In this document: positions 1 to 42,935 of the stretch, one piece after another
How the letters are laid out: every line of letters begins with the position of its first letter
How positions within the stretch are numbered: the stretch's first letter is position 1
IMG/VR virus record: IMGVR_UViG_2529292907_000021
DNA from: a virus
Lineage: Duplodnaviria; Heunggongvirae; Uroviricota; Caudoviricetes
Reading direction: 5' to 3' (one strand)
Length of the DNA: 42,935 nucleotides
The notes under the pieces: generated by a model
What the model was told of the DNA's origin: nothing
The model's input: the letters and a program-made list of their open reading frames with translations, nothing else
Databases searched by the model: none
Translations under genes and position numbers: made by a program

Positions 1-732
1 ACGGCGGTCAGAGAAAACTGGCAGTGGAAACCCGCGGTGGCGTACTGCCGCTATGCCGATGATTTTGTCCTCATCGTCAAAGGCACCAAAGCACAGGCGG
101 AAGCCATCAGGGAGGAGTGTCGGGGTGTGCTCGAAGGCAGTCTGAAACTCAGGCTGAACATGGATAAGACTAAAATCACCCATGTTAATGACGGCTTTAT
201 CTTTCTGGGGCACAGGATCATTCGCAAACGCAGTCGTTATGGCGAGATGCGAGTGGTCTCAACGATCCCGCAGGAGAAAGCCAGAAACTTCGCCGCATCG
301 CTGACAGCACTGTTATCAGGCAACTACAGTGAAAGCAAAGTCGATATGGCTGAACAACTCAACCGAAAACTGAAAGGCTGGGCCATGTTCTATCAGTTCG
401 TTGATTTTAAGGCCAAAGTCTTCAGTTATATCGACCGTGTCGTGTTCTGGAAGCTGGCTCACTGGCTGGCCCGCAAATACCGTACAGGTATCGCTTCCCT
501 GATGAGGTGGTGGTGTAAATCACCGAAACCGGGTCAGAGCAAAACGTGGGTTTTATTTGGTAAAACCAATCACGGCAAGCTCAGCGGCGAAATACTGTAC
601 CGGTTGGTGGGGCAAGGCAAGAAGCTGTTCCGCTGGCGGCTACCCGAAGGTAATCCCTATCTGAGGACGGAGACCAGAAACACGTATACATCGCGCTTTA
701 CAGAAGTGGCAATGGCGTTCGCCAGCATTTAA
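1..732 (+). CDS. Group II intron-encoded reverse transcriptase/maturase, C-terminal fragment (5' partial, continues upstream of window)
   Basis: Translation TAVRENWQWKPAVAYCRYADDFVLIV... contains the RT domain YADD motif followed by a basic maturase/DNA-binding-like tail; no stop from base 1 to 732. Confidence 0.8.
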   Translation, partial: TAVRENWQWKPAVAYCRYADDFVLIVKGTKAQAEAIREECRGVLEGSLKLRLNMDKTKITHVNDGFIFLGHRIIRKRSRYGEMRVVSTIPQEKARNFAASLTALLSGNYSESKVDMAEQLNRKLKGWAMFYQFVDFKAKVFSYIDRVVFWKLAHWLARKYRTGIASLMRWWCKSPKPGQSKTWVLFGKTNHGKLSGEILYRLVGQGKKLFRWRLPEGNPYLRTETRNTYTSRFTEVAMAFASI

Positions 733-737
733 ATGGA

Positions 738-771
738 GAGCCGGATGCGCTGAAAGGTGCACGTCCGGTTC
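738..771 (+). ncRNA. Group II intron catalytic domain V hairpin
   Basis: 34-nt hairpin with AGC triad near the 5' base of the stem and a GAAA tetraloop, immediately downstream of the IEP stop codon. Confidence 0.7.
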
Positions 772-794
772 GGGGAGGAGAGGCAGGGAAATAG

Positions 795-1295
<501 letters not shown>

Positions 1296-1337
1296 GTTCA
1301 CAGATAAAACACTCTCCAGGAAACCCGGGGCGGTTCA

Positions 1338-1554
1338 CATTGGAAATTGGCGTGGTCACATTCCTGTTTCGCCCTACCCACAACCCAACGATATCAAGTT
1401 GCTCACCCTGCGCAGAGTCCAGATCGAACTTGCGAAGCATGTCAGATGTTACGCCGGAGATGTCAGTGAAAGGTCGGGTTATCAGGTCAATGTGTTGCTG
1501 GAAGAGTGGTTTAGTGACGTGATAGTTCGTTATCAGCTCAGTGTATTTACTCAT
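1338..1554 (-). pseudogene. Phage tail protein (gene following baseplate J, Mu gp48/DUF2313-like position), N-terminal ~72 codons only; truncated by the IS insertion
   Basis: ORF 1102..1554 starts MSKYTELITNYHV... directly after the baseplate J gene with a 4-nt overlap; beyond 1337 the frame runs antisense through the IS, so only the first ~72 residues are phage-derived. Confidence 0.5.
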
Positions 1555-2750
1555 GGCGTTGGCGTTATTTTGATGTTGGCAATATTGGAATGAGCAGCCT
1601 CATTAAATAAGATATCTATATTTGAAGCGGCAACTGTTGCTGCACTCTTACCGATTTTCAGCGAGTTAATATCATAATATTTACTGTCACCACCACTCAT
1701 TACACCAAGGTTGGCTGGAGAATAAATACGGCTTAACAGAACATCATCACCTATGCGCAGTGAATTTATATATTTCGAAATCTCCGCTTTCATTTCCTCG
1801 GCAACTTGTGACGTATAGCCTGGGTAAGTTGCGATGACTATTTCGATAAACGCCTCAACCACCACAGGGCGAGAAAACTTTATCGCTTTTGGCTCGCCAT
1901 ATTTACCCACAAGATTCACTGTGGTAGTGCCGAAGGTCGATGTTCCCTGGTCCTTTTTCTTAGAGATTGCCGTAGCGATAATTGTCGCATCCCCCCCATC
2001 AACAATGCAGCTGATGGAGTGTGCTGGCAGACCATTAGCATCCACGGTATCAGCGTCGTTCTCGTAAATACGTACGCGTGTTACGCCGGGAATATCCAGT
2101 AGCGTACCGTCTAACCCATCAATGGTGGTCATTGATGGTAGTGCAGTACTCCGTGATTGCCTCTGGCGCAACTGTGCGTCATTTTCACCAGGAGAGCCAA
2201 CTGTAGCCGCCAATGGATTTGTTACGGTTTTCCACCCTCTTGTCGGCGTGGCAATCTGTGTGATGGTGTTAGCCATTGCCGCGACAGGACCAGCCGTTCT
2301 ACATGTAGCGGTAACTGTGACCGTACCTGACCCAGGAATATTCACATCAACGGGCAAGTCCCATAATGCCCCATTTGCATCTCGAACTGTACCGGCAGCA
2401 ATTGGCGTTCCAATATCGCCGGAGATAATTACATCAGCGGTTGAGTTCGTCGCAATCTTGCGGGTAATTCCGTTGATTTTAACGTTGCTACCAAGCGCCC
2501 GCCCTATCCCTGTAGCGGGTGAATAGGAGTTATATACCGCAACGGCCGTGTTATTAGCATCGTGAATCCCGAGTGCATACAGCGCTACCATTTGCCCGTC
2601 CTTACTGTCCGGATCGAGATAAGAATCGCTACCGTAGATCTCCTTAAAGTATTCCGTTAGTTTGTCCAGGATAGTCTGATAATCAGGCGCACTGATCCCC
2701 TGGGCCGTTACCGTTGCCGATAACCCCAGCGTGTCGAGGTTCAAAGCCAT
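1551..2750 (-). CDS. Baseplate J-like protein
   Basis: 399-aa protein in a baseplate gene block; size, position and sequence character fit the baseplate J (Mu gp47 / P2 gpJ) family. Confidence 0.65.
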   Translation of the reverse strand: MALNLDTLGLSATVTAQGISAPDYQTILDKLTEYFKEIYGSDSYLDPDSKDGQMVALYALGIHDANNTAVAVYNSYSPATGIGRALGSNVKINGITRKIATNSTADVIISGDIGTPIAAGTVRDANGALWDLPVDVNIPGSGTVTVTATCRTAGPVAAMANTITQIATPTRGWKTVTNPLAATVGSPGENDAQLRQRQSRSTALPSMTTIDGLDGTLLDIPGVTRVRIYENDADTVDANGLPAHSISCIVDGGDATIIATAISKKKDQGTSTFGTTTVNLVGKYGEPKAIKFSRPVVVEAFIEIVIATYPGYTSQVAEEMKAEISKYINSLRIGDDVLLSRIYSPANLGVMSGGDSKYYDINSLKIGKSAATVAASNIDILFNEAAHSNIANIKITPTP

Positions 2751-3104
2751 TTATGCCTCGCTGGTTACTGTGGTTTGTCCGTAAATGGTGTTTATGGTGG
2801 ACGTGAACGTGACGCGGCGAGTTGTTCCGCTGTTGACTGTGTCAAACGACAGAATGGACAACACGCCGGGGGTTGAACTGATGCGGTCTCTTATTGCCAG
2901 GTTGTAAACTTCTGGCCTCTGCTTTCCAAGAACCGACTGGATATAGGGAGTACCTTCCTCCGTATCGAGGAACCACTGGCCCTTCCAGAGTTCAAATCGA
3001 GTCTTAACCGCCTGGGCAACGCACTCTGGAGAGTTAGCCAGGAAAGTGCCATCGCCCTGCCCGAAGGTATAATCACCGTCGCTATCTTCGCGTCTGTATC
3101 GCAT
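2751..3104 (-). CDS. Small baseplate protein (W/gp46-like position)
   Basis: 117-aa ORF immediately upstream of baseplate J, abutting it without a gap; position conserved in Mu-like baseplate clusters. Confidence 0.45.
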   Translation of the reverse strand: MRYRREDSDGDYTFGQGDGTFLANSPECVAQAVKTRFELWKGQWFLDTEEGTPYIQSVLGKQRPEVYNLAIRDRISSTPGVLSILSFDTVNSGTTRRVTFTSTINTIYGQTTVTSEA

Positions 3105-3111
3105 ATGCCCT

Positions 3112-3210
3112 CTACCACCAGCGAACCTGGCCTATGAAATAACCGAGAGCAGCCACAATAGCCACCATCCAGATCATGATGAATTTCCAGCTTGGTAATT
3201 GCTTAATCAT
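3112..3210 (-). CDS. Small hydrophobic protein, 32 aa (MIKQLPSWKFIMIWMVAIVAALGYFIGQVRWW), start chosen at internal ATG with RBS
   Basis: GGAG Shine-Dalgarno 9 nt upstream of the ATG at 3210; single predicted transmembrane helix; sits between spike and W-like genes. The longer ORF (3112..3309) would start inside a terminator hairpin, so the internal start is preferred. Confidence 0.3.
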   Translation of the reverse strand: MIKQLPSWKFIMIWMVAIVAALGYFIGQVRWW

Positions 3211-3287
3211 TAATCGCAACTCCCGTATTAGTTTGCTAAAATCAAGCACTGATTCTCCCTTGCTCTCATCAAGGTGTAGAAAGTAGA

Positions 3288-3330
3288 AAGCCCCGAAGTG
3301 CGTCAACACTCGGGGCTTTGTTTTATCCCG
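3288..3330 (+). terminator. Intrinsic terminator oriented for plus-strand transcription (antisense to the tail operon)
   Basis: Hairpin AAAGCCCCGAAGTGCGTCAACACTCGGGGCTTT followed by TTTGTTTTAT on the plus strand; on the minus strand the stem is followed by a poor T-run. Confidence 0.55.
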
Positions 3331-3393
3331 TTGATGGGAAAATATATGTACGAATCGTTATTTTGAAATTATCTCGCCAGCGGTAATGCGCTG

Positions 3394-4146
3394 TTAACTC
3401 ACACTTCCTGATTTCCCCGTTCCTGGCTGTACGTCGTTATGGGTGTGACTATCATCAATGGTTTTGTTGTTCGATTTCAGCGAACCGAAAAACTCAATGG
3501 CGCCAGTAATTTTCGCTGCGGTTCCGCTAGAAAGACTACCGACCATGCCCCCCATCCACGTTAACAGCCCGCTGATCGTCACCTTCTCCGAGAAGGTAGA
3601 TTCAGGGGAAATCACGTCGAAACCGCCTGGCGCGACCAGTTTGATTTTCTTCGTGTCAGGATTAATTTCGAAGTAGGTACTGCCGTCATCGCTGCGGAAC
3701 TGCGCTGCAGTGGTGCTGATGCCGCTGATTTTGCGCGTCTGAGACTGCGGGCCTACGATGGCGAAGGCATCACTCAGGTCATGCTGGCGCGGGTCTACCG
3801 CCTCCTGTACGCCACCGTTCTGCCACCAGAAATCAATGCAGCGATCGGAGAACACCAGCAGGCACTCATCGCCGGCTTTAACCGGGAAAGTCAGCGTGCA
3901 CCCACCGCCCCGCGGGAATACCACCGGCACATCAGGAAGGATCGGAATGGCCTCGGAGGTAGCCTTACCGTCATCACCTACCTTTTGGCCGTAGATGGCA
4001 GGCTGAACGGTGCAGGTCACTGTTTCGGGGTCGAACGACTGGATGATTCCGGGCATGGCAACGCGCAGGCCGGTGAAAATAGACAGTTTCTGTGCATCAA
4101 ACGTCTGCTGCTCGCTGCCGTCCTGCGCGCGTGGTGATACTGGCAT
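3394..4146 (-). CDS. Baseplate spike / assembly protein V-like
   Basis: 250-aa ORF with AGGAG RBS, between hub-like and W-like genes; N-terminal region resembles gpV/Mu gp45-type spike proteins by eye. Confidence 0.5.
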   Translation of the reverse strand: MPVSPRAQDGSEQQTFDAQKLSIFTGLRVAMPGIIQSFDPETVTCTVQPAIYGQKVGDDGKATSEAIPILPDVPVVFPRGGGCTLTFPVKAGDECLLVFSDRCIDFWWQNGGVQEAVDPRQHDLSDAFAIVGPQSQTRKISGISTTAAQFRSDDGSTYFEINPDTKKIKLVAPGGFDVISPESTFSEKVTISGLLTWMGGMVGSLSSGTAAKITGAIEFFGSLKSNNKTIDDSHTHNDVQPGTGKSGSVS

Positions 4147-4161
4147 GAAGATCTCCTGGCA

Positions 4162-4192
4162 ATAAAAAACCCGCCGGAGCGGGTTTGTTTAA
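4162..4192 (-). terminator. Intrinsic terminator downstream of the moron pair, upstream of the spike gene
   Basis: Minus-strand reading: AAACCCGCTCCGGCGGGTTTTTTATT (stem CCCGC/GCGGG plus T7 run), located between the stop at 4195 and the spike RBS. Confidence 0.6.
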
Positions 4193-4194
4193 AT

Positions 4195-4566
4195 TTATTT
4201 AGCACTTGGTGGCGGAACTATAGTTTCAGCCCAGCAGCGACACTTACCGCCAGGGCAGCATTTTCCCTCACCAGGCAGGCCAGTTTTGGGCGGTCTTTTC
4301 CATCTGAACACTTTCCCATTGTTCTTAGCGCAAGCATTACAACATCCGCTATCCCCTGCAGTATGCCACCGGAACTTAGTTGCCCCGATGTGTTCTGCGC
4401 GAAGCATATTGTATCTCGCATGTTCAGCAACGCTGCGCTTAATTCGGTTAAACTCAAAATTCCTAACAAACTGGTCATCACGTTTCTTTTTGCGGTTTTT
4501 TACAAAGCCACGAACAATCAGAAACAAAACTACGAGGATGACAGCAATTCCTGGCTCCATGGTCAT
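4195..4566 (-). CDS. Small membrane-anchored protein with a Cys-rich domain homologous to the C-terminus of MuF-type head morphogenesis proteins
   Basis: N-terminal hydrophobic helix (IAVILVVLFLIVRGFV) then ...FRWHTAGDSGCCNACAKNNGKVFRWKRPP...GKCCPGGKCRCWAETIVPPP, which aligns by eye with the C-terminus of the head morphogenesis protein at 17293..18045 (...YWWRIEGAGTRDSHYKMRNKFVRWDNPP...GCLPNCKCWPEIQVPPP). Confidence 0.5.
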   Translation of the reverse strand: MTMEPGIAVILVVLFLIVRGFVKNRKKKRDDQFVRNFEFNRIKRSVAEHARYNMLRAEHIGATKFRWHTAGDSGCCNACAKNNGKVFRWKRPPKTGLPGEGKCCPGGKCRCWAETIVPPPSAK

Positions 4567-4919
4567 TCAACCTTCATGCAGTCGTAAGTACCAAAAATAC
4601 GAGGCTCGCTCATGTTTTGGCGTACTGCTTCAGCATTGAGAATTCCTTTCCCATTGCGTTTTATGTAATCGAGGCCATACCGCTGTCCCGTGTTTTCATT
4701 CAGGACGATCCATTGCATTTTTATGTTCTCGTAATCACCCTCTTTTTTGAGAAAAGTTACCTTCTGACCATCAGGCTTAGCGCCGTTTATCCTCGGGTAT
4801 CCGTCATTCTCGGATGAGGTTGAAAACACAAATGGTCCGCACTTCATGTAGTCAGAATTTTCCGCCAGTGAAGCAAAGCTAACCAATGTTAAAGAAGCCA
4901 TCAAAAGTAGTTTTTTCAT
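4563..4919 (-). CDS. Secreted/periplasmic protein with cleavable signal peptide, unknown function
   Basis: N-terminus MKKLLLMASLTLVSFASLA is a classic Sec signal peptide; the gene overlaps both neighbours by 4 nt (translational coupling); visibly AT-rich relative to flanking tail genes. Confidence 0.5.
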   Translation of the reverse strand: MKKLLLMASLTLVSFASLAENSDYMKCGPFVFSTSSENDGYPRINGAKPDGQKVTFLKKEGDYENIKMQWIVLNENTGQRYGLDYIKRNGKGILNAEAVRQNMSEPRIFGTYDCMKVE

Positions 4920-5983
4920 TGTGGAGCCGTTCGCTGTAGGGCCGAATTCGACTGCAAATCACGTGCCCCTCGAGCCATACACATGAGATCCATATACCAT
5001 GGATTTCCCCTCGTATCACCGGTGTAGCTTATTGACTGGACAATGTAGACGCCATCAGTGGCCACACTGGCGGGCTGCGCTATAGTGCCGCCAAGTGAAA
5101 GGTTACCATCATTGCTCGACTCTGTGATTCTTGCCTGTGATCTTTGGATCTCATCGTTCGGCAGTTGGGTGCGATAGACAGATGCCTGGTCAAGCTGAAT
5201 TAAGCCGTTCACCCTGATGTTGGGGTTAATCAGGCAGCGAACATTGACGCCAGCACCCATGGTCTGCTGCGGCATCCCTATGAGCCCGGTAGCGCTGCTC
5301 AGCACAATGGCCTCGTGTAGATATTTATCTTCAGGAACCATCTGCGCCTGACCGTCCACAAACTGCCAGTTGGCGTTGCATTGCGCCGCAAGATTGCTCA
5401 TGTAATCACGGGTCATACCGTAGAACACCCGGCCCCGTGGCATCACGCGGTCCGGAAACTCTCCGGTAACACCCTGGGTTATACCGAACGGGGAGAAATC
5501 TCTCATCAGCACCGAGTGAACATCTGACAGCTTATACCCGGCAGACAGGCTGCCGGATGAAACGGCCTCGTTAAACGCCTGGTGCCCATCGATGGACTGA
5601 ATCAGGGTAAAAATGTCGGTGGGGTTATCTCGCCCGGTGATTGTGAAGCGGATCTCACCGTTGAAAATCCCCCCGAAGTTCTGGCCTAGCGTCTGCCCAA
5701 CCTGATCTGGCGACACATCCGTTACCTGTCCTACCTGGCTTTCAGATACCGGCGGTGCCAGCCCGTCATACCCGGCAATAATAGTGATCCGAGAGAACTC
5801 TGAGCCCGTTATACGGCTCATGGTGTCGCGGTTGAGGTTGTAAATCTTTAGCGTTGCGACTCGCGGCCACATGGAGTTGAACCAGTCGATCGCAAACGTC
5901 ACCTTAAAATCAGTCAGGGAAATACCCTGACCGGAATCATCCAGCAGGCGCAGTTCAAAGTGACGCCTCCAGTTTACGGTCAT
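4916..5983 (-). CDS. Baseplate hub-like tail protein (Mu P / P2 gpD-like position)
   Basis: 355-aa ORF two genes downstream of the tape measure in a contractile-tail module; assignment mainly positional. Confidence 0.45.
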   Translation of the reverse strand: MTVNWRRHFELRLLDDSGQGISLTDFKVTFAIDWFNSMWPRVATLKIYNLNRDTMSRITGSEFSRITIIAGYDGLAPPVSESQVGQVTDVSPDQVGQTLGQNFGGIFNGEIRFTITGRDNPTDIFTLIQSIDGHQAFNEAVSSGSLSAGYKLSDVHSVLMRDFSPFGITQGVTGEFPDRVMPRGRVFYGMTRDYMSNLAAQCNANWQFVDGQAQMVPEDKYLHEAIVLSSATGLIGMPQQTMGAGVNVRCLINPNIRVNGLIQLDQASVYRTQLPNDEIQRSQARITESSNDGNLSLGGTIAQPASVATDGVYIVQSISYTGDTRGNPWYMDLMCMARGARDLQSNSALQRTAPQ

Positions 5984-6291
5984 GCGGTCACCTGAGCAAA
6001 GTAGAGATGGCTGGAAGAACCAAGATTGGTTTTCGTCGGGTATTCCGGCGTGCCATTCTCGGTCGTGACGATCAGCGCGCCGGAGATCCCCAACTCCGGG
6101 TATTGTTCTATCAGGTCGACATCAGGAACTAGCGGAACGCCCATCAAAAGTGGCTGTGCCTCACTATCCATAACGTCCAGTATCCAACCGGCCTCGTCCC
6201 GCCATACGACTTTAATCGTGTAGTTGATGTCACCGAGCATGACGCGAAACGTCTGGTTATCCGCGCCGAGCGGTATTTCGTTAATCTTCAT
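5980..6291 (-). CDS. Phage tail protein, unknown function
   Basis: 103-aa ORF translationally coupled (4-nt overlaps) between the post-tape-measure gene and the hub-like gene. Confidence 0.4.
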   Translation of the reverse strand: MKINEIPLGADNQTFRVMLGDINYTIKVVWRDEAGWILDVMDSEAQPLLMGVPLVPDVDLIEQYPELGISGALIVTTENGTPEYPTKTNLGSSSHLYFAQVTA

Positions 6292-6866
6292 GCAGACCCC
6301 AGGAAACCGATAAATTTTTGCAGCAGCGAGGTGTTGCTCACTGGAACTGGCGTTTTCGTACCGATGTCTTGGACAGGTGCCGTGCTTAAACCGTCCTGCA
6401 TATTCGCTTTATCAGCCACAGAGACGCTCTGAGTTTGCGTTAATAGCACCTCGCGTAGCGTCAATACGCACGACAGTACGTTCTCGCTGGTGCGGTCTGT
6501 CGTCACCTCAATGGCGCGAATCAGCATGTTACTGTAGGTGCGCTTACCAGTGACCACGTCGAACGGCAACCGGGAAGACTGAAGATCCAGCAACTGCTGG
6601 TAAACCTCCTTTGGGCTCAGGCCAATTCCCAGACCGATTCCCGAGACATCCACAAAATCGAGAATGGATCCGCCACCAGAAAACCCGCACTCCATAGTGA
6701 CTTCGCTGGCGCGTTTATAGGCGTGATCATTCACCGGAGCGCCAATTTCCACCGGATGCTCAGTGATTTCGAGCGCATCAACATGCTTTTCTGACACCAC
6801 AACATCTGGCACTAAGATGCCGATTTTGCGTGACTGCAGCCGGAAGATTGCCGACAAGATATCCAT
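6288..6866 (-). CDS. Phage tail protein immediately downstream of tape measure
   Basis: 192-aa ORF whose start overlaps the tape measure stop; positional assignment. Confidence 0.4.
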   Translation of the reverse strand: MDILSAIFRLQSRKIGILVPDVVVSEKHVDALEITEHPVEIGAPVNDHAYKRASEVTMECGFSGGGSILDFVDVSGIGLGIGLSPKEVYQQLLDLQSSRLPFDVVTGKRTYSNMLIRAIEVTTDRTSENVLSCVLTLREVLLTQTQSVSVADKANMQDGLSTAPVQDIGTKTPVPVSNTSLLQKFIGFLGSA

Positions 6867-8821
6867 CAGTAGACCCTCGGTTGAAGTTGCTGTGTGAGGC
6901 GAGAATTAACACCTGATTGGCGGTCTGCCACTTCCCGGCCGGTAGATGCTGGGTCATTCGCACCGTAAATATTGATGTTGGTTTCCTGGCTTATCTGGGA
7001 GGCCGCCTGGTTTGCCGCGAGGCTCGCCAGTGGGGAATTCCATTGCCCGTAACCTTCCTTGCGTGACATCGCCTGCAGGAGGTTACTGAACTGCTGCGGA
7101 TCGCTCAGATTCAGCTTATCTTTAGTTCCCACGCCCATCATGTTGGCGACAAAGTTGGAGTACGCCTCCGGATCGTTGTTGTCACTAGCCGGGGCGTACT
7201 TGTGGATGATGTCCCAGATTGTCTGTAGCTTCTGGAAGCCGGCAGCAGCACTTTTCCCGGTGAAGTAGAGCCGAATCTGCCGGGCCATTGCCATCCACCC
7301 ATCCATCGGCGTTGCATGAGAAGTAAACCCGGTACCGCCTACCGGGCGCAGATTACCCGGGTTGTTGTTCCGGTCTGCAAGTGTTTTGCCTGATCCGCCG
7401 CCATCTCCTAACAGCCATCCATTGAAAGTCTGCCCGATGCTTCTCGGGTCAAAGCCAGTCCTGTTTTTAATCCATTCGGCAGTGTTATTGGCGCTATCCG
7501 ATACAGCAGGAAGTGCATCCTGCCCCTTCCCCTGAGAAAGCAGGTTTTTACCAATTGCGTAAGCATCTGACCATCGCCCCTCGTTGATGGCGTTTATCAG
7601 GTCGCCAATCATCTTGATCATCTTGCCAAATTCACCAAATTGCTTGGTGAGGTTGTCGATGTCGCCTTTCAGGGTCCAGTTTTTGAGGTTGATATTGAGC
7701 AGCTTGGCTATCTCGACACCGATCGCTTTCACTGAATCTCGCAGTTCCCCCAGTGACTTCAGGGCAGCGTTAATCTCCGGCTCCCATTTATCCCAAGCGA
7801 TAAGACTTTTCCCGCCCTCCTTCCACGTCTGGTAATCCTCAATAAGCGCCAGTATTGCGCCGCCGAGGGCTATCACAAGGCCGATTGGCGACTTGAGAAA
7901 CTCCGAGTTAAGAACCTGCCAGGCGGATACCAACGCAGAAACTAGGGCAATCAGCTGCTGTATATCCGGCGGCAGCTTTTTAAACCACTCAATCAGGCCG
8001 CCGACCGCTTGCGAGACGCGCCACGCCATCTGAGCTATCACATCCGCCGCGAAGAGCACACCCTTCACAACCTTTGTGACGACGTCCTCTATCTTCGGCC
8101 AGTTCTCCAACATCTGCTTACTGAGGTTATTCAGCGTGCCGCTCAGGCCACCAGCCAGGTTTGAGCCGACCTTATCGCGCAGGATCCCCAGCAGCGACAC
8201 AAATTGCCGCATTGAGGTCATGAATTTGTTGGACTGCTGCGCCGCCTTATCCGCGTCAAAACCAGTCTTCTGCATCATCGACTGGTATTCAGCCGTGAAG
8301 CCAGACATCCCACGGCGCATCGACATCAGGGTGTTTTCGTCGATGCCCAGCATCTGCGCGTACTGGTTTGCCCGGTAATACGGCATATTGCTGAGCCGCT
8401 GACCAACACCAGTGAAGATGGACGACATATCGCGCATTTGCCCGGACGCATCACGCGTCTGCACACCCAGACGATTCAGGAAGCCTTCAGCTCCCGGATT
8501 GCTTCGCATAAAACGCGCCAGGCTCTCCAGTGAGTTCTGGGCCGCCTCAGCACTGGATCCGGTTTGGGATGCAGCGTAGCCAAGGGCCTTAATACCGTTT
8601 ACCGAAGCACCGGTCCGCTGTGACGCCCAGTAGAGCTTATCCAGTCCATTCGCGATCGAGGTGGTAAAACCGACAATGGCCAGCGCCGTGGATTCCACTG
8701 CGGCCCCCAGCTTAACAACGTTTGCCGCTACGCCTTTGAGCGTGGCTTCAAACTTCGCCTGGCCCGCGCCGTCGATATCGAACCCCAGAGAGACCAGGTA
8801 ATCACGGATAGTATCAGCCAT
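6866..8821 (-). CDS. Tail tape measure protein
   Basis: 651-aa ORF, largest in the tail block, directly after the frameshifted chaperone pair; alanine/glycine-rich helical regions and a C-terminal Gly-rich segment typical of tape measure proteins. Confidence 0.65.
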   Translation of the reverse strand: MADTIRDYLVSLGFDIDGAGQAKFEATLKGVAANVVKLGAAVESTALAIVGFTTSIANGLDKLYWASQRTGASVNGIKALGYAASQTGSSAEAAQNSLESLARFMRSNPGAEGFLNRLGVQTRDASGQMRDMSSIFTGVGQRLSNMPYYRANQYAQMLGIDENTLMSMRRGMSGFTAEYQSMMQKTGFDADKAAQQSNKFMTSMRQFVSLLGILRDKVGSNLAGGLSGTLNNLSKQMLENWPKIEDVVTKVVKGVLFAADVIAQMAWRVSQAVGGLIEWFKKLPPDIQQLIALVSALVSAWQVLNSEFLKSPIGLVIALGGAILALIEDYQTWKEGGKSLIAWDKWEPEINAALKSLGELRDSVKAIGVEIAKLLNINLKNWTLKGDIDNLTKQFGEFGKMIKMIGDLINAINEGRWSDAYAIGKNLLSQGKGQDALPAVSDSANNTAEWIKNRTGFDPRSIGQTFNGWLLGDGGGSGKTLADRNNNPGNLRPVGGTGFTSHATPMDGWMAMARQIRLYFTGKSAAAGFQKLQTIWDIIHKYAPASDNNDPEAYSNFVANMMGVGTKDKLNLSDPQQFSNLLQAMSRKEGYGQWNSPLASLAANQAASQISQETNINIYGANDPASTGREVADRQSGVNSRLTQQLQPRVY

Positions 8822-9427
8822 TGTTCTGGGCTCTCCATTTGGCTACGCGCGCGTCATTATCGTCACGCATATCAAGGTAATCGTTAAGCAGCGCGATGCG
8901 GCACAGGTCAACTGCACCGCTATCGAGGTCTTTCTGATCGAGGTTGAAGGCGAGCGCCGGGCGAAGGATGTAATCCTCACCGCCCGGCAAGGTGTTGAAG
9001 GTTATTCCACTGGCAGGGTATTCGTCTCGCCGGTAGGAAGTCCTTGCAAAAAATTTCCCAGAGAATCCGCGACCACCCGCGCCACCAACTGCAGCATTAC
9101 AAACAGGTCGATATCGTCGAATGCCATGGTGCCCTGCTGACACACTGGCACCCAGGCGTTTAGGTGTTTTCGTGCAACCACCTGCAGGCAAGGGAACAGG
9201 ATCGCATCCACATCAGCATCGCTTAGGCCGGAAACAGCATCAGCAATCTTCGGCACGATGCTCTCCAGCGCGCCTTCGGTGTCTTTATCACTTAGCTTTA
9301 ACTGGATATTACGGAAGTCCGAGACCAGACCTGCCAGCACCGGCAATAGCTTGCGGGATACTTTCAATTGCTCGAACACGCTCAGCTTAGCGATACGGTA
9401 CTGCTCATTTTTGATGGTGATTTCCAT
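8814..9427 (-). CDS. Tail assembly chaperone pair (G-like product 9002..9427; GT-like extension to 8814 by programmed -1 frameshift)
   Basis: Two overlapping ORFs in frames related by -1 between tube and tape measure genes; slippery heptamer A-AAT-TTT on the coding strand (plus-strand ~9049-9056) near the end of the upstream frame; after the slip the sequence reads KFFARTSY, matching ORF 8814..9191. Confidence 0.55.
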
Positions 9428-9430
9428 GGA

Positions 9431-9871
9431 TTAGTACTCCCCCAGGAATGGGTCGATTTTGATGCAGTCGAAAACCCAGGCCACTGTCCCGCCTTCTTTA
9501 GCATTCTGCCAGTCAGGGTGTTTCTGGAATGCCCCACCGCGCGCTGTCATGATGTCGCCGGAGGCCGTATTGCGAAATACGAATACGTTGTTGCCCCACA
9601 GCGATGAGGACTGGCTCTGTGCGTTATACGCCAGCGACAGTTTTTTGTTCACCGGAGATGTCTTCAGCAGGTTGACGGTTACCGTCCCGGCTTTACCCGC
9701 GTGCAGGGAGTGCATACCTTCGCCATCTGCCCCAATCGTCATGGTGTTTTTGTTTTCCACCATGGCGACGGTGATACCTTCTTCGGAGTTTGCGGAACCT
9801 GCACCAAGATCAATCACCCCGGTTGGGCCAGTCATTGACCCCGTGATATCCAGAAAAGAATAAGTGCTCAT
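9431..9871 (-). CDS. Tail tube protein
   Basis: 146-aa ORF immediately downstream of the sheath gene and upstream of the chaperone pair. Confidence 0.5.
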   Translation of the reverse strand: MSTYSFLDITGSMTGPTGVIDLGAGSANSEEGITVAMVENKNTMTIGADGEGMHSLHAGKAGTVTVNLLKTSPVNKKLSLAYNAQSQSSSLWGNNVFVFRNTASGDIMTARGGAFQKHPDWQNAKEGGTVAWVFDCIKIDPFLGEY

Positions 9872-9882
9872 TCAGGGTCTCC

Positions 9883-11376
9883 TTAGCGCACCACGTCGAT
9901 TAATACGTCAGCGAAGTGGATAGCACCCGTCAGTTTGGTTGCCACCTGGATCACCGGAGCTTTTCGCGCCTCACGGTCTGCCTGAGCTTGCGCATTGAGC
10001 GAGTTAGCGAAGACGTAATAGCCTTTGGTCAGCATATCCCCTGCCGTCAGTTGCCCGACGTCACCACCGTTCCAGATACCCGGAGCCACCAGGCCGTTAT
10101 TCGCTGACTGGTCCATCGATTGCTCAATGTTGGTTACCAGGCGCGTCACACCGGCTTCAGTCTGTGGAATTTTGGTGGTGGAGGTGTAAAGCAGGTTCCA
10201 GAGGTTGTTCTGGACGTAGTTCTGCAGCCAGTCGAGCCCGTGACGTTCGTCGAAGAAGTCGCCGTTAGACATCACCCCTTCCTGGATGATTGCTGTGTCG
10301 TTGGCATAACGCACGAACACGTTGCAGTTTTTGGCCTTCAGCGTATCGGCTTGCTGCGCGGTGATAGTCTCGGCAGTGATGCCCGGCTCCTGCTTGAACT
10401 TCAGGGTAATGGTGGTGTTATTGCCCAGGAAATTGACAGTGAACGCACGCCCGAACGCAGAAGCTGCTGCATAAGGCGTTTTGCTGTACTGGCAGAACAC
10501 GCGCCCGTAACCCGCAGCTTTAAGCTTGCTGGCAATGTCCATGGCGTTCGTACCATCAAGCACCGTGGCATCAGCTGAAGTCACGCCGTACACGCGAGAA
10601 TCACTGGCAGAGCCAATCAGCGCGGCGACATCGAGGTGATCCTGGTCTGTCATCGTCGCATCAGCAATCACCAGGCCATACCAGTCAGCGGAATATCCCA
10701 GCGCCGCCGCGACAGAAGGAACAGCAGAGCCTGCATGTGCCGCTGTACCGTTTACTGCAACCGGATGGCTACCCGCATCGATACCCATCAAAGGAGCCAG
10801 ATCCGTTCCTGCCCCTGCTGCTGATGGAATGCCAACAATGGATGCCGCACCGGTTGTTGGTGAGGTGATCAGGAAGTGCGAGGTCACCGCATTCCACGTC
10901 ACAACCGCGCCTGCCAGTTTGGTGCTGATGGCCGTTGCCACTTCTGCCAGGGTTGTCACCGCCGACAGGTCAACAGCACTGATATTTTTTGCAGCACCAT
11001 CAATGGTGATATTCAGCGCGCCATCGGTGACAGCGCTGAAGTTTTCAATACGCTGCTCAGAGGCATTCAGCTGCGCACCCGTGAGTGTGCCTGCGGTTGC
11101 TGGAATTGGCGTTCTGTCCATTTTGCCAATGTACAAATCCAGTGGCTGGGGCGACTGCTGGAAGTAAAGGTTTGCGGCCTTGTACTCTTCTGACGTGGTG
11201 CCGAAGTCAGCGGCCACACTTTCAATATCGTTATACAGACGCATAACTTCTGGCGCGGTCAAAACACCGGACGTGCCGAGAGCCAGCAAAGCGCCGAAGT
11301 CCCGGCCCTGCGCGGCTCGTAGCGCGAGCGAAACCTGCACGCGTACGACGCGTGAGACTGATAAGCCGTTAGGCAT
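9883..11376 (-). CDS. Tail sheath protein
   Basis: 497-aa ORF preceding the tube gene; size and order are characteristic of contractile-tail sheath proteins. Confidence 0.6.
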
Positions 11377-11378
11377 GA

Positions 11379-11921
11379 TTATTCTCCGAAAAATTTAACT
11401 GGAGCAGAGAGGAGCGATTTGATGCCGTACTCACGTACCGTCTTGCGGCGAAGTGTCACAGACAGGTCGTAGCGGCGTTGCCACTGGTTATTGATAAGTT
11501 CTGGTGCCGGAATGATGCGACCAACCTCGCCAAGCGTCAGGCCAACCCGATTCAACTCCGCATTGTTCTGCGAGACGAACAGGCCGCTGCGGAACGTTTT
11601 GGCAAATGACTGGCCTGCTGGGCCGTAAAAGCAGCAGAGCACCACAAGCGTTTCGTATTGCCACTGGTAATCGGTGTCTTCATCTTTGGTTACAGAGGCC
11701 GGGTTTGCGGCGTCCTGAAAGTCTGAGATGTTGAACCCGCACCAGTTGGTACCAAGCTCCGGGATCGTCGGCTGAGGATCGGTAAATCGAGGTCGGGACA
11801 TTCCGTCAGGTAGACCGGATACACCGCGTATCCAGCGGCTAAGTTCACGCTCCAGCTCCTGATCATACTGTGGCACCGGACTGGTTGGCGTCAGGTATCC
11901 GGGTTGCGTGGTGTTATTCAA
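11379..11921 (-). CDS. Phage head-tail joining / tail completion protein, unknown family
   Basis: 180-aa ORF between the capsid block and the sheath gene; positional. Confidence 0.4.
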
Positions 11922-12300
11922 CTGACGTACCTCCGTTGAACTCCATCAGCTCGCAGTGTGCCTGAACGAATCCTGCACCGTAGGACGTGTACGGATCCAC
12001 AAACGTGACGCGGTAATGTCGCCCGTTATAGGTCACCACATCAGCATCCAGCCCAGGCTTGCCCTGAGTCAGTCTGAACTGCGTCACCACGAGGATCGCC
12101 CCTCCAATAGACTGCCCGGCGGCCATACGCTTTGCTTCCAACGAGCGGTCAACCGTAACTACCCCGTTGAACGGGATGTCCTGGCCGGTGTTAGTAGCGA
12201 AGCCATCAGCGTCAAGCACCTGCGTCTTCCGCGTGCACACCAGTGTGTAATCACAGAAATCAGGGTCTAGCAGGACATCCGTCACATCGAGAAAAGGCAT
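11914..12300 (-). CDS. Phage neck/tail completion protein, unknown family
   Basis: 128-aa ORF, tightly packed with neighbours; positional. Confidence 0.4.
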   Translation of the reverse strand: MPFLDVTDVLLDPDFCDYTLVCTRKTQVLDADGFATNTGQDIPFNGVVTVDRSLEAKRMAAGQSIGGAILVVTQFRLTQGKPGLDADVVTYNGRHYRVTFVDPYTSYGAGFVQAHCELMEFNGGTSVE

Positions 12301-12806
12301 TATTTTTTACCTCTCACAACGTAGGTGATTGAGCGCAGGAGATAGCCATGGGCATAGAGTGGCTTGTCGCCTGGCAATCCCTGCGCCCGGCGGTTAGCTT
12401 TGGTCATGTCAGAGATAGGAATTAGGCGATCGCCATCAGTAATAACGCGCTTCGCACCGTTTGAGGCAACCAACCCGGCCTTTTCCAGCTCATTCTCTGC
12501 AGCTGAGAATTGCCCATCCAGCGCCATGCCTGCAGCGGCCTTGAGGTGCTCCGACGTCACTGCCTGAGTATCCTCGATCCCGATATCCAGAAAAGGACGC
12601 GGAGGTAATGTCACCTCGCGGCCGCCAAGCCTGACTGTTGCCCCTGTAGACTGCAGATAGCCAATCTCAGCGTTATTCAACTCTTCCCCGTCCTCGCGAA
12701 CCGCGTTGGATTCTGGTATGCCCACCAGCACATCCATCTTCGACAGCCTGTCCAGGCCAGCGAGAACAGAGGCGGCGTTATCCGCCCTGACTTTCACGCC
12801 GCTCAT
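12300..12806 (-). CDS. Phage head completion/neck protein (start chosen at ATG overlapping upstream stop)
   Basis: ORF 12300..12845; the ATG at 12806 forms an ATGA overlap with the stop of the upstream gene, typical of phage morphogenesis operons. Confidence 0.4.
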   Translation of the reverse strand: MSGVKVRADNAASVLAGLDRLSKMDVLVGIPESNAVREDGEELNNAEIGYLQSTGATVRLGGREVTLPPRPFLDIGIEDTQAVTSEHLKAAAGMALDGQFSAAENELEKAGLVASNGAKRVITDGDRLIPISDMTKANRRAQGLPGDKPLYAHGYLLRSITYVVRGKK

Positions 12807-13210
12807 AGCAGTTGCCGCCCGCCAGCACCCGACATCGACCACCACCAGTAGAATTCGCGCCCATACCCGGTGTTATTCCAGAAACCTGCATCAGGGTTAA
12901 TCACGCCAGAGACGTCATAGCTAGCGGATACCTTGTCCACGGATTTGGATGTGAGGATGCCGCCGCCGGAGGAGTTGACGCCGCCAGCTGCTGCGCCTGC
13001 AATAGCCTTACCACGAAGCTCTGTATAGTGGGCCGTGAACAACTCAGCGAGGTAAACGAACTGGCAGCCGAACACATCCTGGTTAAGCAGGCAATCAGCC
13101 TGATTCAGATAGAAGTTGACGGATGCGTCAGGATAACGAGTAGCGTCGGAAAACTCAGGGAAGTCGATGCGGAACTGATCACTTGTTGGCAGAAGGCTGT
13201 TTTTTGCCAT
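12803..13210 (-). CDS. Phage head-tail connector-like protein
   Basis: 135-aa ORF following the coiled-coil gene; positional. Confidence 0.4.
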   Translation of the reverse strand: MAKNSLLPTSDQFRIDFPEFSDATRYPDASVNFYLNQADCLLNQDVFGCQFVYLAELFTAHYTELRGKAIAGAAAGGVNSSGGGILTSKSVDKVSASYDVSGVINPDAGFWNNTGYGREFYWWWSMSGAGGRQLL

Positions 13211-13565
13211 TAGCAGCCTCCAGCGCGGTCAGCTTTTCGGTCAGCTCACCCAACTGCTGCTGCAGACCGGTGATGGTGCCGTCTTTCTCTTCGATTTGTT
13301 TTAGATGATCGTCGATGGTGGAGGCATTTTCACCCAACTGCTGCTGCAGACCGGTGATGGTGTCTTCCAGACCTGAGACCTTCAGCATAAGGTCTTCATC
13401 ATCCTGGCTCTGCTTCAGCTCATCTTCAGTGATGGGCTGAGCATGCGCACCAAACGCCCAGTGCTCGGTCACGCGCTTTTCAAAGCTGTGCACGCCTGGC
13501 GTCAACTCAACATGCGAGCCGTCGGTGAAGCGCAGAACAGCACCGGAAGTTACGAGATATTTCAT
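13179..13565 (-). CDS. Small coiled-coil phage head-associated protein with internal tandem repeat
   Basis: 128-aa ORF directly downstream of the major capsid gene; contains duplicated peptide TITGLQQQLGE encoded by a ~30-bp direct repeat. Confidence 0.4.
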   Translation of the reverse strand: MKYLVTSGAVLRFTDGSHVELTPGVHSFEKRVTEHWAFGAHAQPITEDELKQSQDDEDLMLKVSGLEDTITGLQQQLGENASTIDDHLKQIEEKDGTITGLQQQLGELTEKLTALEAANGKKQPSANK

Positions 13566-13602
13566 ACTCTCTCCAGAACGGCGGGTTACCCCGCCATAAG
13601 GG

Positions 13603-14553
13603 TTACGCTACAGGAACGTCCATGTAGGCGATGGTGTTGCCGTACGGGGTTTCAACCTGGCCCAAACGACCGTAGTAGGTTGTCAGTTGATACAGACCGC
13701 GGTATTCCAGCGGGGTATTCAGCAGCGGCACCAGAGGGAAGCGAATGAACTTCTCGTCCTGGGTATATGCCACCATGCGATGAGCGCTAGCTGCGCCACG
13801 TTTGGAAGCCCACTTCATGGACACGATTTCCAACGGCACGCCGTTCTCCTGGAACGCGATGCTGTTGATCCTGATGTACTCCATTACGGAGATGTTTCCG
13901 GCATCAGAAACTTTACGGCTCACCAGGATGCTGAACAGTTCAGGGGCCAGGCCGATTTTTGCAGGACAAATGGCATAACCTGAATTTACCCATGCCTGAG
14001 ACAGCACAAGGTTTACATCCCCGAGAATTTCATCTGGCGTTGTTGCTGGATCTGCCCACGCCTTAGCAGCGCTGATTGGTGTTACCTGAGAGAGGTTCAG
14101 AAGGCCGGTGACATCCAGATCGTTATCGCCAATGTAAACCTGCTCGTCGATGTCCATGTTCCATTTGAGTTGCATGGCATCGTACTTCTGGCTGTCTACC
14201 GGGCGTCCTACCTGCTGAGCAGAAGCCAGCTCTGGCAGTGTCCAACCCAGCTCCATGCCCCACAGGCTCAGTGGTTGAGCGGTCTTCTCGATATAGATAT
14301 TGGTCTGCGGGATAGCAGTGGAGTTTTTGCCGATCCAGTTTTTGCCGTTCGGGTTCACACCACCAGCGGCCGCGATATCGGTGTTGGTGAAGGAGGACTG
14401 CTCATCAGCGATAGAAACGTCGCTGCGCAGCGGCATATCACGCGACCACTTATAGCTAACCAGCGGCAGGTTAAGCGTCTGGTCAAGGCGCTCAAGTTCG
14501 CCGACCAGGAATACGCCAGCAGCGTCTACGGTGGCTTTATCGATAGTAAACAT
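13603..14553 (-). CDS. Major capsid protein
   Basis: 316-aa ORF downstream of the scaffold/protease-like and small structural genes, with strong RBS context; positional and size-based. Confidence 0.55.
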   Translation of the reverse strand: MFTIDKATVDAAGVFLVGELERLDQTLNLPLVSYKWSRDMPLRSDVSIADEQSSFTNTDIAAAGGVNPNGKNWIGKNSTAIPQTNIYIEKTAQPLSLWGMELGWTLPELASAQQVGRPVDSQKYDAMQLKWNMDIDEQVYIGDNDLDVTGLLNLSQVTPISAAKAWADPATTPDEILGDVNLVLSQAWVNSGYAICPAKIGLAPELFSILVSRKVSDAGNISVMEYIRINSIAFQENGVPLEIVSMKWASKRGAASAHRMVAYTQDEKFIRFPLVPLLNTPLEYRGLYQLTTYYGRLGQVETPYGNTIAYMDVPVA

Positions 14554-14563
14554 TCATCGTTCC

Positions 14564-15082
14564 TTAGATGTTGTAGGCGATTTCAACGTTGCCGTGGGTG
14601 GTGGTTGCTGCTGCATCGCCGGGGCCCATCACTTTCGCAATGGTCAACTCAGGGGTGTTAGATGCGGTGCCATCAGGAGTTAGTACCACAGAACCTAAAG
14701 GACTTGCCGTCGTAGGCGCAGCGACACGGATGTAAACCTTGTCACCCTTCTTGGCAGTACCGGCCTGAGCCGTAGGAACGGCCACGCAGATATAACCACG
14801 CTTCAGTTGGTCTCCTGTGTAGCCAGCCGTTACACCCAGCGCGCAAGCATCAGTCGGGTTGGTAGTTGGGTACGGACGAACGAACAGGCCAGCTACGTCA
14901 GCAACGGTGTCACCGGCCTCCAGCGGCACGAATTTACCGTTGAGATTCTTACCCGCTAGGCCATAAGAAGGGAATGGCTTAGTGGCATCGAGGATTGCAG
15001 GCTCTGCGGTGAGGTCCTGTGGACGAGTAACGGCACCAGGGAAACCGATCCCCATACGAGTTAAATAAGCTTTACCAGCCAT
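14564..15082 (-). CDS. Phage head structural protein (decoration-like), unknown family
   Basis: 172-aa Ala/Gly/Thr-rich ORF between the scaffold-like gene and the major capsid gene. Confidence 0.45.
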   Translation of the reverse strand: MAGKAYLTRMGIGFPGAVTRPQDLTAEPAILDATKPFPSYGLAGKNLNGKFVPLEAGDTVADVAGLFVRPYPTTNPTDACALGVTAGYTGDQLKRGYICVAVPTAQAGTAKKGDKVYIRVAAPTTASPLGSVVLTPDGTASNTPELTIAKVMGPGDAAATTTHGNVEIAYNI

Positions 15083-15093
15083 TGTTGGTTACC

Positions 15094-16257
15094 TTATTGG
15101 TTGCGTTTCCAGAAATCGGCGTTGATTTTGTTCAGCTCAGCCGGGGACATAGGGCCGCGAGCGCGATCACCAGTTGGTTTGCCAGATGGCGGGGTGATCC
15201 GATTTTTGGCTTTGTTCAGTTCCAGCGCGCCGCTGAATACCGCGTCCACCTTGGCTTTCGGCACCTTGTCATAGTCCTGAATGCCAAATGACTTGAGGTA
15301 TGTGCTGTCGCCGGTACGCATCGCGTGATTCAGTACCTGACGCTTCAGGCCTTTGTCGCCACTAGGCTGGAAGCCTGGACAGATGATCTCCGCGTCACCG
15401 ATGAGGTTGCGCTTATACGCCGCATCTCCGGTTACCTTCGCATCTTCTTCTGCGTCTTCATCACCGGTTTTCTTATCCAGATCGGTTTCTTCGTCGGTCG
15501 TGGTCTTCTGGTCTGCCGGCAACGCGGTAGCCTGAGAAGGCACGTTCATGTTGATAGTTAACCCGGGGATCGAACTCATACCGTCTGACGGCATATCGGG
15601 AGCTTCATCTGCAAGCTTCGCCAGCGCATCTTCATCTTTGGTGCGAATGGCATTGGCCAGCTTCTGAAACCAGTTCTGCTGTTTCATGTTGCTTCCTTTG
15701 GTTGATGGGGCTGAATCCCCTATGGCACATCGGGAACCAGCCCGCCCGCGGTCGATACCGACGGCCAGATGGTTGCCTGTGATTTGGTGTTGTTTTCCCT
15801 TGCCGGGCGAGAGCTGCTTATAGAGCGCGTCGTATCCGCAGCTGACATCGGTCAGACCAGCCTCGATTGCGTCGATTGCTTCCAGGCGCTTAACCAGCAC
15901 GTCGGCAATGAGCAGGTCTGCTTTATCGCCTGTGCCGCGCCTGACGTTCTGAATATGACCGTGGGCCAGTTCGGAATAGTTGGTGGGGTTAACGAAAAGG
16001 ATGCCGCCACCAGCGTCTTCTGGGTGCCCCAGCGTGACGGCGACGCCCTCAAAGCTCGCCATCGTTTCAGGAGAGAACACCTCATCTTCCGTTCGCCAGA
16101 CAGTGACGGTACCGCTCGCGTCGGGCTCAAGGTCGATTTCTTCCGGCAGATAGACCTGAGATCCCGTTCTGGCAATCGGCACGTCCTTGCAGAGCAATGA
16201 GCCGTCCGCCATGCGGAACCGGGTTTCCCCGAGCCTGGTCTCAAAAAAGTATTTCAT
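15094..16257 (-). CDS. Prohead scaffold/protease-like protein
   Basis: 387-aa ORF with a highly acidic central/C-terminal region (DEETDLDKKTGDEDAEEDAK) typical of scaffold proteins; located between head morphogenesis and capsid genes. Confidence 0.45.
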   Translation of the reverse strand: MKYFFETRLGETRFRMADGSLLCKDVPIARTGSQVYLPEEIDLEPDASGTVTVWRTEDEVFSPETMASFEGVAVTLGHPEDAGGGILFVNPTNYSELAHGHIQNVRRGTGDKADLLIADVLVKRLEAIDAIEAGLTDVSCGYDALYKQLSPGKGKQHQITGNHLAVGIDRGRAGSRCAIGDSAPSTKGSNMKQQNWFQKLANAIRTKDEDALAKLADEAPDMPSDGMSSIPGLTINMNVPSQATALPADQKTTTDEETDLDKKTGDEDAEEDAKVTGDAAYKRNLIGDAEIICPGFQPSGDKGLKRQVLNHAMRTGDSTYLKSFGIQDYDKVPKAKVDAVFSGALELNKAKNRITPPSGKPTGDRARGPMSPAELNKINADFWKRNQ

Positions 16258-16319
16258 GGGTTACCTGCTGAATTGCGGGCAAATAAATATCCTCCGGCAT
16301 AGCCGGAGGTTTTTCAAAT

Positions 16320-17035
16320 GCGCCTATAAGGCTCTCTTACCAGCCGCGCCCTAACAGGCGCACACGATCTGACATTTGCATCCAACTTCGTTACTTACGG
16401 CCCGTAAACGGGCTGCCCGGATAGGGAATCGATAACTGCTCTCCCATTTTATCCTCTTCAAGCTGGTGCTTTATGTAATCCTGTATCTTCGCCGTGTTCT
16501 TACCCACCGTATCGACGTAGTACCCTCTGCACCAGAACTCCCTGTTCCTGTATTTGAATTTCAAATCACCAAACTGCTCGTAAAGCATCAGACTGCTTTT
16601 CCCTTTCAGATATCCCATAAAGCCGGATACGCTCATTTTGGGCGGGATCTCCACAAGCATATGGATATGATCTGCACAGCATTCAGCTTCAAGAATCCGT
16701 ACGCTTTTCCACTCGCACAGCTTTCTCAAAATACTGCCTATTGCTCTACGTTTCTCTCTGTAGAACACTTGTCTTCGGTATTTTGGCGCAAAAACTATGT
16801 GATATTTACAGTTCCATCGGGTGTGCGCTAAGCTCTTTTCGTTCCCCATTGGGACCCCCTTTTGATTTCTTGTTTGACACTTGCAGTTGCCAGACCGCAA
16901 GGTGTTTTAACAAATCAAAAGGGGTTTTAATAACTGGCTCAAAGCTGAAAGCTTTCCGGAACCCCCAGCCTAGCTGGGGGTTTTCTGTGCACAATAAAAA
17001 GGCCTGCATAAGCAGGCCTCTTTCTCAGACTAGAA
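16320..17035 (-). mobile_element. IS200 insertion sequence (IS200/IS605 family), boundaries approximate
   Basis: Contains the tnpA gene plus the characteristic left-end terminator hairpin (AGGCCTGC-TTAT-GCAGGCCT followed by TTTTTATT on the element strand) and a second hairpin (ACCCCCAGC-TAG-GCTGGGGGTT) preceding the tnpA RBS; a further hairpin lies near the right end (~16285-16315). Confidence 0.7.
16391..16849 (-). CDS. tnpA: IS200 transposase TnpA (HUH/Y1 transposase)
   Basis: Translation MGNEKSLAHTRWNCKYHIVFAPKYRR...HIHMLVEIPPKMSVS...REFWCRGYYVDTVG is the hallmark IS200 TnpA sequence; start placed at the internal ATG with AAGGGGG RBS. Confidence 0.85.
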   Translation of the reverse strand: MGNEKSLAHTRWNCKYHIVFAPKYRRQVFYREKRRAIGSILRKLCEWKSVRILEAECCADHIHMLVEIPPKMSVSGFMGYLKGKSSLMLYEQFGDLKFKYRNREFWCRGYYVDTVGKNTAKIQDYIKHQLEEDKMGEQLSIPYPGSPFTGRK

Positions 17036-17228
17036 ATCCACGTCGCCTCAACTCGACAAGAATTGAATCGATAGCACCGTGGATGATGTCAGTGTTGTAA
17101 TCCTGCGAATTTCCTGACTGATAAATATCATCAAGCAATTTGCGATTGTGCCTTAAGCTGTCAATAAGTCGTGCGTTGGTAAGTGCCATGATGGGCCTCC
17201 TTGAATTATAGTTATGAGCATTGCTCAC
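17025..17228 (-). CDS. Small hypothetical protein (67 aa); C-terminus may be altered by the IS200 insertion
   Basis: ORF between the head morphogenesis stop and the IS200 left end; its last codons overlap the IS200 terminal hairpin. Confidence 0.3.
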   Translation of the reverse strand: MSNAHNYNSRRPIMALTNARLIDSLRHNRKLLDDIYQSGNSQDYNTDIIHGAIDSILVELRRRGFLV

Positions 17229-17292
17229 TCTTATTTATCAATTCACGGAGGGAAATCGCTGGACTTAACAGAAATTTTTTTAGCATTTTGTG

Positions 17293-18045
17293 CTATTTAC
17301 GCGGAGGCGGCACTTGAATCTCCGGCCAGCATTTGCAGTTCGGCAGGCATCCGGCATGCCCGGTCATTTCGTCCAGAGTGGGTGGGTTATCCCAGCGCAC
17401 GAACTTATTCCTCATTTTGTAGTGGGAATCGCGGGTACCAGCGCCTTCAATGCGCCACCAGTAACCTTCTGAGCCAATCGACTCGGCGCGCGCCTGGGTG
17501 AGTGCTGTGGTAGCCCTGCCGATTTCGGTGCGGGCGATCATCTTCGCGCGGCTCTCCGCTACGTCGCCGGACTCCATAATCATCCGGTAGAGCGCGTCGG
17601 GGCGTTCACCGTTGATGACAGCTTCCATTGCACGCGCCTGGATGTCACGGACGCGATCGGCAGCCTCCAGCGGCAGAGACTTAATCAGCTGCACCTGGCG
17701 GGACACTATGTCCTGTGCCACGAACCCCACCGGCGTATTGCCGACGACATCTCGCAGCCCCTCGGAGATATCCTGCGATACCGAGCGCCACTGGCTCCAC
17801 TCCTCCTGCTCAACCTGCAGGAACATGCGTTTAGCGACCCGGTCGGCCCAGTCGTCAATCAGCAGGGAGTAATCCATCAGCCGGGCGTTAACCTGCTCGG
17901 CGCTCGCTTCCGAACCATCGTAGGAACCAGTTACTATCGCGCCGCACTGACGCGCTATCTCCTGTAGGCTTTTCTGATACTGGCGCTCCGATTTGCGGCG
18001 GAGGTTCGGTTTCAGATTCAGCCTCCTCCCATTCTGCTTTGGCAT
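17293..18045 (-). CDS. Phage head morphogenesis protein (MuF / SPP1 gp7 family); start uncertain
   Basis: C-terminal region ...MIARTEIGRATTALTQARAESIG...FVRWDNPP...GCLPNCKCWPEIQVPPP matches the MuF-type C-terminal motif; the ORF extends to 18138 but overlaps the portal gene, so the internal ATG at 18045 is used. Confidence 0.6.
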   Translation of the reverse strand: MPKQNGRRLNLKPNLRRKSERQYQKSLQEIARQCGAIVTGSYDGSEASAEQVNARLMDYSLLIDDWADRVAKRMFLQVEQEEWSQWRSVSQDISEGLRDVVGNTPVGFVAQDIVSRQVQLIKSLPLEAADRVRDIQARAMEAVINGERPDALYRMIMESGDVAESRAKMIARTEIGRATTALTQARAESIGSEGYWWRIEGAGTRDSHYKMRNKFVRWDNPPTLDEMTGHAGCLPNCKCWPEIQVPPPRK

Positions 18046-19402
18046 CTTCAATATCCTTGTCGGTGATAGAGCCGCCGATGCCGATGATGTCGGACAGGTT
18101 GCGGAGGTCGTTAAGCGCAGCGTGTTGAGGCATACCAATATCGCGTACGGCGGTCGCCAGGGCGGTGGCCACGTTACTCGCCATCGTCGCCCGGTCGGTG
18201 TCCGACATCTCCCAGAGCTTGTTGAACTCGAAGGTGAAGTCTTCCGGTAGTGGTTGGCCGAACAGTGATCGCCATGTGATATCCAGCAGCCAGCGGATGT
18301 GGCGGCGCAGGCGGCGTTCCTGTAGCGAGTTAACGCGGCTGTAGTAGTTCTCTAGGTCACCGTCACCAGTGCTGAATCCAGATGGCGATTGCCCGAACAG
18401 GCGTACCAGCGGGATACCGGTTGCTCCGGACACCTGCTCAGCAAAGCGCAGGATGACGTCGGCTATCCCCGCGAACGAGTAGCTGTGGGTCTGGAATTCA
18501 TCGTTTTTATCCATCAGGGTCATGCCCTCGATGGTCTGAAATTCACGGATCATGTCCATATGCTTCATCAACCCCTCATGCATGGGGTTGCCAGGGCCGA
18601 GCGCAAGAATTTTGCGCAGCCCCTCAATGCTGTATGTACGAAGGTGAGCTTTGTGGATCAGCTGCGTGGTACCGACGGTCGCCGTATCGAAAGCCTGAAT
18701 GCGCTCGAAGATACGCTCGACGACAGACATACCCCAGCCGTTCTCGGTCTGCGCCTGCTGGAACGGTAACGATTCACCCTCCATGCGGATAATGCGACTG
18801 TGGTGAATCTTCCAGGGTGGAATCCCCTGCTGGTTGGTCACCACCTTGTAATACTTCGGTTTGCCGAACTCCGGGCCATAATCGGTCACCAGATCGTAAT
18901 AGCTCGGGTTGACCTGCCATCGGTCGAGGCACATCACCCCTTTAAACTGACCCTCTTTGATGCGGTCGAGCTTAAGCGGGGTGGACATGTCCTGCCCTTC
19001 CAGCAGCACCACCAGCAACGCGCCGCCATAAAGCCTTGACCACTTCAGGGTATCGTTGAGGCCGTCCCAGATCGCGATATCGTCCCAGAAGGTTTCGAAC
19101 TTACCTTTCTGGCCCGGCTTTAATTTCGAGCTGATGTTAATGCCCTTACGGGTCATGTCATCAGCCATCGCGTCTACGCCAGCACCCACCAGAAACGATG
19201 ACCGGTAGGCGAATTCCAGTTGTACACGGTTGCGCGAGATATAGCCTGGCTGGTAACTCCCGCCGCTCTGGATATTGGCAGTGTAACCACCAAGTTTGGC
19301 AGCGAAATTGTTATACCCGTCAGCAGTCGCAACGGGCTTTTTAGCGCCGTTATGGCGGTTCTTGCGGGACATAATTAACCTCTTTGACCAAGTGCGGCCC
19401 AC
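17888..19402 (-). CDS. Portal protein
   Basis: 504-aa ORF immediately downstream of the terminase large subunit and upstream of the MuF-like gene; acidic C-terminal tail. Confidence 0.6.
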
Positions 19403-20583
19403 GATCCAAGTCCGTCAGCGCTTGTGATGTATCCATCAAGCGAATAGCGCACGGCGTCCCAAAGGTGGTTGTGCTTATCCACGACAACCGGTAGCACTTC
19501 GCCGGTCATGCGGTCTGTTTTATAGGAGTAGAGGCGCGCCTCATCGACCATGTGCTTGCAGCGCTCATGGATAATGATCTCTTCAAACCCTTTCAGGTAT
19601 GTGATTCCGTCCTCAACGCTGCCAGGCCACTTCGTAGCCCCGTCGATAACGAAGCCCTGACGTGACAAGTAGCTGATTGTTTCAGGTCGGCTGCAGTCAC
19701 CGTGGATGGGCCACTTTCTGGACTCCGGGATAGAGTCATAGAACGAAGCCATTTCATCTAGTTCGACGCCAACACCGTAGGCCTCGTACTCGATATAAAG
19801 CCTGGTGCCAATGATGAAGCAGCGAACCAGTGTTGACGGGTCATTAGCAAAACCGAAGTCAGCGCCATAGAACAAACGATCGGCACTTTGCCACAAGTCG
19901 TCAGCGAACGCTTCAACCCGGTACTTGCCGGAGAAAATGACAGCTTCACTGAGCGCTTTCGGCAGGCCAAGCCAGATATGTTCGTAGGCTTCGAAGTCGA
20001 TACGCTTGCAGTACTCCATCTCGTGCCGGAGCACGTCAGGAAAGAAGGCGTTATCAACGTAATTGACGCAGGTGATGATTGCGCCGCCATCAGGGGGATC
20101 AGCGCGGTGCCGTTCCATCATGGCGTAGGTCGGGTCGGTAGCCTCACGCGGGTTGAATGACACCCACACTTCCGATTTATTGGCGCGAACGGTCGGGCCA
20201 AGGATATCCCAACTATCCTGCGATACAGTCTGCGCCTCTTCCACCCAGCATATTTTGATGCCGTGCATCGACTTAATGCTCTGGATGTTGTTACGTAGGC
20301 CTTTGAAGGTAAAGCGCGTGCCGTTGCTGCCCTCTATCTCGTTATTCTTGACCTTGTAGAAGTGCGCTAGGCCAAGCGAGTGGATCTCCGCATCCAGTAG
20401 CGCAAGTACCGAATCGTTGATGGAGTTCTGGAACTCACGAGCGCAGAGGATGATCATCGGCTCGATAGCGCCCAACAATACCAGCGCGCGGGCAATCTCT
20501 ACCGACTTGCCACCACCGCGACCGCCATACGTCCAGCGCCAGCGAACAGAGCCTATCGGTGCGTCGTACAGCGTACACATCAC
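19375..20583 (-). CDS. Terminase large subunit
   Basis: N-terminal Walker A-like motif (YGGRGGGKS) followed by a nuclease-type C-terminal region; 402 aa; precedes the portal gene. Confidence 0.7.
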
Positions 20584-20618
20584 CCAGTCGCTACTGAATG
20601 AATAGAGAACACCATCAA

Positions 20619-21326
20619 TTATTGTTGGGCTGTCTGCTTTCCCTCGCGCAGTTTATCCATGTGCGCCGCCCACGCTTCAGGCGGGCAGTTCGACGGCGTG
20701 ACGATGCAGACCTTTCCGTAGCTCAGCCCAGCCAGATCGACATTCACTTCCGTTTTATTGCTCATGTCGATGCCGGTGAGCTGCGCAGCGTTCTTGATGT
20801 TCGGGGCCACCTGCCCAAATTTCTTTTCTTGCAGCGCTTCTTTCGCCGATTTGTAGGAAAGCTCAGCCAGGTCTTTCGCATCGAATGAGACGAGCAGCGC
20901 GGCATCCTGACGTAGTTCTCTGATGCGCCTGCGCACATCCGGGCGTTTGAACAGGATGGAAGCCTGTGAGTCAGCTCGCGACGGTGAGTAGCCAGCGCAT
21001 ATCGCCGCCTCTTTCTGCGGCATGCCTCGCGCAATGTTCTGCGCAAACTGCTCATGCTGTGGTTTAAGGATGCCCGCGCTTTCCTGCGCAGTCTCGCCGT
21101 CAGTCGGTGAAAAAGCCTCAACCACAACTACGTGTGGCATCTGGCTTTGCGAAGTTTTGCGCACTTCCTTCTGCGCAGTTTTTTGCGCAGCTGGTTTTTT
21201 AATGTACCTGCGCGCAGATGTGTAATTCAGTCCCTGTGCTTCGCACCACTCTTTCGGTGATATACCCGTTTTGGCATGCTCGGCGAGGAACTGGTCTTGC
21301 AGCGCTCCCCAGTCCGGTTTTGCCAT
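20619..21326 (-). CDS. Terminase small subunit (DNA-binding)
   Basis: 235-aa ORF directly upstream of the large subunit; N-terminal HTH-like segment ([22 protein letters not shown]) and basic regions. Confidence 0.55.
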
Positions 21327-21349
21327 GATTATGTCCTATGGTTAAAGCC

Positions 21350-21380
21350 ATTAAAAAAGCCACTCGAAAGTGGCCTTTGT
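21350..21380 (-). terminator. Intrinsic terminator on the minus strand just upstream of the terminase small subunit gene
   Basis: Minus-strand hairpin AAGGCCACTTTCGAGTGGCTT followed by TTTTTTAAT. Confidence 0.5.
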
Positions 21381-21646
21381 GATGGCAATTTTTGCTTCAA
21401 ACGTGGCTATTCATTTGGATACCCCGACTTTATGCTGACCATCACAATTGGCCTACCACGCTTTGTTATGCGTCGGTCTGGTTCTTGCCTTTGATGATGG
21501 AGAGACATAATTTCTGTTGAAGTGGAGCCAGCACATCGAAAACAAGCTGCTGCTCTGCAGGGAGCTTTTTCGATGCCATAGGTACCTTCCTCTTACAAAG
21601 GTTCGTGCTATATTAGAAATCAACAACTTGATTTAAAGGAACAGAT

Positions 21647-22030
21647 ATGGAACAGAAGCCTGCTATATATATCGGACGTGCCCGCTCTGCGATTGTAGAA
21701 GACAATGATATTTACGGTTGCGAGAGGGGTATACACATAGAGGAAGCAATAACTGCATCAGTCAAACGCAACAAAATATTATCATCTGAAGCGCTTTCTC
21801 ATATCGACAAAATCAGGAGCATTCTTTTAGACAACGCTGCCACACTTGAGCGAGAAATTGGAACTGAAAACAAAGATAAGGTTCTTTCGGCGGTCAATGA
21901 ATTACCTAATAGCAGAGACTCCGAAGCTCTTGATAAGTTATTAACAATTTCAAGCCTATGTTCGAACGCAGTCACTATCTGGCCTGTTATAAAACCGATT
22001 GTTATTAGCTTAATCGGAGCTGTTGGTTAG
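21647..22030 (+). CDS. Opposite-strand moron protein, unknown function (127 aa)
   Basis: Plus-strand ORF with AAAGGAA RBS 6 nt before the ATG, visibly AT-rich, inserted between the lysis cassette and the terminase genes, both on the minus strand. Confidence 0.5.
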   Translation: MEQKPAIYIGRARSAIVEDNDIYGCERGIHIEEAITASVKRNKILSSEALSHIDKIRSILLDNAATLEREIGTENKDKVLSAVNELPNSRDSEALDKLLTISSLCSNAVTIWPVIKPIVISLIGAVG

Positions 22031-22138
22031 ACTTCCATCATAAAATGTATTTTCGATGCAAATCTAACCTCTTTGTTAGCATGCAAATATGTGCTCTGCG
22101 GGCAACATAAAACCGTTAAACTGAATAAGCTTTGAAAA

Positions 22139-22345
22139 TCATTCGCAATTTGACTGCCATGCTTTGTTGTACGCCAGCACATCACGTTTGGTCTGCTTGT
22201 CCATAACGTCAATGTCATGGTCGGTCAGGTAGATGGGCTTAACCCAGTCGCAAGCAGTATCAACGACAACCGGGACGCTTCCACGATTCCCGCAGCTCGC
22301 GATCAACATCGTCATCAGGCATATGGCTAACAGTCTGCTGTACAT
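22139..22345 (-). CDS. Outer-membrane spanin Rz1-like lipoprotein (o-spanin), overlapping the i-spanin gene
   Basis: 68-aa ORF in a different frame overlapping the 3' end of the Rz-like gene; N-terminus MYSRLLAICLMTMLIASC contains a lipobox (IASC). Confidence 0.5.
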   Translation of the reverse strand: MYSRLLAICLMTMLIASCGNRGSVPVVVDTACDWVKPIYLTDHDIDVMDKQTKRDVLAYNKAWQSNCE

Positions 22346-22538
22346 TGCTGGCCTTTTTGGTTACTTCGACGCGGCGTTCTACGGCTGCCTTGGTGGCTGC
22401 GGCATTATCGTCGGTGCGCTGTTTATCTGATTTGGCTTCGGCTTTTTCGCGTCCACGCATGCTGCCCAGGCCAAACGCACCCAGCACAAGCATTACGATC
22501 AATCCGATTGCCGCCAGAATGGCTTTCAGTTTCGTCAT
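22260..22538 (-). CDS. Inner-membrane spanin Rz-like (i-spanin)
   Basis: 92-aa ORF immediately downstream of the endolysin; N-terminal TM helix followed by a charged helical region; overlapped by the lipoprotein ORF. Confidence 0.5.
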   Translation of the reverse strand: MTKLKAILAAIGLIVMLVLGAFGLGSMRGREKAEAKSDKQRTDDNAAATKAAVERRVEVTKKASNVQQTVSHMPDDDVDRELRESWKRPGCR

Positions 22539-23080
22539 AGGCTCACACGCTCCCGTACCCAGCCATACACGAATGACTTGTTAGCCGGGCGCTGCTCTGC
22601 CAGCTCGAGATAGCGCTGCCCTTGGCTGCAATTCAGTGCACGGAGCAATACTGATTCCCCTTCGCTCCCGCGTTTAGCCAGGAACGATTTCAGGGCGCTG
22701 ATGCTACGAGGGCCAATCTGGCCGTCGGCGATTAAGTCTGGGTAAAGTTTCTGCTGGTCGTTGAAGACATTCAGCCAACGCTGGAACCATTTCACCTGCA
22801 CTGATGGCCCCATGTTCACGCCGGTGTCGCAGAGTTCAGCGGCGATGGCCGGAGACACGGTAGCTACCTGGTCGAAGCGTGGACCATACCAGTAATCAGC
22901 CTCGAGTATTTCGAGTGCCTGCTGGCGTGTCAGGTTGCGCATATCACCGGTAAAGCCATGGGCGCGTGCCGTTGCCTGAGTGATTCCCCAGTTCGTCGGG
23001 CCGCCCTTGTCGTTCGGGTGATTAACGTATCCACCCTCTTTGCCGAGGATGCGGTTGAAGATATCGTCTTTGGTCATCAT
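22535..23080 (-). CDS. Endolysin, glycoside hydrolase family 108 with C-terminal peptidoglycan-binding domain
   Basis: N-terminal motif ILGKEGGYVNHPNDKGGPTNWGIT is the GH108 signature; followed by a PG-binding-like domain; located between holin-like and spanin genes. Confidence 0.8.
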   Translation of the reverse strand: MMTKDDIFNRILGKEGGYVNHPNDKGGPTNWGITQATARAHGFTGDMRNLTRQQALEILEADYWYGPRFDQVATVSPAIAAELCDTGVNMGPSVQVKWFQRWLNVFNDQQKLYPDLIADGQIGPRSISALKSFLAKRGSEGESVLLRALNCSQGQRYLELAEQRPANKSFVYGWVRERVSL

Positions 23081-23352
23081 TCAGCCCTTACGACTTTTGC
23101 CAGATTGCCTTTGGCTCGCCACACAGCAATGCAGATAGCCAGGTTGAGGAACAACTCACCCGGGTCAACGTTGCTGTAATGGCCGAGAAGAATACGGAAA
23201 GCGGTGAAGCTTGCCGACAGGATCAGGAAGTAAGCCATCCAGGCATAACCCGGGCGGTGCCTGCGTCCTGTCTTACTGAAGAACATCAGACGAAACACGA
23301 TCGCCATGCAGATAATCGCGTTTGCATCCACGATGACGGAATGCCATGTCAT
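23077..23352 (-). CDS. Holin/antiholin-like small membrane protein
   Basis: 91-aa protein with 2-3 predicted TM helices, translationally coupled between the holin and endolysin genes. Confidence 0.45.
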   Translation of the reverse strand: MTWHSVIVDANAIICMAIVFRLMFFSKTGRRHRPGYAWMAYFLILSASFTAFRILLGHYSNVDPGELFLNLAICIAVWRAKGNLAKVVRAE

Positions 23353-23747
23353 TTCCCTTCCTCCTCCAGCCCGGGCATCTTGCCGTTGCGCGACTTGGCA
23401 ACAACTCGAAGCAGGACTGCGACGGAAACGGAAGCAGCTACAAGCGCACCAACATTCGGTGACACTTCGATACTGACCGGCGGCTGTAACAGGCCAAGGG
23501 CCGTATTAATGACCCCGGCGATAATCTTGGCCATGGGAACGGAGAAGAACACGCCCCCCATGAATGAGATGACCGCGAAGAGCATCTGCTTCCATAGTTG
23601 ATGAGGCTCTGAGGTCAGCACATACATTGCCGCCCCGGCCAGCGCACATAACATTACGCCAGGTGTCGCCTCCGGGAACATAGTGGCGAAAGTGATCCCT
23701 ACCGTAGCGGAGGTCACCCCACTGGCAATTGTGATTGGCTCAGACAT
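23349..23747 (-). CDS. Holin-like membrane protein
   Basis: 132-aa protein with multiple hydrophobic helices and a charged C-terminus; first gene of the lysis cassette. Confidence 0.5.
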   Translation of the reverse strand: MSEPITIASGVTSATVGITFATMFPEATPGVMLCALAGAAMYVLTSEPHQLWKQMLFAVISFMGGVFFSVPMAKIIAGVINTALGLLQPPVSIEVSPNVGALVAASVSVAVLLRVVAKSRNGKMPGLEEEGK

Positions 23748-24004
23748 AGTTATTCCGTGTGTAGAGGGTCAGGCTTCACGAGCAGGATTTATCAACAAAG
23801 CACGTAGTGATTGATTCCCGTGAGCCTGAAATGAAAAACCAGCGATAGACTGGTAAAATGAATGGGTAGCAATATATGAATTTATTCCGAAGATATTATC
23901 TTCGGTATAGCCTAAATTTTAAAAGTACTGGATGAGATGGTATTTAGAAAAAAATCATTTAAAATCATACACGCTGATGTTTTTATAATTTATAAGGAGA
24001 GTGT

Positions 24005-24295
24005 ATGAGTAGCATGCTTGACCCACAGCAATACAATAAAGACATGCGAGAAAAGCAAATTGACCTCATGCTTACTGCGATGGGGCCAACGAATGAGAAG
24101 TCGGCTTTTCTTATGGCTTTAATGATTAAACACTCTGATGATCCGGTAGCAACTATCAACGAGATTGGCGATTGCATCAATGCGGTCTACGCAGCTGGCG
24201 AGAACACCGACACTTCCGCGGGTTCAACGTTCAGCGAAATGAAGATCATGTACGGCAGCGCCGTGAGCATTTACCACAAAATTAAAGATATTTAG
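24005..24295 (+). CDS. Opposite-strand moron protein, unknown function (96 aa)
   Basis: Plus-strand ORF with AAGGAG RBS and a TATAAT element just upstream, followed by its own terminator; AT-rich; lies between the Q-like gene and the holin gene. Confidence 0.5.
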   Translation: MSSMLDPQQYNKDMREKQIDLMLTAMGPTNEKSAFLMALMIKHSDDPVATINEIGDCINAVYAAGENTDTSAGSTFSEMKIMYGSAVSIYHKIKDI

Positions 24296-24301
24296 CAAAG
24301 T

Positions 24302-24328
24302 AAACCCCGCATCATCGCGGGGTTTTTA
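24302..24328 (+). terminator. Intrinsic terminator of the 24005..24295 moron
   Basis: Hairpin AAACCCCGC-ATCAT-CGCGGGGTTT followed by a T-run. Confidence 0.6.
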
Positions 24329-24340
24329 AAGGTACTGTTA

Positions 24341-24372
24341 AATAAAAAGCCCAAGGCGTTCCTCGGGCTTGA
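24341..24372 (-). terminator. tR'-like intrinsic terminator on the minus strand downstream of the Q-like gene
   Basis: Minus-strand hairpin AAGCCCGAGG-AACG-CCTTGGGCTT followed by TTTTATTT, ~70 bp downstream of the Q-like stop. Confidence 0.4.
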
Positions 24373-24438
24373 AAACTTATTTACTGCCAGCGCATACAAC
24401 AATGGCACAATATCAGATTTACACGAAATATATGCTAA

Positions 24439-25128
24439 TTAGTTCATTTCTGCAATACCTTGCTGATAATTTGCTGCCTTTTGTTGTGAACGTGATCGCG
24501 AAATATGATGTAGCGACTGGGAATCGAGTCCCTTATACAGGCTGATCATCGCATCGTAATGTTCCACGTAATTCTGAGACCAGTTTGTTTTGTTAACGCC
24601 CACCAGCGTAGCGAGATCACCATAATGATACGGATCCTTCCCGGATAACTCGCCTTTCACATCCTGCGCCGCCAACCATATCAACTGCCGTAAACGGTCA
24701 ATGGTCTTCTTCGCCACCTTTTTTCCGGCCAGATGCTCGCAGAATTTCGACCACGCCCACTGAGTAATCAACACCTGATTATCCCAGCGCACATTCTCGC
24801 TGTAGTTCCATAGCAGCCAGGCCTTCTGGTGTTCTTCGAGCGTCATCAGTGCACGGCGCCACGATGAGGTGGAGTATTCCACCGGCTGCACCAGTGGAAT
24901 ATGCGCCCCCTTGGCATGCGACTGTTTGCCCGGTATTGGTGGATTATCCAACGTAATCATTTTCCCGGTTACCTCATCCATTACGCGAGGCTTCTTCCTC
25001 TTAAAGGTGCCAGTATCGAACTGCGCATTCTCCAGCCAGGCCATTAACTGCCCTTTCGTCGCACCACTTAAATCAGCGGTGGCCACCATCAGCTGCTGGC
25101 GCACGTATTCGAGAAATTGAGTATTCAT
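24439..25128 (-). CDS. Late-gene antiterminator Q-like protein
   Basis: 229-aa ORF between NinG and the lysis cassette, followed by a promoter/terminator-like region; assignment is mainly positional. Confidence 0.45.
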   Translation of the reverse strand: MNTQFLEYVRQQLMVATADLSGATKGQLMAWLENAQFDTGTFKRKKPRVMDEVTGKMITLDNPPIPGKQSHAKGAHIPLVQPVEYSTSSWRRALMTLEEHQKAWLLWNYSENVRWDNQVLITQWAWSKFCEHLAGKKVAKKTIDRLRQLIWLAAQDVKGELSGKDPYHYGDLATLVGVNKTNWSQNYVEHYDAMISLYKGLDSQSLHHISRSRSQQKAANYQQGIAEMN

Positions 25129-25262
25129 ACAGCACCGCCTATGGTTTTGATGTAGTTCTTCAGTATTCGGTAGTCCGTCAGTACAGAGCCGGGAAAGTGG
25201 TATAAGCGCAATCGTTGCCAGCGAACGCGGAGGTGATCGGCAAAGTAGGTTTCGAAAGTCAT
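25125..25262 (-). CDS. Small hypothetical nin-region protein (45 aa)
   Basis: Start ATG overlaps the NinG stop (ATGA) and the stop overlaps the Q-like start (ATGA), implying translational coupling. Confidence 0.3.
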   Translation of the reverse strand: MTFETYFADHLRVRWQRLRLYHFPGSVLTDYRILKNYIKTIGGAV

Positions 25263-25882
25263 GCAGCCTCCTGTTTCTTCAGTGCGCGTAGGTCGGCCAG
25301 CGCGGTAAGCCTGATTTCCTTCAGCTCTTCGACTGTCCAACGGTGTGGAGTGTTATCGTTCTCGAGCGCCAGCACAGGCTCTTCGCCGTAACGTTCCACC
25401 AGCGCAGCTCGGTATGCTTCAATATTCCCGGATTTGTAGACGTTGCAGACATCACACTGAAGATGGATGTTGAAGCGAGTAAAGCGCAGATGCCCAGCTG
25501 CTGCCGTAGTTCGATAATGGCCAGCATGCCAGGCGAACGCCGTTTTAGTTCCACAGGAAATGCAGCCCCGCCCCTCTGCCAACTCATTCTCGCGACAGAT
25601 GTCGTTGACGGCTCGCTGAGTCAGGTCAACCCAATGCTTCAGTGGTTTTGCAGCAGCTTTGCGCTGGCGCCAGGCAGCCCGCTCTTTCTTCTCAGTAGCA
25701 CGCTGTTTGGCAGACTCTTTGCGCTGAGCATCTTCACGGGCTTTTCTGGTCTGCTCTTTCCCGACTGCGCTGGCGCACTCATAACCGCAGACGGTCTGCG
25801 TGTCTCGCACAGGATGAAACCACTGGCGGCATTCTTTGTTGGCGCACTTACGGCGCGGTAACTTAGCCATGCTCAACCCCAC
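25259..25882 (-). CDS. NinG/Rap-like recombination-associated protein
   Basis: 207-aa protein with multiple Cys clusters (CANKECRQW...CGYEC...CISCG...CDVC) and a basic N-terminal half, in the nin region upstream of Q; resembles lambda NinG. Confidence 0.6.
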   Translation of the reverse strand: MGLSMAKLPRRKCANKECRQWFHPVRDTQTVCGYECASAVGKEQTRKAREDAQRKESAKQRATEKKERAAWRQRKAAAKPLKHWVDLTQRAVNDICRENELAEGRGCISCGTKTAFAWHAGHYRTTAAAGHLRFTRFNIHLQCDVCNVYKSGNIEAYRAALVERYGEEPVLALENDNTPHRWTVEELKEIRLTALADLRALKKQEAA

Positions 25883-26082
25883 GCCCTGTTTTGCCAGACA
25901 CGGCTCGGGCGCGGCGCTTTCTCGCTTTCGGGCAGTTGCACGCTGACAGTCCAGGTGATGTTGTCGCGATTAAGGCTGCGCTCTACCGTGGCGCCACGGC
26001 GGCAGTAACTGGCCACCAGGTCGTCGGCCTGCTCGGTTGTGCATTCGTGATGGTGAAACCAGGAATATTTCATCGCCATCAC
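25873..26082 (-). CDS. Small hypothetical nin-region protein
   Basis: 69-aa ORF tightly packed between the NinB-like and NinG-like genes. Confidence 0.3.
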   Translation of the reverse strand: MMAMKYSWFHHHECTTEQADDLVASYCRRGATVERSLNRDNITWTVSVQLPESEKAPRPSRVWQNRAWG

Positions 26083-26678
26083 CCCGCGAAGCTCATGAGC
26101 TGCGATGCAGCGTTTTCCGCTTCACGCTGGTCCTTGAATGTCCGGGACAATACCCAGCGCCACAGAACATCGAGCGCGGCTTTGTACAGCTGCTGGAACT
26201 CGGTTTCGTCCATGTTGGAAAAGGCGATACTGCGAGGGTGTTTGCGAAGGGTGCCGTCAGGAAGCTGTATGGCGTCGTAGTGGCCAGACTCGATGATCAC
26301 CCATGCACGGTATGCGTCATAGGATTTGCAGATGCTGATACTACCAGCGCGCTTATCAGCGATACGCTCAAGGTATTGCTCAGCAGCATCCAGGAGTGCG
26401 GCTTCACTTCCCGCGAATGAGGCAAGGAACTTGGCATAGCCGGTTACCAGCTTGCGTTCGTTGGAGGAGATCGCCCCGCCGGTAGGTTCCCAGTATTCGA
26501 AACCGAGATTGAGTAATGCGAAGAATCGGCGATGGAACGCCGGGTTGCGTACCTGCCGGAACTCAGCCACCAGCACGGCGCCGAGTTTGAATTTTGATTG
26601 CAGTAAATCGCTGGTCTCCGGCGTAGCGGGGATCAGGATTCCTGAGGACTGCTTGATTAGTTGTAGTTCGTGCGCCAT
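26079..26678 (-). CDS. Phage nin-region protein (DUF1367/NinB-like, tentative)
   Basis: 199-aa ORF in nin-region order; segment RNPAFHRRFFALLN loosely resembles the NinB motif RNRSLDQNRKLWACL. Confidence 0.4.
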   Translation of the reverse strand: MAHELQLIKQSSGILIPATPETSDLLQSKFKLGAVLVAEFRQVRNPAFHRRFFALLNLGFEYWEPTGGAISSNERKLVTGYAKFLASFAGSEAALLDAAEQYLERIADKRAGSISICKSYDAYRAWVIIESGHYDAIQLPDGTLRKHPRSIAFSNMDETEFQQLYKAALDVLWRWVLSRTFKDQREAENAASQLMSFAG

Positions 26679-26713
26679 GGTTTCTCTCCGTGGCGCATCA
26701 GGTTAACGGGTGC

Positions 26714-27013
26714 TCAATCCGTTGATATTATGATATCAGAGGGTTGGGTGATGCGGTAGCCAAGTCGGCGAAGAAAACGAGTCCCAGATGAAAGGTTGAA
26801 GACCCCTTCATCCTCCAGTAATGGACGGCATGATACCAGGCCATTTCTGCTATAGACGAGATACTGACGATCCAGTGGCATTGAGGCCATAAGCCTTCCA
26901 TCTGAACGCCTGATAATGTCGTACCAATCGCCTTGCTCCTGACTTTCCTTCACAAAACCCCCTTCTTTGCTATCAACAAATTTCACTCTTCCAGCCGGGA
27001 TAATCCCGTCCAC
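26714..27013 (-). CDS. Hypothetical phage protein (99 aa)
   Basis: ORF in the early-right operon orientation; no recognisable motif. Confidence 0.35.
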   Translation of the reverse strand: MDGIIPAGRVKFVDSKEGGFVKESQEQGDWYDIIRRSDGRLMASMPLDRQYLVYSRNGLVSCRPLLEDEGVFNLSSGTRFLRRLGYRITQPSDIIISTD

Positions 27014-27449
27014 AGAACCAACATACCAAATGGCGCAAATTTCCTAATAGGTTGGCTGGAAGAAAAAATAAAAATATTTACTGCAACATCTTAACTATAC
27101 CCCAAAACAACTGTACATATAAACAGTATTCGTCTGTTTTGCTTAAGTATGCACATGAAATCCCTGTTTGCGCAAGGTCATTTATCCGATTGATTTAGAT
27201 AAATTTTATTGCTACTTTCGCGCAAAAATTGATCGTTATTTTTAACAGTTGACTACGTCAAAACTGTCGACTGTAAATATCTGATTGGAATGCTCTCGTC
27301 AGGTAAATGACAAAGGTGTAGATGTCGTCAGGGGACATATTTCACTGACAGCGAGGAAAGTCAGGTTGGTAATTTGTTGCTGCGCTGTGCTTATTTGATA
27401 ATCGATTTCATAGATCAATTTTACCAAATCGATCGGTATTATCGATCGA

Positions 27450-27704
27450 CTAATATTTGTAGCGTTTTTCCGGGAGAAGAGCGTATTCGTAGGTGAAGTT
27501 GAATGCCTCGTTTTCAGTGTTAAATCGGCGTTCTGAGATATCTCTCCAGTGCCCTACCCTGAAATACTTCTGAGCAACCCACTTTCCCTCGAACGGGAAC
27601 ACAGCGTAAGCGCCCACGTACTGATGATCAGCGTGCGGGTCGGGATATGACTCCCCCTCTACCAGAGAGTAAAACTTGATGCCGCTTATAATTATGCAGC
27701 TCAA
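27450..27704 (-). CDS. Hypothetical phage protein (84 aa)
   Basis: ORF abutting the upstream gene stop; no recognisable motif. Confidence 0.35.
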   Translation of the reverse strand: MSCIIISGIKFYSLVEGESYPDPHADHQYVGAYAVFPFEGKWVAQKYFRVGHWRDISERRFNTENEAFNFTYEYALLPEKRYKY

Positions 27705-27947
27705 TTATTTTTTCTCGTTCTGCGCGGCCAGATCCAGATAGCGCGGATCGGACGCTCTTGGCAACGTCATGCTCTGCTCGCGGTAGTTGAAGTATTCACG
27801 AAGATGCTCTGGTTTCTCACGCGCTACCTGCTCATCGATAACAGGCATGTTCATGCGCTCTTTGTACGCTACGCCACTGGCAGCTAGGTCGACGTTAACC
27901 TTGTCCTGCTCTTCTTTCGATTTTGCTGCGATGTTATGACCAGACAT
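27705..27947 (-). CDS. Hypothetical phage protein (80 aa)
   Basis: ORF preceded by an inverted repeat and a TATAAT element; acidic/basic helical character. Confidence 0.35.
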
Positions 27948-28138
27948 GATGAATCCCTCTCGATGCTTTGAGAGGGATTATAGGTCAGGCTGCTATTTGT
28001 TTCGACTGACAAAATTCCGGCAATTTAGCACGTACTCAGTGCTTCAGCGACCGGCTGAGGAACTTCATCAGCTCAAGGTTGCGAAGAAGGAAACCGCCAA
28101 AGTGGAACTTCTGCTTAGAATAATTTATTGATAGAAGA

Positions 28139-28417
28139 TCAGTGAATAAAATCAGTTGGGACAGGTGTGACGCCGGATGAAATAATTAACTCAGGAAGCT
28201 CGCTACCATTCAAAGTTCTACCCACGCCTACAGCGTATGTTTCACCGTTAACCTGTATCAGATGCACATCGTAAGAACGGTGGGACCCAGCTGAAGGTGG
28301 AGAGTTGTTACTACCAATCGACGCCTCGAAAAAATTCAACCGCTGCTTGAGTTCAGTATCCTCATAAATTTCACCATCACGTCCAAAGCCAACAAGTAAA
28401 TATTTGATCATAGCCAT
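28139..28417 (-). CDS. Hypothetical phage protein (92 aa)
   Basis: ORF in the early-right operon orientation. Confidence 0.35.
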   Translation of the reverse strand: MAMIKYLLVGFGRDGEIYEDTELKQRLNFFEASIGSNNSPPSAGSHRSYDVHLIQVNGETYAVGVGRTLNGSELPELIISSGVTPVPTDFIH

Positions 28418-29106
28418 GCTAACCTCAGTTCCAAGTCGTTTTTGACCTTCAATCGCTACCTAGTGGGTAACTCCCAATAACTAAGGAATAGATCAGTAGC
28501 TTTTGCCCTTAATCTCAAGAACTTTCCTTGCCTTAGATGAAGAAATCAGCACTCGATCAAAATTTCTATTTTTTTCTCAATTATTGACATCCCTGCCAGG
28601 CCTTATAAGACGCGCGCTTAGCGATCCTCACCCTTTTTCAAGCTCAATTTAACCTCAAAATCAACTATTGTGCTGAAAAGAATCCCTACTACAATGGGCA
28701 TCAGGAAGCAAGATATAGCAAATGGAAGTCTAAAAAACGCAATATGTTGCGTTTGGTTGGAAGGCTAAATGCGGATATGAAAAACCCGGCTGATTAGACC
28801 GGGTCTTCAATCGGTAACAGAGTTACAGCTCCGTTGCCGTGCCGTAAAACACTGGCGACTTGAAGTAGCTTAATCAAATGCAGCGCATTCTTCAAGTAAC
28901 CAGGAACGCCCTGAAGCACTCTGGTACACCCAGTAACAACTTAGGGACTGATATAGCTGTGAATTTTTAGTCCGGGTTTTTGGTGATTCTTAAACCCCAC
29001 CCCAACAATTAATCGTGCCGTAAAACACTGGCGACACAGTGAAAACTGCAAAGGCAAGCCCATGGGTGTTTGCAGCTAGGCGCGATAAAACTAAGAGAGT
29101 CCCATA

Positions 29107-29190
29107 ATGGCTGACTTACTTATCAAAATCGTACCTCCGATTATCGTGATTGTTACTGCGATCATTGAGTACGTAAACCAGCGCCCGTAA
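29107..29190 (+). CDS. Small hydrophobic peptide (27 aa, MADLLIKIVPPIIVIVTAIIEYVNQRP), candidate small membrane protein or toxin
   Basis: ATG preceded by a purine-rich AAGAGAG element; single hydrophobic helix with polar C-terminus; an intrinsic terminator follows within 20 nt. Below the length threshold of the ORF track. Confidence 0.3.
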   Translation: MADLLIKIVPPIIVIVTAIIEYVNQRP

Positions 29191-29205
29191 GCATGGTATA
29201 GCCCA

Positions 29206-29243
29206 AAGGCCCAGAAATGGGCCTTTCCTTTTACGCAGCAATT
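29206..29243 (+). terminator. Intrinsic terminator after the 27-aa peptide ORF
   Basis: Hairpin AAGGCCCA-GAAA-TGGGCCTT followed by TCCTTTTAC. Confidence 0.5.
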
Positions 29244-29548
29244 CCCCTCAGGTTACACAGCTCAGGAAAATTAGCTCGCACCAAAGCCTCAGCAAACGGC
29301 GGAGGAACAGCGTTACCGCAGCGGGCAACCTGCTTATCCTTCACGTACTTCTTATCGCTGTAGTCCTGAATAATGATATACAACTAAGGAACATACAGCC
29401 TCATACCAAGATGTTCGGTACCCAGTATCAATTGACCTCAACACATAGCAAGAAGTTATTGCACTCGTTCTCAAAGTAAAACCACCTTGAAAAAGAGATA
29501 TCATTTTGATATCATGTCTTGAGAAACCTCTAGAGGTAAGGATTCATT

Positions 29549-29914
29549 ATGCCCTTAAGCACAGATGTTGATCGTGTGTTAACGTTCACTGAAAGACTTG
29601 AACAAATTTTAATGGAAATGGTCGAAAAACATGACCATTTCTTTGACTTCCTTCGAGTACGGGGTGGACAAAATCTTCCCCAAACTGTTTCAGTAAAAAA
29701 TGAAAAATTCAAAATTAGCATCCCATTGATTATGCTAATTTTGTTAATCACACGCTTAATAGTCTTCAAACTTGCGATTATGTATAAGCTCATAAGATCC
29801 AAAATGCTTGAAGTGAAAGCACTGTCTAAAGTAGGCCAAAACACGCATATCTATCTTTTTGATTTAGATACAGTTCGGAAATTGAACATTAAGGAGACCT
29901 TATGTCACGCATGA
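29549..29914 (+). CDS. First gene of plus-strand cargo operon, unknown function (121 aa; C-terminal half hydrophobic)
   Basis: AGGTAAGGA RBS before the ATG; preceded by a perfect inverted repeat GATATCA-N4-TGATATC (operator-like) and a TTGACC -35-like element; AT-rich. Confidence 0.35.
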   Translation: MPLSTDVDRVLTFTERLEQILMEMVEKHDHFFDFLRVRGGQNLPQTVSVKNEKFKISIPLIMLILLITRLIVFKLAIMYKLIRSKMLEVKALSKVGQNTHIYLFDLDTVRKLNIKETLCHA

Positions 29915-30177
29915 AAAAGCCTGACAGCTTTCTCCTTAGATTCAAAGAAGAAGATGGTATCAACGGTATCAGTTCTGAATCCTTTGAAAAACTAATGAAA
30001 GCTACTGGCATGAGTAAAACAGACCTCATGCATTTTGCACTCGTAAACTTAGTGGAAAAATACATCCCGGCTTATGAGCAAGATGATGGGCCCTTGACCG
30101 AAGCTCAATTCCGGACACTACATGAAAGATCGAAAACTAACCAAACGCCGGATGAGAGTTTCGAAATGCTATTGTAG
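29902..30177 (+). CDS. Putative antitoxin-like small protein (ribbon-helix-helix-like), second gene of cargo operon
   Basis: AAGGAG RBS; 91 aa; a predicted beta-strand (FLLRF) followed by helices (ESFEKLMKATGMSKTDLMHFALVNLVEKY) is consistent with an RHH fold; sits immediately upstream of the MazF-like gene. Confidence 0.4.
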   Translation: MSRMKKPDSFLLRFKEEDGINGISSESFEKLMKATGMSKTDLMHFALVNLVEKYIPAYEQDDGPLTEAQFRTLHERSKTNQTPDESFEMLL

Positions 30178-30185
30178 GTATAAAA

Positions 30186-30587
30186 ATGCATTCGAAAATA
30201 GAACCATTGCCAAAGACCGGCGATATTGTTTGGCTACAACCATCTGAAGAATGGGGAGTTGATACTCCCAAAAGGAGACCAGGTGTGGTATTAGGTGTAT
30301 CGAAACTAAGGCATGAAATCATAGTTGCATTCGGTACGAGCCAAAAAACACACAAACTCTACCCATCAGAGTTTCTTATTCAAAAAGCTGATGGCGATGA
30401 TGTTTTTGGTCTATCTGGGTTAAGCTACGATACTAAATTTGACTTAGCCAGAACATCTATCCTGCCTTTTACTACAGAGTTTTTCTCTAAGGCACCAAGA
30501 AAAAATAATGTCCCTTATCCAAAGCTTGGTAGTGTTCATATAACGTACTACAAAGCGATGTGCAAGGCGAAAAACAATAGTAATTGA
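30186..30587 (+). CDS. MazF/PemK-family toxin-like protein (putative endoribonuclease)
   Basis: Motif GDIVWLQPSEEWGVDTPKRRPGVVLGV...IIVAFGTSQ aligns by eye with the MazF/PemK N-terminal signature (GDLIWVDFDPTKGSEQAGHRPAVVL...CVPCTTQ). Confidence 0.55.
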   Translation: MHSKIEPLPKTGDIVWLQPSEEWGVDTPKRRPGVVLGVSKLRHEIIVAFGTSQKTHKLYPSEFLIQKADGDDVFGLSGLSYDTKFDLARTSILPFTTEFFSKAPRKNNVPYPKLGSVHITYYKAMCKAKNNSN

Positions 30588-30594
30588 CTTCTGA

Positions 30595-30626
30595 AGTGCT
30601 GTAGTATCCACTACAGCACAATTTTC
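30595..30626 (+). terminator. Intrinsic terminator ending the plus-strand cargo operon
   Basis: Hairpin GTGCTGTAG-TATCCA-CTACAGCAC followed by AATTTTCT. Confidence 0.5.
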
Positions 30627-30729
30627 TAAGCAATCAATAAACTTACTATTTCAAATCATTCCCCCTGCCCCAATAGGATCTGATCGCGTTCGTCATCGGT
30701 TACTGGTGCTGACTCAGTTAAGTTAATTT

Positions 30730-31215
30730 TCATACCGAACCGCTTTTAACAAAGATAATCCAGTGAGTTTTGTCGTTCTTTCCGGTACGCTGACCAATTG
30801 CAGGTTTCACATCTGTAAGTGCCAAAATCTGGCTAACAGGGATCTGCGTCTCGTTCCATTTGAATATGAGAACGCCGTGTGGCCACAGTACGCGAAAAGC
30901 CTCTTTGAATCCGCTTCGTAAATCAGAACGCCACGTTTTTTTGTTCAGTCGCCCGTATTTTTTACCCATCCAGGCAGACTGGCCAACGCGCTCGAGGTGC
31001 GGCGGGTCAAACACCACAACCGGAAAAGAAGAATCAGCGAACGGCAGTGAACGAAAATCGGCAATCAGGTCGGGACTGATAACCAGGCGGCGACCGTCGC
31101 ACAGTTCGTGCTCTTCGGCGCGGATATCAGTGAACACGGCGCGGGTGTCCTGCTTGTTGAACCAGAACATGCGGGAGCCGCAGCACATATCAAGAATCGT
31201 CGTGCTGTCGGTCAT
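30730..31215 (-). CDS. Small putative SAM-dependent DNA methyltransferase (start chosen at ATG overlapping upstream stop)
   Basis: Contains a motif I-like ILDMCCGSR and a motif IV-like VVVFDPPH (DPPH/DPPY class of amino-methyltransferases); ATGA overlap with the upstream gene. Confidence 0.4.
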   Translation of the reverse strand: MTDSTTILDMCCGSRMFWFNKQDTRAVFTDIRAEEHELCDGRRLVISPDLIADFRSLPFADSSFPVVVFDPPHLERVGQSAWMGKKYGRLNKKTWRSDLRSGFKEAFRVLWPHGVLIFKWNETQIPVSQILALTDVKPAIGQRTGKNDKTHWIIFVKSGSV

Positions 31216-31523
31216 ACTGATGTTCTCCCGTAAAACGCCAGAACCCGCTGCATCGCCGGACTTGTGCGGCATACTGATGCGACCACGTTTTTTCTCATGC
31301 TCGATTTGAGCTGCTTGATGTTCAGATCCCCGCCGGGCTGAAGCATGTAGACCGGGTGATGCGGATCGCCAGTGCGGATAACTACCGCTCTGCGTACCAG
31401 GTGAAGCAGCAGGTTGTGTGCCTTCTTGCAGTCGCATCCCAGAAGGTTCTGAACCTGACGCGGCGTTACGGTCTGGTTAGCCTGAAGAAAATCAACGATT
31501 GCCCACAGTGATTTGCTTGCCAT
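31212..31523 (-). CDS. Hypothetical phage protein (103 aa), downstream of the DnaC-like gene
   Basis: ORF in operon orientation, translationally coupled to the methyltransferase-like gene. Confidence 0.35.
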   Translation of the reverse strand: MASKSLWAIVDFLQANQTVTPRQVQNLLGCDCKKAHNLLLHLVRRAVVIRTGDPHHPVYMLQPGGDLNIKQLKSSMRKNVVASVCRTSPAMQRVLAFYGRTSV

Positions 31524-31541
31524 AGTGATTTGCCCTCGAAG

Positions 31542-32291
31542 TTATTTAACGATCCGGAGATGACTAACGTTCTTGCGATAGCTGCCCCAGTCAAAGTTCA
31601 CCCACATTCCGCCATCCATCTGGAGGCGATCGATAACCCGCGCACCCAATGCGCCGAGAAGTTCGTAATGGTTCAGATTCGTCAGAACGCCAACCGGGCG
31701 CATCGACGACAGCCGACGATCGATAACCTGATTCAGAATGACTTTCTCCCCGTTGCTACCGCGCTGAATACCGACTTCATCCAGCACCAGCAGATCGACT
31801 TTGCAGAGGTCATCCAGAAGTGAAGCCTCGGATTGACCACCGTCGTAGCACTCGCGAACGCGTAGCATCAGGTCAGGGATTGTCACCACCAGCACTGATT
31901 GGCCACCGGACAGGAGATGATTTCCGATCGCTGCTGCCAGATGGTTTTTCCCGGTACCAGGTCCACCGCTAAACACGAAGCTCGCAAAGCCAGCACCAAA
32001 GTTCTGTGCGTAGCTTTTCGCCATGGTGTAGGCCTTGCGCTGTTGCTCACCGGATACTTCGTAGTTGGCGAACGTGCAGCTGCGGTGCAGGCCCTGGATG
32101 CCAGAACGCCCGAAGATTTTCTCTGTGCGCGCTTTCTGATTCCGCTTGCCCAGCTCTTCGCAATGTTTCAAGCCTTCTTCCCGCTGCCACGCCAGCAGTT
32201 CTGCTGCATTGGTGAACTTCGGCTGTACGCCTGGCGGAATGAGTTTCTTCAGGCGCTCAAGAGCGCTGCCGGAATTAACAATGTTTTTCAC
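31542..32291 (-). CDS. Replication protein, DnaC-like helicase loader (IstB-like AAA+ ATPase)
   Basis: Walker A motif GGPGTGKNHLAAAI and Walker B-like LLVLDEVG; 249 aa; immediately downstream of the O-like initiator. Confidence 0.75.
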   Translation of the reverse strand: MKNIVNSGSALERLKKLIPPGVQPKFTNAAELLAWQREEGLKHCEELGKRNQKARTEKIFGRSGIQGLHRSCTFANYEVSGEQQRKAYTMAKSYAQNFGAGFASFVFSGGPGTGKNHLAAAIGNHLLSGGQSVLVVTIPDLMLRVRECYDGGQSEASLLDDLCKVDLLVLDEVGIQRGSNGEKVILNQVIDRRLSSMRPVGVLTNLNHYELLGALGARVIDRLQMDGGMWVNFDWGSYRKNVSHLRIVK

Positions 32292-32293
32292 CG

Positions 32294-33238
32294 TTACCCC
32301 CTGAATCCGGTTGGGATGGTTTTATCTGGCTCAGAAATGCGGTTCACATCCCTTCCCGTTTTGCGGTCGTTGAGAGCGAACTTCGGTTTGAACAGTCCCT
32401 GGTAGCCGTTGGCGATACTGGTGTTGATCACGTCAACCGGGTCATGCCCTGCGTCCAGGCATGCCTTCAGCAACTTGAACGCTTTGGTGACCGTCAGTTC
32501 GGTCTTGATGGCTTTGCCAGACTGCTGGCGATAGGAAACCCACTCACCCCAGGACACAGAATCAAGCCACTCAGGAACGAGAATTGTCAGCGGGTCAAAC
32601 TTCACCTTCCCCCCTGGGGGATTAGAGGGGGTTAGATCTGTTTTTATATTTGTCTTTGGAAGAATGTCTTTGGTGTTCCCTGTTTTCAGGGATACCTCTC
32701 CCTGTTTTTGGGGATGGTTATCCCCGTTTTCAGGGATAGCTGAAGGGGTAAAATTGCTATCCCTGAATTCGGGGATGGTAATAACCCATGTAACAACTTC
32801 AGCAGCAGGAAACACCGCTGGACACTTCATGCAATTTGGCTTGGTATACGCCCATTTATCCAGGCTGGTATTAATCCCAATGTATCTGGTTTGCCCAATG
32901 CGGCGCAGGATGATGATGTTCCGATAGGCTAGGCTCAGCACGGCTTCTGAGACGTGTTTCACCTTAAGCGTCGTTTTGTCTGCAATGAGGCTATTGGCGA
33001 TGCGGTCCGAACTCTTGGACCAGCCATAGGTCAGACGAACGATAGCGTTCAGCACCCGGAACTCACGCCCGGATAGTTCGACGATACACAGGGCATCCTG
33101 AATCTGGTTGGCCAGGCGCAAATAGCCTTTCTCCAGCTCAGCCATGCTGCTCTCCTGTTTCCCCTGCTGCGTGGGGAATTTGAATATTTCAGCGGTATTT
33201 GACATACTGTTCTCCGCAATTACCTTCCGTTTTTGCAC
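32294..33238 (-). CDS. Replication initiator O-like protein (contains origin iterons); start uncertain
   Basis: 314-aa ORF upstream of the DnaC-like gene; its coding sequence contains four ~18-bp iterons resembling lambda ori repeats. Confidence 0.6.
   Translation of the reverse strand: MQKRKVIAENSMSNTAEIFKFPTQQGKQESSMAELEKGYLRLANQIQDALCIVELSGREFRVLNAIVRLTYGWSKSSDRIANSLIADKTTLKVKHVSEAVLSLAYRNIIILRRIGQTRYIGINTSLDKWAYTKPNCMKCPAVFPAAEVVTWVITIPEFRDSNFTPSAIPENGDNHPQKQGEVSLKTGNTKDILPKTNIKTDLTPSNPPGGKVKFDPLTILVPEWLDSVSWGEWVSYRQQSGKAIKTELTVTKAFKLLKACLDAGHDPVDVINTSIANGYQGLFKPKFALNDRKTGRDVNRISEPDKTIPTGFRG
32680..32790 (-). repeat. Origin-of-replication iterons (four ~18-bp repeats, consensus near TCCCTGTTTTCAGGGATA) with adjacent AT-rich stretch
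   Basis: Plus-strand copies: TCCCTGTTTTCAGGGATA, TCCCTGTTTTTGGGGATGG, ATCCCCGTTTTCAGGGATA, ATCCCTGAATTCGGGGATGG; the AT-rich segment at ~32630-32670 lies downstream in the O-gene direction, as in lambda ori. Confidence 0.6.
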
Positions 33239-33289
33239 CTGAAAGCCGTTGGTGTTCTAGCACCGCGGCTTTCGCCATTTTTGAACCCG

Positions 33290-33829
33290 TCATACAGCCC
33301 CCAGCATCAACTGCACCATCTCCATCAGCGGACCGGTTAAGCCAGGGTCAACGCGGTACATCTCCACGATCCCCTCGCTCAGCTCTTTCAGCTTCTGATG
33401 ACGCGGCGCATCCATTGCGACAGCTATCTTCGCTTCGCTGGTTTCCTTCTCCATACGTGCCAGACGGGCCATGACGTTGTCTTCTGGCAGCAGGCGACTG
33501 CGGTACACAATCGGCAGAACGGCGAGGATTGCAGGAGTCAGCTGGCGGACGTTCTCGCGGTAACGTTCGCTGTTGAAATGGTTATCCAGGAAGCGGAAAA
33601 GCTTCTGGCGCTTTCGGCAGAGATCGTCAGGGAAAGTGATGTCATCACCACCCTGTGCCTGGTACTCTTCGATGATCAGAGCCGTAACTACGTCCTGACC
33701 ATCGGCACCAGCCCAGGAGCGGACCGCGTCACGAATATCTTCGTGGCTCGGCCCCCTACGTGCTTGAGCGCGATTTATCATTACCCCTTGAGTAATGTCG
33801 CTATCATTCTGGTAAGTAAGTGTCTGCAT
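33290..33829 (-). CDS. YdaT-like early regulatory protein (Rac-type immunity region)
   Basis: Segments IIEEYQAQGG and QLTPAILAVLPIVYRSRL resemble Rac YdaT as recalled; located immediately after the Cro/YdaS-like gene. Confidence 0.5.
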   Translation of the reverse strand: MQTLTYQNDSDITQGVMINRAQARRGPSHEDIRDAVRSWAGADGQDVVTALIIEEYQAQGGDDITFPDDLCRKRQKLFRFLDNHFNSERYRENVRQLTPAILAVLPIVYRSRLLPEDNVMARLARMEKETSEAKIAVAMDAPRHQKLKELSEGIVEMYRVDPGLTGPLMEMVQLMLGAV

Positions 33830-33840
33830 GGTTAATGCTC

Positions 33841-34050
33841 CTACTTTGGTAAACCGTCAGTGGGATTTGGGTAGAGATCTGGGCGCAGCTCGTGTGGCGT
33901 TACGCCGGTTGCCTCAAACACTGGTAGCACTCGTTCGGCAGGAATTCCTTTACGGCGCCACAGCGAAACAGCCATTTTTGAAACGCCGATCAAAGCTCCA
34001 AGCGCGCTGGCCGAGCCAGATCGGAGAATTGCATTTTCAATACCAGTCAT
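33841..34050 (-). CDS. Cro/YdaS-like HTH regulator
   Basis: 69-aa protein with HTH (SALGALIGVSKMAVSLWRRKGIP) and the ...HELRPDLYP tail typical of the YdaS/Cro-like family; divergent from the repressor gene. Confidence 0.6.
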   Translation of the reverse strand: MTGIENAILRSGSASALGALIGVSKMAVSLWRRKGIPAERVLPVFEATGVTPHELRPDLYPNPTDGLPK

Positions 34051-34147
34051 AGGACCTCCTTAAGTGAGCAAAGTAAAGCACCAATTTACTATTGAGTCAA
34101 TACACGCCTGCCTACCAACTGGTAAAGCTATTGTTTACAATCCCTAC

Positions 34148-34531
34148 ATGAACAAAAAAGATCCTAACCAGAGCCTTATTTCCAGGCTGACTGAATTGAA
34201 TGGCAAAGGCTTCTCAAAAACAGAGATGGCCAAGGTTGCTAATGTCAGTAAGCAGGCGGTAACCGGATGGTTTAGAACCGGTAAAATCAGCAAAGAATCT
34301 GCCCTCGCTGTTGCAGACGCTGCTGGCGTGTCTGTGCCATGGCTACTCGGCGAGGATGTTGGAGAGAAAGACGGCCTTAAGCCGGACGAACAGCGCCTGC
34401 TGGAGCTCTATCGCCAGTTGCCGGAAGAAGAGCAGCAGAACATGCTCCGCATCTTTGCCATTCGCCTGAAAGAGTTGGACGAGTTGTATGAGAAATACAT
34501 GAAGGGGCGTATTCGTTCTCAGGGAGAGTGA
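34148..34531 (+). CDS. DicA/RacR-like prophage repressor (HTH, no peptidase domain); start chosen at internal ATG
   Basis: HTH LISRLTELNGKGFSKTEMAKVANVSKQAVTGW and a C-terminal region (LKPDEQRLLELYRQLPEEEQQNMLRIFAIRLKEL) resembling DicA as recalled; the internal start leaves a ~97-bp divergent control region with the cro-like gene. Confidence 0.6.
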   Translation: MNKKDPNQSLISRLTELNGKGFSKTEMAKVANVSKQAVTGWFRTGKISKESALAVADAAGVSVPWLLGEDVGEKDGLKPDEQRLLELYRQLPEEEQQNMLRIFAIRLKELDELYEKYMKGRIRSQGE

Positions 34532-34700
34532 TGTGTTCTGGTCGGAGAATGGCTGGTAGTGAACGGCGTGGCATTGCGCCAAGGCAATTAATTCAACCTC
34601 TTAGTCGCCATATCCCATAAAGGATTCCGGCTAAATTTGTTACCGATACTACCAATGCAATTGTGGCAAAAATATCTGAACCGGACATAAGGAAATCTCC

Positions 34701-35132
34701 ATGAGTTATAGCGACATTGTTGCAACTATTGCAATGATTGTATCTATCACTGCTGTTCCTGCAAGTGGTTATTTAAGCTATCGTTACGCAATTGAGGGAG
34801 AAAAGAGGAAGGAGTGGAATGGTGTTGTTGAGCCAATTCTTGAGTATTTAGAGGGGCATGAACTATTTCTAAGCAAAAAGAAATGCCCTGATTATACTTT
34901 CCACAGCTTTCCATCAAAAAACTGGGATGCAGCGATTAGAAGATCTAAAGATCCAAAAAAATACCAACAAGCGCTTCAAGATTACCGGTCAGTATTGAAT
35001 GAAATAAAAACATCTCCGGCACCAGTTATTTATTTTGGGCAATCTGAGTCTGAGCGCGAGGAGTGGATTGACCGATACCCTGACGGGATAAACAGGCTTA
35101 ATGAACTAATGACAATTCTAGCGTTGAAATAA
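34701..35132 (+). CDS. Membrane-anchored protein in the sieB/rex position downstream of the repressor (candidate superinfection exclusion or abortive infection protein)
   Basis: 143 aa, N-terminal TM helix (IVATIAMIVSITAVPASGYL); AAGGAAAT RBS; AT-rich; followed by a strong terminator. Confidence 0.45.
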   Translation: MSYSDIVATIAMIVSITAVPASGYLSYRYAIEGEKRKEWNGVVEPILEYLEGHELFLSKKKCPDYTFHSFPSKNWDAAIRRSKDPKKYQQALQDYRSVLNEIKTSPAPVIYFGQSESEREEWIDRYPDGINRLNELMTILALK

Positions 35133-35158
35133 CCCGGCCACCGAGCCGGGTTTTTTAT
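35131..35158 (+). terminator. Strong intrinsic terminator
   Basis: Hairpin CCCGGC-CACCGA-GCCGGG followed by TTTTTTAT. Confidence 0.7.
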
Positions 35159-35579
35159 ACCCCCCACCGGATCGCCTCCAAGCGTCTGCCCCGAACTCCC
35201 CAATCCCGGCCTTAGCGTCGGGATTTTTTTTGTCTTCTATTGCTCAATTTCATACTCCAAAACAATCAGGTAAAGCATTGCTGTACTTTTTATCACCTCA
35301 TTGCTTGACCATTTAGTAAAGTGGTGATTTACTAGTATCACCAAGACGCACCACGAACCACTCAGGCAGGACGCCCACGAAGTAGCCGCCGACGGCATAT
35401 GAATAGTCGGATGAGGTGGTTAGATTAACGCGCATCAGGTTTAACGCTCAGCTGGCCGGCTATAAGGCAAAACAGAAGTGAGCTTCGCGGTGGTGAACTG
35501 CAGAGTTAAATCGCTCAACTGTGAAGATCAGCACCACGGCACCACCAGCGAAGTTCACTCAGCAATAGTGGAGAACATC

Positions 35580-35786
35580 ATGGTTCATCAGCACTACGGT
35601 ACACAGACGGTAAACCGCGGCGCGGTTCAGCCTGGAATGCTCGTCAAACACAAGGATTCAACCTGGACGGCATCAGCTAATGCTCGTGGTCGTTTGTATC
35701 TGCATCGCGGCGTTGAGATGACTTACACCAGGGATTTGCTGGTTGAAGTTTATCTGAACGGTCTGGGGAATGGCCTCAGCCATTAA
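35580..35786 (+). CDS. Small hypothetical early-left protein (68 aa; KilR-like position)
   Basis: Internal ATG with GGAG RBS 7 nt upstream; the longer GTG-initiated ORF (35478) lacks an RBS. Confidence 0.3.
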   Translation: MVHQHYGTQTVNRGAVQPGMLVKHKDSTWTASANARGRLYLHRGVEMTYTRDLLVEVYLNGLGNGLSH

Positions 35787-35797
35787 CGGAGAGTGTC

Positions 35798-35959
35798 ATG
35801 CAAGACAAGAAATGCGGTTACTGCAGCAAGCCGGTTAAACCGGAAGAAGTAATCAAAGGCACCCTTCTCTACCGCAACGGCTCACTGCTGGCGCGCAAAG
35901 AGAAAGAGTACTGTTCCAGACGTTGCGCTTCGCACGACCAGATGGCTCACGAAGGCTAA
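35798..35959 (+). CDS. Small zinc-ribbon-like protein (53 aa; YdaE-like position)
   Basis: MQDKKCGYCSKPV...EYCSRRCASHDQ has CxxC...CxxxC spacing; GGAG RBS; below the ORF track length threshold. Confidence 0.35.
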   Translation: MQDKKCGYCSKPVKPEEVIKGTLLYRNGSLLARKEKEYCSRRCASHDQMAHEG

Positions 35960-36098
35960 CGTACACCCCGCGCAAGGCGGGATCTACGTCCGGTGGCACC
36001 GACCAAAGTTACACCGGAAACAACATCAAAACCAAAGTTAACCCAATGGGCGCTATCAATGGCCCGGGGATTCTAACACCCAAAAATGAGGATCTCAC

Positions 36099-38858
36099 AT
36101 GGAATTCTTTAATGTGGTTAAAGCCACTCAGAAATCCGGAAAACAAGATGCAGTGGTCTGGTTCACTGCGAAAACCGAGGCTCGCGCCAACCTGCAACTG
36201 GACGTTGCACTGGAAGATGCTGGCATCGAAATGGGTCGCGGTAAGGACTACGCCAAACCGATTCGCACAGATTTTCCTGTTGTTGATGACCTGCCAGAAG
36301 AAGGCGAAGTTGATTTCACATGGTGCGAACGTTACGAACTGGCCGAAGACCAGCGCACCTGGAATGTTAAGCAACAGGCTGAAGATGAGTCTGTCGACGA
36401 CGCCGATACTGAAGACAGCACCGCAGAAGAATCTCAGCAGTCAGAGCAGCCGAACCTGATCGTCGTTGCCACCCTGCCATTCCGTCAGCGCGTACTGGCT
36501 CAGTTCATCGGTGATGGTGAATATCTCTATCACGTCGACGCTGGGCAGAAAAACGAGATTGTCCGCCTTGAGATGGACACTGATAACGCGTACGCCCAAA
36601 ACCTGCTGCTGGCTGCTGAGAATGTGGAAGCATTCAAAAAAGCCATTGAGCACGATATCCATAAAGTCGTGAATGCCGTTAAGAAAGCCTTCCCTGTCGA
36701 CGGTAAAAAACCGGAACTGGCAACAGTTATCCAGTTCCTGACGGTGTGGTTCAACACTGATTACATCGACCGTGGCATCCTGGCGCGCGAATGGACCGCC
36801 GGTAACCGCATCAGCAATGTTCAGCGCACCGATTCCGGTACCAACGCCGACGGCGGATATGTCACTGACCGTGGCGAAAATGCTTACCACACGCTGGATA
36901 CTCTGGATTTAGAGATTGCCTGCGCCCTGCTCCCAATGGACTTTAACCATCTTGAAATCCTGGGCAGCATCCACCGCCGCGCCAAAGAGATAGTGGCCAA
37001 CAAAGAACAACCATGGAAATCATGGAGCAGCATCCTGCGCAATCAGCCTGGCGTTCTGTCGGTAAACCGCGCTGCCATCTTCAATCTGGTGCGCATCGCG
37101 CCGGAAAATATTCACCTGACGCCAGTTGCACATCTGGAGTTCGTTAACCAGACCATGACAGCTGAGTTCAATTCAGCAACTGAGTTGCTGCCGTTGCCAG
37201 TAGCTGGCGCGCAGGAACCAAACAGTCAGGATCAACCTCGAGTTGAGAATCTTGGCGCTGGAATTTTCTCCATAGAAAGCCTGATGGGTGATCAACAACC
37301 AAAAACAGATGACCGTTCACCACTTAATGAGGAAACCACCAGCGATGTGCAGATGGAAGAAACTGTCAGTGATGAAGAACAGGCTGGTAATGAAGTGCAG
37401 CCAGGCGAAAGCAGTCTGGAAACTGGTGAAGAGTCACATACCGGCCAGCAAGCCGATGTAAACCAGAATGCGGACTCTGTCGTCCAAAATAGCGATTCTG
37501 TAAACCAAGCCGAACCAGTTGCTGCGCAAACCGAGCCAGAAGCGAAATCTGACGAACCGGCTGTTGTGTATCCCGCTTACTTCGAGCCTGGGCGCTATGA
37601 AGGTCTGCCGAACGAGGTTTATCACGCAGCGAACGGGATCAGCAGCACGCAGGTAAAAGATGCCCGCGTCAGCCTGATGTACTTCAACGCACGCCACGTC
37701 GCCAAAACGATCACCAAAGAGCGTTCTCCAGTTCTGGACATGGGTAACCTGGTGCATGGACTGGCGTTGCAGCCAGAGCAGCTTGATGAAGAGTTCAGCG
37801 TTGAACCGATGATCCCGGAAGGCGCGTTCACCACGACGGCAACAATCCGCGCGTTTATCGATGAGTACAACGCAGGTCTGCCAGAGCAATTGAGCGCCGA
37901 CGACATAAAGACATTGCTCGAGGAATACAACGCCACTCTGCCTGCTCAGGTACCACTGGGTGGTTCAGTCGAGGAAACTGGCCAGAGCTACATGTCGCTG
38001 CCAGAAGAGTACCAGCGGATCGAAGCGGACCAGAAGCAGACCGCAGCGGCGATGAAAGCCTGCATCAAGGAATACAACGCCAATCTGCCTGCCCAGGTGA
38101 AAACCAGTGGTAGCCGTGATGCCTTACTCGAGCAGCTGGCAATCATCAATCCTGACCTGGTGGCGCAGGAAGCGCAGAAACCGCAACCGCTGAAAGTGTC
38201 CGGTACCAAAGCGGATCTGATTCAGACCGTGAAGTCTGTGAAACCAGACGCCGTCTTTGCCGACGAACTGCTGGATGCGTGGCGCGAGAATCCGCAAGGG
38301 AAAGTACTGGTCACCCGCCAGCAACTGAGCACCGCACTGGCCATTCAGAAAGCCCTGCTACAGCACCCAACTGCCGGGATGCTGCTTCAGTACCCGAGTC
38401 GCGCCGTTGAGGTCAGCTATTTTGGCTTTGACGATGAAACCGGTCTGGAAGTCCGCGTTCGTCCAGACCTTGAGATCGACCTGGACGGAGTGCGCATCGG
38501 TGCCGACCTGAAAACCATCAGCATGTGGAACATTAAGCAGGAAGGCCTGCGCGCCAAGCTGCACCGGGAAATCATCGACCGTGACTACCATCTGAGCGCC
38601 GCCATGTATTGCGAGACCGCAGCACTGGACCAGTTCTTCTGGATTTTCGTCAACAAGGACGAGAACTACCACTGGATCGCCATCATCGAGGCATCCGCCG
38701 AACTGCTGGAGCTGGGCATGCTTGAGTACCGCAAATCAATGCGTGCTATCGCTACCGGCTTTGACACTGGCGAATGGCCAGCGCCCATCACAGCTGATTA
38801 TACCGACGAACTGAACGACTTCGACCTGCGCCGCCTTGAAGCGCTGCGTCTGGCTTAA
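36099..38858 (+). CDS. RecE-like exonuclease VIII (long acidic N-terminal region plus C-terminal PD-(D/E)xK nuclease domain)
   Basis: 919 aa; C-terminal ~300 aa contain a PD-(D/E)xK-like arrangement (...RPDLEIDLDG...GADLKT...); immediately upstream of a RecT-family gene, as in Rac recE-recT. Confidence 0.55.
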   Translation: MEFFNVVKATQKSGKQDAVVWFTAKTEARANLQLDVALEDAGIEMGRGKDYAKPIRTDFPVVDDLPEEGEVDFTWCERYELAEDQRTWNVKQQAEDESVDDADTEDSTAEESQQSEQPNLIVVATLPFRQRVLAQFIGDGEYLYHVDAGQKNEIVRLEMDTDNAYAQNLLLAAENVEAFKKAIEHDIHKVVNAVKKAFPVDGKKPELATVIQFLTVWFNTDYIDRGILAREWTAGNRISNVQRTDSGTNADGGYVTDRGENAYHTLDTLDLEIACALLPMDFNHLEILGSIHRRAKEIVANKEQPWKSWSSILRNQPGVLSVNRAAIFNLVRIAPENIHLTPVAHLEFVNQTMTAEFNSATELLPLPVAGAQEPNSQDQPRVENLGAGIFSIESLMGDQQPKTDDRSPLNEETTSDVQMEETVSDEEQAGNEVQPGESSLETGEESHTGQQADVNQNADSVVQNSDSVNQAEPVAAQTEPEAKSDEPAVVYPAYFEPGRYEGLPNEVYHAANGISSTQVKDARVSLMYFNARHVAKTITKERSPVLDMGNLVHGLALQPEQLDEEFSVEPMIPEGAFTTTATIRAFIDEYNAGLPEQLSADDIKTLLEEYNATLPAQVPLGGSVEETGQSYMSLPEEYQRIEADQKQTAAAMKACIKEYNANLPAQVKTSGSRDALLEQLAIINPDLVAQEAQKPQPLKVSGTKADLIQTVKSVKPDAVFADELLDAWRENPQGKVLVTRQQLSTALAIQKALLQHPTAGMLLQYPSRAVEVSYFGFDDETGLEVRVRPDLEIDLDGVRIGADLKTISMWNIKQEGLRAKLHREIIDRDYHLSAAMYCETAALDQFFWIFVNKDENYHWIAIIEASAELLELGMLEYRKSMRAIATGFDTGEWPAPITADYTDELNDFDLRRLEALRLA

Positions 38859-38872
38859 TGGAGGATTTGACC

Positions 38873-39913
38873 ATGCAAAATACCAACATCATTACTACTG
38901 AGCAGGCACCAAACACCATTTCCGCCAGCAATGCCGTATTCAACGTGCAGGCGCTCGGGCAGCTCACCTCTTTTGCTGAATTGATGGCGCAGTCTGCCGT
39001 CACCGTACCTAAACACCTGGCGGGGAAACCCGCTGACTGTATGGCGATCGTCATGCAGGCTATGCAGTGGGGAATGAACCCATATGCAGTTGCCCAGAAA
39101 ACGCATCTGGTCAACGGCGTTCTGGGTTACGAAGCGCAACTGGTCAACGCAGTAATCTCCAGCTCCAGCGCCATCGTGGGCCGCTTCCATTACGAATACG
39201 GCGGTGACTGGGAGAAGATCGCCGGCAAAAAAGACGGCCGCGATGAATTAGGACTGTTTATACGGGTTGGCGCCGTACTGCGCGGAGAAGAAGAAATCAC
39301 CTGGGGTGAGCCAATCTACCTGGCTGATATCACCACACGTAACTCTCCATTGTGGAAAACAGCACCGAAGCAGCAGATCGCTTATCTGGCAGTGAAGTAC
39401 TGGGCGCGCTTGTACTGCCCAGAAGTCATCCTTGGCGTCTACAGCCCAGATGAAGTTGAACCGCGCACAGAGAAGGAGATTAACCCGGCGCCGCAACGCG
39501 TTAGCCTGGCGGATATCTCAGGTGACACCGTCACAACCACGCAGAGCGCACAGGAATCATCGGTAAATATCGGCTCACCGGCCGATGATTTCCGCGAACG
39601 CATCGATGCTGCACAGGATGTTGATAGCGCCAAAGCACTGCGCGCTGATATCGAAAGCGCGAAGGTCACGCTCGGTTCTGCCCTGTTCACCGAGCTGAAG
39701 AACAAGGCAGTTAAGCGCTATTACCTGGTTGATTCACGTAACAAGGTTGAAGCCGCGATCAACTCTCTACCGTCTCCGGATGAACCGGGCGCAGCAGAAC
39801 GATTCGCCGAAGTTGAGCGCGTGCTGGCAACCAATAAGCGTCACATGGGCGACGAGCTGCACGATCGGTTCAGCATCACCCTGGCGGATATGAAACCGGA
39901 ATACGTGGCCTAA
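38873..39913 (+). CDS. RecT/Red-beta family single-strand annealing protein
   Basis: Start at the ATG preceded by GGAGGA; ~346 aa; follows the RecE-like gene; conserved basic/aromatic core (QQIAYLAVKYWARLYCPEVILG) compatible with the RecT family. Confidence 0.5.
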   Translation: MQNTNIITTEQAPNTISASNAVFNVQALGQLTSFAELMAQSAVTVPKHLAGKPADCMAIVMQAMQWGMNPYAVAQKTHLVNGVLGYEAQLVNAVISSSSAIVGRFHYEYGGDWEKIAGKKDGRDELGLFIRVGAVLRGEEEITWGEPIYLADITTRNSPLWKTAPKQQIAYLAVKYWARLYCPEVILGVYSPDEVEPRTEKEINPAPQRVSLADISGDTVTTTQSAQESSVNIGSPADDFRERIDAAQDVDSAKALRADIESAKVTLGSALFTELKNKAVKRYYLVDSRNKVEAAINSLPSPDEPGAAERFAEVERVLATNKRHMGDELHDRFSITLADMKPEYVA

Positions 39914-39947
39914 GGGAGGCGGGAGGGTTCGCCCTCCCGGTAACGAC

Positions 39948-40625
39948 ATGACGAAAATTACGGAACGCCCAATGATTTTCAATGGTGAGATGGTTAGCGC
40001 CATTCTCGACACCGGGAAGACGCAGACCCGGCGGCCAGTAAAGTTCCCGCATATTGATAGAGATGCAATGTGCGAACTGTCAGGAAATGAATTAGCCGGT
40101 GAACTATTAGCGGGGAATTATAGAAACAGTCCACACGGCAAACCAGGCGATCGAATTTGGGTGCGCGAGACATGGTGGCAGGCTGGACAGAGTTACGCCC
40201 GTTACCCTGATGATGATGAATACGGCTGGTATGGTTCACGACGGGTTCTCTTTGCGGCAGATGGTAATCCGCCAAACGAACCTAACGACCATAACCCAAA
40301 CGGATTGGGTGGTGGAAAATTCTCTGCTGCCAAGCCAAATCATTTATGGCGTAAGCGCCCATCTATCCACATGCCGCGCTGGGCATCCCGCATCCTACTG
40401 GAGATCACCGATGTACGCGTGGAACGGTTGCAGGCCATTACCCTGGGAGATATCTGCAAAGAGATCGGCTGTGGTCTTTACGACTTCCGCCCCGCCACTT
40501 ATGGCTTTCAGGTGTGGGAAGAACTGTGGGAATCCATCTACGGAGAAGGCAGCTGGCAGGCTAATCCGTGGGTGTGGGTGATCGAGTTTAAGCGTATCGA
40601 AGGAGGTGACCATGCGACTAATTAA
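39948..40625 (+). CDS. Hypothetical early protein (225 aa)
   Basis: ORF between the RecT-like gene and xis. Confidence 0.4.
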   Translation: MTKITERPMIFNGEMVSAILDTGKTQTRRPVKFPHIDRDAMCELSGNELAGELLAGNYRNSPHGKPGDRIWVRETWWQAGQSYARYPDDDEYGWYGSRRVLFAADGNPPNEPNDHNPNGLGGGKFSAAKPNHLWRKRPSIHMPRWASRILLEITDVRVERLQAITLGDICKEIGCGLYDFRPATYGFQVWEELWESIYGEGSWQANPWVWVIEFKRIEGGDHATN

Positions 40626-40854
40626 CCGTGGAAATCAGCAATCCCCATTAGCGCGCCAGGCATGCGACATCGCACTGGCTACCCACCAGCAACGCTACGG
40701 CGACTACGGGCGTAGCAAGATGAAAGAGACGTACACGGTGAGAGTTGAAGGCGTGAAGGTCTGGGTAGAAGTAGTGAACCGCAAGGCCAGCTACGTGGCC
40801 ACGGCGATGACAGGTATGCGCCGGCTGCGCGCACTGCCGGGTCAGGTTTCTTGA
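40606..40854 (+). CDS. Small hypothetical protein (82 aa)
   Basis: ORF overlapping the end of the upstream gene; upstream of xis. Confidence 0.3.
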   Translation: MTMRLINRGNQQSPLARQACDIALATHQQRYGDYGRSKMKETYTVRVEGVKVWVEVVNRKASYVATAMTGMRRLRALPGQVS

Positions 40855-40917
40855 TAACGATATTTCATTAACAGTTTTCCGGCAGCTCTATAATGAGTTG
40901 CCGGATCCGGAGGTAGT

Positions 40918-41190
40918 ATGGCCAAGCTTCTTAATCTGCAGGAATGGGCGAATTCGACTTATTCAACCCCGCCGTCTCTTTCAACACTTCGCCGCTGGGC
41001 GCGGGAGGGGCGCATTTACCCTGCTCCGGAACTTCACGGAAAAGAATATAAGGTTCAGCCTGACGCCATCTATGTGGATCCGAGCAAAAAGAACCTTCGT
41101 CCCAAATCAAAACGCTTAGCGCTGCCAACTGGCGGCACTCTACTGGAGAGACTGACTCATGGCGAAAAGGCCAGTACGTTACGACGCTAA
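40918..41190 (+). CDS. xis: Excisionase (lambda Xis-like)
   Basis: N-terminus MAKLLNLQEWANSTYSTPPSLSTLRRWAREGRIYPAPELHGKEYKV closely parallels lambda Xis (MYLTLQEWNARQRRPRSLETVRRWVRECRIFPPPVKDGREY); overlaps the int start. Confidence 0.65.
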   Translation: MAKLLNLQEWANSTYSTPPSLSTLRRWAREGRIYPAPELHGKEYKVQPDAIYVDPSKKNLRPKSKRLALPTGGTLLERLTHGEKASTLRR

Positions 41191-42244
41191 CCTGCCCCGT
41201 AACCTGACCTATCGTAAAAGAGACAGGCTTTATAGCTGGCGAAACCCGATTACCGGTCAAGAATTATCTCTTGGCCGGATCGACAGAAAGGACGCCATTT
41301 CTCAGGCCATCGAGGCCAACAACTACATCGACCAAAATTACCTTCCGTCAGCGCTGCTTGACCGCATAAAGGAAACACCAACATTTACGGTGAAAGCGTG
41401 GCTCGAGCGCTACGAAGTAATTCTTGAGCGAAGAGAATTGAAGCCCAACACGATGAAGGTCAGGCGCAATCAGATCGCCACTATCAGTGATGAATTCGGA
41501 CGTATGCCGCTATCGGCGGTCAGCACAAAGGACGTATCTACTTTCCTGGAGAGTTACATACTCTGCGATAAGAAGAGCATGGCCTCTGGCCTGCGATCGG
41601 TATTGTTGGATATTTTCAGGGAGGCGATCGTCGAGGGACATATTGAAAGGAACCCGGCAGAGCCGACAAGAACGCCGACACCAAAAGTGAAGCGTGAGCG
41701 TCTTTTGCTCGAGCAGTTTGAGATAATAAGGGATGCCGCAACTGCTCATTCTGGATGGGCTGCAAATGCATGTGACCTGGCGCTGGTCACCGGGCAGAGA
41801 AGAGAGGACGTATCGCTGTTCAGATTCAGCGATATCAGGGATGGAAGATTGTTTGTCACACAGGAAAAGACAGGTCACAAATTGGCGTTGCCACTTGATT
41901 TGCGACTGGACTCTGCTGATTTGGTATTGCAGGATGTTATCGACCGTTGTCGTAAAAACAACCCGTCAGACTTCATGCTTTATTCTGCGGTAAGGCGTGG
42001 TGGCCGGAAGCCAGGTCCGTTAACTCCGGACGGAATCACCCAAGCATTTTCTGATATCAGGGATTCTACAGAGTTAAAGTTTGGCCCCAACCCTCCCCCG
42101 TTCCATGAGATCAGGAGCTTGGCGAGCAGGCTCTATGAAAGGGAGCGCGGAGAGGATTTCGCACAGAGACTGCTGGGGCATAAAAATTTAACAATGACCA
42201 AAAAATACCTGGACGCACGCGGTGCAGAATATGTTATGGTTTAG
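41159..42244 (+). CDS. int: Tyrosine integrase (lambda Int-like)
   Basis: 361 aa; N-terminal arm-binding region and a C-terminal catalytic region with ...HEIRSLASRLYERERGEDFAQRLLGHKNLTMTKKYLDARG matching lambda Int (...HELRSLSARLYEKQ...AQHLLGHKSDTMASQYRDDRG). Confidence 0.85.
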   Translation: MAKRPVRYDANLPRNLTYRKRDRLYSWRNPITGQELSLGRIDRKDAISQAIEANNYIDQNYLPSALLDRIKETPTFTVKAWLERYEVILERRELKPNTMKVRRNQIATISDEFGRMPLSAVSTKDVSTFLESYILCDKKSMASGLRSVLLDIFREAIVEGHIERNPAEPTRTPTPKVKRERLLLEQFEIIRDAATAHSGWAANACDLALVTGQRREDVSLFRFSDIRDGRLFVTQEKTGHKLALPLDLRLDSADLVLQDVIDRCRKNNPSDFMLYSAVRRGGRKPGPLTPDGITQAFSDIRDSTELKFGPNPPPFHEIRSLASRLYERERGEDFAQRLLGHKNLTMTKKYLDARGAEYVMV

Positions 42245-42320
42245 ACAGGATATGGAAATTTCGAGTAATTTTCGTGGGATTTCGTGAAAGCACCGAAAAA
42301 ACCCAATGAAAACAGATAGA

Positions 42321-42424
42321 TAAAAAGAGACCGAATACGATTCCTGTATTCGGTCCAGGGAAATGGCTCTTGGGAGAGAGCCGTGCGCTAAAAGTTGGCA
42401 TTAATGCAGGCTTAGTTGCCTTGC
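42321..42424 (-). ncRNA. sdsR: SdsR (RyeB)-like Hfq-dependent small RNA, ~104 nt
   Basis: Minus-strand sequence begins GCAAGGCAACTAAGCCTGCATTAATGCC... and ends in hairpin GACCGAATACAGGAATCGTATTCGGTC plus TCTTTTT; a sigma-S-like -10 (CTATTCT) lies ~7 nt upstream of the inferred 5' end; sequence matches my recollection of SdsR but was not database-verified. Confidence 0.5.
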
Positions 42425-42511
42425 CCTTTAAGAATAGATGACGACGCCAGGTTTTCCAGTTTGCGTGCAAAATGGTCAATAAAAAGCGCGGTAGTCATCA
42501 GCTTAAATGTT

Positions 42512-42553
42512 AAAAACCGCCCGTTCTGGTGAAAGAACTGAGGCGGTTTTTTA
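42512..42553. terminator. Bidirectional intrinsic terminator (possible 3' end of plus-strand RyeA/SraC-like RNA and of the minus-strand yebY-like gene)
   Basis: Hairpin AAACCGCC-...-GGCGGTTT flanked by T-runs on both strands. Confidence 0.5.
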
Positions 42554-42581
42554 TTGGAAATCAAAAGGCTATTTTAGGTAA

Positions 42582-42935
42582 TTAACAGAGTTTTTCAGCT
42601 CGTTCTATAAACGGTGCCAGACTCATTTTTTCGCCGGGATTGTTAGGATCATCAATCTGAATCACCGAAATCGGCTGGGCTTTAGTCTTCCCACTGGCAA
42701 CTTCCTTTTGTGCGATATCGTTTAAAGGATACTGCACGAGGGTACTTGGGTTGATGACATACAAAGCATTACCCGGTCGGCAAGTCAGCATCACCTCTTC
42801 GCGATTAAACGCCCATTTGTCTTTACCCACTTCAAAACGGCTGACGGTAATCACCTGCGGTGCCGCCAGCGCCGCTGCAGAACTGGTGAGTAACAGAAAC
42901 GCCAGAATACTTTTTTCATCATTTTCGTAATCCAT
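42582..42935 (-). CDS. yebY: Host periplasmic protein with signal peptide (YebY/DUF2511-like); start at or beyond the window edge
   Basis: Translation contains signal-peptide-like [18 protein letters not shown] followed by a ~95-aa domain with two Cys; ORF begins at the last base of the window, so the true start may differ. Name from memory and from adjacency to the sdsR-like locus. Confidence 0.4.

Follow-up and report, generated by a model that had tools for sequence, protein, structure and literature searches.

Comparison with homologous loci indicates that the AT-rich gap at positions 27,014-27,449 of the 42,935-nt phage sequence analyzed here (the window, by which we mean this whole stretch) is quite probably the cis-regulatory region of an SOS-controlled antirepressor gene of the type found in the Gifsy prophages, in a version that lacks dinI and carries an extra upstream region. 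This reading is built on the observed conservation, homology, gene order and covariation in the homologues. Prophages with a non-cleavable repressor need an antirepressor to sense DNA damage, which makes the control region of the antirepressor gene their real induction switch. The module family described here would represent a form of the Gifsy circuit without dinI, in which the leader is structured and contains a uORF and the long, strongly conserved upstream region resembles the known Dam/OxyR phase-variation sites in the design of its 5' end. Even without any Dam/OxyR function, an unannotated gap and a "hypothetical protein" become recognizable as a likely SOS switch, and phrog_340 can be identified, from its sequence relationships, as a probable antirepressor family.

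Extent and conservation of the module

The left edge of the gap at 27,014 is a product of an over-extended open reading frame that begins at GTG 27,013. Homologues place the start of the gene at GTG 26,953, and the non-coding stretch is therefore 26,954-27,449 (496 bp), with no real gene in it. Open reading frames within 27,014-27,449 encode only 37-48 aa, and the GC content over 27,000-27,450 is 0.31-0.44 compared to about 0.48-0.59 in the flanking genes, which bears out the description of an AT-rich gap without an ORF of 60 aa or more given in an earlier note on this DNA. The palindromes listed in that note are all present as well, yet they fare differently in the homologues: conservation extends to the GATC palindrome and the ATCGAT repeats, whereas the GTTGAC...GTCAA/GTCGAC dyad lies inside a hypervariable core and its sequence is not conserved in the family (Table 1). 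A second origin of replication, which the earlier note had also considered, is not indicated, as the gap contains neither a DnaA box (TTWTNCACA) nor direct repeats or iterons and the O/DnaC-type replication module is located elsewhere in the prophage.

Judged by these sequence comparisons, the gap is a conserved non-coding control region and not the simple intergenic spacer that the earlier note had held out as the outcome against it. It belongs to a sharply bounded module of about 483 bp that is present at 70-100% identity in at least 70 prophage contigs, where the genes after it are always a small gene and then DUF1367, NinG and Q. The boundaries of the module are identical in at least 70 loci, even with differing flanking genes, and all of its features lie on the minus strand, that is, in the early-right direction. 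The family occurs in Leclercia, Pseudescherichia and one E. coli prophage; a single copy was found among 5426 E. coli genomes. No nucleotide similarity to known phages was detected, in near or distant mode, in a phage collection that includes Gifsy-2. Conservation was counted in 55 distinct homologues, which were picked by a pattern on the LexA side of the module without reference to the GATC site. The single motifs of this one window are not beyond chance, and their significance lies in conservation across 55-70 homologous loci.

Table 1. Features of the control region and associated genes, in window coordinates.
Feature	Positions	Strand	Description
GATC palindrome, OxyR-type half-site 1	27429-27449	-	TCGATCGATAATACCGATCGA on the minus strand; TCGATCG-GTATTAT-CGATCGA; core GATCG-N7-CGATC at 27447-27431; GATC-I 27447-27444, GATC-II 27434-27431
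Second conserved unit, OxyR-type half-site 2	27401-27419	-	ATTGATCTATGAAATCGAT; ATCT-N7-CGAT at 27415-27401; GATC-III 27416-27413
Spacer between half-sites	27420-27428		
ATCGAT-N7-ATCGAT-like units	27428-27446, 27401-27419		
Candidate promoter P1	27418-27445	-	TCGATA, 16-nt spacer, TAAAAT with preceding TG (extended -10); consensus scan 9/12
Hypervariable core	27246-27366	-	From alignment; falls into distinct sequence types that are equally long and differ in their local hairpins
Palindrome, not conserved	27248-27261		GTTGAC-TAC-GTCAA dyad
Palindrome, not conserved	27268-27273		GTCGAC
IHF-consensus block, predicted site	27274-27286	-	Conserved block AATCAGATATTTA; matches WATCARNNNNTTR
AT-rich block upstream of LexA box	27128-27245	-	Conserved, low entropy; family consensus GTGTTAAAAAT...TTCATGTGCATACTTAAGC
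LexA (SOS) box, predicted	27109-27128	-	TACTGTTTATATGTACAGTT on the minus strand; 17/20 against TACTGTATATATATACAGTA; core CTGT-N8-ACAG at 27111-27126
Candidate LexA-repressed promoter	27094-27123	-	TTTATA (-35, inside LexA box), 18-nt spacer, TATAGT (-10); 9/12
Antirepressor mRNA leader, predicted, about 134 nt	26954-27087	-	Shine-Dalgarno GAAGGGGG at 26965-26958
Long-range leader stem	27063-27054 with 26996-26987	-	10-11 bp; perfect 10-nt arms
uORF	26954-27013	-	Start GTG 27013
79-aa gene, putative GftA/GfoA-family antirepressor (phrog_340)	26714-26953	-	GTG start; PHROG match E 2e-7
DUF1367 gene	26079-26678		E 6e-91; same position as STM1020
Prophage repressor	34064-34531	+	Probably 127 aa from ATG 34148; helix-turn-helix only

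LexA box, leader and antirepressor gene

The CTGT-N8-ACAG core of the predicted LexA box occurs twice in the window where 0.62 would be expected. In the family, all aligned homologues share ACTGTTTATnnnTACAG without variation, and changes are confined to the three central spacer bases. The 71 IMG/VR loci examined here were chosen with a pattern that contained only ACTGTTTAT of the box and did not demand its other half, and in these loci the half outside the search pattern is conserved too. The box overlaps a candidate promoter with weak hexamers, from which transcription would start near 27,087. The majority of relatives have TTTATn, a 17-nt spacer and TATGGT at this place, which scores 8/12 and falls under the scan threshold; GTATGGTT/GTATAGTT are nevertheless invariant or nearly so in the family. 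The DnaC-like gene lies about 4.4 kb upstream of the predicted LexA box, which is not part of the immunity region and which, from its match to the consensus, would be bound by LexA. This near-consensus box, the most informative element of the gap, had been missed by the earlier note.

An invariant LexA box overlapping promoter-like hexamers that are themselves conserved, immediately before a GftA-family gene, agrees well with the regulatory hub with an internal promoter that had been proposed for the gap. The accompanying suggestion of repressor or antirepressor operators holds in part: the region appears to be the control region of an antirepressor gene, but its recognizable operator is one for host LexA, and no operator for the phage repressor or Cro was found. 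ATCGAT-type motifs, considered as phage repressor operators, are absent from the immunity region.

The 79-aa protein encoded downstream of the LexA box probably acts as an antirepressor, given its relationship to GftA. Direct BLASTP of the window protein against GftA gave no similarity, and the homology is therefore drawn from a profile comparison and from an allele that links the two proteins. GftA matches a class-A allele (E 5e-12), which in turn matches the window protein (E 3e-8) and is recognized by both phrog_4847, the family of GftA, and phrog_340; a comparison of the 79-aa protein family to GftA using hhalign gave 96.4% and E 1e-9. Furthermore, the gene takes the position of gftA (STM1020.1n) in Gifsy-2, between a LexA-controlled start and DUF1367. 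In mEp237, SEN34 and a Klebsiella phage, the 79-aa homologue comes after a terminator, a LexA box and dinI.

The presumed target of the antirepressor is the prophage repressor, a protein of 127-155 aa that matches only HTH_3 and Phage_CI_repr in Pfam and repressor/regulator families among the PHROGs, and that has no S24 self-cleavage domain. Its seven closest phage relatives belong to the same phages that carry the 79-aa homologue (nine top records, with two phages deposited twice).

The leader of the predicted antirepressor mRNA contains a long-range stem with both-sided changes among its 11 pairs, GC to AU in four sequences and GC to CG in four and to AU in two, and its G-U pairs work only on the minus-strand RNA. 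The 3' arm of this stem also takes part, in relatives, in an alternative hairpin that resembles a terminator. Most relatives also have a uORF of 19-21 codons that terminates at the antirepressor start codon, with the stop either overlapping or adjoining it (ATGTGA or TGATGTG). The apparent 99-aa ORF in the window arises because a 1-nt difference fuses the uORF in frame to the antirepressor gene. In about 9-13 relatives the uORF is missing or broken, and it must count as optional or unproven.

The upstream stretch and its GATC/OxyR-type site

Upstream of the LexA box lies a stretch of about 320 nt, the length of which is fixed at 318-324 nt across the homologues and which consists of conserved blocks and a hypervariable core. 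Within the AT-rich block next to the LexA box GTGCATACTTAA is invariant. The core holds a conserved island, present as a consensus match in 42 of the 55 homologues, whose agreement with the IHF consensus (WATCARNNNNTTR) makes it a predicted IHF site. Inspection of the conserved blocks by eye for a sigma-54 promoter or a CRP site gave partial matches only. Two small proteins, encoded by a 37-aa ORF (plus strand, 27285-27398) and a 42-aa ORF (minus strand, 27427-27299), looked constrained, with several synonymous changes relative to one E. coli copy. Both were rejected, the former because its frame is closed in the other sequence types and the latter because of a stop codon in the frame of one homologue (L003); neither has a Shine-Dalgarno sequence or a family match.

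The GATC palindrome forms the 5' boundary of the conserved module and begins directly after the stop codon (27452-27450) of an upstream 84-aa ORF. All 55 homologues keep GATC-II and 51 keep GATC-I; the exact GATCG-N7-CGATC is found in 48 of them, and 1.46 occurrences of this motif are expected by chance in the window at one mismatch or fewer. GATC-III, in the second conserved unit, is kept in 42 and lost in 13. The centres of the two half-sites are 31 bp apart, and the spacer between them is fixed in length and variable in sequence; two conserved blocks kept at this distance fit a protein that contacts two half-sites. Most relatives carry a fourth GATC (CGATC where the window has CGATT), which creates a second GATC-N9-GATC pair and brings the number of GATC sites within 50 bp to 3-4. 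The window contains six ATCGAT-N7-ATCGAT-like units; the expected number is 1.64, and a count of six was not attained in any of 100 shuffles. The half-sites match the 10-nt OxyR consensus at only 8/10 and 7/10 positions, the element required by an alternative 22-bp register is not conserved, and a third OxyR contact element is not conserved in the 55 homologues either. OxyR usually works near a promoter, and the OxyR-type site is about 330 bp from the LexA promoter.

P1, a candidate weak promoter, lies inside the GATC/OxyR-type site and is directed toward the antirepressor gene. Its match is weaker in the majority sequence type, where it falls under the scan threshold (no match of at least 9/12). 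We infer this orientation by comparison with two other loci, the homologue of the GATC triad that precedes cor and the P22 gtr region, for which GenBank annotates a promoter.

In its design, GATCG-N7-CGATC is an OxyR half-site, ATAG-N7-CTAT, in which each arm has become a Dam site, and GATC-N9-GATC is built in this same way in E. coli agn43 (flu) and in both pairs of P22 gtrABC, as we saw from the fetched sequences. As at the Dam/OxyR phase-variation sites of agn43 and gtr, and also of Salmonella opvAB, several GATC sites are clustered at helical-turn spacings, and the site is prophage-borne and upstream of a gene in the same orientation. The arrangement is different, as the gtr pairs are about 63 bp apart compared to 31 bp for the half-sites here, and agn43 has three GATC sites downstream of its start site, unlike the window. 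The nearest downstream gene here is about 480 bp from the predicted OxyR-type site, with a separate LexA promoter in between, which is unlike agn43 and gtr. Rfam IS102, the agn43 leader, gives a weak match (29 bits, E 0.003) that is limited to the GATC hairpin.

A 48-nt stretch with 77% identity is found upstream of cor in HK97-like coliphages (mEp237, mEp213, mEp043, HK140 and HK225). It shares the GATC-N9-GATC-N14-GATC spacing, the second half-site GATCTATnnAATCnAT and the orientation to the downstream gene, but it is located about 60 nt before the cor start codon, presumably in the cor promoter region, whereas in the window the element lies 320 nt before the LexA promoter. The region upstream of cor, a superinfection-exclusion moron, is unannotated in these coliphages. 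Our literature search found no paper linking cor or antirepressor control to Dam/OxyR.

Proposed switch, alternative readings and known systems

In a lysogen, host LexA on its box would occlude the overlapping promoter; following DNA damage, LexA would be cleaved and the promoter would fire. The resulting mRNA would carry the structured leader of about 134 nt, in which an 11-bp stem joins distant arms and a short uORF is often coupled to the start codon, and the 79-aa antirepressor translated from it would bind the small non-cleavable repressor and derepress the prophage. The upstream part may insulate the antirepressor from read-through of the early operon, and it may provide a second input sensitive to methylation or OxyR, in which the weak P1 is embedded in the site as in agn43, gtr and the cor moron. 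Read-through from P1 to the gene would mean SOS-independent induction unless transcripts stop within the 320 nt. If the GATC/OxyR-type site is functional, DNA methylation state or OxyR would be linked to prophage induction, and bistable or spontaneous induction, a long-standing observation, would be directly testable at a defined 50-bp element.

The upstream 320 nt could be an epigenetic switch of the agn43/gtr type, in which P1 ON and OFF lineages feed the antirepressor gene and a subpopulation is primed or spontaneously inducing; we regard this as possible but lean against it, and it would add to the LexA-controlled explanation and not replace it. Such a switch is favored by the design of the first half-site, by a second half-site 31 bp away amid clustered GATC sites, by the promoter-like match inside the site and the weak match to the agn43-leader model, and by the homologous triad upstream of cor, which is expressed from the prophage; the logic of these switches has been described (PMC4856963, PMC8022706). 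However, the agreement with the OxyR consensus is incomplete, GATC-III is missing in part of the family and GATC-IV in the window, P1 is a weak candidate, and nothing evident, be it a terminator or another device, would prevent P1 transcripts from reaching the antirepressor. That the site and the fixed-length stretch together make a Dam/OxyR gate in series with the LexA switch, where methylation or OxyR occupancy decides which lysogens can induce or do so spontaneously, is in our view unlikely; if it were so, superinfection exclusion would also become phase-variable, through the copy of the cassette that precedes cor. A doubtful though conceivable role for the 320 nt is mainly that of an insulator or attenuator, in which an untranslated C-over-G stretch stops early-right read-through in a Rho- or hairpin-dependent manner and leaves LexA in sole control, the GATC palindrome being a mere weak terminator or boundary. 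Gifsy-2 and its relatives do carry one or two intrinsic terminators before the LexA box, and many copies of the module lie directly behind a separate canonical terminator; the region is untranslated, the minus strand is C-rich over 27250-27450 (plus-strand GC skew +0.14 to +0.36), and several sequence types have a hairpin followed by UUUUCU. The latter is missing, however, in the window type and in one other (the L018 type), and an insulator leaves the invariant blocks, the fixed length and the conservation of the GATC half-sites unexplained. The palindrome also makes a poor tR2-like terminator, as which it had been offered in the earlier note: its transcribed-strand tail is UUUGG, what follows on the minus strand is UUUGGUAAAA in the window and AUAUCACG or ACAAGAAU in relatives, none of it U-rich, and a terminator scan flags it on the plus strand only.

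RNA control of antirepressors has precedents in P22 sar, P1 c4 and N15 CA RNA, and a small regulatory RNA on either strand that controls, for example, antirepressor translation would fit these precedents, the local hairpins of every sequence type and the weak IS102 match. Such a small-RNA gene, also among the earlier proposals, seems improbable nonetheless. Within the gap every Rfam family scores below its gathering threshold (IS102/IsrC sRNA, the best match, has 29 bits where 46 are required), and RNAalifold, run on the upstream 320 nt of both strands with all types and with the largest type, gave no convincing conserved helices or both-sided covariation; the hairpins of each type are real but their positions are not conserved. 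A conserved terminator was not found in the 320 nt, and the type of the hypervariable core does not track the antirepressor allele, since one locus (L001) combines the window-type core with a different allele. We would be surprised if the gap were a decayed protein-coding gene, such as a remnant replacing dinI, and its conservation a matter of recent common descent and not of function. One minus-strand frame does remain open for 66-105 codons in 17 of the 55 homologues, spanning most of the region and ending just before the LexA box, which is unexpected for AT-rich DNA. However, most copies, the window among them, do not keep that frame intact, there are length differences of 1-2 nt, the stretch shows no three-base pattern of variation in any phase, Pfam and PHROG matches are lacking, no start codon has a Shine-Dalgarno sequence, and the stop codon in L003 interrupts the 42-aa ORF.

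The LexA-controlled antirepressor switch that we favor has its closest known counterpart in the LexA-dependent dinI-gftA/gfoA/gfhA-irsA operon of the Salmonella prophages Gifsy-1, -2 and -3, in which GftA is the experimentally proven antirepressor of Gifsy-2 (Lemire, Figueroa-Bossi and Bossi 2011; PMC3121763). The order in Gifsy-2 is replication genes, terminators, LexA box, dinI, gftA, DUF1367, NinG and Q. Shared with the window are a small repressor without a cleavage domain and the placement of the LexA box and promoter, which follow the replication genes and are not part of the immunity region. The small antirepressors are homologous and start at GTG, and the next genes are DUF1367 (in the STM1020/irsA position), NinG and Q. 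In contrast to Gifsy-2, mEp237, SEN34 and the Klebsiella phage, the window has no dinI between the LexA box and the antirepressor gene, and in its place stands the structured leader with its often coupled uORF. The two LexA boxes also sit differently on their promoters, overlapping the -35 hexamer and spacer in this DNA and the -10 hexamer and start site in Gifsy-2, and the extra 320 nt with GATC/OxyR-type half-sites contrasts with only about 80 nt after tandem terminators in Gifsy.

Coliphage 186 Tum (p95) and N15 AntC are further LexA-controlled antirepressors, also cited in PMC3121763. Their logic matches that proposed for the window: the antirepressor gene is placed outside the immunity region under LexA repression, and the repressor, which cannot be cleaved, is put out of action when the antirepressor binds it. 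Tum differs in carrying a fused DinI-like half, and in N15 a small processed RNA exerts a further layer of control.

The gap as a conserved module

The window is a lambdoid prophage with its early-right operon on the minus strand, and the AT-rich gap that an earlier note placed at 27014-27449 is real and functionally meaningful, being a conserved module rather than a spacer. The note's observations that this interval has no ORF of at least 60 aa, is A/T-rich (GC down to 0.31-0.44) and contains several palindromes all hold. Its right edge also stands, directly after the end of an 84-aa ORF at 27450, but the left edge only reflects an ORF that was extended too far. Homologue comparison puts the start of the downstream gene at GTG 26953, behind the Shine-Dalgarno GAAGGGGG, and we therefore moved the left limit of the non-coding stretch to 26954 (26954-27449).

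Comparison with homologous prophages, proposed in the note as a check, contradicts a simple intergenic spacer. BLAST against IMG/VR loci gives 70-79% identity across the whole module, with alignments that always start at exactly 27447, and the GATC palindrome and the LexA box are 318-324 nt apart in 55 distinct sequences. Exact-pattern scans of IMG/VR found the GATC-palindrome pattern at 37 loci and an independent pattern beside the LexA box at 71; among species-representative genomes the latter occurs only in Leclercia adecarboxylata, a Leclercia MAG and Pseudescherichia vulneris. By megablast, 26965-27447 is matched at 95% identity in 1 of 5426 E. coli genomes, where the unannotated copy occupies the equivalent position in another prophage, between flanks unrelated to those of the window.

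The upstream 320 nt of the module are non-coding: three-base periodicity is absent in every phase, and the small ORFs are not kept in homologues, contrary to a short conserved protein. An unrecognised gene was rejected as well; long open frames in some copies have no family match. The lack of Rfam family membership and of a conserved RNA fold on either strand of these 320 nt speaks against a small-RNA gene, and the absence of DnaA boxes and iterons from the gap against a second origin. The gap has no operators with a resemblance to sequences of the immunity region, nor an intrinsic terminator on the transcribed strand; a canonical rho-independent terminator lies directly ahead of many module copies. 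What the upstream 320 nt do contain is conserved blocks flanking a hypervariable core that comes in discrete types of equal length and includes the GTTGAC...GTCAA dyad of the note. A conserved block farther along from the GATC palindrome fits the consensus for IHF in 42 of the 55 sequences.

Features of the module, its relatives and the surrounding prophage
Feature	Position (strand)	Details
GATC-I, -II, -III (module 5' end)	27447-27444, 27434-27431, 27416-27413 (-)
LexA box	27111-27126	CTGTACATATAAACAG; 17/20 against the LexA consensus
Leader inverted repeat	27063-27054 with 26996-26987 (-)	perfect, 10 nt
uORF start	27013 (-)	GTG
Candidate antirepressor gene	26714-26953 (-)	79 aa; phrog_340
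DUF1367 gene	26079-26678
Repressor	34064-34531 (+)	small HTH
Integrase	41159-42244	adjoins ryeA/sdsR
SraC/RyeA and SdsR/RyeB sRNA pair	42318-42462	directly beside integrase
Theta-subunit homologue	27705-27947 (-)	DNA polymerase III; HolE/Hot-like, Pfam E 3e-29
DNA methyltransferase	30730-31437 (-)	phrog_954, E 1e-85; DPPH motif
91-aa, then 133-aa ORF	29902-30587 (+)
Stretch with only very short ORFs	28420-29530	~1.1 kb, either strand
STnc490 match	16859-16982 (-)	full-length, 146 bits
Majority-type leader hairpin	L009:637-654 (a comparison locus)	TTCTCCC-CGCC-GGGAGAG, then GGTATTTGGT; equivalent in most relatives
cor-upstream element	L083:2501-2548 (mEp237 19704-19751)	also HK140, HK225, mEp213, mEp043; unannotated

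A probable LexA-controlled antirepressor and its leader

The right-hand third of the gap is, with good probability, a LexA-repressed promoter and the leader of a Gifsy-type antirepressor; LexA binding, the start site and the activity of the protein are inferred. Within the LexA box ACTGTTTATnnnTACAG is invariant family-wide and changes are restricted to the three central spacer bases. The box overlaps a promoter-like TTTATA-18-TATAGT on the minus strand, whose -10 block GTATGGTT/GTATAGTT shows no or almost no variation.

This reading also rests on gene architecture, a chain of homology to GftA and the nature of the repressor. The closest phage relatives of the 79-aa product are in mEp237, SEN34, SW-37, PHB10, two Klebsiella phages and Citrobacter phage Chris1. 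Upstream of this relative, mEp237, SEN34 and a Klebsiella phage have a terminator, then a LexA box, then dinI; downstream of it they have DUF1367. The same architecture is found in Gifsy-1, -2 and -3, whose antirepressor is a small GUG-initiated ORF between dinI and an irsA homologue (Lemire et al., PMC3121763). The Gifsy-2 sequence runs O, DnaC, two terminators, LexA box, dinI, STM1020.1n (GftA, 73 aa, GTG start), STM1020 at the DUF1367 position, NinG and Q. BLASTP finds no direct similarity between GftA and the window protein. Several allele classes can, however, be distinguished among the genes linked to the module. One of them, class A (MAEVCSDGG...), is similar both to GftA (E 5e-12) and to the window protein (E 3e-8), and it hits two PHROGs, GftA's own and phrog_340. 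Profiles of the GftA and window groups align with a probability of 96.4% (E 1e-9). The repressor lacks an S24 domain and, among 50,697 phage records, its closest relatives lie in exactly the seven phages with a 79-aa homologue, as would be expected of a cognate repressor-antirepressor pair.

The core is a known kind of system, the LexA-controlled antirepressor of Gifsy and also of phage 186 and N15. New here, and different from Gifsy, are the absence of dinI, the covariation in the leader and, upstream, a conserved region that carries an agn43/gtr-type site; Gifsy has no counterpart of the upstream 320 nt.

The leader, ~134 nt from candidate promoter to start codon, contains an inverted repeat that corresponds to an 11-pair stem in an alignment of 47 sequences. 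Paired bases change on both sides (4 sequences with GC to AU; 4 with GC to CG and 2 with GC to AU), and the G-U pairs are valid for minus-strand RNA only. A uORF starts within the stem loop, with ATG instead of GTG in some relatives. Most relatives have a uORF of 19-21 codons whose stop codon overlaps or adjoins the antirepressor start (ATGTGA or TGATGTG), an arrangement that points to translational coupling. The window differs by 1 nt, which joins the uORF in frame to the antirepressor gene and gives an apparent 99-aa ORF. About 9-13 relatives lack the uORF or have it interrupted, so that it counts as probable rather than proven. Alternatively, the stem's 3' arm can pair locally in the majority type, giving a hairpin that is followed by GGUAUUUGGU. 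This hairpin competes for the arm with the long-range stem, overlaps the uORF and may be a translation-sensitive attenuator.

The GATC site at the 5' end

An OxyR half-site is ATAG-N7-CTAT. The GATC palindrome of the note, at the 5' end of the upstream 320 nt (minus strand GATCG-ATAATAC-CGATC), reads as such a half-site with both arms turned into Dam sites. E. coli agn43 (GATCG-TTTATAT-CGATC) and P22 gtr (GATCG-N7-CGATC type, two copies), both established Dam/OxyR phase-variation loci, are built alike (PMC4856963; PMC8022706). A second conserved block, ATCT-ATGAAAT-CGAT, is centred 31 bp from the palindrome across a spacer of fixed length and variable sequence. In 55 sequences selected without reference to the GATC end, GATC-II is retained in all 55, GATC-I in 51 and GATC-III in 42; the half-site is exact in 48. 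The Rfam agn43 leader model gives only a sub-threshold match, confined to the GATC hairpin. The site encloses a promoter-like TCGATA-16-TGgTAAAAT, oriented towards the antirepressor gene and weaker in other types.

Very probably the module's 5' end is bound by protein and belongs to the OxyR/Dam kind of site. Its role could be that of a second input, of an epigenetic gate or of an insulator, or could combine these; that it is a working Dam/OxyR switch affecting induction we regard as rather unlikely.

A 48-nt homologue of the site, unchanged in its spacings, lies upstream of the cor moron of mEp237 and the other phages in the table. It has the GATC-N9-GATC-N14-GATC triad of the module and the second half-site, and closely resembles the half-site plus TAACAT of P22 gtr. 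The superinfection-exclusion gene cor may be under Dam/OxyR phase variation, of which our literature search found no published report.

Prophage surroundings

The immunity region contains the repressor and a Cro/YdaS-like gene; next come the replication genes (YdaT-like, O-like and DnaC-like), the DNA methyltransferase and the theta-subunit homologue. The methyltransferase gene is in the early operon, upstream of the GATC-rich site, and if it methylates GATC the state of the OxyR-type site would be altered after induction. The theta-subunit gene, two genes upstream of the gap, has a counterpart at the matching relative position in SEN34 and a Klebsiella phage. Downstream of the gap come a small ORF, DUF1367, a 69-aa ORF, NinG and Q.

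Two plus-strand genes interrupt the minus-strand early operon; the 133-aa ORF matches a PemK/MazF-like toxin at borderline strength (E 1.4e-4, narrowly missing the Pfam cut-off), and the pair is possibly a toxin-antitoxin moron. Beyond the sRNA pair is a gene that, by eye from its translation, we take to be yebY-like, and 42318-42462 is likely the attachment-site neighbourhood. STnc490, an Hfq-binding sRNA family, is matched inside the prophage ~7.5 kb past Q in the direction of early-right transcription.

Follow-up and report, generated by a model that had tools for sequence, protein, structure and literature searches.

Homology is a poor guide to type I toxin-antitoxin loci, of which few enterobacterial families are known. 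In zorO/orzO and tisB/istR-1, the 5' end of an sRNA is complementary to a long 5' UTR, with a dependence on RNase III or a standby site (PMC3919570). The window analysed here, a stretch of 42,935 nucleotides of viral DNA (Caudoviricetes; IMG/VR record IMGVR_UViG_2529292907_000021), contains a cassette that we read as a type I toxin-antitoxin-like locus of tisB/istR-1 and zorO/orzO architecture. From the sequence, we put the probability of this reading at about 0.7. An earlier note on this DNA had suggested an independent type I toxin-like locus composed of a membrane peptide and a structured RNA, and the conserved, selected ORF and the co-varying repeat described below agree with it.

The cassette and its peptide gene

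The boundaries of the cassette were mapped by BLASTN of the segment 27000-31000 of the window against 20 related loci. Across differing genomic contexts, the homology started at 28533-28552 and ended at 29225-29230. The cassette thus measures about 690 bp, with sharp edges and with surroundings that differ between carriers.

28538..29232, no strand assigned: whole cassette according to the BLASTN boundaries, comprising the nrdA-promoter-like segment, the antisense sRNA gene, the peptide mRNA leader, the ORF and the terminator

In two loci (L027 and L032) the cassette was in the opposite orientation with respect to its flanks, holE and the methyltransferase gene. Judged by its sequence, the segment 28538-29232 is an autonomous, self-contained mobile cassette. 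Approximately 40 related loci (phage, phage-plasmid, prophage) carry it, and the direct repeat and the peptide ORF pointed out by the earlier note were both kept in these loci. The count reached 41 IMG/VR contigs and 118 plasmid records, the latter mostly phage-plasmids of 100-115 kb. About 2% of complete E. coli genomes have the cassette on a plasmid (106 places). A scan of species-representative genomes, from which a 744-bp Actinomadura contig was excluded, gave matches only in Kluyvera georgiana and Enterobacter sp. ECC-175. One metagenome match (L029) was unrelated to the cassette and was discarded. The absence of any ORF of 60 aa or more upstream of the cargo operon, already remarked upon, was verified, and the segment 28418-29530 contains none of more than 50 aa.

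29107..29190, plus strand: gene for the hydrophobic 27-aa peptide, candidate toxin, MADLLIKIVPPIIVIVTAIIEYVNQRP, retained by over 40 loci
29205..29232, plus strand: intrinsic terminator of the peptide mRNA, AAAGGCCCA-GAAA-UGGGCCUUU CCUUUU, identified from the sequence

The 27-aa ORF is present where it had been reported and is preceded, 7 nt upstream, by the Shine-Dalgarno AAGAGAG. Differences between relatives were distributed over the three codon positions as 167:114:564, a third-position bias, and the mean dN and dS were 0.09 and 0.44, respectively (dN/dS of about 0.2). By these substitution patterns, the ORF is under purifying selection. The peptide has a GRAVY of 1.19 overall and 2.34 in its core, and is probably a single-helix membrane peptide and a candidate toxin, with presumed toxicity. 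The locus therefore has the small (<60 aa) hydrophobic, putatively membrane-targeting peptide gene looked for in type I systems. A hairpin GGCCCA-GAAA-TGGGCC followed by TTTCCTTTT is located at 29208-29223. It corresponds to the clean terminator previously placed 16 nt after the ORF, at a distance of 17 nt (14 with the AAA/TTT extension). This terminator is kept, with a different stem, in the Cyrano-type and two-ORF variants. A simple terminator scan called neither this terminator nor that of the sRNA presented below, owing to a loop of more than 8 nt or to a stem extension into the T-run; the 3' hairpin was probably missed since the stem extension uses up part of the T-run.

No family was recovered in Pfam and NCBIfam, both of which include toxin models, with four peptides of the family (hmmscan, E<=10), a search in which very short queries limit sensitivity, and no family HMM match placed these four peptides in the Ldr/Fst, Hok, Ibs or ShoB families. 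The exact-sequence look-up of the peptide returned unnamed or "hypothetical" entries only, and a full-text literature search with peptide strings returned no paper. The product could be an RNA-regulated small membrane protein other than a toxin, tuned by the sRNA and involved for example in superinfection exclusion or in the modulation of a host membrane protein. Such a role would fit the whole of the RNA and ORF evidence just as well, and it agrees with the lack of homology to known toxins in Pfam and NCBIfam; the first ORF of the two-ORF variants is without an ATG in L033, L055, L060 and L069, in which the cassette is nevertheless retained. We consider this alternative unlikely, given that a length of 26-28 aa with a single hydrophobic helix and a polar C-terminus is typical of type I toxins, as are tight multi-layer repression, residence in plasmid-like prophages and an autonomous cassette. 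A dedicated cis-linked antisense RNA would, moreover, be unusual for a benign small protein.

The direct repeat and the predicted RNAs

The exact 22-mer CGTGCCGTAAAACACTGGCGAC occupies positions 28838-28859 and 29014-29035, 176 bp apart from start to start. Both copies described earlier at about 28838 and 29012 are thus real, the second beginning at 29014. No further copy was found in the window when up to 3 mismatches were allowed (chance expectation 0), and the 22-mer is not part of a dispersed repeat family. The likeness of direct repeats could also be maintained by gene conversion or by a shared DNA-binding protein.

28838..28859, minus strand: repeat copy 1, which in reverse complement (GUCGCCAGUGUUUUACGGCACG) forms the 5' seed of the predicted sRNA
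29014..29035, plus strand: repeat copy 2, predicted sRNA target in the mRNA leader, 72-93 nt 5' of the start codon
28867..28895, minus strand: sRNA promoter, with -35 TTGAAG (28895 to 28890), 17-nt spacer and -10 TAAGCT (28872 to 28867)
28779..28860, minus strand: predicted antisense sRNA of about 82 nt with 5' seed, stem-loop 2 (28812-28839) and terminator, placed from the promoter and terminator positions
28780..28808, minus strand: intrinsic terminator of the sRNA, GAAGACCCGG-UCUAAUCAG-CCGGGUUUUU
28982..29106, plus strand: structured leader of the peptide mRNA (RNAalifold consensus)
28982-29001, plus strand: leader helix P0, GGUG/CACC
29013-19 and 29079-85, plus strand: leader helix P1, UCGUGCC/GGCGCGA
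29026-41, plus strand: leader hairpin P2, CACUG-GCGACA-CAGUG
29046-74, plus strand: leader helix P3, CUGCAAA...UUUGCAG
29093-99, plus strand: leader Shine-Dalgarno AAGAGAG

Copies 1 and 2 varied together in every cassette variant. Twelve distinct repeat-pair types were found, with a variable core common to both copies (AAAACACTGG, AATGTATCTGG, TAAGTATCTGG, TTGTTAACCGG, or GGCTAC replacing GGCGAC). When the repeat was treated as an intermolecular helix, 96% of cells paired and 9 of the 22 pairs were changed on both sides, a number of two-sided changes reached by 0 of 500 shuffles; slid controls gave at most 3. With the sRNA taken as the reverse complement of copy 1 and the mRNA as copy 2, 12 G·U pairs and 7 mismatches were counted over the 22 positions. 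The mismatches were confined to positions 1-3, and the differences in the 19-nt core were all G·U. The opposite strand assignment gave 3 G·U pairs and 16 mismatches, an asymmetry between the copies that is based on three variable sites only. By its covariation, the repeat bears the mark of an antisense RNA pairing with an mRNA. The predicted sRNA begins with 22 nt that are the reverse complement of copy 1 and, consequently, perfectly complementary to copy 2. A linked RNA gene with extended complementarity to the peptide mRNA, the second hallmark of a type I locus, is thereby predicted in silico.

The minus-strand RNA over copy 1 is the candidate antitoxin, predicted to be transcribed divergently from the peptide gene. 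Its promoter was recognised in 20 of 20 distinct variants, with a -35 TTG(A/T)(A/T)G, a spacer of exactly 17 nt and a -10 TAAGCT or TAATCT. In the same 20 variants, exactly 7 variable nucleotides separate the -10 from the first base of complementarity, at which this geometry sets the start. The predicted fold has an energy of -31.8 kcal/mol. Of 17 distinct homologs, 16 have a more stable fold on the minus strand than on the plus strand, the mean difference being 4.9 kcal/mol, and the 8 bases after the terminator stem contain 5-7 T on the minus strand compared to 2-4 on the plus strand (17/17 variants). Compensatory changes were observed in both stems of the sRNA, for instance ACCCGG/CCGGGT versus GCCCAG/CTGGGC in the terminator. 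The sRNA terminator of Cyrano-type cassettes is a good one on the plus strand too, and would hinder read-through from the nrdA-like promoter.

Two pairs of short inverted repeats had also been signalled. Both exist in the window and neither is kept as a pair in relatives. The long-range helix AAAAACCCGG (28780-28789)/CCGGGTTTTT (28972-28981) is perfect in the window and in L027 and co-varies in L012; it was rejected as a conserved helix because it is broken in L001, L035, L046 and Cyrano. Its first arm is half of the minus-strand sRNA terminator. The second pair, CTGGCGACTTGAAG (28852-28865)/CTTCAAGTAACCAG (28890-28903), corresponds to CTTGAAG-N24-CTTCAAG and was not retained as a hairpin: its right arm supplies the -35 of the sRNA promoter, and the left arm is the 7-nt discriminator, a variable stretch that is different in L026, Cyrano, L042 and L046.

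In the leader, helices P1-P3 showed G·U pairs specific to the plus strand, together with one-sided and compensatory changes (RNAalifold). The arms of P2 vary together in four sequence types, the 3' arm tracking the variable core of the repeat, and the GGCGAC of copy 2 sits in the P2 loop. A compensatory pair, CTGCCAA/TTGGCAG, was seen for P3 in L062. No conserved sigma-70 plus-strand promoter was found between the two repeat copies in 18 variants, and the sole recognisable plus-strand promoter 5' of the peptide ORF is the nrdAB-like segment. A TGAT(A/T)T motif that recurs some 33 nt upstream of GGTGA does not fit a promoter. Rfam, searched with the whole window at the gathering threshold and permissively with 28300-29500, gave no family match for the region. 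The sub-threshold matches concerned terminator hairpins only (OrzO-P, isrK): OrzO-P (RF02083) scored 17.6 bits against a gathering score of 60, on the terminator hairpin only, which does not place the cassette in the zorO/orzO family.

The two copies might also be operators or iterons for one phage protein, with the peptide ORF and the hairpins as unrelated neighbours. They do co-vary as specificity-matched operators would, and copy 2 overlaps the inverted repeat CACTG-N6-CAGTG. This is very unlikely in view of the organisation of the cassette: no candidate binding-protein gene travels with the 690 bp, and copy 1 has no inverted partner and lies, at invariant spacing, between a promoter and a terminator of the opposite strand. 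In addition, the core mismatches are wobble-compatible in one orientation only and the surrounding helices contain strand-specific G·U pairs.

The nrdAB-type promoter segment

28545..28760, plus strand: segment homologous by alignment to the enterobacterial ubiG-nrdA intergenic region (nrdAB promoter)
28668..28695, plus strand: nrdA-like promoter hexamers, -35 TTGTGC (28668-28673), 16-nt spacer, -10 TACAAT (28690-28695)
28706..28721, no strand assigned: NrdR-box-like AAGCAAGATATAGCAA, counterpart of Salmonella NrdR1 and E. coli box 0
28737..28752, no strand assigned: NrdR-box-like palindrome ACGCAATATGTTGCGT, counterpart of Salmonella NrdR2 and E. coli box 1

By homology, the left third of the cassette is a captured host nrdAB promoter, existing in two host-type versions. 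The Salmonella type is that of most cassettes including the window, whose segment shows 83.6-83.9% identity to the Salmonella ubiG-nrdA spacer over about 160 nt. The E. coli type is that of the phage-plasmid Cyrano, with 82-84% identity between Cyrano-type cassettes and the E. coli K-12 nrdA promoter over 140 nt. This origin does not figure in the earlier note. The other Salmonella-type cassettes and the Salmonella nrdA promoter have the hexamers TTGTAC-16-TAGAAT at matching positions. The NrdR-like boxes of the window measure 16 bp each and are separated by a 15-nt linker, 31 bp from centre to centre. Against what we take to be the consensus of Rodionov & Gelfand, a hand count gave 10 matches of 16 for 28706-28721 and 13 of 16 for 28737-28752. 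The latter aligns with CCCTATATATAGT(A/G)TT of the Salmonella and K-12 nrdA promoters, and its palindrome is preserved by symmetric changes in relatives, such as CCACTACATGTAGTGG in L026. In the window type, an insertion of 10 nt separates the first NrdR-like box from the -10; in the Salmonella nrdAB promoter the NrdR1 box overlaps the -10 (PMC2892513). NrdR-regulated promoters are outlined in PMC12176259 and PMC13584703 as having two partly palindromic 16-bp boxes with a 15-16-bp linker. Strong NrdR binding in E. coli needs boxes 1 and 2, boxes 0 and 1 binding weakly (PMC12176259). The cassette has counterparts of E. coli boxes 0 and 1 only, box 2 being without counterpart.

Compared to the nrdAB promoters of Salmonella and E. 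coli, which are regulated by NrdR, DnaA and Fis (PMC2892513, PMC12176259), the identity is 75-86% over 140-219 nt. The AT-rich upstream part, the -35 and -10 and the NrdR-box counterparts are common to both, and some cassette variants have, like nrdAB promoters, TTATCCACA DnaA boxes. Unlike in nrdAB promoters, no nrdA follows the segment and the homology stops at or just past the second box. A small minus-strand ORF at 28618-28701 (MPIVVGILFSTIVDFEVKLSLKKGEDR), reminiscent of the annotated ypaB upstream of K-12 nrdA, was rejected as coding because it has no Shine-Dalgarno, its start and stop shift, and its substitutions are non-conservative and unbiased in position. About 105 E. coli chromosomes have a similar arrangement, in which an nrdA-like promoter is followed by a minus-strand terminator hairpin and next by a 304-aa ORF of unknown function. 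These layouts hint that an "nrdA promoter facing antisense RNA" may be a portable regulatory device.

The flanking operon bears on two further readings. In the window, a C5-methyltransferase gene is interrupted by the 29549-30587 operon, and its 3' remnant, 150 bp on the strand opposite to the operon, adjoins the cassette and lies between the two. Proximity and a strand shared with the peptide gene speak for the view, already put forward in the earlier note, that the region is a regulatory RNA or leader for this plus-strand operon, which includes a MazF-like ORF. This is scarcely credible, as a strong terminator and the methyltransferase remnant intervene, many other phages and phage-plasmids have the same cassette without the operon, the homology to most relatives ends at 29385-29389, where the operon insertion starts, and the inversions in L027 and L032 tell against it as well. 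Equally improbable is decaying nin-region debris without function today, such as a duplicated fragment and a pseudogenised nrdA promoter. The truncated methyltransferase gene in the flank and the NrdR-box set, incomplete relative to E. coli nrdAB, could be invoked in its favour, but it is at odds with conservation across distinct mobile elements (more than 40 loci), an intact selected ORF, compensatory changes in five helices and an invariant promoter geometry.

Proposed mechanism and comparison with known systems

Returning to the type I reading, we infer the following sequence of events from the anatomy and covariation of the cassette. A plus-strand mRNA would encode the 27-aa single-helix membrane peptide, the candidate toxin, and the sRNA of about 82 nt, running on the minus strand from about 28860 to 28779 with its own promoter and terminator, would be the antitoxin. 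The 5' end of the sRNA, GUCGCC, would contact the GGCGAC loop of the leader hairpin P2, and this loop contact would grow to a duplex of 19-22 bp, opening P1 and P2. The duplex would lead to RNase III cleavage and/or to blocked ribosome loading, so that the peptide stays off, and peptide would be produced if the sRNA falls or the mRNA rises. The nrdAB-like promoter probably supplies either a long peptide mRNA or an RNA reading against the sRNA gene. Either role would make expression follow the state of the cell's dNTPs and replication.

It is possible, and we propose it tentatively, that the cassette is a nucleotide-pool-sensing type I toxin module in which a host nrdAB promoter would have been joined on two occasions, by temperate phages and phage-plasmids, to the same peptide/antisense-RNA pair. 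This promoter faces the 3' end of the antitoxin gene and, beyond it, the toxin ORF. If repression by NrdR or DnaA were lifted, the antitoxin could be out-transcribed or sponged and toxin mRNA supplied. The triggers might be a dNTP collapse, replication stress, hydroxyurea, or a phage draining or degrading nucleotides, and the resulting depolarisation of the membrane might act as abortive infection, as plasmid addiction or as dormancy. No paper linking NrdR with type I toxins was found in the literature search.

The cassette would add an unannotated type I family, common on SSU5/Cyrano-like phage-plasmids and lambdoid prophages. Its natural seed variants would be ready-made specificity mutants for the study of cognate-target discrimination by antisense RNAs. 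The repeated capture of the nrdAB promoter is its unusual part. Were this promoter active, the toxin would come under NrdR, the repressor that senses dNTPs, and under DnaA, in place of LexA. Surveillance of the nucleotide pool, a topic of current interest in phage defence and persistence, would then be connected with small membrane toxins, and mobile elements would be seen to recruit core-metabolism promoters as sensors.

Among known toxins, those of the Ldr/Fst type (LdrD, Fst, PepA1) have a short single helix with a conserved proline in the N-terminal half, as here. Their C-terminus is aromatic and basic, ...IITAAIVSWWRNRK in LdrD compared to ...TAIIEYVNQRP and ...LLGYWKDR in the present family. 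The Rdl and RNAII antitoxins, unlike the predicted sRNA, are cis-overlapping or 3'-overlapping.

The tisB-istR-1 locus (Vogel 2004, Darfeuille 2007, as cited in PMC3919570) is presented there as divergent, like the cassette, with an sRNA whose 5' end pairs some 100 nt 5' of an RBS that is sequestered by structure (standby-site model). In that account the stress-responsive repressor of the toxin promoter is LexA for tisB; from promoter homology, it may be NrdR or DnaA here. The cassette differs in having no similarity to TisB or IstR and no LexA box: CTGT-N8-ACAG was not found in 28538-29232, the nearest being at 27111. With neither a LexA box nor an Rfam match, the cassette falls outside the SOS type I systems tisB/istR-1 and dinQ/agrB.

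The zorO-orzO and zorP-orzP loci of E. coli O157:H7 (PMC3919570) differ from the cassette in the sequence of both peptide and RNA, which show no similarity, and in their location, zorO-orzO being on a chromosomal island and the cassette on temperate phages and phage-plasmids with an nrdA-type promoter segment. The organisation is nonetheless alike. The peptides are small and hydrophobic (29 aa for zorO-orzO, 27 aa here), and the sRNA, of about 80 nt, is divergent from the neighbouring gene without overlapping the ORF. OrzO has 18 nt of perfect complementarity at its 5' end, compared to 19-22 nt for the predicted sRNA, and the target is in both cases a long 5' UTR, far upstream of the RBS. Cognate specificity is set inside the pairing region by V1 in Orz, and would likewise be set there by the AAAACAC, ATGTATC, AAGTATC or TGTTAAC core in the cassette.

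A conserved unit in an Escherichia prophage

The cassette at 28538-29232 is probably a type I toxin-antitoxin-like locus, made of a candidate peptide toxin and a candidate antitoxin RNA. This reading, one of two alternatives offered in the earlier note, is well supported in silico by conservation, covariation and selection on the ORF, and we give it a probability of about 0.7.

A lambdoid prophage, inserted beside ryeA/sdsR in an Escherichia chromosome, makes up the window. Rfam placed the RyeA/SraC and SdsR/RyeB sRNA pair at 42318-42462, directly beyond the integrase end, and the prophage therefore sits in the ryeA/sdsR-yebY integration hotspot. The yebY-copD flank showed 95-99% identity to 5,426 of 5,426 complete E. 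coli genomes. The late genes lie on the minus strand, and the cassette occupies a nin-like region.

Neighbours of the cassette
26079-26678, NinB homolog, left of the cassette
27705-27947, DNA polymerase III theta homolog (holE), left of the cassette
28139-28417, 92-aa phage ORF, left of the cassette
29231-29383, minus strand, C5 DNA methyltransferase remnant (C-terminal ~50 codons, ...GNAVPPPFAEA..., PHROG DNA methyltransferase), abutting the cassette

The remainder of the methyltransferase gene was replaced by a plus-strand insert of three ORFs, the cargo operon (29549-30587, within 29390-30700), with a further methyltransferase gene beyond it to the right. The final ORF of the insert gave a sub-threshold PemK/MazF match (22.4 bits, cutoff 23.1), and the other two had no match in Pfam, PHROGs or PADLOC.

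Complete E. coli genomes contained no close match to the region except on one plasmid, at 73% identity. Partial matches were found in the phage-plasmid Cyrano (E. coli LF82), in every case in unannotated intergenic DNA. Pattern scans returned 23 IMG/VR contigs with a first pattern and 41 with a second, 22 usable metagenome contigs and, among species-representative genomes, the two carriers Kluyvera georgiana and Enterobacter sp. ECC-175. By BLAST, 118 PLSDB plasmids contained at least part of the region, the majority being Cyrano/SSU5-like E. coli plasmids of 100-115 kb that are non-mobilisable. When the surroundings of the cassette were compared by BLAST with 20 representative loci, one discrete unit, from 28538 to about 29230, was common to different contexts, and the repeats and the peptide ORF are conserved in related elements. 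Two loci (L027 and L032) have the same neighbours, holE and methyltransferase, but with the unit in the opposite orientation relative to them. The other alternative of the earlier note, a regulator of the adjacent operon, was rejected, as the cargo operon lies outside the shared unit.

Three further elements were observed in the window. A palindrome at 27111-27126 (CTGTACATATAAACAG), 1.4 kb left of the cassette, is a good match to a LexA box; CTGT-N8-ACAG occurs just twice in the whole window, here and at one other site. In the ~430 bp around this palindrome (27014-27450), ORFs do not exceed 53 aa. At the left edge, right after the ORF 37-732, the plus strand carries the catalytic domain of a group II intron (RF00029, 64.9 bits; 736-822), which points to such an intron, or its 3' end, in or beside the prophage. 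A full-length match to the Hfq-binding sRNA family STnc490 (146 bits) lies at 16859-16982 on the minus strand, amid morphogenesis genes.

Repeat pair, predicted antisense RNA and peptide gene

The elements described earlier in this island were all recovered. The 22-mer is present in two exact copies (copy 1, 28838-28859; copy 2, 29014-29035), unique in the window with 0 expected by chance; no ORF above 50 aa exists in 28418-29530; and both short inverted repeats were found. The 27-aa ORF at 29107-29190 has a Shine-Dalgarno (SD) sequence and is followed by a terminator with a GC hairpin and T-run (29205-29232).

The variable core of the repeat is identical in both copies within one element and differs between elements, with 12 distinct repeat-pair types.

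Variable cores
AAAACACTGG, window type
AATGTATCTGG, most other elements
TAAGTATCTGG, Cyrano
TTGTTAACCGG, L046, a two-ORF variant
GGCTAC replacing GGCGAC, related loci L012 and L042

When copy 2 was scored as a helix with the reverse complement of copy 1, 96% of cells paired, and both sides had changed in 9 of the 22 pairs. These values were reached in 0 of 500 shuffles, and slid registers gave at most three double-changed pairs. Co-variation of direct repeats taken alone could also be explained by gene conversion or a shared binding protein. The wobble asymmetry, the minus-strand unit at copy 1 and the plus-strand structure at copy 2 point instead to RNA pairing and fix the strands. Within the 19-nt core, the copies differ as A (copy 1)/G (copy 2) or C/T. 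These differences are G·U wobbles in one arrangement only, in which a transcript carrying copy 2 pairs with a transcript complementary to copy 1. This assignment gave 12 G·U pairs and 7 mismatches, the latter confined to the outer three positions, versus 3 G·U pairs and 16 mismatches for the opposite one; the asymmetry is supportive rather than decisive because only three variable sites underlie it.

Predicted sRNA gene (window, minus strand)
28895-28890, minus, -35
28872-28867, minus, -10
about 28860, minus, predicted start, from the promoter position
28812-28839, minus, stem-loop downstream of the promoter
28808-28780, minus, terminator GC hairpin downstream of the stem-loop

In 20 of 20 distinct variants the sRNA promoter has TTG(A/T)(A/T)G and TAAGCT or TAATCT separated by exactly 17 nt, and exactly 7 variable nt then lead to the first complementarity base. 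All 17 variants have the T-run of the terminator on the minus strand: of the 8 bases after the hairpin, 5-7 are T there, versus 2-4 on the plus strand. Both stems carry compensatory changes, and in 16 of 17 variants the minus-strand RNA had a more stable fold than its complement, with a mean difference of 4.9 kcal/mol.

Copy 2 lies within a conserved plus-strand structure of three helices. P1 joins UCGUGCC (29013-19) to GGCGCGA (29079-85), directly 5' of the SD, with pair types including U·G, C-G, U-A and G·U. P2 is formed by the variable core and a third stretch, right 3' of copy 2, that co-varies with it (CACUG/CAGUG, GUAUC/GAUAC, GUAUCUG/CAGAUAU or GUUAAC/GUUAAC, by type), and the loop, GGCGAC, is the complement of the first sRNA bases. 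P3 is CUGCAAA/UUUGCAG, compensated as CUGCCAA/UUGGCAG in the related locus L062. No such 3' pairing partner was present at copy 1.

Two paralogous peptide types exist. Type A, with the pattern M-x-x-LL-x-K-[IL]-x-PP-x3-II-x3-[IV][IV]-x-Y-x-N-x-R(P), is the sole ORF in the window, Cyrano, L026, L012 and L017 types. Type B (e.g. MQMLLLFLKLAHPVAVIIMTLLGYWKDR) lies 5' of the type A ORF in two-ORF variants (L001, L027, L031, L032, L034, L035, L040, L046 and L048). The peptide gene is real and its ORF is under purifying selection: in a comparison of 13 distinct type A genes of 27 codons, differences at codon positions 1:2:3 were 167:114:564, with mean pairwise dN of 0.09 and dS of 0.44, these being pairwise counts that are not phylogenetically independent. 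The peptide consists of one hydrophobic helix and a polar C-terminus. It had no match in Pfam or NCBIfam, is near-absent from protein databases, where existing entries are unnamed, and its sequence strings occurred in no searchable paper. In four other two-ORF variants (L033, L055, L060 and L069) the type B ORF starts with ATA rather than ATG, the type A ORF and both repeat copies being intact, which suggests that the upstream paralog is dispensable.

The nrdAB promoter segment

The left third of the cassette is, judging from homology, a captured nrdAB promoter. In sensitive BLAST, 28538-28695 also occurred by itself, without the peptide/sRNA part, and its top match was the ubiG-nrdA spacer of Salmonella. 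The interval 28545-28760 and its equivalents in every non-Cyrano cassette are 75-86% identical to the Salmonella nrdAB promoter region, with a -35/-10 pair in common, as well as TTGACA within an AT-rich upstream part; some variants carry a TTATCCACA DnaA box.

Promoter features in the window
28668-28695, nrdA-like -35/-10, TTGTGC-16-TACAAT (TTGTAC-16-TAGAAT in Salmonella)
28706-28721 and 28737-28752, counterparts of the two Salmonella NrdR boxes, 15-nt linker

In Cyrano-type cassettes the segment instead shares 82-84% identity with the nrdA promoter of E. coli K-12, including DnaA boxes, TTGCAT-17-TATCTT and box 0, so one peptide/sRNA module was joined to two host versions of the same promoter. 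Both versions aim at the 3' end of the sRNA gene and at the peptide ORF. No conserved plus-strand sigma-70 promoter was found between the repeat copies in 18 variants, and thus the nrdA-like promoter is the only recognisable plus-strand promoter 5' of the ORF. The sRNA terminator hairpin lacks a plus-strand T-run in non-Cyrano types, so read-through is plausible; in Cyrano the hairpin is bidirectional.

NrdR sites consist of a pair of 16-bp boxes with 15-16 bp between them (PMC12176259, PMC13584703), and Salmonella nrdAB is derepressed by nrdR deletion, hydroxyurea or mutation of NrdR box 2 (PMC2892513). In E. coli, high-affinity NrdR binding requires box 1 and a further downstream box 2 (PMC12176259), whose counterpart is absent from the cassette; NrdR control of the cassette promoter is therefore a plausible possibility.

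Other occurrences of the segment were observed. In Cyrano (L002:3500-3560), a canonical LexA box (TACTGTATACACATACAGTA) separates an S24 LexA-like repressor gene from the E. coli-type segment, and the cassette thus adjoins the immunity region. The segment alone (~76% identity to 28540-28696) lies at L052:3001-3400, in a genomic island by tRNA-Leu/ahr of E. coli JE86-ST02, and about 105 E. coli chromosomes carry this stand-alone form. Beyond it come a hairpin (ACCGGATTCACGCAGGTGACTCCGGTTTTTTT), a terminator on the opposite strand only, and then a 304-aa ORF with no Pfam or PADLOC match; the layout matches the cassette, a promoter facing a convergent terminator, then a gene. A short minus-strand ORF at 28618-28701 overlaps the segment (MPIVVGILFSTIVDFEVKLSLKKGEDR; relatives, MVSILV...FSTRVDFDVKLRL), and the corresponding ubiG-nrdA spacer of K-12 (L054:295-438) holds the annotated 47-aa 'protein YpaB'. 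As a coding gene the short ORF was rejected, the substitution pattern of the cassette copies not being coding-like.

Proposed mechanism and comparison with known systems

We propose a model built on the observed anatomy and conservation of the cassette, the repeat and helix covariation, the purifying selection on the ORF and the nrdA promoter homology. An sRNA of ~82 nt would be made constitutively from TTGAAG-17-TAAGCT on the minus strand. Its 5' end would touch the P2 loop and, 72-93 nt 5' of the AUG, zip up as a duplex of 19-22 bp. By analogy with OrzO/zorO and IstR-1/tisB (PMC3919570), the duplex may lead to RNase III cleavage and/or keep standby ribosomes off the leader, whose SD can pair with codons 3-6. 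Loss of the sRNA, which could follow loss of a phage-plasmid as in classic addiction, would allow the peptide to be made and presumably to damage the membrane; a rise in plus-strand transcription from the nrdA-like promoter might also produce it.

The family is notable because it is unannotated and widespread, and because a nucleotide-metabolism promoter was captured repeatedly. The peptide presumably resembles the Ldr/Fst/PepA1 toxins, with a helix containing a proline and a tail that is aromatic and basic, a likeness that no search confirmed. Every test for membership in a specific known type I family was negative: Rfam had no match to the cassette RNA, toxin HMMs had none to the peptide, and no LexA box lies within the cassette. 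In architecture the cassette corresponds to the 'divergent, trans-acting' type I loci tisB/istR-1, zorO/orzO, shoB/ohsC and dinQ/agrB. With a known architecture and no specific-family match, the cassette is therefore classed as a new family-level variant of type I toxin-antitoxin, candidate in function, and its distinguishing oddity, as far as homology indicates, is the nrdA-promoter fusion.

Follow-up and report, generated by a model that had tools for sequence, protein, structure and literature searches.

Phage DNA methylases can be very small. PamA, an enzyme of 141 aa with the motif NPPY, methylates GATC (PMC12435837). The PF05869 Dam types, such as HP1 Dam and the mtase of Citrobacter phage phiNP, also belong to the small phage enzymes, which have a catalytic part of 140-175 aa, a motif I-like segment in front of an (N/D)PPx motif near residue 65-70, and no separate recognition domain. 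In HP1 a methylase of 173 aa follows rep. The orphan enzymes M.EcoGII, Hia5 and M.EcoGIX are carried by prophages or plasmids, are silent in the resting state, and have a broad or degenerate specificity with which they protect incoming or replicating DNA. In the gamma-class of amino DNA methyltransferases motif I precedes motif IV, and the gamma-class enzyme M.TaqI combines a fourth motif of the (N/D)PP(Y/H) type with Rossmann helices of the usual kind and, at its C-terminus, a large recognition domain. Motifs of the type (D/N)PP(Y/F/H) are also present in RNA methyltransferases forming m2G or m6A and in protein methyltransferases, and in Trm11 and RsmD a DPPY or DPPF motif follows strand beta-4. 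The use of (D/N)PPx motifs for amino-methylation of RNA and protein has been described (PMC3299994), and in a preprint 16S rRNA is reported as the preferred substrate of a small MT-A70 enzyme from a Stx phage, annotated as "adenine DNA methyltransferase", when a partner is present.

The window, i.e., the whole stretch of 42,935 nucleotides that was analyzed, was found to be a lambda-like E. coli prophage, and the fifth identified gene of its early-right operon encodes a small methyltransferase of 161 aa. The protein and its family are like the small phage Dam types in the size of the catalytic part, in the order and position of the two motifs and in having no separate recognition domain, but carry DPPH where these carry NPPY. 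The methylases of HP1 and phiNP are encoded after the replication module like the window gene, and the PF05869 Dam of phiNP can bear the same C-terminal module of about 85 aa, and precede the same C5-cytosine methylase, as members of the window family. Since PF05869 Dam and the window family co-occur in some loci, they are not simple alternatives to each other. PamA (S. aureus phi11 variant) was included because of its size and NPPY motif and not by Pfam family, and as a small NPPY GATC methylase it served as a size precedent alone. HP1 Dam was rejected as a relative, as no Pfam match to PF05869 was obtained and hhalign gave a probability of 0.3%, although this was a weak test, with a single sequence as template and many gaps in the query alignment.

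M.TaqI and the window protein share the type of fourth motif and the gamma-class order of motif I before motif IV, but the window protein has neither the large C-terminal domain nor the usual Rossmann helices. M.EcoGII, Hia5 and M.EcoGIX are functional analogues; they belong to the alpha or beta class, measure about 280 aa or more and carry DPPY, whereas the window family is smaller and has DPPH. As relatives we rejected the non-specific methylases Hia5, Hin1523 and M.EcoGII (Dam-related, about 281 aa, with a divergent recognition region) as well as the single-strand SAY methylases M.EcoGIX and M.BceJIII, which are beta-class, plasmid-borne DPPY enzymes; motif IV comes before motif I in M.EcoGIX, while the opposite order was found in the window protein. 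The Stx-phage enzyme M.ECPA8_3172P, for which methylation of 16S rRNA was reported in the preprint, was also rejected: phage PA8 gp5 is an MT-A70 enzyme (PF05063) with an N-terminal DPPW, and BLASTP found no similarity to the window protein. Its partner PNB-2 is unrelated to the Ren-like ORF upstream of the methyltransferase gene. In its likely mode of working the window protein most resembles the small orphan phage DNA methylases.

Table 1. Position of the methyltransferase gene, its motifs and its neighbours in the window.
Feature	Position	Strand	Basis or remark
CDS of small SAM-dependent methyltransferase, 161 aa (DPPH family; PHROG 954 / PADLOC PDLC03288)	30730..31215	-	ORF list, sequence, profiles, homologues, AlphaFold2 (AF2)
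Motif I, ILDMCCGSR, residues 7-15; end of strand beta-1 and SAM-binding loop	31171..31197	-	aligns to Methyltransf_11/25 and PH0226
Codon of D30, acidic residue at the end of beta-2 (motif II)	31126..31128	-	invariant in diverse alignment; ends strand 26-30 of model
Motif IV, FDPPH, residues 69-73, directly after beta-4; (D/N/S)PP(Y/F/W/H)-type amino-methyltransferase signature	30997..31011	-	alignment, model
Shine-Dalgarno-like GGGAGA, 8 nt before the methyltransferase ATG	31224..31229	-	read from sequence
ATGA, Ren-like stop codon overlapping the methyltransferase start	31212..31215	-	ORF list, sequence
Ren-like exclusion / winged-helix-like ORF, 103 aa, upstream of the methyltransferase	31212..31523	-	phrog_142, 2.8e-27; context, not a conserved partner
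Replication/regulation block of the same operon: DnaC-like loader (31542-32291), O-like initiator (32294-33238), CII-like (33290-33829)	31542..33829	-	
Opposite-strand cassette: promoter-like site, three ORFs (the last weakly MazF/PemK-like), terminator-like hairpin	29487..30619	+	
Remnant, last ~42 codons of a C5-cytosine DNA methylase	29255..29389	-	tblastn, 4e-13; blastn to positions 7230-7348 of a related locus (L040); PF00145 on full-length relatives

Both the ORF list and the sequence agreed with the claim of the first-pass annotation that a protein of about 161 aa with the segments ILDMCCGSR and FDPPH is encoded at positions 30730-31215, where it is read from the minus strand. The open frame reaches further upstream to position 31437 (235 aa) and there overlaps the Ren-like ORF in a different frame. 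The ATG at position 31215 was taken as the start codon because of the GGGAGA sequence in front of it, the ATGA overlap, the N-termini of close homologues (MTDTATILDMCCG and MTGHAAILDMCCG, compared to MTDSTTILDMCCGSR for the 161-aa window protein) and the N-terminal extensions of other family members, which showed no conservation across the family. As a hidden recognition domain these extensions were rejected on the same ground, and they are probably alternative start calls. At related loci an overlap of four nucleotides between the methyltransferase gene and the gene upstream is common, and we propose that the ATGA overlap couples translation of the methyltransferase to that of the Ren-like ORF.

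The gene is real and under purifying selection. There were 4045 homologues at E ≤ 1e-5 (best 1e-102), and 1996 clusters at E ≤ 1e-3 in an exhaustive search of representatives at 50% identity. An identical protein is present at NCBI from 14 contigs as "class I SAM-dependent methyltransferase [Escherichia coli]". The median dN/dS was about 0.08 relative to 27 related viral loci whose synonymous sites were not saturated. The numbers of homologues, the identical deposits and the dN/dS value together identify a functional methyltransferase gene and not a chance ORF.

The profile search that the first-pass annotation had named as a check gave a full-length match to phrog_954, "DNA methyltransferase" (1.1e-85, residues 2-159), and PADLOC matches to MTase_II (PDLC03288, 2.1e-71, residues 6-158) and oMTase (PDLC03730, 1.5e-48). 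Model sets for phages and for restriction-modification thus already include the family, and we found nothing by which the window protein differs from those grouped under PHROG 954, MTase_II, oMTase or the RefSeq class I label. The PHROG, PADLOC and RefSeq groupings are computational, so that the label "DNA" is itself putative, and no experimentally characterised member was found among them; literature searches for an experimental study of any family member likewise returned none. In Pfam the window protein scored 20.5 bits with Methyltransf_11, compared to a gathering cut-off of 21.2, and Methyltransf_25 was also below threshold. All 26 diverse family members matched Methyltransf_11 at E ≤ 1, with some reaching 4e-10. 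A dedicated Pfam family for the window protein was not found, an NCBIfam scan of it gave nothing useful, and some family members are named "UbiE-like" by JGI. The protein had been deposited before with exactly this sequence, and it belongs to a widespread, catalogued family. An orphan methylase in a lambdoid prophage is also fairly ordinary.

An AlphaFold2 model built on the 26 diverse members (pLDDT 93.6, pTM 0.88) had seven core strands, at residues 7-9, 26-30, 43-46, 64-69, 110-121, 138-144 and 150-156, with the last strand in a hairpin. Helices were found solely at residues 82-87, 95-109 and 127-131. The model is atypical in that loops and a small hairpin take the place of the usual helices between beta-1 and beta-4. 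When it was compared to the PDB with Foldseek, all top matches were class I methyltransferases, with TM-scores of at most 0.63. Trm11 came out on top (6zxv, 2e-6, TM 0.59), Bud23, PH0226 (TM 0.63) and NRMT1 were also among the matches, and M.TaqI (1aqi) was found at rank 38 (9e-5, TM 0.51). Most of the nearest solved structures were methyltransferases acting on RNA, proteins or small molecules, and their TM-scores were low. A comparison to viral models returned one family member (TM 0.91) and otherwise generic matches, and when PDB sequences were searched, the single protein and the family profile alike gave generic weak matches alone, none of them identifying a solved structure.

Residues D9, G13, D30, D53, P71 and P72 were invariant in the 26 diverse members, and D70 and H73 were conserved in at least 90%. 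The elements LD9-x3-G13, D30 and the acidic/aromatic pair D53-F54 following beta-3, which are invariant or nearly so, fit what class I motifs require. ILDMCCGSR aligns to Methyltransf_11/25 and to "kvLDlaCGvG" of PH0226, and an acidic residue of the D30 type at the end of beta-2 is expected to contact the SAM ribose in class I methyltransferases. DPPH was present in 262 of the 266 collected proteins bearing such a motif. The histidine at the fourth position of motif IV is unusual. The catalytic core of about 155 aa fills the protein; a target-recognition domain is absent, and no hypervariable insert was seen. The conservation of residues and motifs implies that the signatures for SAM binding and amino-methyl transfer are intact and selected. 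The assignment of the protein to the class I Rossmann-fold SAM-dependent methyltransferases is well supported by the predicted structure and the motifs, and the protein is very probably active as such an enzyme. The fold predicted with AlphaFold2 and recognized by Foldseek is in agreement with the methyltransferase reading of the first-pass annotation.

That annotation also placed the gene downstream of the replication genes in the early operon, and this was borne out by the order on the minus strand, where CII-like, O-like, DnaC-like and Ren-like genes precede the methyltransferase gene and HolE-theta-like, NinB, NinG and Q genes lie further on. It had likewise seen no adjacent restriction endonuclease. 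A scan of neighbouring ORFs from 24.4 to 33.8 kb (the Ren-like and DnaC-like genes, the toxin-antitoxin-like cassette and the nin genes) gave no match to restriction-endonuclease families, and no such family was present among the ten commonest annotated neighbour families of 82 related viral loci. A Type II restriction-modification system was rejected, since a cognate endonuclease gene was absent both among the scanned neighbours and among these ten families.

The commonest neighbours in the 82 loci were integrase (22 loci), NinB (14), dNMP phosphatase (11), and CII-like, DnaC-like and P-like loaders (10 each). Clustering of the neighbours across these loci gave no conserved neighbour or partner gene and no conserved upstream neighbour, and a conserved partner gene was therefore discarded. 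By tblastn the protein was found in 253 phage records, with phages of Streptococcus, Vibrio, Acinetobacter, Porphyromonas, Listeria, Gordonia (64% identity), Enterococcus, Lactobacillus and Staphylococcus among them. The identity was 47-64% across phages of at least four phyla (Proteobacteria, Firmicutes, Actinobacteria, and Bacteroidetes), and no region of the protein was variable. A match was also present in 61 plasmid records, two of which were conjugative. A role in the leading region of conjugative plasmids was rejected, as there were just these 61 records and most of them were non-mobilizable.

In annotated phages of at least four phyla the gene directly follows the replication module or is part of the early block: it comes after primase in a Porphyromonas phage, after O-like genes in a Vibrio phage, after RepA nickase and SSB in a P2-like Mannheimia phage, after loader and SSB in a Streptococcus phage, after RecT, a DnaD/DnaB-domain protein and RusA in an Enterococcus phage, and just after the replication module in a Corynebacterium phage. 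In a Gordonia phage the gene follows a C5 methylase. A C5-cytosine DNA methylase (PF00145) on the same strand was found within the 4-kb flanks of 14 of the 82 loci, in 13 of them within about 1.1 kb, and in Gordonia phage Nymphadora it overlaps the family gene by four nucleotides. In related phages the small methyltransferase is followed by the C5-cytosine DNA methylase of which the window has retained a remnant (Table 1). Common variants of the methyltransferase have 248 aa and carry the C-terminal module of about 85 aa (phrog_16025). In phiNP this module is fused to the PF05869 Dam DNA adenine methylase, which occupies the same slot as the family gene, between a replication gene and the C5 methylase.

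We read the protein as a DNA methylase because of its adjacency to replication modules in at least four phyla, its frequent adjacency to C5 methylases, the C-terminal module shared with Dam, and its placement in REBASE-type model sets. That very small phage DNA methylases such as PamA exist also favours this reading. Within the window protein no match was found to the DNA-methylase Pfam profiles N6_Mtase, N6_N4_Mtase, MethyltransfD12, Dam or MT-A70; N6_N4_Mtase matched weakly in five of the 26 diverse members (best E 0.0017). The pI ranged from 5.1 to 9.8 across members, so the family is not uniformly basic, and as a test for nucleic-acid binding the pI was set aside as uninformative. The term "orphan DNA methyltransferase" of the first-pass annotation therefore stands in part. 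The methyltransferase fold, the intact motifs, the orphan state and the place in the operon speak for it, but there is no target-recognition domain and no DNA-methylase Pfam match, and DNA as the target is deduced from the context. The roles suggested in that annotation, anti-restriction or epigenetic marking, are likewise putative. We infer catalytic activity, a DNA substrate, the modified base and an anti-restriction role for the methyltransferase, and the full statement, a methyltransferase with a DNA target and a protective role, has in our estimate a probability of about 0.6.

In a lysogen the gene would be repressed. Upon induction or infection the early-right transcript would carry it behind the replication genes, with translation coupled to the upstream Ren-like ORF. 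SAM would be bound by the D9...G13 loop, D30 and D53-F54, and DPPH after beta-4 would position an exocyclic amino nitrogen for methyl transfer. The most likely substrate would be replicating phage DNA, methylated at adenine N6 or cytosine N4, and this orphan methylation would shield progeny genomes from host restriction. As a separate target-recognition domain is lacking and the family is nearly uniform across phyla, the specificity is probably short, degenerate or absent, and the same in all members. A more speculative reading, possible although we would not expect it to hold, is that temperate phages have a universal mini-methyltransferase that dispenses with a recognition domain, and that it either acts on replicating or single-stranded phage DNA irrespective of sequence or has an invariant host RNA or protein as its target. 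The former case, considered as part of this joint reading, would mean methylation of adenine or cytosine in almost any context and protection against restriction at large, by a scaffold of 155 aa that is unrelated to M.EcoGII, Hia5 and M.EcoGIX. Either case would explain the identity of 47-64% between phages of Proteobacteria, Firmicutes, Actinobacteria and Bacteroidetes.

An RNA methyltransferase that acts on universally conserved host rRNA or tRNA during lytic growth, for example by tuning translation or by countering RNA-targeting defences, is unlikely. The best structural matches, Trm11 (m2G10), Bud23 (m7G), TrmM (m6A37) and an rRNA m4,2C synthase, would agree with such a function, but TM-scores of just 0.5-0.6 mark them as generic, and the likeness to Trm11 and RsmD is at the level of the general fold. 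Around DPPH there is a weak profile affinity to RsmD-like proteins (Cons_hypoth95, 2ift; weak in two of the 26 members) and to UPF0020 (8vyd, E 2). Trm11, RsmD and UPF0020 were rejected as relatives, since the profile matches are weak, THUMP or any extra domain is missing, and the context is phage-only and not that of a housekeeping gene. An invariant target would fit the missing target-recognition domain and the 47-64% identity over at least four phyla with no variable region, yet the protein has no RNA-binding module such as THUMP or PUA and no conserved partner subunit. In one phage a tRNA and a gene annotated as RtcB adjoin the family gene. Against an RNA target, the family gene clusters with DNA methylases and replication genes. 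The preprint precedent, in which the MT-A70 enzyme of a Stx phage together with PNB-2 methylates 16S rRNA, comes from an unrelated enzyme family.

We consider it quite improbable that the enzyme methylates a protein or small molecule, be it a host factor, a nucleotide or a signalling molecule of a defence system. The sole Pfam matches, to the generic Methyltransf_11/25, are typical of enzymes of this kind, in line with the "UbiE-like" names given to some members, with phosphatidylethanolamine N-methyltransferase and NRMT1 among the top Foldseek matches, and with a very small protein that has no substrate-recognition domain and a pI that is not consistently basic. However, the near-invariant DPPH is typical of enzymes that methylate planar amino groups, as found on bases or glutamine, the context consists mostly of DNA replication, recombination and DNA-methylase genes, and metabolic neighbours do not recur. 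It is very unlikely that the protein has little or no activity alone, either as a catalytic subunit whose targeting depends on a partner from the host or the phage, or as a SAM-binding protein that sequesters SAM. The helices usually found from beta-1 to beta-4 are missing from the model, so that a face of the sheet may be exposed for a partner, and the absence of a recognition domain would also agree with this; M.EcoGIX with DNA polymerase I (PMC7736820) and M.ECPA8_3172P with PNB-2 are precedents. Against this, no neighbour is conserved, the largest neighbour cluster (integrase) being present in 22 of the 82 loci, and the strict conservation of motif IV argues for chemistry rather than mere binding.

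On its own the window gene carries little weight, since it is one of the accessory genes in the early region of an E. coli prophage and already has a generic annotation. At the level of the family, roughly 2000 clusters of a 155-aa enzyme with no recognition domain are listed as "DNA methyltransferase" in databases of phages and of defence systems, and knowledge of substrate and specificity would improve the annotation of thousands of prophages. A test of the family would show whether a minimal Rossmann core can serve as a broad anti-restriction methylase. If non-specific, the enzyme could possibly become a very small tool for the footprinting methods that now use Hia5 or M.EcoGII.

One prophage has a cII-O-P-ren block that is 93% identical to that of the window and has no methyltransferase gene, and the similarity stops exactly at the stop codon of ren. 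The methyltransferase gene is accordingly regarded as a mobile, mosaic accessory gene of the early region, as is usual for methylases of this sort. Downstream of it, the plus-strand cassette has replaced the C-terminal module and the segment of the C5 methylase preceding the remnant. Related E. coli prophages have a RecE-family exonuclease gene beyond the immunity region, and in the window an ORF of 919 aa (36099-38858, plus strand) was found at the same relative position, the likeness between the two being positional.

Upstream of the small methyltransferase, the window was compared with a prophage of E. coli GZ2408P (L090). The cII-O-DnaC-ren block (window 31212-33781) was found to be 93% identical, and the GZ2408P prophage lacks the small methyltransferase despite sharing this block. 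The similarity ends exactly where ren stops and the small methyltransferase starts, and this point is, judged from the alignment, a mosaic joint.

Downstream, only the end of a C5-cytosine DNA methylase gene is left. In the closest relative (L040) the C5 methylase gene is intact, encodes 716 aa and follows the small methyltransferase at a distance of 0.8 kb, while in the window the bulk of the gene has been deleted or replaced. An opposite-strand cassette lies between the small methyltransferase and the C5 methylase remnant, and several E. coli genomes share this arrangement. The last cassette ORF has a weak MazF/PemK-like match (22.4 bits against a Pfam cut-off of 23.1), and because of this match the sequence suggests that the cassette may be a toxin-antitoxin-like moron.

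Coordinates of features in the window and in related loci
Feature	Position	Strand	Remark
C5-cytosine DNA methylase remnant	window 29255-29389	(-)	final ~42 codons (…DKQVARCGNAVPPPFAEALVRANFPELC…)
Opposite-strand cassette	window 29487-30619	(+)	between small methyltransferase and C5 methylase remnant
Promoter-like site	window 29487-29515	(+)	extended -10; start of cassette
Three cassette ORFs	window 29549-29914, 29902-30177, 30186-30587	(+)	
Terminator-like hairpin	window 30596-30619	(+)	10-bp stem; end of cassette
~85-aa module phrog_16025	L040:5005-5316; L094:2498-2755; L093:~2440-2701; C-terminus of P0004/P0013/P0038		
Stx2a phage PA8 gp5-gp6	L092:2228-3282		reported 16S rRNA methyltransferase + PNB-2

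The phrog_16025 module had no match in Pfam. Three forms of it were found: the module stands alone, is joined to the small DPPH methyltransferase in the 248-aa variants, or is fused to a PF05869 Dam methylase. A C5 methylase was located directly downstream in every locus or phage record in which the neighbour was checked. By tblastn the module was also found within ST64B sb44 and similar genes labelled 'PAPS reductase'.

A preprint describes the enzyme of Stx2a phage PA8 as a phage 16S rRNA methyltransferase. PA8 gp5 is of the MT-A70 type, is 208 aa long and has its DPPW motif at residues 10-13, and its partner gene PNB-2, which overlaps gp5 by 4 nt, gives a weak HTH_11 signal. This enzyme is unrelated to the small DPPH methyltransferase family; the case nevertheless calls for caution where a small phage enzyme is labelled 'DNA methylase'. 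The sole RNA-related neighbourhood among the loci seen was that of Corynebacterium phage Adelaide. At this locus (L085:2357-3423) the gene after the family member overlaps it and carries an RtcB annotation, although its product of 170 aa is far below normal RtcB length, and a tRNA-Leu gene is located nearby.

No tRNA genes were found in the window. In E. coli NZ_LT883142 the orthologue is annotated as a frameshifted pseudogene (L001:3994-4471), with a tRNA-Ile gene approximately 220 bp downstream. A 266-aa protein from a Logan contig (P0017) is a chimera of a PF14072-type N-terminus carrying a DGQHR motif and the methyltransferase from residue 16 on, and motif I is therefore lost; it is probably a product of recombination or insertion. 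Ralstonia solanacearum megaplasmids (plasmid matches H66-H72) carry four to five family copies per record of ~2 Mb, which is an unusual number for a phage accessory gene.

Follow-up and report, generated by a model that had tools for sequence, protein, structure and literature searches.

A candidate lambda-type replication origin of the Gifsy subtype within the O-like initiator gene of an Escherichia coli prophage

The window analysed here, a stretch of 42,935 nucleotides, looks like a largely complete prophage in an E. coli chromosome. Its right end (42318-42935) shares 99.5% identity with E. coli yebY/copD and is adjoined by an integrase gene, and RecE/RecT, terminase, portal, head protease, tail sheath, and tape-measure proteins are also encoded. 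The genes of the replication region (Table 1) lie in a leftward operon beside the immunity region, and the upstream gene order is common to Gifsy-1 and E. coli PSJ-22. That leftward transcription from the immunity region crosses the origin described below is assumed from the gene order only; a simple scan of the immunity region found no sigma-70 consensus promoter there, a result that has no bearing on transcription of the pR type. Based on the YdaS and YdaT matches, the window could have been expected to represent the Rac prophage, and the ydaU-ydaV module of Rac in E. coli K-12 has the same layout (racR, ydaS, ydaT, initiator, DnaC-like gene, DUF977). However, this assignment had to be rejected, as the N-terminus of Rac YdaU is annotated as DUF1376 and not as Phage_rep_O and shows no similarity to the N-domain of the window, so that only the C-terminal domain is common to both proteins.

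Table 1. Genes and sequence features of the replication region and the adjoining immunity region, with their positions in the window.
Feature	Position	Strand	Description
HTH repressor-like gene (immunity region)	34064..34531	+	divergent; Pfam HTH_3 and Phage_CI_repr
Cro/YdaS-like gene	33841-34050	-	Pfam YdaS_toxin, E = 1.6e-12; upstream in the same leftward operon
YdaT-like gene	33290-33829	-	Pfam YdaT_toxin, E = 8.8e-25; holds the position of lambda cII
O-like replication initiator gene	32294..33205	-	303 aa from ATG 33205; ORF open back to GTG 33238
Putative N-terminal origin-binding domain, aa 1-119	32849..33205	-	homologous to lambda O aa 1-116; Pfam match
Iteron 4 (distal)	32760-32777		TCCCTGAATTCGGGGATG on +, O-sense CATCCCCGAATTCAGGGA; codons 143-149, peptide TIPEFRD
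Spacer	32739-32759		between distal iteron and proximal triplet; sets the 39-bp start-to-start gap
Iteron 3	32721-32738		TCCCCGTTTTCAGGGATA on +; peptide AIPENGD
Iteron 2	32699-32716		TCCCTGTTTTTGGGGATG on +; peptide HPQKQG, differing codon phase
Iteron 1	32677-32694		TCCCTGTTTTCAGGGATA on +; adjoins AT tract; peptide VSLKTGN, third codon phase
AT-rich tract	32630-32676		putative DNA-unwinding element; O-sense strand A-rich (ACACCAAAGACATTCTTCCAAAGACAAATATAAAAACAGATCT)
C-terminal O domain, aa 186-303, presumed loader-recruiting	32297..32650	-	last 22 aa KTGRDVNRISEPDKTIPTGFRG
DnaC/IstB-like AAA+ gene, presumed helicase loader	31542..32291	-	249 aa; starts 2 nt past the O stop codon

The O-like gene most likely starts at the ATG and not at the GTG further upstream, since the resulting N-terminus MSNTAEIFKF... 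matches the MTNTAKILNF... of lambda O, and since the comparison with annotated relatives points to the same start. The N-terminal part of the protein is recognised as PF04492 Phage_rep_O (E = 1.3e-27; 96.6 bits versus a cutoff of 28.7), and its residues 1-119 are 40% identical to residues 1-116 of lambda O, so that an initiator with the origin-binding domain type of lambda-like origins is predicted. The protein shares 75% identity with Gifsy-1 O and 96% with the 'replication protein' of E. coli PSJ-22, and a PDB sequence search gave no match at E <= 0.01. Residues 186-303 are unrelated to lambda O and share 45% identity with the last 119 residues of Rac YdaU. The protein encoded directly downstream matches IstB_IS21 (PF01695; E = 1.6e-15; 57.7 bits versus a cutoff of 24.1) and Bac_DnaA (E = 4e-8), its translation contains the Walker A motif GPGTGKN and the Walker B motif LLVLDEVG, and it is 86% identical to the 'DnaC homolog' of Gifsy-1 and 53% identical to Rac YdaV. 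By these matches, it can be assigned to the DnaC/IstB-like AAA+ helicase-loader family, its role as a loader being presumed. It does not resemble lambda P to a significant degree (E = 0.06 over 30 aa), and the window therefore does not contain the lambda O-P module in the sense of a lambda-P homologue downstream of O. The original prediction had assigned the two genes as a replication initiator and a DnaC-like gene, and both assignments are borne out by the domain matches.

Four repeats are embedded in the O-like gene. Each of these iterons is a 17-18 bp imperfect palindrome of the form TCCCYG-(A/T)4-CRGGGA, and they follow each other with start-to-start spacings of 22, 22, and 39 bp. When the consensus TCCCYGWWTTYRGGGAT was searched with up to two mismatches, the four iteron sites were the sole matches in the entire window, and they accounted for 6 strand-matches, as the palindromic character of two of the sites lets them match in either orientation; 0.15 ± 0.44 strand-matches were expected, and none of 100 shuffles reached 6. 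The window thus has the set of at least three dyad-symmetric repeats of about 18 bp, spaced by about two turns, that defines the iterons of a lambda-type origin. Iterons 1-3 are centred on runs of four or five A residues that recur at 22-bp distance, and the centre of iteron 4 is AATT. Such a central A-tract, which is a further characteristic of lambda-type origins, represents an intrinsic bend of the iteron (Zahn and Blattner, 1985, as cited in PMC7466680). In the 39-bp spacer region, a check by eye revealed no match to the IHF consensus WATCAANNNNTTR. The sole DnaA box of the type TTWTNCACA in the window is found at 39351, far from the origin, and this count is below the chance expectation, so that no role of DnaA is proposed.

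The iterons are directly followed by an AT-rich tract on the side that is transcription-downstream with respect to the minus-strand ORF 32294..33238. Its GC content is 0.30-0.35 in 40-bp windows between 32620 and 32679, as compared to about 0.45-0.60 in the surroundings, and the tract is strongly strand-asymmetric, with an AT skew of -0.43 to -0.58 and thus a pronounced T excess on the plus strand. In terms of nearest-neighbour free energy, 32631-32671 (GC about 0.30) is the least stable 40-mer not only of the O gene but of the whole region 31500-34600, and only 0.4% of the 40-mers in the window are less stable (z = 2.8). A lambda-type origin is expected to carry, immediately beside its last iteron on this side, about 40 bp of AT-rich and strand-asymmetric DNA, and this is the arrangement found. 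Beyond the tract there is only a short CCCCCT...AGGGGG / CCCCC-A-GGGGG dyad (32604-32626) with poorly conserved columns (0.5-0.7); the G+C-rich segment at this position (32600-32629) is unconserved and does not clearly reproduce the palindrome of lambda. Iterons and AT tract together occupy codons 143-192 of the 303 codons and hence the linker between the two domains of the O-like protein (aa 1-119 and aa 186-303), which is the location of lambda-type origins inside their initiator genes.

An alignment to the lambda origin, which had been proposed as a check of the original prediction, was carried out with the four lambda iterons as annotated in the lambda record (39034-39118, inside O). Iterons 1-3 of the window together with the AT tract aligned locally to lambda iterons 2-4 and the lambda AT tract with a score of 70, as opposed to 17.5 ± 2.7 and a maximum of 38 in 500 shuffles. 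Iteron 3 is thereby paired with lambda iteron 2, iteron 2 with lambda iteron 3, and iteron 1 with lambda iteron 4, and a multiple alignment likewise matches the proximal iteron of the window with lambda iteron 4 and the AT tracts with each other (window, TATCCCTGAAAACA-GGGAACACCAAAGACATTCTTCCAAAGACAAATATAAAA; lambda, TATCCCTCAAAACAGGGGGACACAAAAGACACTATTACAAAAGAAAAAAGAAAA). The region is thus homologous to ori-lambda in sequence, and a score so far above the shuffles argues for descent from a common origin sequence, which goes beyond a mere similarity of architecture. We therefore regard 32630-32777, with a probability of roughly 0.85, as the origin of replication in the lambdoid-type early region of this E. 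coli prophage, homologous to ori-lambda and belonging to the Gifsy-1/Gifsy-2 subtype. The original prediction of four dyad-symmetric iterons of about 18 bp, followed in the direction of O transcription by an AT-rich stretch, agrees with these data, with the iterons located at 32677-32777 and found nowhere else in the window. Its view that the architecture mirrors that of ori-lambda holds at the level of sequence features, including the linker position and the strand asymmetry of the AT tract, and its placement of the likely origin at 32630-32795 is supported by the homology to the lambda origin and by the constraint on the iterons that is described in the following.

To collect related loci, we scanned for exact matches to a 24-base motif located where iteron 1 meets the AT tract (GGGAACACCAAAGACATTNTTNCAAA). 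Prophages of 20 representative enterobacterial species contain the motif, with hosts that include Leclercia, Citrobacter, Kluyvera, Pantoea, Klebsiella, Yokenella, Photorhabdus, and Enterobacter, and it also occurs in more than 120 IMG/VR contigs. In the 130 loci that had enough flanking sequence for an analysis of the layout, the AT tract is adjoined by a proximal triplet of iterons spaced by 22 bp, which is followed by a 39-bp gap and then by distal iterons, again at 22-bp spacing. The number of distal iterons varies (one in 55 loci, three in 34, four in 27), and the 3 + 1 layout of the window is the commonest form. The 39-bp gap is kept in nearly all loci, whatever the number of iterons. 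Among 98 distinct sequences, column conservation is 93-97% in the iterons (0.957, 0.955, 0.97, and 0.93 for iterons 1 to 4), 64-81% in the gaps between iterons, with 0.74 for the moderately conserved spacer 32739-32759, and 56-66% in the flanking coding DNA, whereby the motif-based selection inflates the values near the motif. However, conserved iterons alternate with variable gaps, which argues against a pure linkage effect of this selection. Judged from these alignments of about 100 distinct relatives, the iterons are under DNA-level constraint.

The origin could nevertheless be an inactive relic of a cryptic prophage, in which the iterons would still be present only as part of an O gene that is yet to decay. 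The replication module is uncommon in E. coli, being found in 36 of 5426 complete genomes with only 4 full-length matches, and some relatives have lost the DnaC-like gene but keep O and the iterons; in three related loci, the same O gene occurs without a DnaC-like gene, and the requirement for this loader is therefore only presumed. In the window, however, the O and DnaC-like ORFs are both intact, all four iterons fit the family consensus, and genes from the integrase and RecE/RecT to terminase, portal, protease, tail sheath, and tape-measure are retained. As, furthermore, the same module is carried by SPN3UB, which forms plaques, and by the Gifsy phages, which are inducible, we consider a relic unlikely.

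The comparison of the related loci also indicated how the O-like gene is composed. TCCC-N8-GGGA iterons were found in 113 of 113 loci that encode a window-type N-domain (68-100% identical to that of the window and about 40% to that of lambda), whereas TCCC-N9-GGGA iterons were found in lambda itself and in the sole locus with a lambda-like N-domain, which is L010 from Pantoea (63% identical to lambda O); the AT-tract motif is common to the N8 loci, L010, and lambda. At the other end of the protein, the tail ...RDVNxISxPDKxIPTGFRG is paired with a downstream DnaC-like gene in 67 of 67 loci, lambda-like O tails (...DLDFNNTDWAYEVMR, compared to ...LDLTNTDWIYGVDL in lambda itself) are paired with lambda-P-like genes, and another C-domain goes together with DUF6475 (10 of 10 loci). 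A P-like gene is found in some relatives that have the same origin (for example, L007), and within the same C-domain cluster, the lambda-like tail is found whenever the neighbour is P-like. The O gene is also mosaic: with the genes of the E. coli ECCRA-119 type, the window has 32611-33157, i.e. N-domain and origin, in common at about 80% identity, and these genes then continue with a differing C-domain and a DUF6475 gene; with Gifsy-1 and Gifsy-2, it is 32294-32776, i.e. C-domain and origin, at about 83% identity, plus the DnaC-like gene. Mosaic breakpoints thus flank the origin, and together with the segments of homology they delimit the domains of the O-like protein. At the level of sequence comparison, it is shown that the N-domain type agrees with the iteron geometry and that the type of the C-terminal tail agrees with the type of the loader gene, and the three comparisons are in keeping with the classical view of lambda, according to which the N-domain belongs to the origin and the C-domain to the loader.

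The association of iteron geometry with the N-domain type bears on the question whether the repeats could instead serve as an autoregulatory roadblock or as operators for another regulator, be it the repressor or one of the Cro-like and YdaT-like proteins. HTH regulators typically bind to sites with dyad symmetry, and a scan of 31400-34700 for sigma-70 promoters and terminators placed its sole promoter-like match (consensus -35/-10, plus strand) as well as one terminator-like hairpin within the iterons. However, promoter-like sites were fewer than in shuffles (1 versus 2.4 expected), and the match is thus within the chance expectation; it and the hairpin are side effects of the dyad symmetry of the iterons. 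As there is also no iteron-like site in the immunity intergenic region or elsewhere in the window, as the adjacent AT tract is homologous to the unwinding element of lambda, and as the geometry of the iterons tracks the N-domain of O, a role as operators in place of an origin is very improbable.

Because of the 22-bp spacing, successive iterons fall into different codon phases. The phases are 3, 3, 1, and 2, and the encoded peptides (TIPEFRD, AIPENGD, HPQKQG, and VSLKTGN) all differ. The iterons are read in all three codon phases and therefore are repeats at the DNA level and not a peptide repeat. The idea that they only reflect a peptide motif repeated along the O linker and do not act in cis, for which one could point to the loosely repetitive linker peptides (IPEFRD, IPENGD, HPQKQG, SLKTGN), is thus scarcely credible, as it is contradicted by the phases and the differing peptides, by the TCCC and GGGA arms that are the essentially invariant columns of the 98 sequences whatever their codon position, and by the alignment of the same DNA to the experimentally defined iterons of lambda.

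With the region read as an origin of the lambda type, its function can be outlined by analogy, and it is in this way that we infer O-protein binding, unwinding, loader recruitment, and firing. Leftward transcription from the immunity region would express the Cro-like, YdaT-like, O-like, and DnaC-like genes and would cross the origin in the manner of transcription from lambda pR. Dimers of the O-like protein would bind to the four dyad-symmetric iterons via the N-terminal Phage_rep_O domain, and the phased central A-tracts may help to wrap the DNA into an O-some, the strain of which would be relieved as the adjacent 45-bp AT-rich tract melts. The C-domain and tail of O could then recruit the phage-encoded DnaC-like AAA+ loader together with host DnaB onto the opened tract, whereby the DnaC-like protein would take over the role of lambda P. 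The lambda and Stx-phage origin background for this mechanism has been reviewed (PMC7466680).

It is conceivable, although we would put somewhat less than even odds on it, that Gifsy-type origins constitute a distinct specificity class of lambda origins, with 16-bp palindromic iterons whose half-sites are 1 bp closer than in lambda, a 3 + n layout, and an invariant 39-bp gap, and that it is the short O tail, and not the globular C-domain, that picks the helicase loader. In this case, the tail would act as a portable peptide code, by which one and the same origin can be coupled to a loader of either the DnaC type or the P type. This apparent tail code, which ties O to the type of loader, is the most interesting by-product of our analysis. 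For annotation, it is useful that the origin of this prophage can be pinned to about 150 bp and that the assignments of the initiator and loader genes are confirmed. The related loci provide a natural series of lambda-type origins with 4, 6, or 7 iterons, with two geometries that go along with two N-domain types, and with several loaders that go along with different O tails, and this series could help in the design of experiments that address the specificity of initiators and the recruitment of loaders. Current understanding is unchanged, since origins embedded in O and the modular organisation of N-domain with ori and C-domain with loader are textbook lambda biology. It is also long established that iteron number and specificity vary among lambdoid phages.

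Among known systems, the closest named relatives of the window are the Salmonella phages Gifsy-1, Gifsy-2, SPN3UB, and FSL SP-016, and a bat-associated siphovirus. The four Salmonella phages agree with the window in the type of iteron, the 22-bp spacing, the 39-bp gap, and the AT tract, and their origin DNA is about 85% identical to that of the window. Gifsy-1 has seven iterons (4 + 3) in place of the four of the window (1 + 3), and the N-domain DNA has diverged from that of the window beyond the range of megablast. The records of the Gifsy-type relatives annotate the O gene without the iterons, and in the literature searched, we found no paper that describes the iterons of Gifsy or SPN3UB and no experiments on this or any other Gifsy-type origin.

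With ori-lambda, the window shares four dyad-symmetric iterons with a central A-tract and a spacing of about two turns, their position in the linker between the N- and C-terminal domains of the initiator, and an A-rich, asymmetric tract of about 45 bp immediately downstream of the iterons. The operon order, with Cro, a gene at the cII position, O, and the loader, is also that of lambda. The two origins differ in the half-sites, which are 1 bp closer in the window (TCCC-N8-GGGA) than in lambda (TCCC-N9-GGGA), and in the layout, which is 3 + 1 with a 39-bp gap in the window, whereas the lambda iterons are spaced by 20, 24, and 23 bp. Furthermore, the C-terminal O domains are unrelated, the partner is a DnaC/IstB-like AAA+ ATPase in place of P, and the lambda palindrome to the right of the AT tract has no clear counterpart. 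Lambda-type origins inside O are also known from the Stx phages 933W and P27, in which the number of iterons varies, and in which additional iterons are located at the end of the array that points away from the AT tract and lengthen the O linker by further residues (PMC7466680). The origins of the Stx phages are near-identical to lambda in iteron sequence and are used together with P, whereas the origin of the window differs from them in its specificity class and in the type of its loader.

Across about 120 related O-gene loci (L007, L004, L010 and others), the type of gene that lies downstream of the O-like gene covaries with the tail at the C-terminus of the encoded O-like protein. All 67 loci in which O ends with the tail ...RDVNxISxPDKxIPTGFRG have a DnaC-like partner gene, and where the partner is lambda-P-like, the O tails are lambda-like as well (...DLDFNNTDWAYEVMR). 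The globular C-domain ahead of these lambda-like tails nevertheless belongs to the same cluster, despite the lambda-P-like partner. With a DUF6475 partner, O carries a different C-domain (10/10 loci).

Positions of the features in the window
Feature	Window position	Remark
O tail	32297-32362	last 22 codons of O
DnaC-like partner gene	31542-32291	
Ren-like/DUF977 gene and DNA methyltransferase gene	31212-31523 and 30730-31437	downstream of DnaC-like gene
Iteron units	32677-32777	
Lone GATC	32635-32638	within AGATCT
Prophage modules	9883-11376, 17888-20583, 36099-39913, 41159-42935	

There are also loci that lack the DnaC-like gene. L003 (E. coli PSJ-22, 3660-4912) and two other loci encode the same O protein as the window (96% amino acid identity) and carry the same iterons, and in them a DUF977/Ren-like gene directly follows O. 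The missing DnaC-like gene could be explained by a deletion, or such loci could rely on the DnaC of the host. Another combination is found in L010, a locus of Pantoea sp. BAV 3049 (around 5624-5649), in which the N-domain of O is 63% identical to lambda O, the iterons have the lambda geometry TCCC-N9-GGGA, and the gene downstream of O is DnaB-like (462 aa). As L010 combines this lambda-type N-domain and iterons with the AT-tract motif that is also present in the window, conservation of the AT tract seems to be independent of initiator specificity.

In the window and in 130 related loci, the iteron units are blocks that preserve the reading frame: three 22-bp iterons amount to 66 bp, or 22 codons, the invariant gap of 39 bp corresponds to 13 codons, and the forms with one and with four distal iterons differ by exactly one triplet. 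The AT-rich tract of the window contains a lone GATC (Dam/SeqA site), which is only moderately conserved across the family.

The prophage itself joins a lambdoid/Rac-like early region, with RecE, RecT and the order repressor/Cro-like/YdaT-like/O, to a tail-sheath (contractile-tail) structural module, and its integration site adjoins E. coli yebY/copD. The ORFs of its Ren-like/DUF977 and DNA methyltransferase genes overlap as listed.

L035 and two similar loci encode an O of 448 aa, in which about 120-145 residues are inserted after the linker encoded by the ori and ahead of the C-terminal domain. The similarity of Rac prophage YdaU (L005, E. coli K-12 ydaU-ydaV) to the window's O-like protein is confined to the C-terminal domain, and the N-terminus of YdaU is a DUF1376 domain; one loader-side module is thus attached to two unrelated N-terminal regions.

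Follow-up and report, generated by a model that had tools for sequence, protein, structure and literature searches.

The 143-aa membrane protein encoded behind the repressor of this phage is one half of a conserved, uncharacterised two-gene pair, its partner being a 31-aa membrane peptide encoded head-to-head with it. The cassette (34593-35156) is a self-contained moron in the immunity region of a Rac-like lambdoid prophage, and the pair is a good candidate for a prophage-expressed anti-phage device, in which the 143-aa protein may have a role in exclusion or abortive infection. Coordinates refer to the entire 42,935-nt stretch of DNA that was analysed (the window), whose relevant features are as follows.

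34073..34138, no strand assigned: right operator region between the cro-like and repressor genes; its two GTAAA-N7-TTTAC sites lie at 34073-34089 and 34122-34138.
34148..34531, + strand: RacR/DicA-like repressor gene, given as context; homologs start at MNKKDPNQ, which corresponds to 34148.
34593..34688, - strand: small unannotated gene (stop codon included) encoding the 31-aa membrane peptide MSGSDIFATIALVVSVTNLAGILYGIWRLRG.
34689..34700, no strand assigned: 12-nt head-to-head spacer AAGGAAATCTCC, with an AAGGA site for the + gene and a GGAG site for the - gene.
34701..35132, + strand: big gene, with an ATG start, encoding 143 aa with an N-terminal membrane helix and a variable C-terminal domain.
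34719..34766, - strand: promoter-like element for the small gene, within big-gene codons 7-22, where synonymous sites are frozen.
35133..35156, + strand: cassette terminator, a CCCGGC-CACCGA-GCCGGG hairpin plus T6 directly after the stop codon.
35202..35233, + strand: second terminator, duplicating the first at 75% identity (repeat family D2).
35270..35333, + strand: left operator region, with two GTAAA-N7-T(T/G)TAC sites (35270-35286 and 35316-35332).

The larger ORF is a genuine gene rather than a chance ORF, as indicated by its homologs, purifying selection, a PHROG match, and an AF2 model. Its ribosome-binding site, AAGGAA, lies 7 nt 5' of the ATG. The first-pass annotation described an AT-rich gene for a protein with one N-terminal transmembrane helix and a charged domain, and these properties are confirmed: the G+C content of the ORF is 0.394, below the 0.518 of the window and the 0.505 of the repressor gene; the single hydrophobic stretch covers residues ~5-25 (the Kyte-Doolittle 19-residue window peaks at 1.76, from residue 6); and residues 46-143 are charged but balanced, with 15 K+R versus 15 D+E. 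A basic juxtamembrane motif, YRYAIxGEKRKEWN, is kept. The charge distribution predicts that the N terminus is outside and the C terminus inside, with ~4 residues in the periplasm. In the AF2 model (pLDDT 82.5), a long helix spanning residues 3-58 runs into a helical bundle, and the predicted cytoplasmic domain comprises four helices and roughly 100 aa.

There are 58 close homologs of the 143-aa protein within a family of ~207 clusters (at 50% identity) that ranges over the Enterobacteriaceae and beyond. Selection is distributed very unevenly along the gene. Between alleles, the N-terminal 42 codons have a pN of 0.07 to 0.12 versus a pS of 0.5 to 0.7, whereas pN in the C terminus reaches 0.57 to 0.71 and amino acid identity there falls to 8 to 24%. 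Thus, the membrane helix and the basic juxtamembrane motif are strongly conserved, and the cytoplasmic domain evolves almost freely. Mosaic recombination was rejected as the sole source of the conserved N terminus because synonymous divergence is also high in this region (0.5 to 0.7).

Nearly all of 78 loci carry the small gene in this same head-to-head arrangement. Its 31-aa product has a Kyte-Doolittle window maximum of 2.11 and a basic C-terminal end, and the corresponding peptides across loci are 31 to 37 aa long, with one hydrophobic helix, a basic C-terminal end, and three invariant residues (A11, L12, and N18). Among 37 distinct alleles, the median pS is 0.64 versus a pN of 0.115, and differences at the three codon positions occur in the ratio 507:198:1136. 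The small gene is real and under strong purifying selection. The notion that the two are chance ORFs, or decaying functionless remnants, draws on an AT-rich region and on annotation that nowhere goes beyond "hypothetical," but it is refuted by purifying selection on both ORFs, which is strong across saturated synonymous divergence, and runs counter to a conserved family with a confident fold and to a spacer, ribosome-binding sites, and terminator that are all conserved; we assign it a negligible probability.

When compared with the N terminus of the big protein, the 31-aa peptide has 13 identities, against a mean of 4.4 and a maximum of 9 in shuffled sequences. Judged from this similarity, the peptide is a paralog of the membrane helix in the 143-aa protein. 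Residues that are identical in the two helices are specified by different codons in 152 of 216 cases, indicating that the resemblance is maintained at the protein level; this also led to the rejection of recent gene conversion between the paralogous helices. The small gene has decayed several times beside an intact big gene, and the existence of these lineages implies that cells tolerate the big protein when the peptide is missing. At one locus, L075, the small gene is intact and the adjoining big gene is frameshifted.

The two start codons are separated by 11 to 12 nt in most loci. With a spacing of 12 nt, each mRNA must begin within the other gene, such that the 5' ends are complementary, and this predicted complementarity spans the ribosome-binding sites and start codons of both mRNAs. 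The putative promoter of the small gene is read from the minus strand of big-gene codons 7 to 22, with a -35 element (TTGCAG, 34764-34759), a 16-nt spacer, and a -10 element (TACAAT, 34742-34737) that together place the predicted transcription start near 34730. Codon usage in this interval is nearly fixed among loci (GTA, 90%; CCT, 93%; GCA, 79 to 90%), as compared with an entropy near 1.9 bits for the fourfold sites in codons 30 to 42. Promoter-like scores at codons 7 to 22 have a median of 8.5 versus 6 to 7 in control windows taken from these genes (Mann-Whitney p 4e-11, with loci that are not independent of one another). Synonymous sites are free across the small ORF, and a search within it for a promoter-like element serving the big gene yielded none.

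The same codons contain a palindrome, TTGCAA-CTA-TTGCAA (34720-34734), that could be viewed as a hairpin or an operator. Type C loci lack the TTGCAA-N3-TTGCAA palindrome and have a perfect TGcTATAAT at the matching place, for which reason the promoter reading is preferred and the hairpin or operator reading was set aside. Minus-strand RNA from the window folds better than shuffled sequences (z -2.66), with 5'-3' pairing that covers the ribosome-binding site; by eye, this pairing is not kept in type C loci, and it was dropped as a general feature. RNAalifold returned no consensus structure over 17 loci, and an Rfam search of 33500-36200 (E<=1) returned matches at chance level only. The svsR sRNA, which arises from the 3' end of a cI gene (PMC12803456), is a different element.

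This arrangement raises the possibility, which we regard as unlikely although it is the foremost alternative to the reading proposed below, of a type I-like toxin module in which the 31-aa peptide is a membrane toxin and the repressor read-through mRNA is its antisense antitoxin, such that the peptide would be made, and the membrane depolarised, once transcription from the repressor promoter stops through induction, loss, or decay. Like the toxins of tisB/istR-1, zorO/orzO, and shoB/ohsC, the peptide is small and hydrophobic with one helix, and it falls within the type I range of size and shape (<60 aa, hydrophobic, one membrane helix), with a length of 31 to 37 aa across loci and a basic C-terminal end. 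The head-to-head genes with 5' regions complementary over the ribosome-binding site and start codon, the small gene's own conserved promoter-like element, the resemblance of the window's minus-strand fold to hok- and tisB-type mRNAs, and the intact small gene at L075 are also in its favor. In these type I loci, a divergent partner transcript overlaps the 5' region of the toxin gene, as reported for ZorO-OrzO (PMC3919570). However, the partner in type I loci is a small noncoding RNA, whereas here it is the mRNA of a conserved 143-aa protein, whose N-terminal pN/pS is about 0.1 and whose family comprises 207 clusters. Moreover, the paralogy between the peptide and the big helix points to interplay between proteins; the RNA structure is not conserved over 17 loci; there is no match to Rfam or to a toxin family in Pfam or NCBIfam; and the repeated decay of the small gene beside an intact big gene is the reverse of what silencing alone would predict.

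The genomic setting agrees with that proposed in the first-pass annotation, which placed the gene in the rex slot, downstream of a co-oriented DicA-like repressor and ending in a strong terminator. The repressor matches HTH_3 and Phage_CI_repr, and DicA weakly, and the same repressor family is carried by Rac-like prophages of E. coli; the mechanical ORF opens at GTG 34064, and the homolog in L030 is 127 aa long. Only four operator-like sites occur in the window, and the two pairs bracket the repressor gene and the cassette. The left pair overlaps a PL-like promoter (TTGACC at 35305-35310, 17 nt, TTTACT at 35328-35333) that faces kilR, ydaE, recE, and recT. The cassette is thus flanked by YdaT/YdaS/RacR-like genes on one side and by KilR, YdaE, Exonuc_VIII/RecE, and RecT on the other, and its placement between the repressor and PL is outside a lysis-cassette setting. 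The terminator hairpin CCCGGCCACCGCGCCGGGTTTTT also recurs 3' of the big gene in numerous loci that share no sequence relationship in the C-terminal domain, and, given its A-rich 5' flank, the terminator at 35133-35156 could be bidirectional.

Linkage to a repressor extends throughout the family. Co-oriented HTH repressors are the upstream neighbours in 42 of 52 distinct cases, with an S24 domain in 30, and the repressors 5' of family members belong to many unrelated families, all co-oriented. Even among remote homologs, four of six loci (L081, L086, L087, and L089) have a co-oriented HTH repressor upstream, which directly adjoins in three and is one gene away in the fourth.

We tentatively propose, as a plausible but far from settled reading, that the cassette is a lysogen-expressed, Rex/SieB-like membrane guard module in which the peptide is a helix-mimic partner. 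The big protein would be made in the lysogen by read-through of the repressor (PRM) transcript, which would be antisense to the small gene, and the antisense 5' overlap would make expression of the two genes mutually exclusive. The big protein would act as a sensor-effector guarding against superinfecting phages, its variable cytoplasmic domain sensing or binding a component of the phage or the host, with the conserved helix acting in the inner membrane through depolarisation or an entry block. The peptide, a mimic of this helix that has a conserved Asn within the membrane, would associate with the big helix and gate the big protein, most likely when PRM transcription falls upon the prophage's own induction, which could provide self-immunity. 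Considerably more doubtful is the complete version of this proposal: a guard with an inverted duplicate of its effector helix, in which the peptide:effector ratio is wired to the repressor promoter by the antisense layout, so that the device would be armed in the lysogen and either disarmed or turned killer at the lytic switch, with the cytoplasmic four-helix domain setting which phages are sensed.

Few phage genes are expressed in every lysogen, and those located behind prophage repressors are among them. To our knowledge, rexAB and bstA are the two residents of this slot that have been studied in depth, and both are abortive-infection systems whose self-immunity is poorly understood. In the present family, about 200 clusters fill the slot behind many unrelated repressors without a match to any curated protein family, defence system, or solved structure in the model collections searched. 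Should the cassette prove protective, it would be a compact system of less than 600 bp that is easy to clone, and its conserved membrane core with a swappable recognition domain, if the proposal is true, could be exploited. The peptide partner would then also provide a tractable model of a membrane effector restrained by a mimic of its own helix and of the means by which a prophage keeps from aborting its own lytic growth. The positional argument of the first-pass annotation stands, but its treatment of the locus as a single gene does not, the divergent 31-aa gene and the 5' element having been missed. Because the small gene is usually left unannotated, screening the repressor slot by single ORFs misses such partner micro-genes, and the partner gene and the 5' element change the choice of DNA to clone and test.

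The slot downstream of the repressor is a mosaic hotspot and the home of lysogen-expressed abortive-infection genes, including rexAB of lambda and bstA of BTP1 (PMC8585504). Lambda RexAB resembles the cassette in lying 3' of the repressor gene, with which it is cotranscribed, and upstream of OL/PL, and in having two components, a membrane part and a cytoplasmic part. The cassette occupies the RexAB position, co-oriented with the repressor, which denotes a shared position and not membership in that family. RexB spans the membrane with four helices, and RexA is soluble and 279 aa long, whereas the cassette joins a sensor-like domain and an anchor in one polypeptide; the rex genes are co-directional, but the partner gene in the cassette encodes a 31-aa anchor paralog on the opposite strand. 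Lysogens express RexAB, and self-protection is believed to come from a surplus of RexB, the membrane partner (PMC8585504, PMC11436027).

The BstA-aba system of the Salmonella prophage BTP1 consists of an abortive-infection gene that adjoins diverse prophage repressors on their 3' side and has a terminator after it; bstA presumably shares the repressor promoter, and its self-immunity element sits within the first tens of bases of the gene (PMC8585504). The big gene of the cassette likewise contains a nucleotide-level element, in codons 7 to 22. However, aba acts as DNA, whereas the cassette element resembles a promoter plus 5' leader serving a coding partner gene. BstA itself, soluble and about 300 aa long, localises to phage DNA and bears no sequence relationship to the 143-aa protein.

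SieB of P22, expressed from the prophage and associated with the membrane, is an abortive-infection protein that leaves P22 itself unharmed (PMC10883804). The sieB gene is placed in the PL operon, unlike the cassette, which is placed behind the repressor. Self-immunity of P22 was reportedly traced by Ranade and Poteete in 1993 to Esc, a shorter polypeptide that shares SieB sequence, and an antisense RNA from within sieB (sas) is said, in the same work, to switch translation between SieB and Esc. By analogy, SieB/Esc/sas would come nearest in logic to the cassette's pairing of a paralogous mini-protein with an antisense 5' overlap, although Esc is an in-frame internal product of sieB and the cassette peptide is a separate, inverted paralog.

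Other prophage-encoded proteins, such as PdpSau, Sie2009, HK97 gp15, and P22 SieA, are alike in being single-helix or small inner-membrane proteins. All four are expressed in lysogens and protect against other phages (PMC10127798, PMC10883804); SieA, gp15, and Sie2009 are cited as injection blockers (PMC10883804), and PdpSau is reported to be a membrane-anchored abortive-infection protein from an S. aureus prophage (PMC10127798). It is conceivable, if improbable, that the membrane-anchored 143-aa protein, with or without the peptide, operates like SieA, gp15, Sie2009, or T4 Imm and excludes superinfecting phages at the entry step, blocking DNA translocation at the inner membrane without cell death. 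A small inner-membrane protein from the immunity region recalls the Sie2009-type genes, its cytoplasmic face could bind ejection proteins or the host transporter used for entry, and a variable domain would suit phage-specific targets. On the other hand, only ~4 residues are predicted to be periplasmic, and the protein lacks similarity to those proteins, its PHROG matches being to families of unknown function only. PdpSau, Sie2009, gp15, and SieA are all single-gene systems without a paralogous mini-peptide and unrelated in sequence to the cassette, and an entry block leaves the peptide and the antisense layout unexplained.

We likewise give little weight to a moron that serves lysogeny or host physiology rather than acting against phages, for example by modulating a membrane protein of the host such as a protease, transporter, or division factor, with a benefit to the lysogen or a tuning of the lysis-lysogeny decision or lysis timing. 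Small membrane proteins of E. coli often work by binding larger ones, DicB of the Qin prophage reportedly alters host membrane proteins (PMC6832061), and a membrane anchor joined to a four-helix bundle is a generic adaptor shape; the lack of defence homology in PADLOC-DB is also consistent with such a role. But the extreme C-terminal divergence among close relatives fits a conserved host target poorly, and linkage to many kinds of repressor, together with the position shared with rexAB and bstA, favors inter-phage conflict.

Searches against known families agree with the earlier remark that the protein has no nameable motif, in that Pfam, PADLOC, NCBIfam, PDB, and the functional assignments of PHROGs all came back empty. 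Pfam-A (hmmscan, E<=1) and PADLOC-DB v2.0 (5027 models) each returned 0 families for the 143-aa protein and 0 for the 31-aa peptide, and NCBIfam matched neither. The 143-aa protein has no homology to SieB, RexA, RexB, or any PADLOC model: the SieB profile (PF14163) matched neither protein, Pfam searches with 27 aligned relatives of the 143-aa protein gave no match, SieB included, and no similarity to RexA or RexB was detected in Pfam or PADLOC-DB. Holin families in Pfam and PHROGs were not matched by the cassette proteins. A profile search of PDB sequences with the big-protein family recovered only de novo four-helix bundles (E>=0.003), and the best Foldseek hit of the 143-aa protein among viral structures had an E of 0.009, with nothing named. 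Literature searches for the family or for the head-to-head layout found nothing, and an exact look-up of the 31-aa peptide found it absent from protein records or labelled "hypothetical." The 143-aa protein does match phrog_34525 (PHROGs v4, function unknown) over residues 1-143 of 143 (E 3.1e-97).

The big gene is absent from all 5,426 complete E. coli genomes, in which only the 3' half of the repressor gene was matched. In E. coli relatives that share these flanks, the slot holds different cargo, which matched 0 families in PADLOC-DB. Among deposited phages, a DNA search found a homolog only in Klebsiella phage ST846-OXA48phi9.2, where it is labelled hypothetical.

The first-pass annotation placed an AT-rich gene for a membrane protein directly behind the repressor, in the slot of rex-type genes, and the window bears this description out. 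An ORF of 143 aa (the big gene) shares the orientation of the gene upstream, whose product matches HTH_3 and Phage_CI_repr and, weakly, DicA. AAGGAA lies 7 nt upstream of its ATG, its G+C content is 39.4%, compared with 50.5% in the repressor gene and 51.8% across the window, and the strong terminator noted at its end is present together with a second copy. The features are as follows:

34073-34089 and 34122-34138: right operator-like pair, between the cro-like gene and the repressor gene
34593..34688, minus strand: small gene, a 31-aa ORF (MSGSDIFATIALVVSVTNLAGILYGIWRLRG) immediately upstream of the big gene
34701..35132, plus strand: big gene, ATG-started, 143 aa
34764-34737, minus strand: promoter-like element for the small gene (TTGCAG, 16 nt, TACAAT), inside big-gene codons 7-22
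35133-35156: terminator 1, hairpin CCCGGC-CACCGA-GCCGGG then T6, abutting the big-gene stop codon
35202-35233: terminator 2, 75% identical to terminator 1
35270-35286 and 35316-35332: left operator-like pair, overlapping the PL-like promoter just past the terminators
35305-35310 and 35328-35333: PL-like promoter (TTGACC, 17 nt, TTTACT), facing kilR

The neighborhood is that of a Rac-like lambdoid prophage, with replication O, DnaC-like, YdaT (cII-like), and YdaS (cro-like) genes and the repressor on one flank and KilR, YdaE, RecE, RecT, Xis, and Int on the other, adjoined by yebY/copD; RacR is equated with the repressor, YdaS with Cro, and YdaT with cII (Jobling 2018, PMC5917428). Only four copies of the operator-like motif GTAAA-N7-TTTAC exist in the 42.9-kb window, and the two pairs that they form bracket the ORF. 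The ORF is therefore part of the immunity region, with the repressor gene on one side and OL/PL on the other. This slot holds rexAB in lambda and bstA in BTP1 and is a recognized mosaic hotspot (PMC8585504). Related E. coli prophages that share this repressor and the KilR/YdaE/RecE flank carry different, uncharacterized cargo there (a 467-aa protein at L084 3762-5165; a 117-aa protein and a fumD-like gene at L085 3987-4340 and 4538-4747), none of which matched Pfam or PADLOC.

The mechanical ORF of the repressor begins at GTG 34064 and spans both right-operator sites; homologs (e.g., a 127-aa protein in locus L030) begin MNKKDPNQ, corresponding to ATG 34148, and TACAAT at 34136-34141 would make the repressor mRNA nearly leaderless, like that of lambda cI from PRM. 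A 53-aa minus-strand ORF (35237-35398) overlapping the left operators and the PL-like promoter lacks conservation in related loci and is probably spurious.

The big gene is genuine and belongs to a sizeable family without a name. Its product is matched end to end by phrog_34525 (E = 3e-97), and this PHROG of unknown function is the only catalog entry for the family; as annotated, it has no nameable motif, with 0 matches in Pfam, NCBIfam, and PADLOC. A large protein database contains 58 relatives, all labeled hypothetical, from E. coli, Salmonella, Klebsiella, Citrobacter, Serratia, Yersinia, Pluralibacter, and others, and a profile search of 1.8 billion representatives returned 207 clusters at E <= 1e-3, nearly all of 120 to 155 aa. 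The expected single N-terminal membrane helix is the only hydrophobic segment (residues ~5 to 25), followed by the basic motif RYAIEGEKRKEWN and a charged but balanced remainder; the positive-inside rule predicts the N terminus out and the C terminus in. The protein could exclude phages by blocking entry, but only about four residues are predicted to face the periplasm; we consider this explanation quite unlikely.

Conservation is concentrated in the first ~45 residues, comprising the membrane helix, AVPASGY, and GE(K/R)RKE(W/F)N; the helical part that follows is variable, mostly with L-K/R at its end. Between alleles, the first 42 codons combine a high pS (0.5 to 0.7) with a low pN (0.07 to 0.12), indicating that the core is maintained by selection; the same pS rejects recent exchange as the cause of its conservation. 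Over the remainder, pN is 0.57 to 0.71 and amino acid identity 8 to 24%, and the C-terminal domain evolves almost freely. The AlphaFold2 model is confident (pLDDT 82.5), with a long helix (residues 3 to 58) running from the membrane into a helical bundle. A moron directed at the host or tuning lysogeny would fit the absence of defense homology but poorly fits a hypervariable domain, and we consider it quite unlikely.

The start codons of the small and big genes lie 12 nt apart, and the spacer, AAGGAAATCTCC, holds both ribosome-binding sites (AAGGA for the plus-strand gene and GGAG for the minus-strand gene). Among the 78 loci collected, nearly all, representing every sequence type of the family, have a similar ORF of 31 to 37 aa at the same position with a gap of 11 to 12 nt; some alleles start with GTG, and the peptide is mostly unannotated, or "hypothetical" where annotated. 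Its substitution pattern marks the small ORF as protein coding: the median pS is 0.64 versus a pN of 0.115 (84 pairwise comparisons, 37 distinct alleles), differences at codon positions 1, 2, and 3 stand at 507:198:1136, and fourfold sites vary without restriction, whereas residues A11, L12, and N18 never change. Purifying selection on both genes thus rules out chance ORFs.

Alignment shows the peptide to be paralogous to the membrane helix of the big protein: in the window, MSGSDIFATIALVVSVT (peptide) and MSYSDIVATIAMIVSIT (helix) share 13 identities, whereas shuffled sequences averaged 4.4 and reached at most 9. Identical residues of the two helices are encoded by differing codons in 152 of 216 cases, so the similarity is maintained at the protein level, and gene conversion is rejected as its source. 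The paralogy recurs in the remote, AT-rich locus L083 (INDFITEN versus INNFIAEN), and small hydrophobic ORFs in divergent orientation are present at the remote loci L081, L086, and L089 as well. In L086 (3473-3530), the head-to-head ORFs may overlap by 30 nt, the first ten big-gene codons reading MIEEFNKFLH and the opposite strand MQELIEFLNH; the longer small ORF is only a candidate.

Synonymous sites are nearly frozen in big-gene codons 7 to 22 (V14 GTA, 90%; P20 CCT, 93%; A21 GCA, 90%; A8 GCA, 85%; V19 GTT, 88%), whereas codons 30 to 42 use all synonyms (entropy, ~1.9 bits). The promoter-like element in the frozen stretch would start transcription ~42 nt before the small-gene ATG, upstream of its ribosome-binding site; type C loci have no good match at that position and instead carry TGcTATAAT 12 nt closer. 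Promoter-like scores have a median of 8.5 here versus 6 to 7 in same-gene control windows (P = 4e-11, which overstates the evidence because the loci are related). For the reciprocal region (the plus strand of the small ORF), synonymous sites are not frozen and promoter-like scores are not high (P = 0.05). We read this as a putative small-gene promoter inside the big gene, which itself is predicted to depend mostly on upstream transcription, i.e., on the repressor promoter. Whether or not this reading holds, the sequence itself dictates that the two mRNAs must be complementary across both translation start regions, because both ribosome-binding sites lie in the 12-nt spacer.

The minus-strand RNA (34560-34740) folds better than shuffles (z = -2.66), with long-range pairing of GUCGCUAUAACUCAUGGAG, which includes the small-gene ribosome-binding site, to CUUUAUGGGAUAUGGCGAC near the peptide 3' end, reminiscent of type I toxin mRNAs. 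By eye, the close relative L001 largely retains the pairing but type C loci do not, and RNAalifold gave no consensus structure.

In many loci with C-terminal domains of unrelated sequence, the hairpin CCCGGCCACCGCGCCGGGTTTTT still comes after the big gene, which defines the unit as small gene, big gene, and terminator (34593-35156). Within this cassette, several lineages retain an intact big gene beside a decayed or absent small gene: in L028, L029, and L040, the small gene has a lost start codon, charged residues in the helix, or a stop codon; in L018, it is frameshifted; and no small ORF is present in L030, L049, and L082. Lack of the peptide therefore does not make the big protein lethal. 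The converse state, an intact small gene beside a frameshifted big gene, is seen at one locus, L075. A type I-like module, with the peptide as toxin and the read-through mRNA as antisense antitoxin, would suit the peptide's shape, the 5' overlap, and the small gene's putative promoter, but leaves unexplained the strongly conserved partner protein, the helix paralogy, and the repeated loss of the peptide gene alone; we consider it unlikely. Many Klebsiella-type loci have, directly after the big gene, a convergent minus-strand gene of 67 to 88 aa (L001 5440-5643 and equivalents), absent from the window and without a match in Pfam or PADLOC.

Exceptions aside, linkage to a repressor characterizes the family as a whole. 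In ~65 of the 78 loci, the nearest gene upstream has the orientation of the family member, and 42 of 52 distinct upstream proteins match HTH_3, 30 of them with a Peptidase_S24 domain as well; they range from a 127-aa RacR-like to a 284-aa cI/LexA-like protein, with mutual identity below 25%. Remote homologs (E = 1e-19 to 6e-7) repeat the pattern, lying directly behind cI-S24 genes (L086, L089), behind a 77-aa HTH gene (L087), or one gene away from cI (L081). The exceptions adjoin terminase genes (L007, L057-62, L068), an integrase (L049), or a tail-spike gene (L082). The terminase-adjoining loci form a distinct clade (L007 1649-6217; L057-L062, L068), with a 131-aa protein and a 32-aa peptide (MSYADFAATLALG..) upstream of a 532- to 553-aa ORF; having no repressor in front, it indicates that the cassette can occupy other prophage sites. 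On the viral contig L047 (2478-2852), the product of the gene upstream of the cassette has the EACC1 domain (PF19953, "Effector Associated Constant Component 1," E = 3.9e-9), a component of predicted conflict systems.

That the cassette is an anti-phage module of the Rex/SieB kind, expressed from the immunity region, is a tentative reading whose chances we put somewhat short of even. Read-through from the repressor promoter would supply the big protein in the lysogen as a membrane guard, its conserved helix acting in the inner membrane and tethering the fast-evolving cytoplasmic four-helix domain, a candidate sensor or specificity part. The peptide, as a helix copy with a conserved mid-membrane Asn, is well suited to pack against the big-protein helix and might thereby gate the protein. 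Reciprocal expression would be expected because the read-through transcript runs antisense across the entire small gene, whose putative promoter would fire head-on into it; in the prophage's own induction, repressor-promoter activity would fall and the peptide would rise, sparing the phage from its own guard. The complete helix-mimic switch has a low probability. Self-immunity of this kind has precedents: for P22 sieB, Ranade and Poteete (1993, cited in PMC10883804) reportedly described Esc and an antisense RNA; lambda offers excess RexB, and bstA its internal aba element (PMC8585504).

The literature searched contained none of the partner gene, the helix paralogy, the antisense head-to-head layout, or the family-wide repressor linkage. 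Closest in kind are the known immunity-region exclusion and abortive-infection morons; the cassette falls outside all their families. As a candidate it is well defined, compact, and cheap to test experimentally, with a wholly inferred function.

Elsewhere in the prophage, a weak isrB-like Rfam match (27 bits, gathering score 35, E = 0.039) between ydaE and recE (35962-36057, minus strand) is probably due to chance. A gene with a DNA_pol3_theta (holE-like) domain lies at ~27704-27946 (L078 3004-3246), and a second occurs in the host flank past the integrase (L078 19626-19856).

Follow-up and report, generated by a model that had tools for sequence, protein, structure and literature searches.

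Probable integration of a prophage into the terminator of the small RNA gene sdsR, with the end of int as a candidate ryeA promoter

Genes and features at the junction

The DNA analysed here, referred to as the window, is a stretch of 42,935 nucleotides towards the end of which the 104-nt gene of the small RNA SdsR (RyeB) is found on the minus strand at positions 42321-42424, downstream of yebY, as identified by Rfam, by folding and by a terminator scan. The Rfam family RF00111 (SdsR/RyeB) matches the minus strand at 42322-42421 with 116.4 bits (gathering score 38; E = 4e-22), the match spanning the whole model (positions 1-100 of 100), and the RNA read from 42424 to 42321 folds into the expected hairpins and terminator at -34.8 kcal/mol (z = -4.7). 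The terminator is Rho-independent and consists of an 11-bp stem and a U-tract, with stem arms at 42346-55 and 42329-38, a loop at 42339-45 and the U-tract at 42321-28, all on the minus strand. The sdsR promoter is located at 42425-42470 on the same strand, where it reads TCTATTCTTAAAGG followed by the start G, and its -13C/-10 stretch, TCTATTCTTAA, holds the -10 element TATTCT (42436-31) preceded by a C at position -13 (42437), a base whose importance has been shown experimentally in Salmonella by Fröhlich et al. (PMC3333887). Sigma-S activity is predicted for this promoter, and the segment 42348-42478, in which it is included, is identical to K-12. The original prediction, made from the letters of the sequence alone, had placed an SdsR of about 104 nt directly after int on the minus strand with a sigma-S-type -10 element ahead of it, and both are indeed found there, the Rfam search of 42321-42424 returning RyeA in addition.

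In E. coli the RNA RyeA (SraC) is 272 nt long and the whole sdsR unit lies inside ryeA (PMC6610125). The body of RyeA retained in the window corresponds to nt 37-272 of the K-12 RNA and occupies 42318-42553 on the plus strand, as judged from the RNA ends mapped by Choi 2019 and from a match to RF00101 (SraC/RyeA) at 42318-42462, which covers the whole model with 178.5 bits against a gathering score of 37 and bears out the proposal of a RyeA antisense to SdsR. A second, bidirectional Rho-independent terminator is found at 42512-42553, where the predicted hairpin has a folding energy of -20.0 kcal/mol on the plus strand and -19.8 kcal/mol on the minus strand with U-runs on both. This segment holds the RyeA 5'-RACE primer site of Choi 2019 and coincides with the RyeA 3' ends mapped there at +261 to +270 (PMC6610125), and since it folds on both strands and fits these 3' ends, it ends both RyeA and yebY, where one or the other had been suggested. 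A simple terminator scan skipped this terminator, the stem of which is bulged. The first chromosomal gene is yebY (DUF2511; Pfam PF10709, E = 5e-45) at 42582-42935 on the minus strand, the annotation of which is present in all matching E. coli genomes.

On the phage side of the junction are an xis excisionase gene (40918-41190, plus strand; Pfam PF07825 Exc, E = 7.5e-22), which overlaps the start of int, and int itself (41159-42244, plus strand, stop codon 42242-44), an ORF that reads towards the junction and encodes a lambda/HK022-type tyrosine integrase of 361 aa. This integrase has the arm-binding N-terminal domain PF09003, the central domain PF22022 and the catalytic domain PF00589 (Phage_integrase), with Xis adjacent, and its amino acid sequence is 78% identical to the integrase of Flyfo siphovirus Tbat2_3, 40% identical to that of HK022 and 49% identical to an O111-type integrase with which it has its integration site in common. 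Genes for tail sheath, tape measure, baseplate, portal, RecE and RecT are found further upstream, and the window is a prophage with lambda-like early genes and a contractile tail. It is truncated inside a baseplate gene by an IS3-family element with a group II intron (1-1344, plus strand), which is 99.9% identical to ltrA/IS3 copies elsewhere, has an Rfam group II intron domain at 736-822 and gives PHROG matches to reverse transcriptase and transposase. With the prophage interrupted in this way its other end lies outside the window, as had been anticipated. The closest prophage among 5,426 complete E. coli genomes, in strain GZ2408P, is complete and 92% identical; a near-identity search of deposited phages gave no close relative of the int region, and a cargo ORF at the far end of the related prophage has no Pfam match.

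The attachment core and the site of strand exchange

All 5,426 complete E. coli genomes match at the junction only from 42318-42321 rightwards, int being present as well in five of them, and in the alignment to K-12 homology begins at AGATAAAAAGAG, that is at the same boundary, so that comparison with the unoccupied locus confirms the junction. The att core, ATAAAAAGAGACCGAATACGATTCCTGT, extends over 42320-42347, with 42318-19 also matching attB, and spans the last 25-27 nt or so of sdsR, depending on which mapped SdsR 3' end is used. An att core within about 42245-42330 had been predicted, and of this the position at the 3' end of the small RNA stands, but the remainder of that interval is mostly P' arm and the core itself reaches further to the right. 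Since attP and attB share about 28 bp, the core is duplicated by integration, and among the IMG/VR matches listed a direct repeat of 26-32 bp, almost always ending in ...CCTGT, is indeed found in 12 contigs with both junctions. Both ends of the GZ2408P prophage likewise carry ATAAAAAGAGACCGAA(C/T)ACGATTCCTGT, beside pphA and again beside int. The duplication is thus seen in relatives, and the window itself holds no second copy of the core within its 42,935 nt because its far end lies beyond the IS3/intron element.

The P' arm of the phage (42245-42319, plus strand) is not present in any unoccupied E. coli genome and contains three direct repeats TTTCG(A/T)G at 42259-65, 42270-76 and 42280-86, which are spaced 10-11 bp apart, lie 56-83 nt from the centre of the core on the int side and are putative arm sites of the integrase. 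The three repeats are kept in 38 phages and occur also in a second integrase lineage, and the order of int, three arm repeats and core is that of attP in the circular genome of Flyfo siphovirus Tbat2_3 and in the attP copies of IMG/VR.

A scan of IMG/VR for the core gave at least 120 contigs, and the matches listed comprise 67 int-side junctions, 16 E. coli pphA-side junctions and 39 other copies in which the DNA on the right of the core is not sdsR, the latter being partly genuine attP sites, flanked by phage arms left and right, and partly pphA-side junctions of other species. Position 42336 is T in the attP allele and C in the attB of E. coli, and among these listed matches T is found in 67/67 int-side junctions and C in 16/16 E. 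coli pphA-side junctions; the same split is seen within single prophages, both in GZ2408P and in the two-junction contigs. Since E. coli lysogens have C at the pphA side and T at the int side, base 42336 is located to the left of the crossover, and from these alleles we infer that strand exchange took place within ACGATTCCTGT (42337-47). This stretch is made up of the 7-nt terminator loop GATTCCT (42339-45) and two base pairs on each side of it, and the loop is surrounded by perfect 10-bp inverted repeats at 42329-38 and 42346-55. The stem arms of the terminator would then be two core-type integrase sites with GATTCCT as the overlap, and a crossover in a loop flanked by a stem is also the geometry of tRNA anticodon loops. 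According to such a model, the pphA-side junction would read ...TTTTAACAGATAAAAAGAGACCGAACACGATTCCTGT and continue into phage DNA, the polymorphic base being C.

The 3' stem arm and the U-tract of SdsR are phage-supplied DNA, and the rebuilt RNA differs from that of K-12 by one base, nt 89 being A for G. An effect of the T/C difference on the stability of the SdsR terminator was considered and rejected, since an A-U pair in place of a G-U pair has equal predicted energy. As far as can be judged from its sequence SdsR is rebuilt intact, promoter and body being kept and the terminator restored. We can conclude that 42245-42581 is very probably the int-proximal junction (attL in the lambda style) of a prophage integrated in the Rho-independent terminator of sdsR.

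The displaced ryeA promoter and the end of int

The native ryeA promoter has the sigma-70 -10 element TATGGT, which was mutated to CTCGAG by Choi et al., and the pphA mRNA arises by read-through from the sdsR promoter (PMC6610125). In K-12 the ryeA -10 is found 43 nt and the RyeA 5' end 36 nt from the core, and since both are on its pphA side, integration cuts RyeA off from its own promoter and from its first 36 nt. Indeed the K-12 RyeA 5' end sequences AAAGTCAGCGAAGG and GACTATAAAG are absent from the window, and phage arm DNA replaces the 5' region, the sole recurring part being a -10 motif at 42232-40. It follows from the published work that the native ryeA promoter and the first 36 nt now lie beyond the other end of the prophage, at least 41 kb off, that the sdsR-pphA read-through transcript is severed, and that read-through from sdsR now enters int in the antisense direction. 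The earlier suggestion that integration could alter expression of the small RNAs thereby acquires a specific, sequence-derived form in the probable displacement of the RyeA promoter. The terminator scan furthermore found the DNA from the int stop codon to the sdsR hairpin free of terminators, and read-through from int into the RyeA body is therefore possible.

Comparison of sequences leads us to propose the last 20 int codons and the stop codon (42182-42244, plus strand) as a phage-borne ryeA promoter. The candidate parts are AAAAATTTAACAA (42182-94), an A-tract (42200-05), CTGGAC (42209-14) and the extended -10 TGTTATGGT (42232-40), which overlaps the last codons of int (YVMV*) and is identical to the extended -10 of K-12 ryeA, and CTGGAC is placed 20 nt upstream of the -10 in both K-12 and the window. 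The predicted start of RyeA would be near 42247, and since the -10 of the window sits 36 nt further out than that of K-12, a RyeA of about 307 nt (roughly 42247-42553) is predicted. The end of int would in other words double as a replacement promoter made up of UP-like A/T tracts, CTGGAC, a distance of 20 nt and TGTTATGGT, the RyeA of a lysogen would be about 36 nt longer, and by way of this longer RNA the antisense control of SdsR would continue.

A constraint on this segment is visible in its codons. In a sample of 30-38 distinct intact phage ints the third positions are invariant in 15/20 of the last codons versus 1/19 of those just upstream (Fisher p = 1e-5), and in a longer alignment 4/59 upstream third positions are invariant, compared with the same 15/20 at the end. 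Third positions of int vary freely until the codon K at 42182, the upstream coding sequence varying at nearly every one of them. The frozen synonymous sites might have been explained by a recently shared att-proximal block, but this was rejected, since the P' arm is variable at 25/75 positions. The frozen segment could also have another overlapping phage function. A consensus sigma-70 scan of the int end called no promoter, which is due to the lack of a good -35 at 16-18 nt, and the K-12 promoter is equally weak there. In Salmonella lysogeny by PhiW104 is reported to lower ryeA and raise ryeB (PMC7380047), and with ryeA lowered a promoter carried by the phage may make up for the loss only in part.

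The origin of the K-12 promoter may be approached through a set of at least 120 species-representative Enterobacterales genomes carrying the SdsR body pattern, the listed set being without the loci of Escherichia albertii, E. fergusonii and Salmonella Typhimurium. Among the 120 listed species 18 full-length ints and 21 C-terminal int fragments abut sdsR according to a protein search, which puts an int or int relic beside sdsR in 39 of them, and a DNA profile of the int end raises this to 64 species arms among the matches listed. What we term type-1 arms, the pattern of which itself required CTGGAC and TATGGT, occur in 36 of the 120 listed species; exactly 20 nt separate CTGGAC from TATGGT in 34/36, and 31/36 have no int ORF, an intact one being found in only five of the matches listed. 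The int-end profile, although trained solely on intact phage ints, matches K-12 once, in a colinear fashion and ending at the -10, with 12.7-14.4 bits and E = 1e-4 to 4e-4, these nhmmer E-values referring to small, location-specific search spaces. In 12 non-redundant old relics, which are phylogenetically related and so not independent samples, AAAAATTTAACAA, the A-tract, CTGGAC and TGnTATGGTTTA are conserved at 0.9 or above, the spacer at 0.4-0.7 and the former catalytic-Tyr codon at 0.1-0.3, and similarity ends at the old stop codon, a pattern that fits a promoter and not a gene. When K-12 is compared pairwise with the arm of the window the similarity is modest, 13/2,000 shuffles reaching the score, and its similarity to the O111 arm is not significant (175/2,000 shuffles); the arm of K-12 is 36 nt shorter owing to loss of the arm-type repeats. 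In the second integrase lineage the arm has at its outer end a motif of its own, TGATATAAC, which resembles an extended -10 and is kept in Klebsiella, Raoultella and other relics. Shigella has a phage-type arm in which the distance of this motif from the terminator exceeds that of the K-12 -10 by 40 nt, and Fröhlich et al. described SraC as being about 35 nt longer in Shigella and Salmonella with a -10 about 35 bp further upstream (PMC3333887).

By its graded nature this series of relic sequences, which carries far more weight than the pairwise score, gives good support to the idea that the ryeA promoter of K-12 is the fossil remainder of an int end. To the joint reading, in which the end of int is a replacement ryeA promoter giving rise to a RyeA of about 307 nt and the K-12 promoter is a decayed int end, we would from the sequences assign a probability of roughly 60%, and we lean slightly towards the broader notion that the ryeA promoter and 5' end in E. 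coli and many Enterobacteriaceae are an exapted int fossil, re-supplied by living phages at each integration. No description of an int-relic origin of the ryeA promoter was found in PMC7380047 and PMC3333887 or in the other literature searched, and the connection of the int end with the ryeA promoter may be new, even if part of it may be contained in Balbontín 2008, which is known to us by way of the papers citing it.

It is conceivable, if rather doubtful, that the junction is as described and the end of int is nevertheless no promoter, its frozen sites serving the phage as part of an extended attP arm, as a 3' element of the int mRNA or as a protein-binding site, in which case RyeA would be silent in the lysogen or transcribed by int read-through only and SdsR would rise. 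The outcome of the consensus scan, the terminator-free DNA after int and the opposite changes of ryeA and ryeB reported upon PhiW104 lysogeny (PMC7380047) are all in agreement with this notion, which is however difficult to reconcile with the conservation of the blocks in genomes without int and arm repeats, K-12 included, where the corresponding DNA is the experimentally defined ryeA promoter. Furthermore, the segment is located 98-160 nt from the core centre and hence outside the three arm repeats. The P' arm of lambda ends about 80 nt from its core, which likewise speaks against a role in the attP arm.

A resemblance of the K-12 ryeA promoter to the 3' end of int by chance or convergence, with no descent from a phage, is very improbable, even though the profile score of K-12 is low and the shuffles correspond to p values of about 0.007 for the window and about 0.09 for the O111 arm. 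The similarity extends over some 65 nt, encoding HKNLTMTKKYLD...YVMV in the phage, which exceeds the needs of a promoter, and it can be followed in a series from intact int over the fresh relics of Kosakonia and E. asburiae and then the intermediate ones of Leclercia, Citrobacter, Enterobacter and Atlantibacter to E. coli, the members of which share place and orientation beside the core and are gapless but for one base; the neighbours are moreover phage-like, pphA being lambda-PP-like (PMC6610125) and yebW being annotated as YdfD/YebW family. Still harder to believe is that int came to abut sdsR by IS-mediated rearrangement or by decay of a remnant and not by site-specific integration. This idea derives from the IS3 element and group II intron that interrupt the prophage, from the position of the far junction outside the window and from the insertions of ISApl1, ISVsa5 and IS1 found around the locus, but the junction is base for base that of complete relatives with a matching far junction, it equals the 67 int-side junctions among the IMG/VR matches listed, and int, xis, arm repeats and core are intact and in the arrangement of attP.

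Use of the site and comparison with known systems

Of the 5,426 E. coli genomes, 5,191 contain a contiguous match to a K-12 attB probe and about 235 a split one, and about 4% of E. coli genomes have the ryeB site occupied. The SdsR terminator is, loop included, almost invariant from Escherichia to Yersinia among the species listed. The second integrase lineage, which occurs in strains of O111, O103 and O55:H7 and as a remnant in Shigella, uses the same core in the same orientation. In E. coli the site serves two integrase lineages or more, and across Enterobacterales there are many others. According to Balbontín 2008, as reported in PMC7380047 and PMC3333887, the last 23 bp or so of ryeB are the att site of PhiW104 and of older acquisitions in Salmonella, and island catalogues have 'RyeB' among the names of their targets (PMC10111431). 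Insertion inside this end segment of ryeB, repeats of 26-32 bp and differing elements at one place are all found in the present case, and the prophage of the window is a further example of this documented hotspot, in keeping with the hotspot named in the original prediction.

As far as the Salmonella hotspot of Balbontín 2008 is described in the citing papers, PhiW104 resembles the prophage of the window in targeting the last 23 bp or so of the ryeB terminator, internal to ryeA, in duplicating the terminator segment, in the occurrence of differing elements at one spot and in the change of the 5' part of ryeA. In contrast to that system, the host of the window is E. coli, the core is 28 bp long with a single T/C mismatch to attB that localises the crossover, and the integrase lineage is rare in E. 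coli (5/5,426 genomes). The lambdoids of O111, O103 and O55:H7 EHEC/EPEC strains and the Shigella remnant, with an integrase of WP_001189091 type, have the same core and orientation and likewise xis-int beside sdsR; their P' arm contains three TTTCGNG arm repeats and, at its outer end, a motif resembling an extended -10. Their TGATATAAC is however non-coding and follows the int stop codon, whereas the motif of the window lies inside int, and they are of siphovirus type with the T3SS effector cargo ipaH3 and nleG7. The O111-type int is furthermore some 45 times commoner at the site in E. coli, being found in 228 of the 5,426 genomes against five for that of the window.

With lambda and HK022 the prophage shares the arm-binding N-domain, the adjacent Xis, three arm-type repeats by the int stop codon and an inferred core that forms an inverted repeat around 7 bp, but integrase identity is about 40%, and lambda and HK022 target a gal-bio intergenic site, not a small RNA terminator. 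The core identity block is 28 bp in the window and 15 bp in lambda, the longer core being explained by the fact that it restores the end of a gene. Replacement 3' ends are also carried by phages and islands integrating in tRNA or tmRNA genes (PMC10111431), and these are similar in that attP replaces the displaced 3' part of an RNA gene and that their crossover is in a 7-nt loop with a symmetric stem, as it probably is here. They differ from the present case, where the target is an Hfq-binding small RNA with an antisense partner, so that two overlapping genes are hit, and where the second of these genes apparently also receives a new promoter from the phage arm.

A prophage at a documented hotspot is ordinary in itself. 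The analysis however adds a base-level model of the site in E. coli, with a 28-bp core, a crossover in the terminator loop and stem arms that are likely integrase sites, and it describes a probable outcome of lysogeny for a toxin/antitoxin-like pair of small RNAs, in which SdsR is restored, RyeA is deprived of its native promoter and the transcript running from sdsR into pphA is interrupted. If the end of int indeed acts as a ryeA promoter, attP would repair both small RNA genes, the SdsR terminator by means of the core and the RyeA promoter by means of the int end, and the phage would thus compensate for regulatory damage caused by its own integration. The promoter of a chromosomal regulatory RNA would likewise have been born from the 3' end of int, a coding sequence turned promoter, and this would explain why the sraC promoter and the length of RyeA differ between species despite an invariant sdsR.

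The SdsR terminator and the arm next to it

The SdsR terminator (42329-42355), with its 7-nt loop GATTCCT, is nearly unchanged from Escherichia to Yersinia and Serratia among the species-representative Enterobacterales loci compared (L132-L251), which is unusual in a terminator loop, and the conservation of the loop may stem from a role as att overlap or from pairing in the duplex with RyeA. At position 42336 the E. coli attB has a C in place of the T of attP and of most other genera, and one base of SdsR is therefore rewritten per integration, namely nucleotide 89, which changes from G to A with no change in predicted stability. The start of the adjoining P' arm (42245-42255) is strongly conserved as GACAGGATATGG, and the arms that go with the second, O111-type integrase lineage are likewise strongly conserved at their start, as AAAAAGACCGGAATACAG (locus L008, ~3415-3440); in this second lineage the start of the arm resembles the att core, AAAAAGAGACCGAATAC.

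Other elements at the sdsR site

The closest deposited phage is Flyfo siphovirus Tbat2_3 (L131), the integrase of which is 78% identical. Its attP loop (~2660-2690) reads CAATCCT and not GATTCCT, and this difference in sequence suggests that the sdsR terminator of its host differs as well. Upstream of xis, Tbat2_3 has a gene (892-1146) with the annotation DNA polymerase III theta subunit, and in the E. coli chromosome holE is found 2 kb from sdsR.

In K-12 (L001) the genes between rsmF and an int relic, yebV-yebW-pphA (1181-2370), are phage-like, since pphA resembles the lambda phosphatase (PMC6610125) and yebW has the family annotation YdfD/YebW; the block as a whole would fit what is left of an ancient prophage at the sdsR att site. 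IS elements also gather at the sdsR/ryeA spot in other E. coli genomes (L007, 5310-6284; L010, 2185-3393; hit H91), with ISApl1 at the left edge of the core or a few bases off, ISVsa5 within sdsR/ryeA and IS1 between pphA and yebY.

Inside the prophage

The baseplate-wedge gene is interrupted by an IS3-family element (1-1344) that holds the 3' portion of a group II intron, with the ltrA reverse transcriptase and, at 736-822, domain V/VI, and that shares 99.9% identity with copies carried by ETEC plasmids; because of this interruption the phage is probably defective, its far end lying beyond the window. Amid the head genes, the minus strand carries a full-length match to the Hfq-binding sRNA STnc490 (16859-16982; 146 bits).

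The displaced ryeA promoter

At their far junction, next to pphA, related prophages begin with ipaH3 (L005, 5910-7625), nleG7 (L006, 6123-6773) or an ORF of 190 aa without a Pfam match (L003, 6260-6832), and in all three the displaced native ryeA promoter has the same orientation as this first gene. In strain GZ2408P, which has a related complete prophage, no terminator-like site is found between promoter and first cargo gene. Judged from this arrangement, the orphaned ryeA promoter might drive expression of phage cargo.
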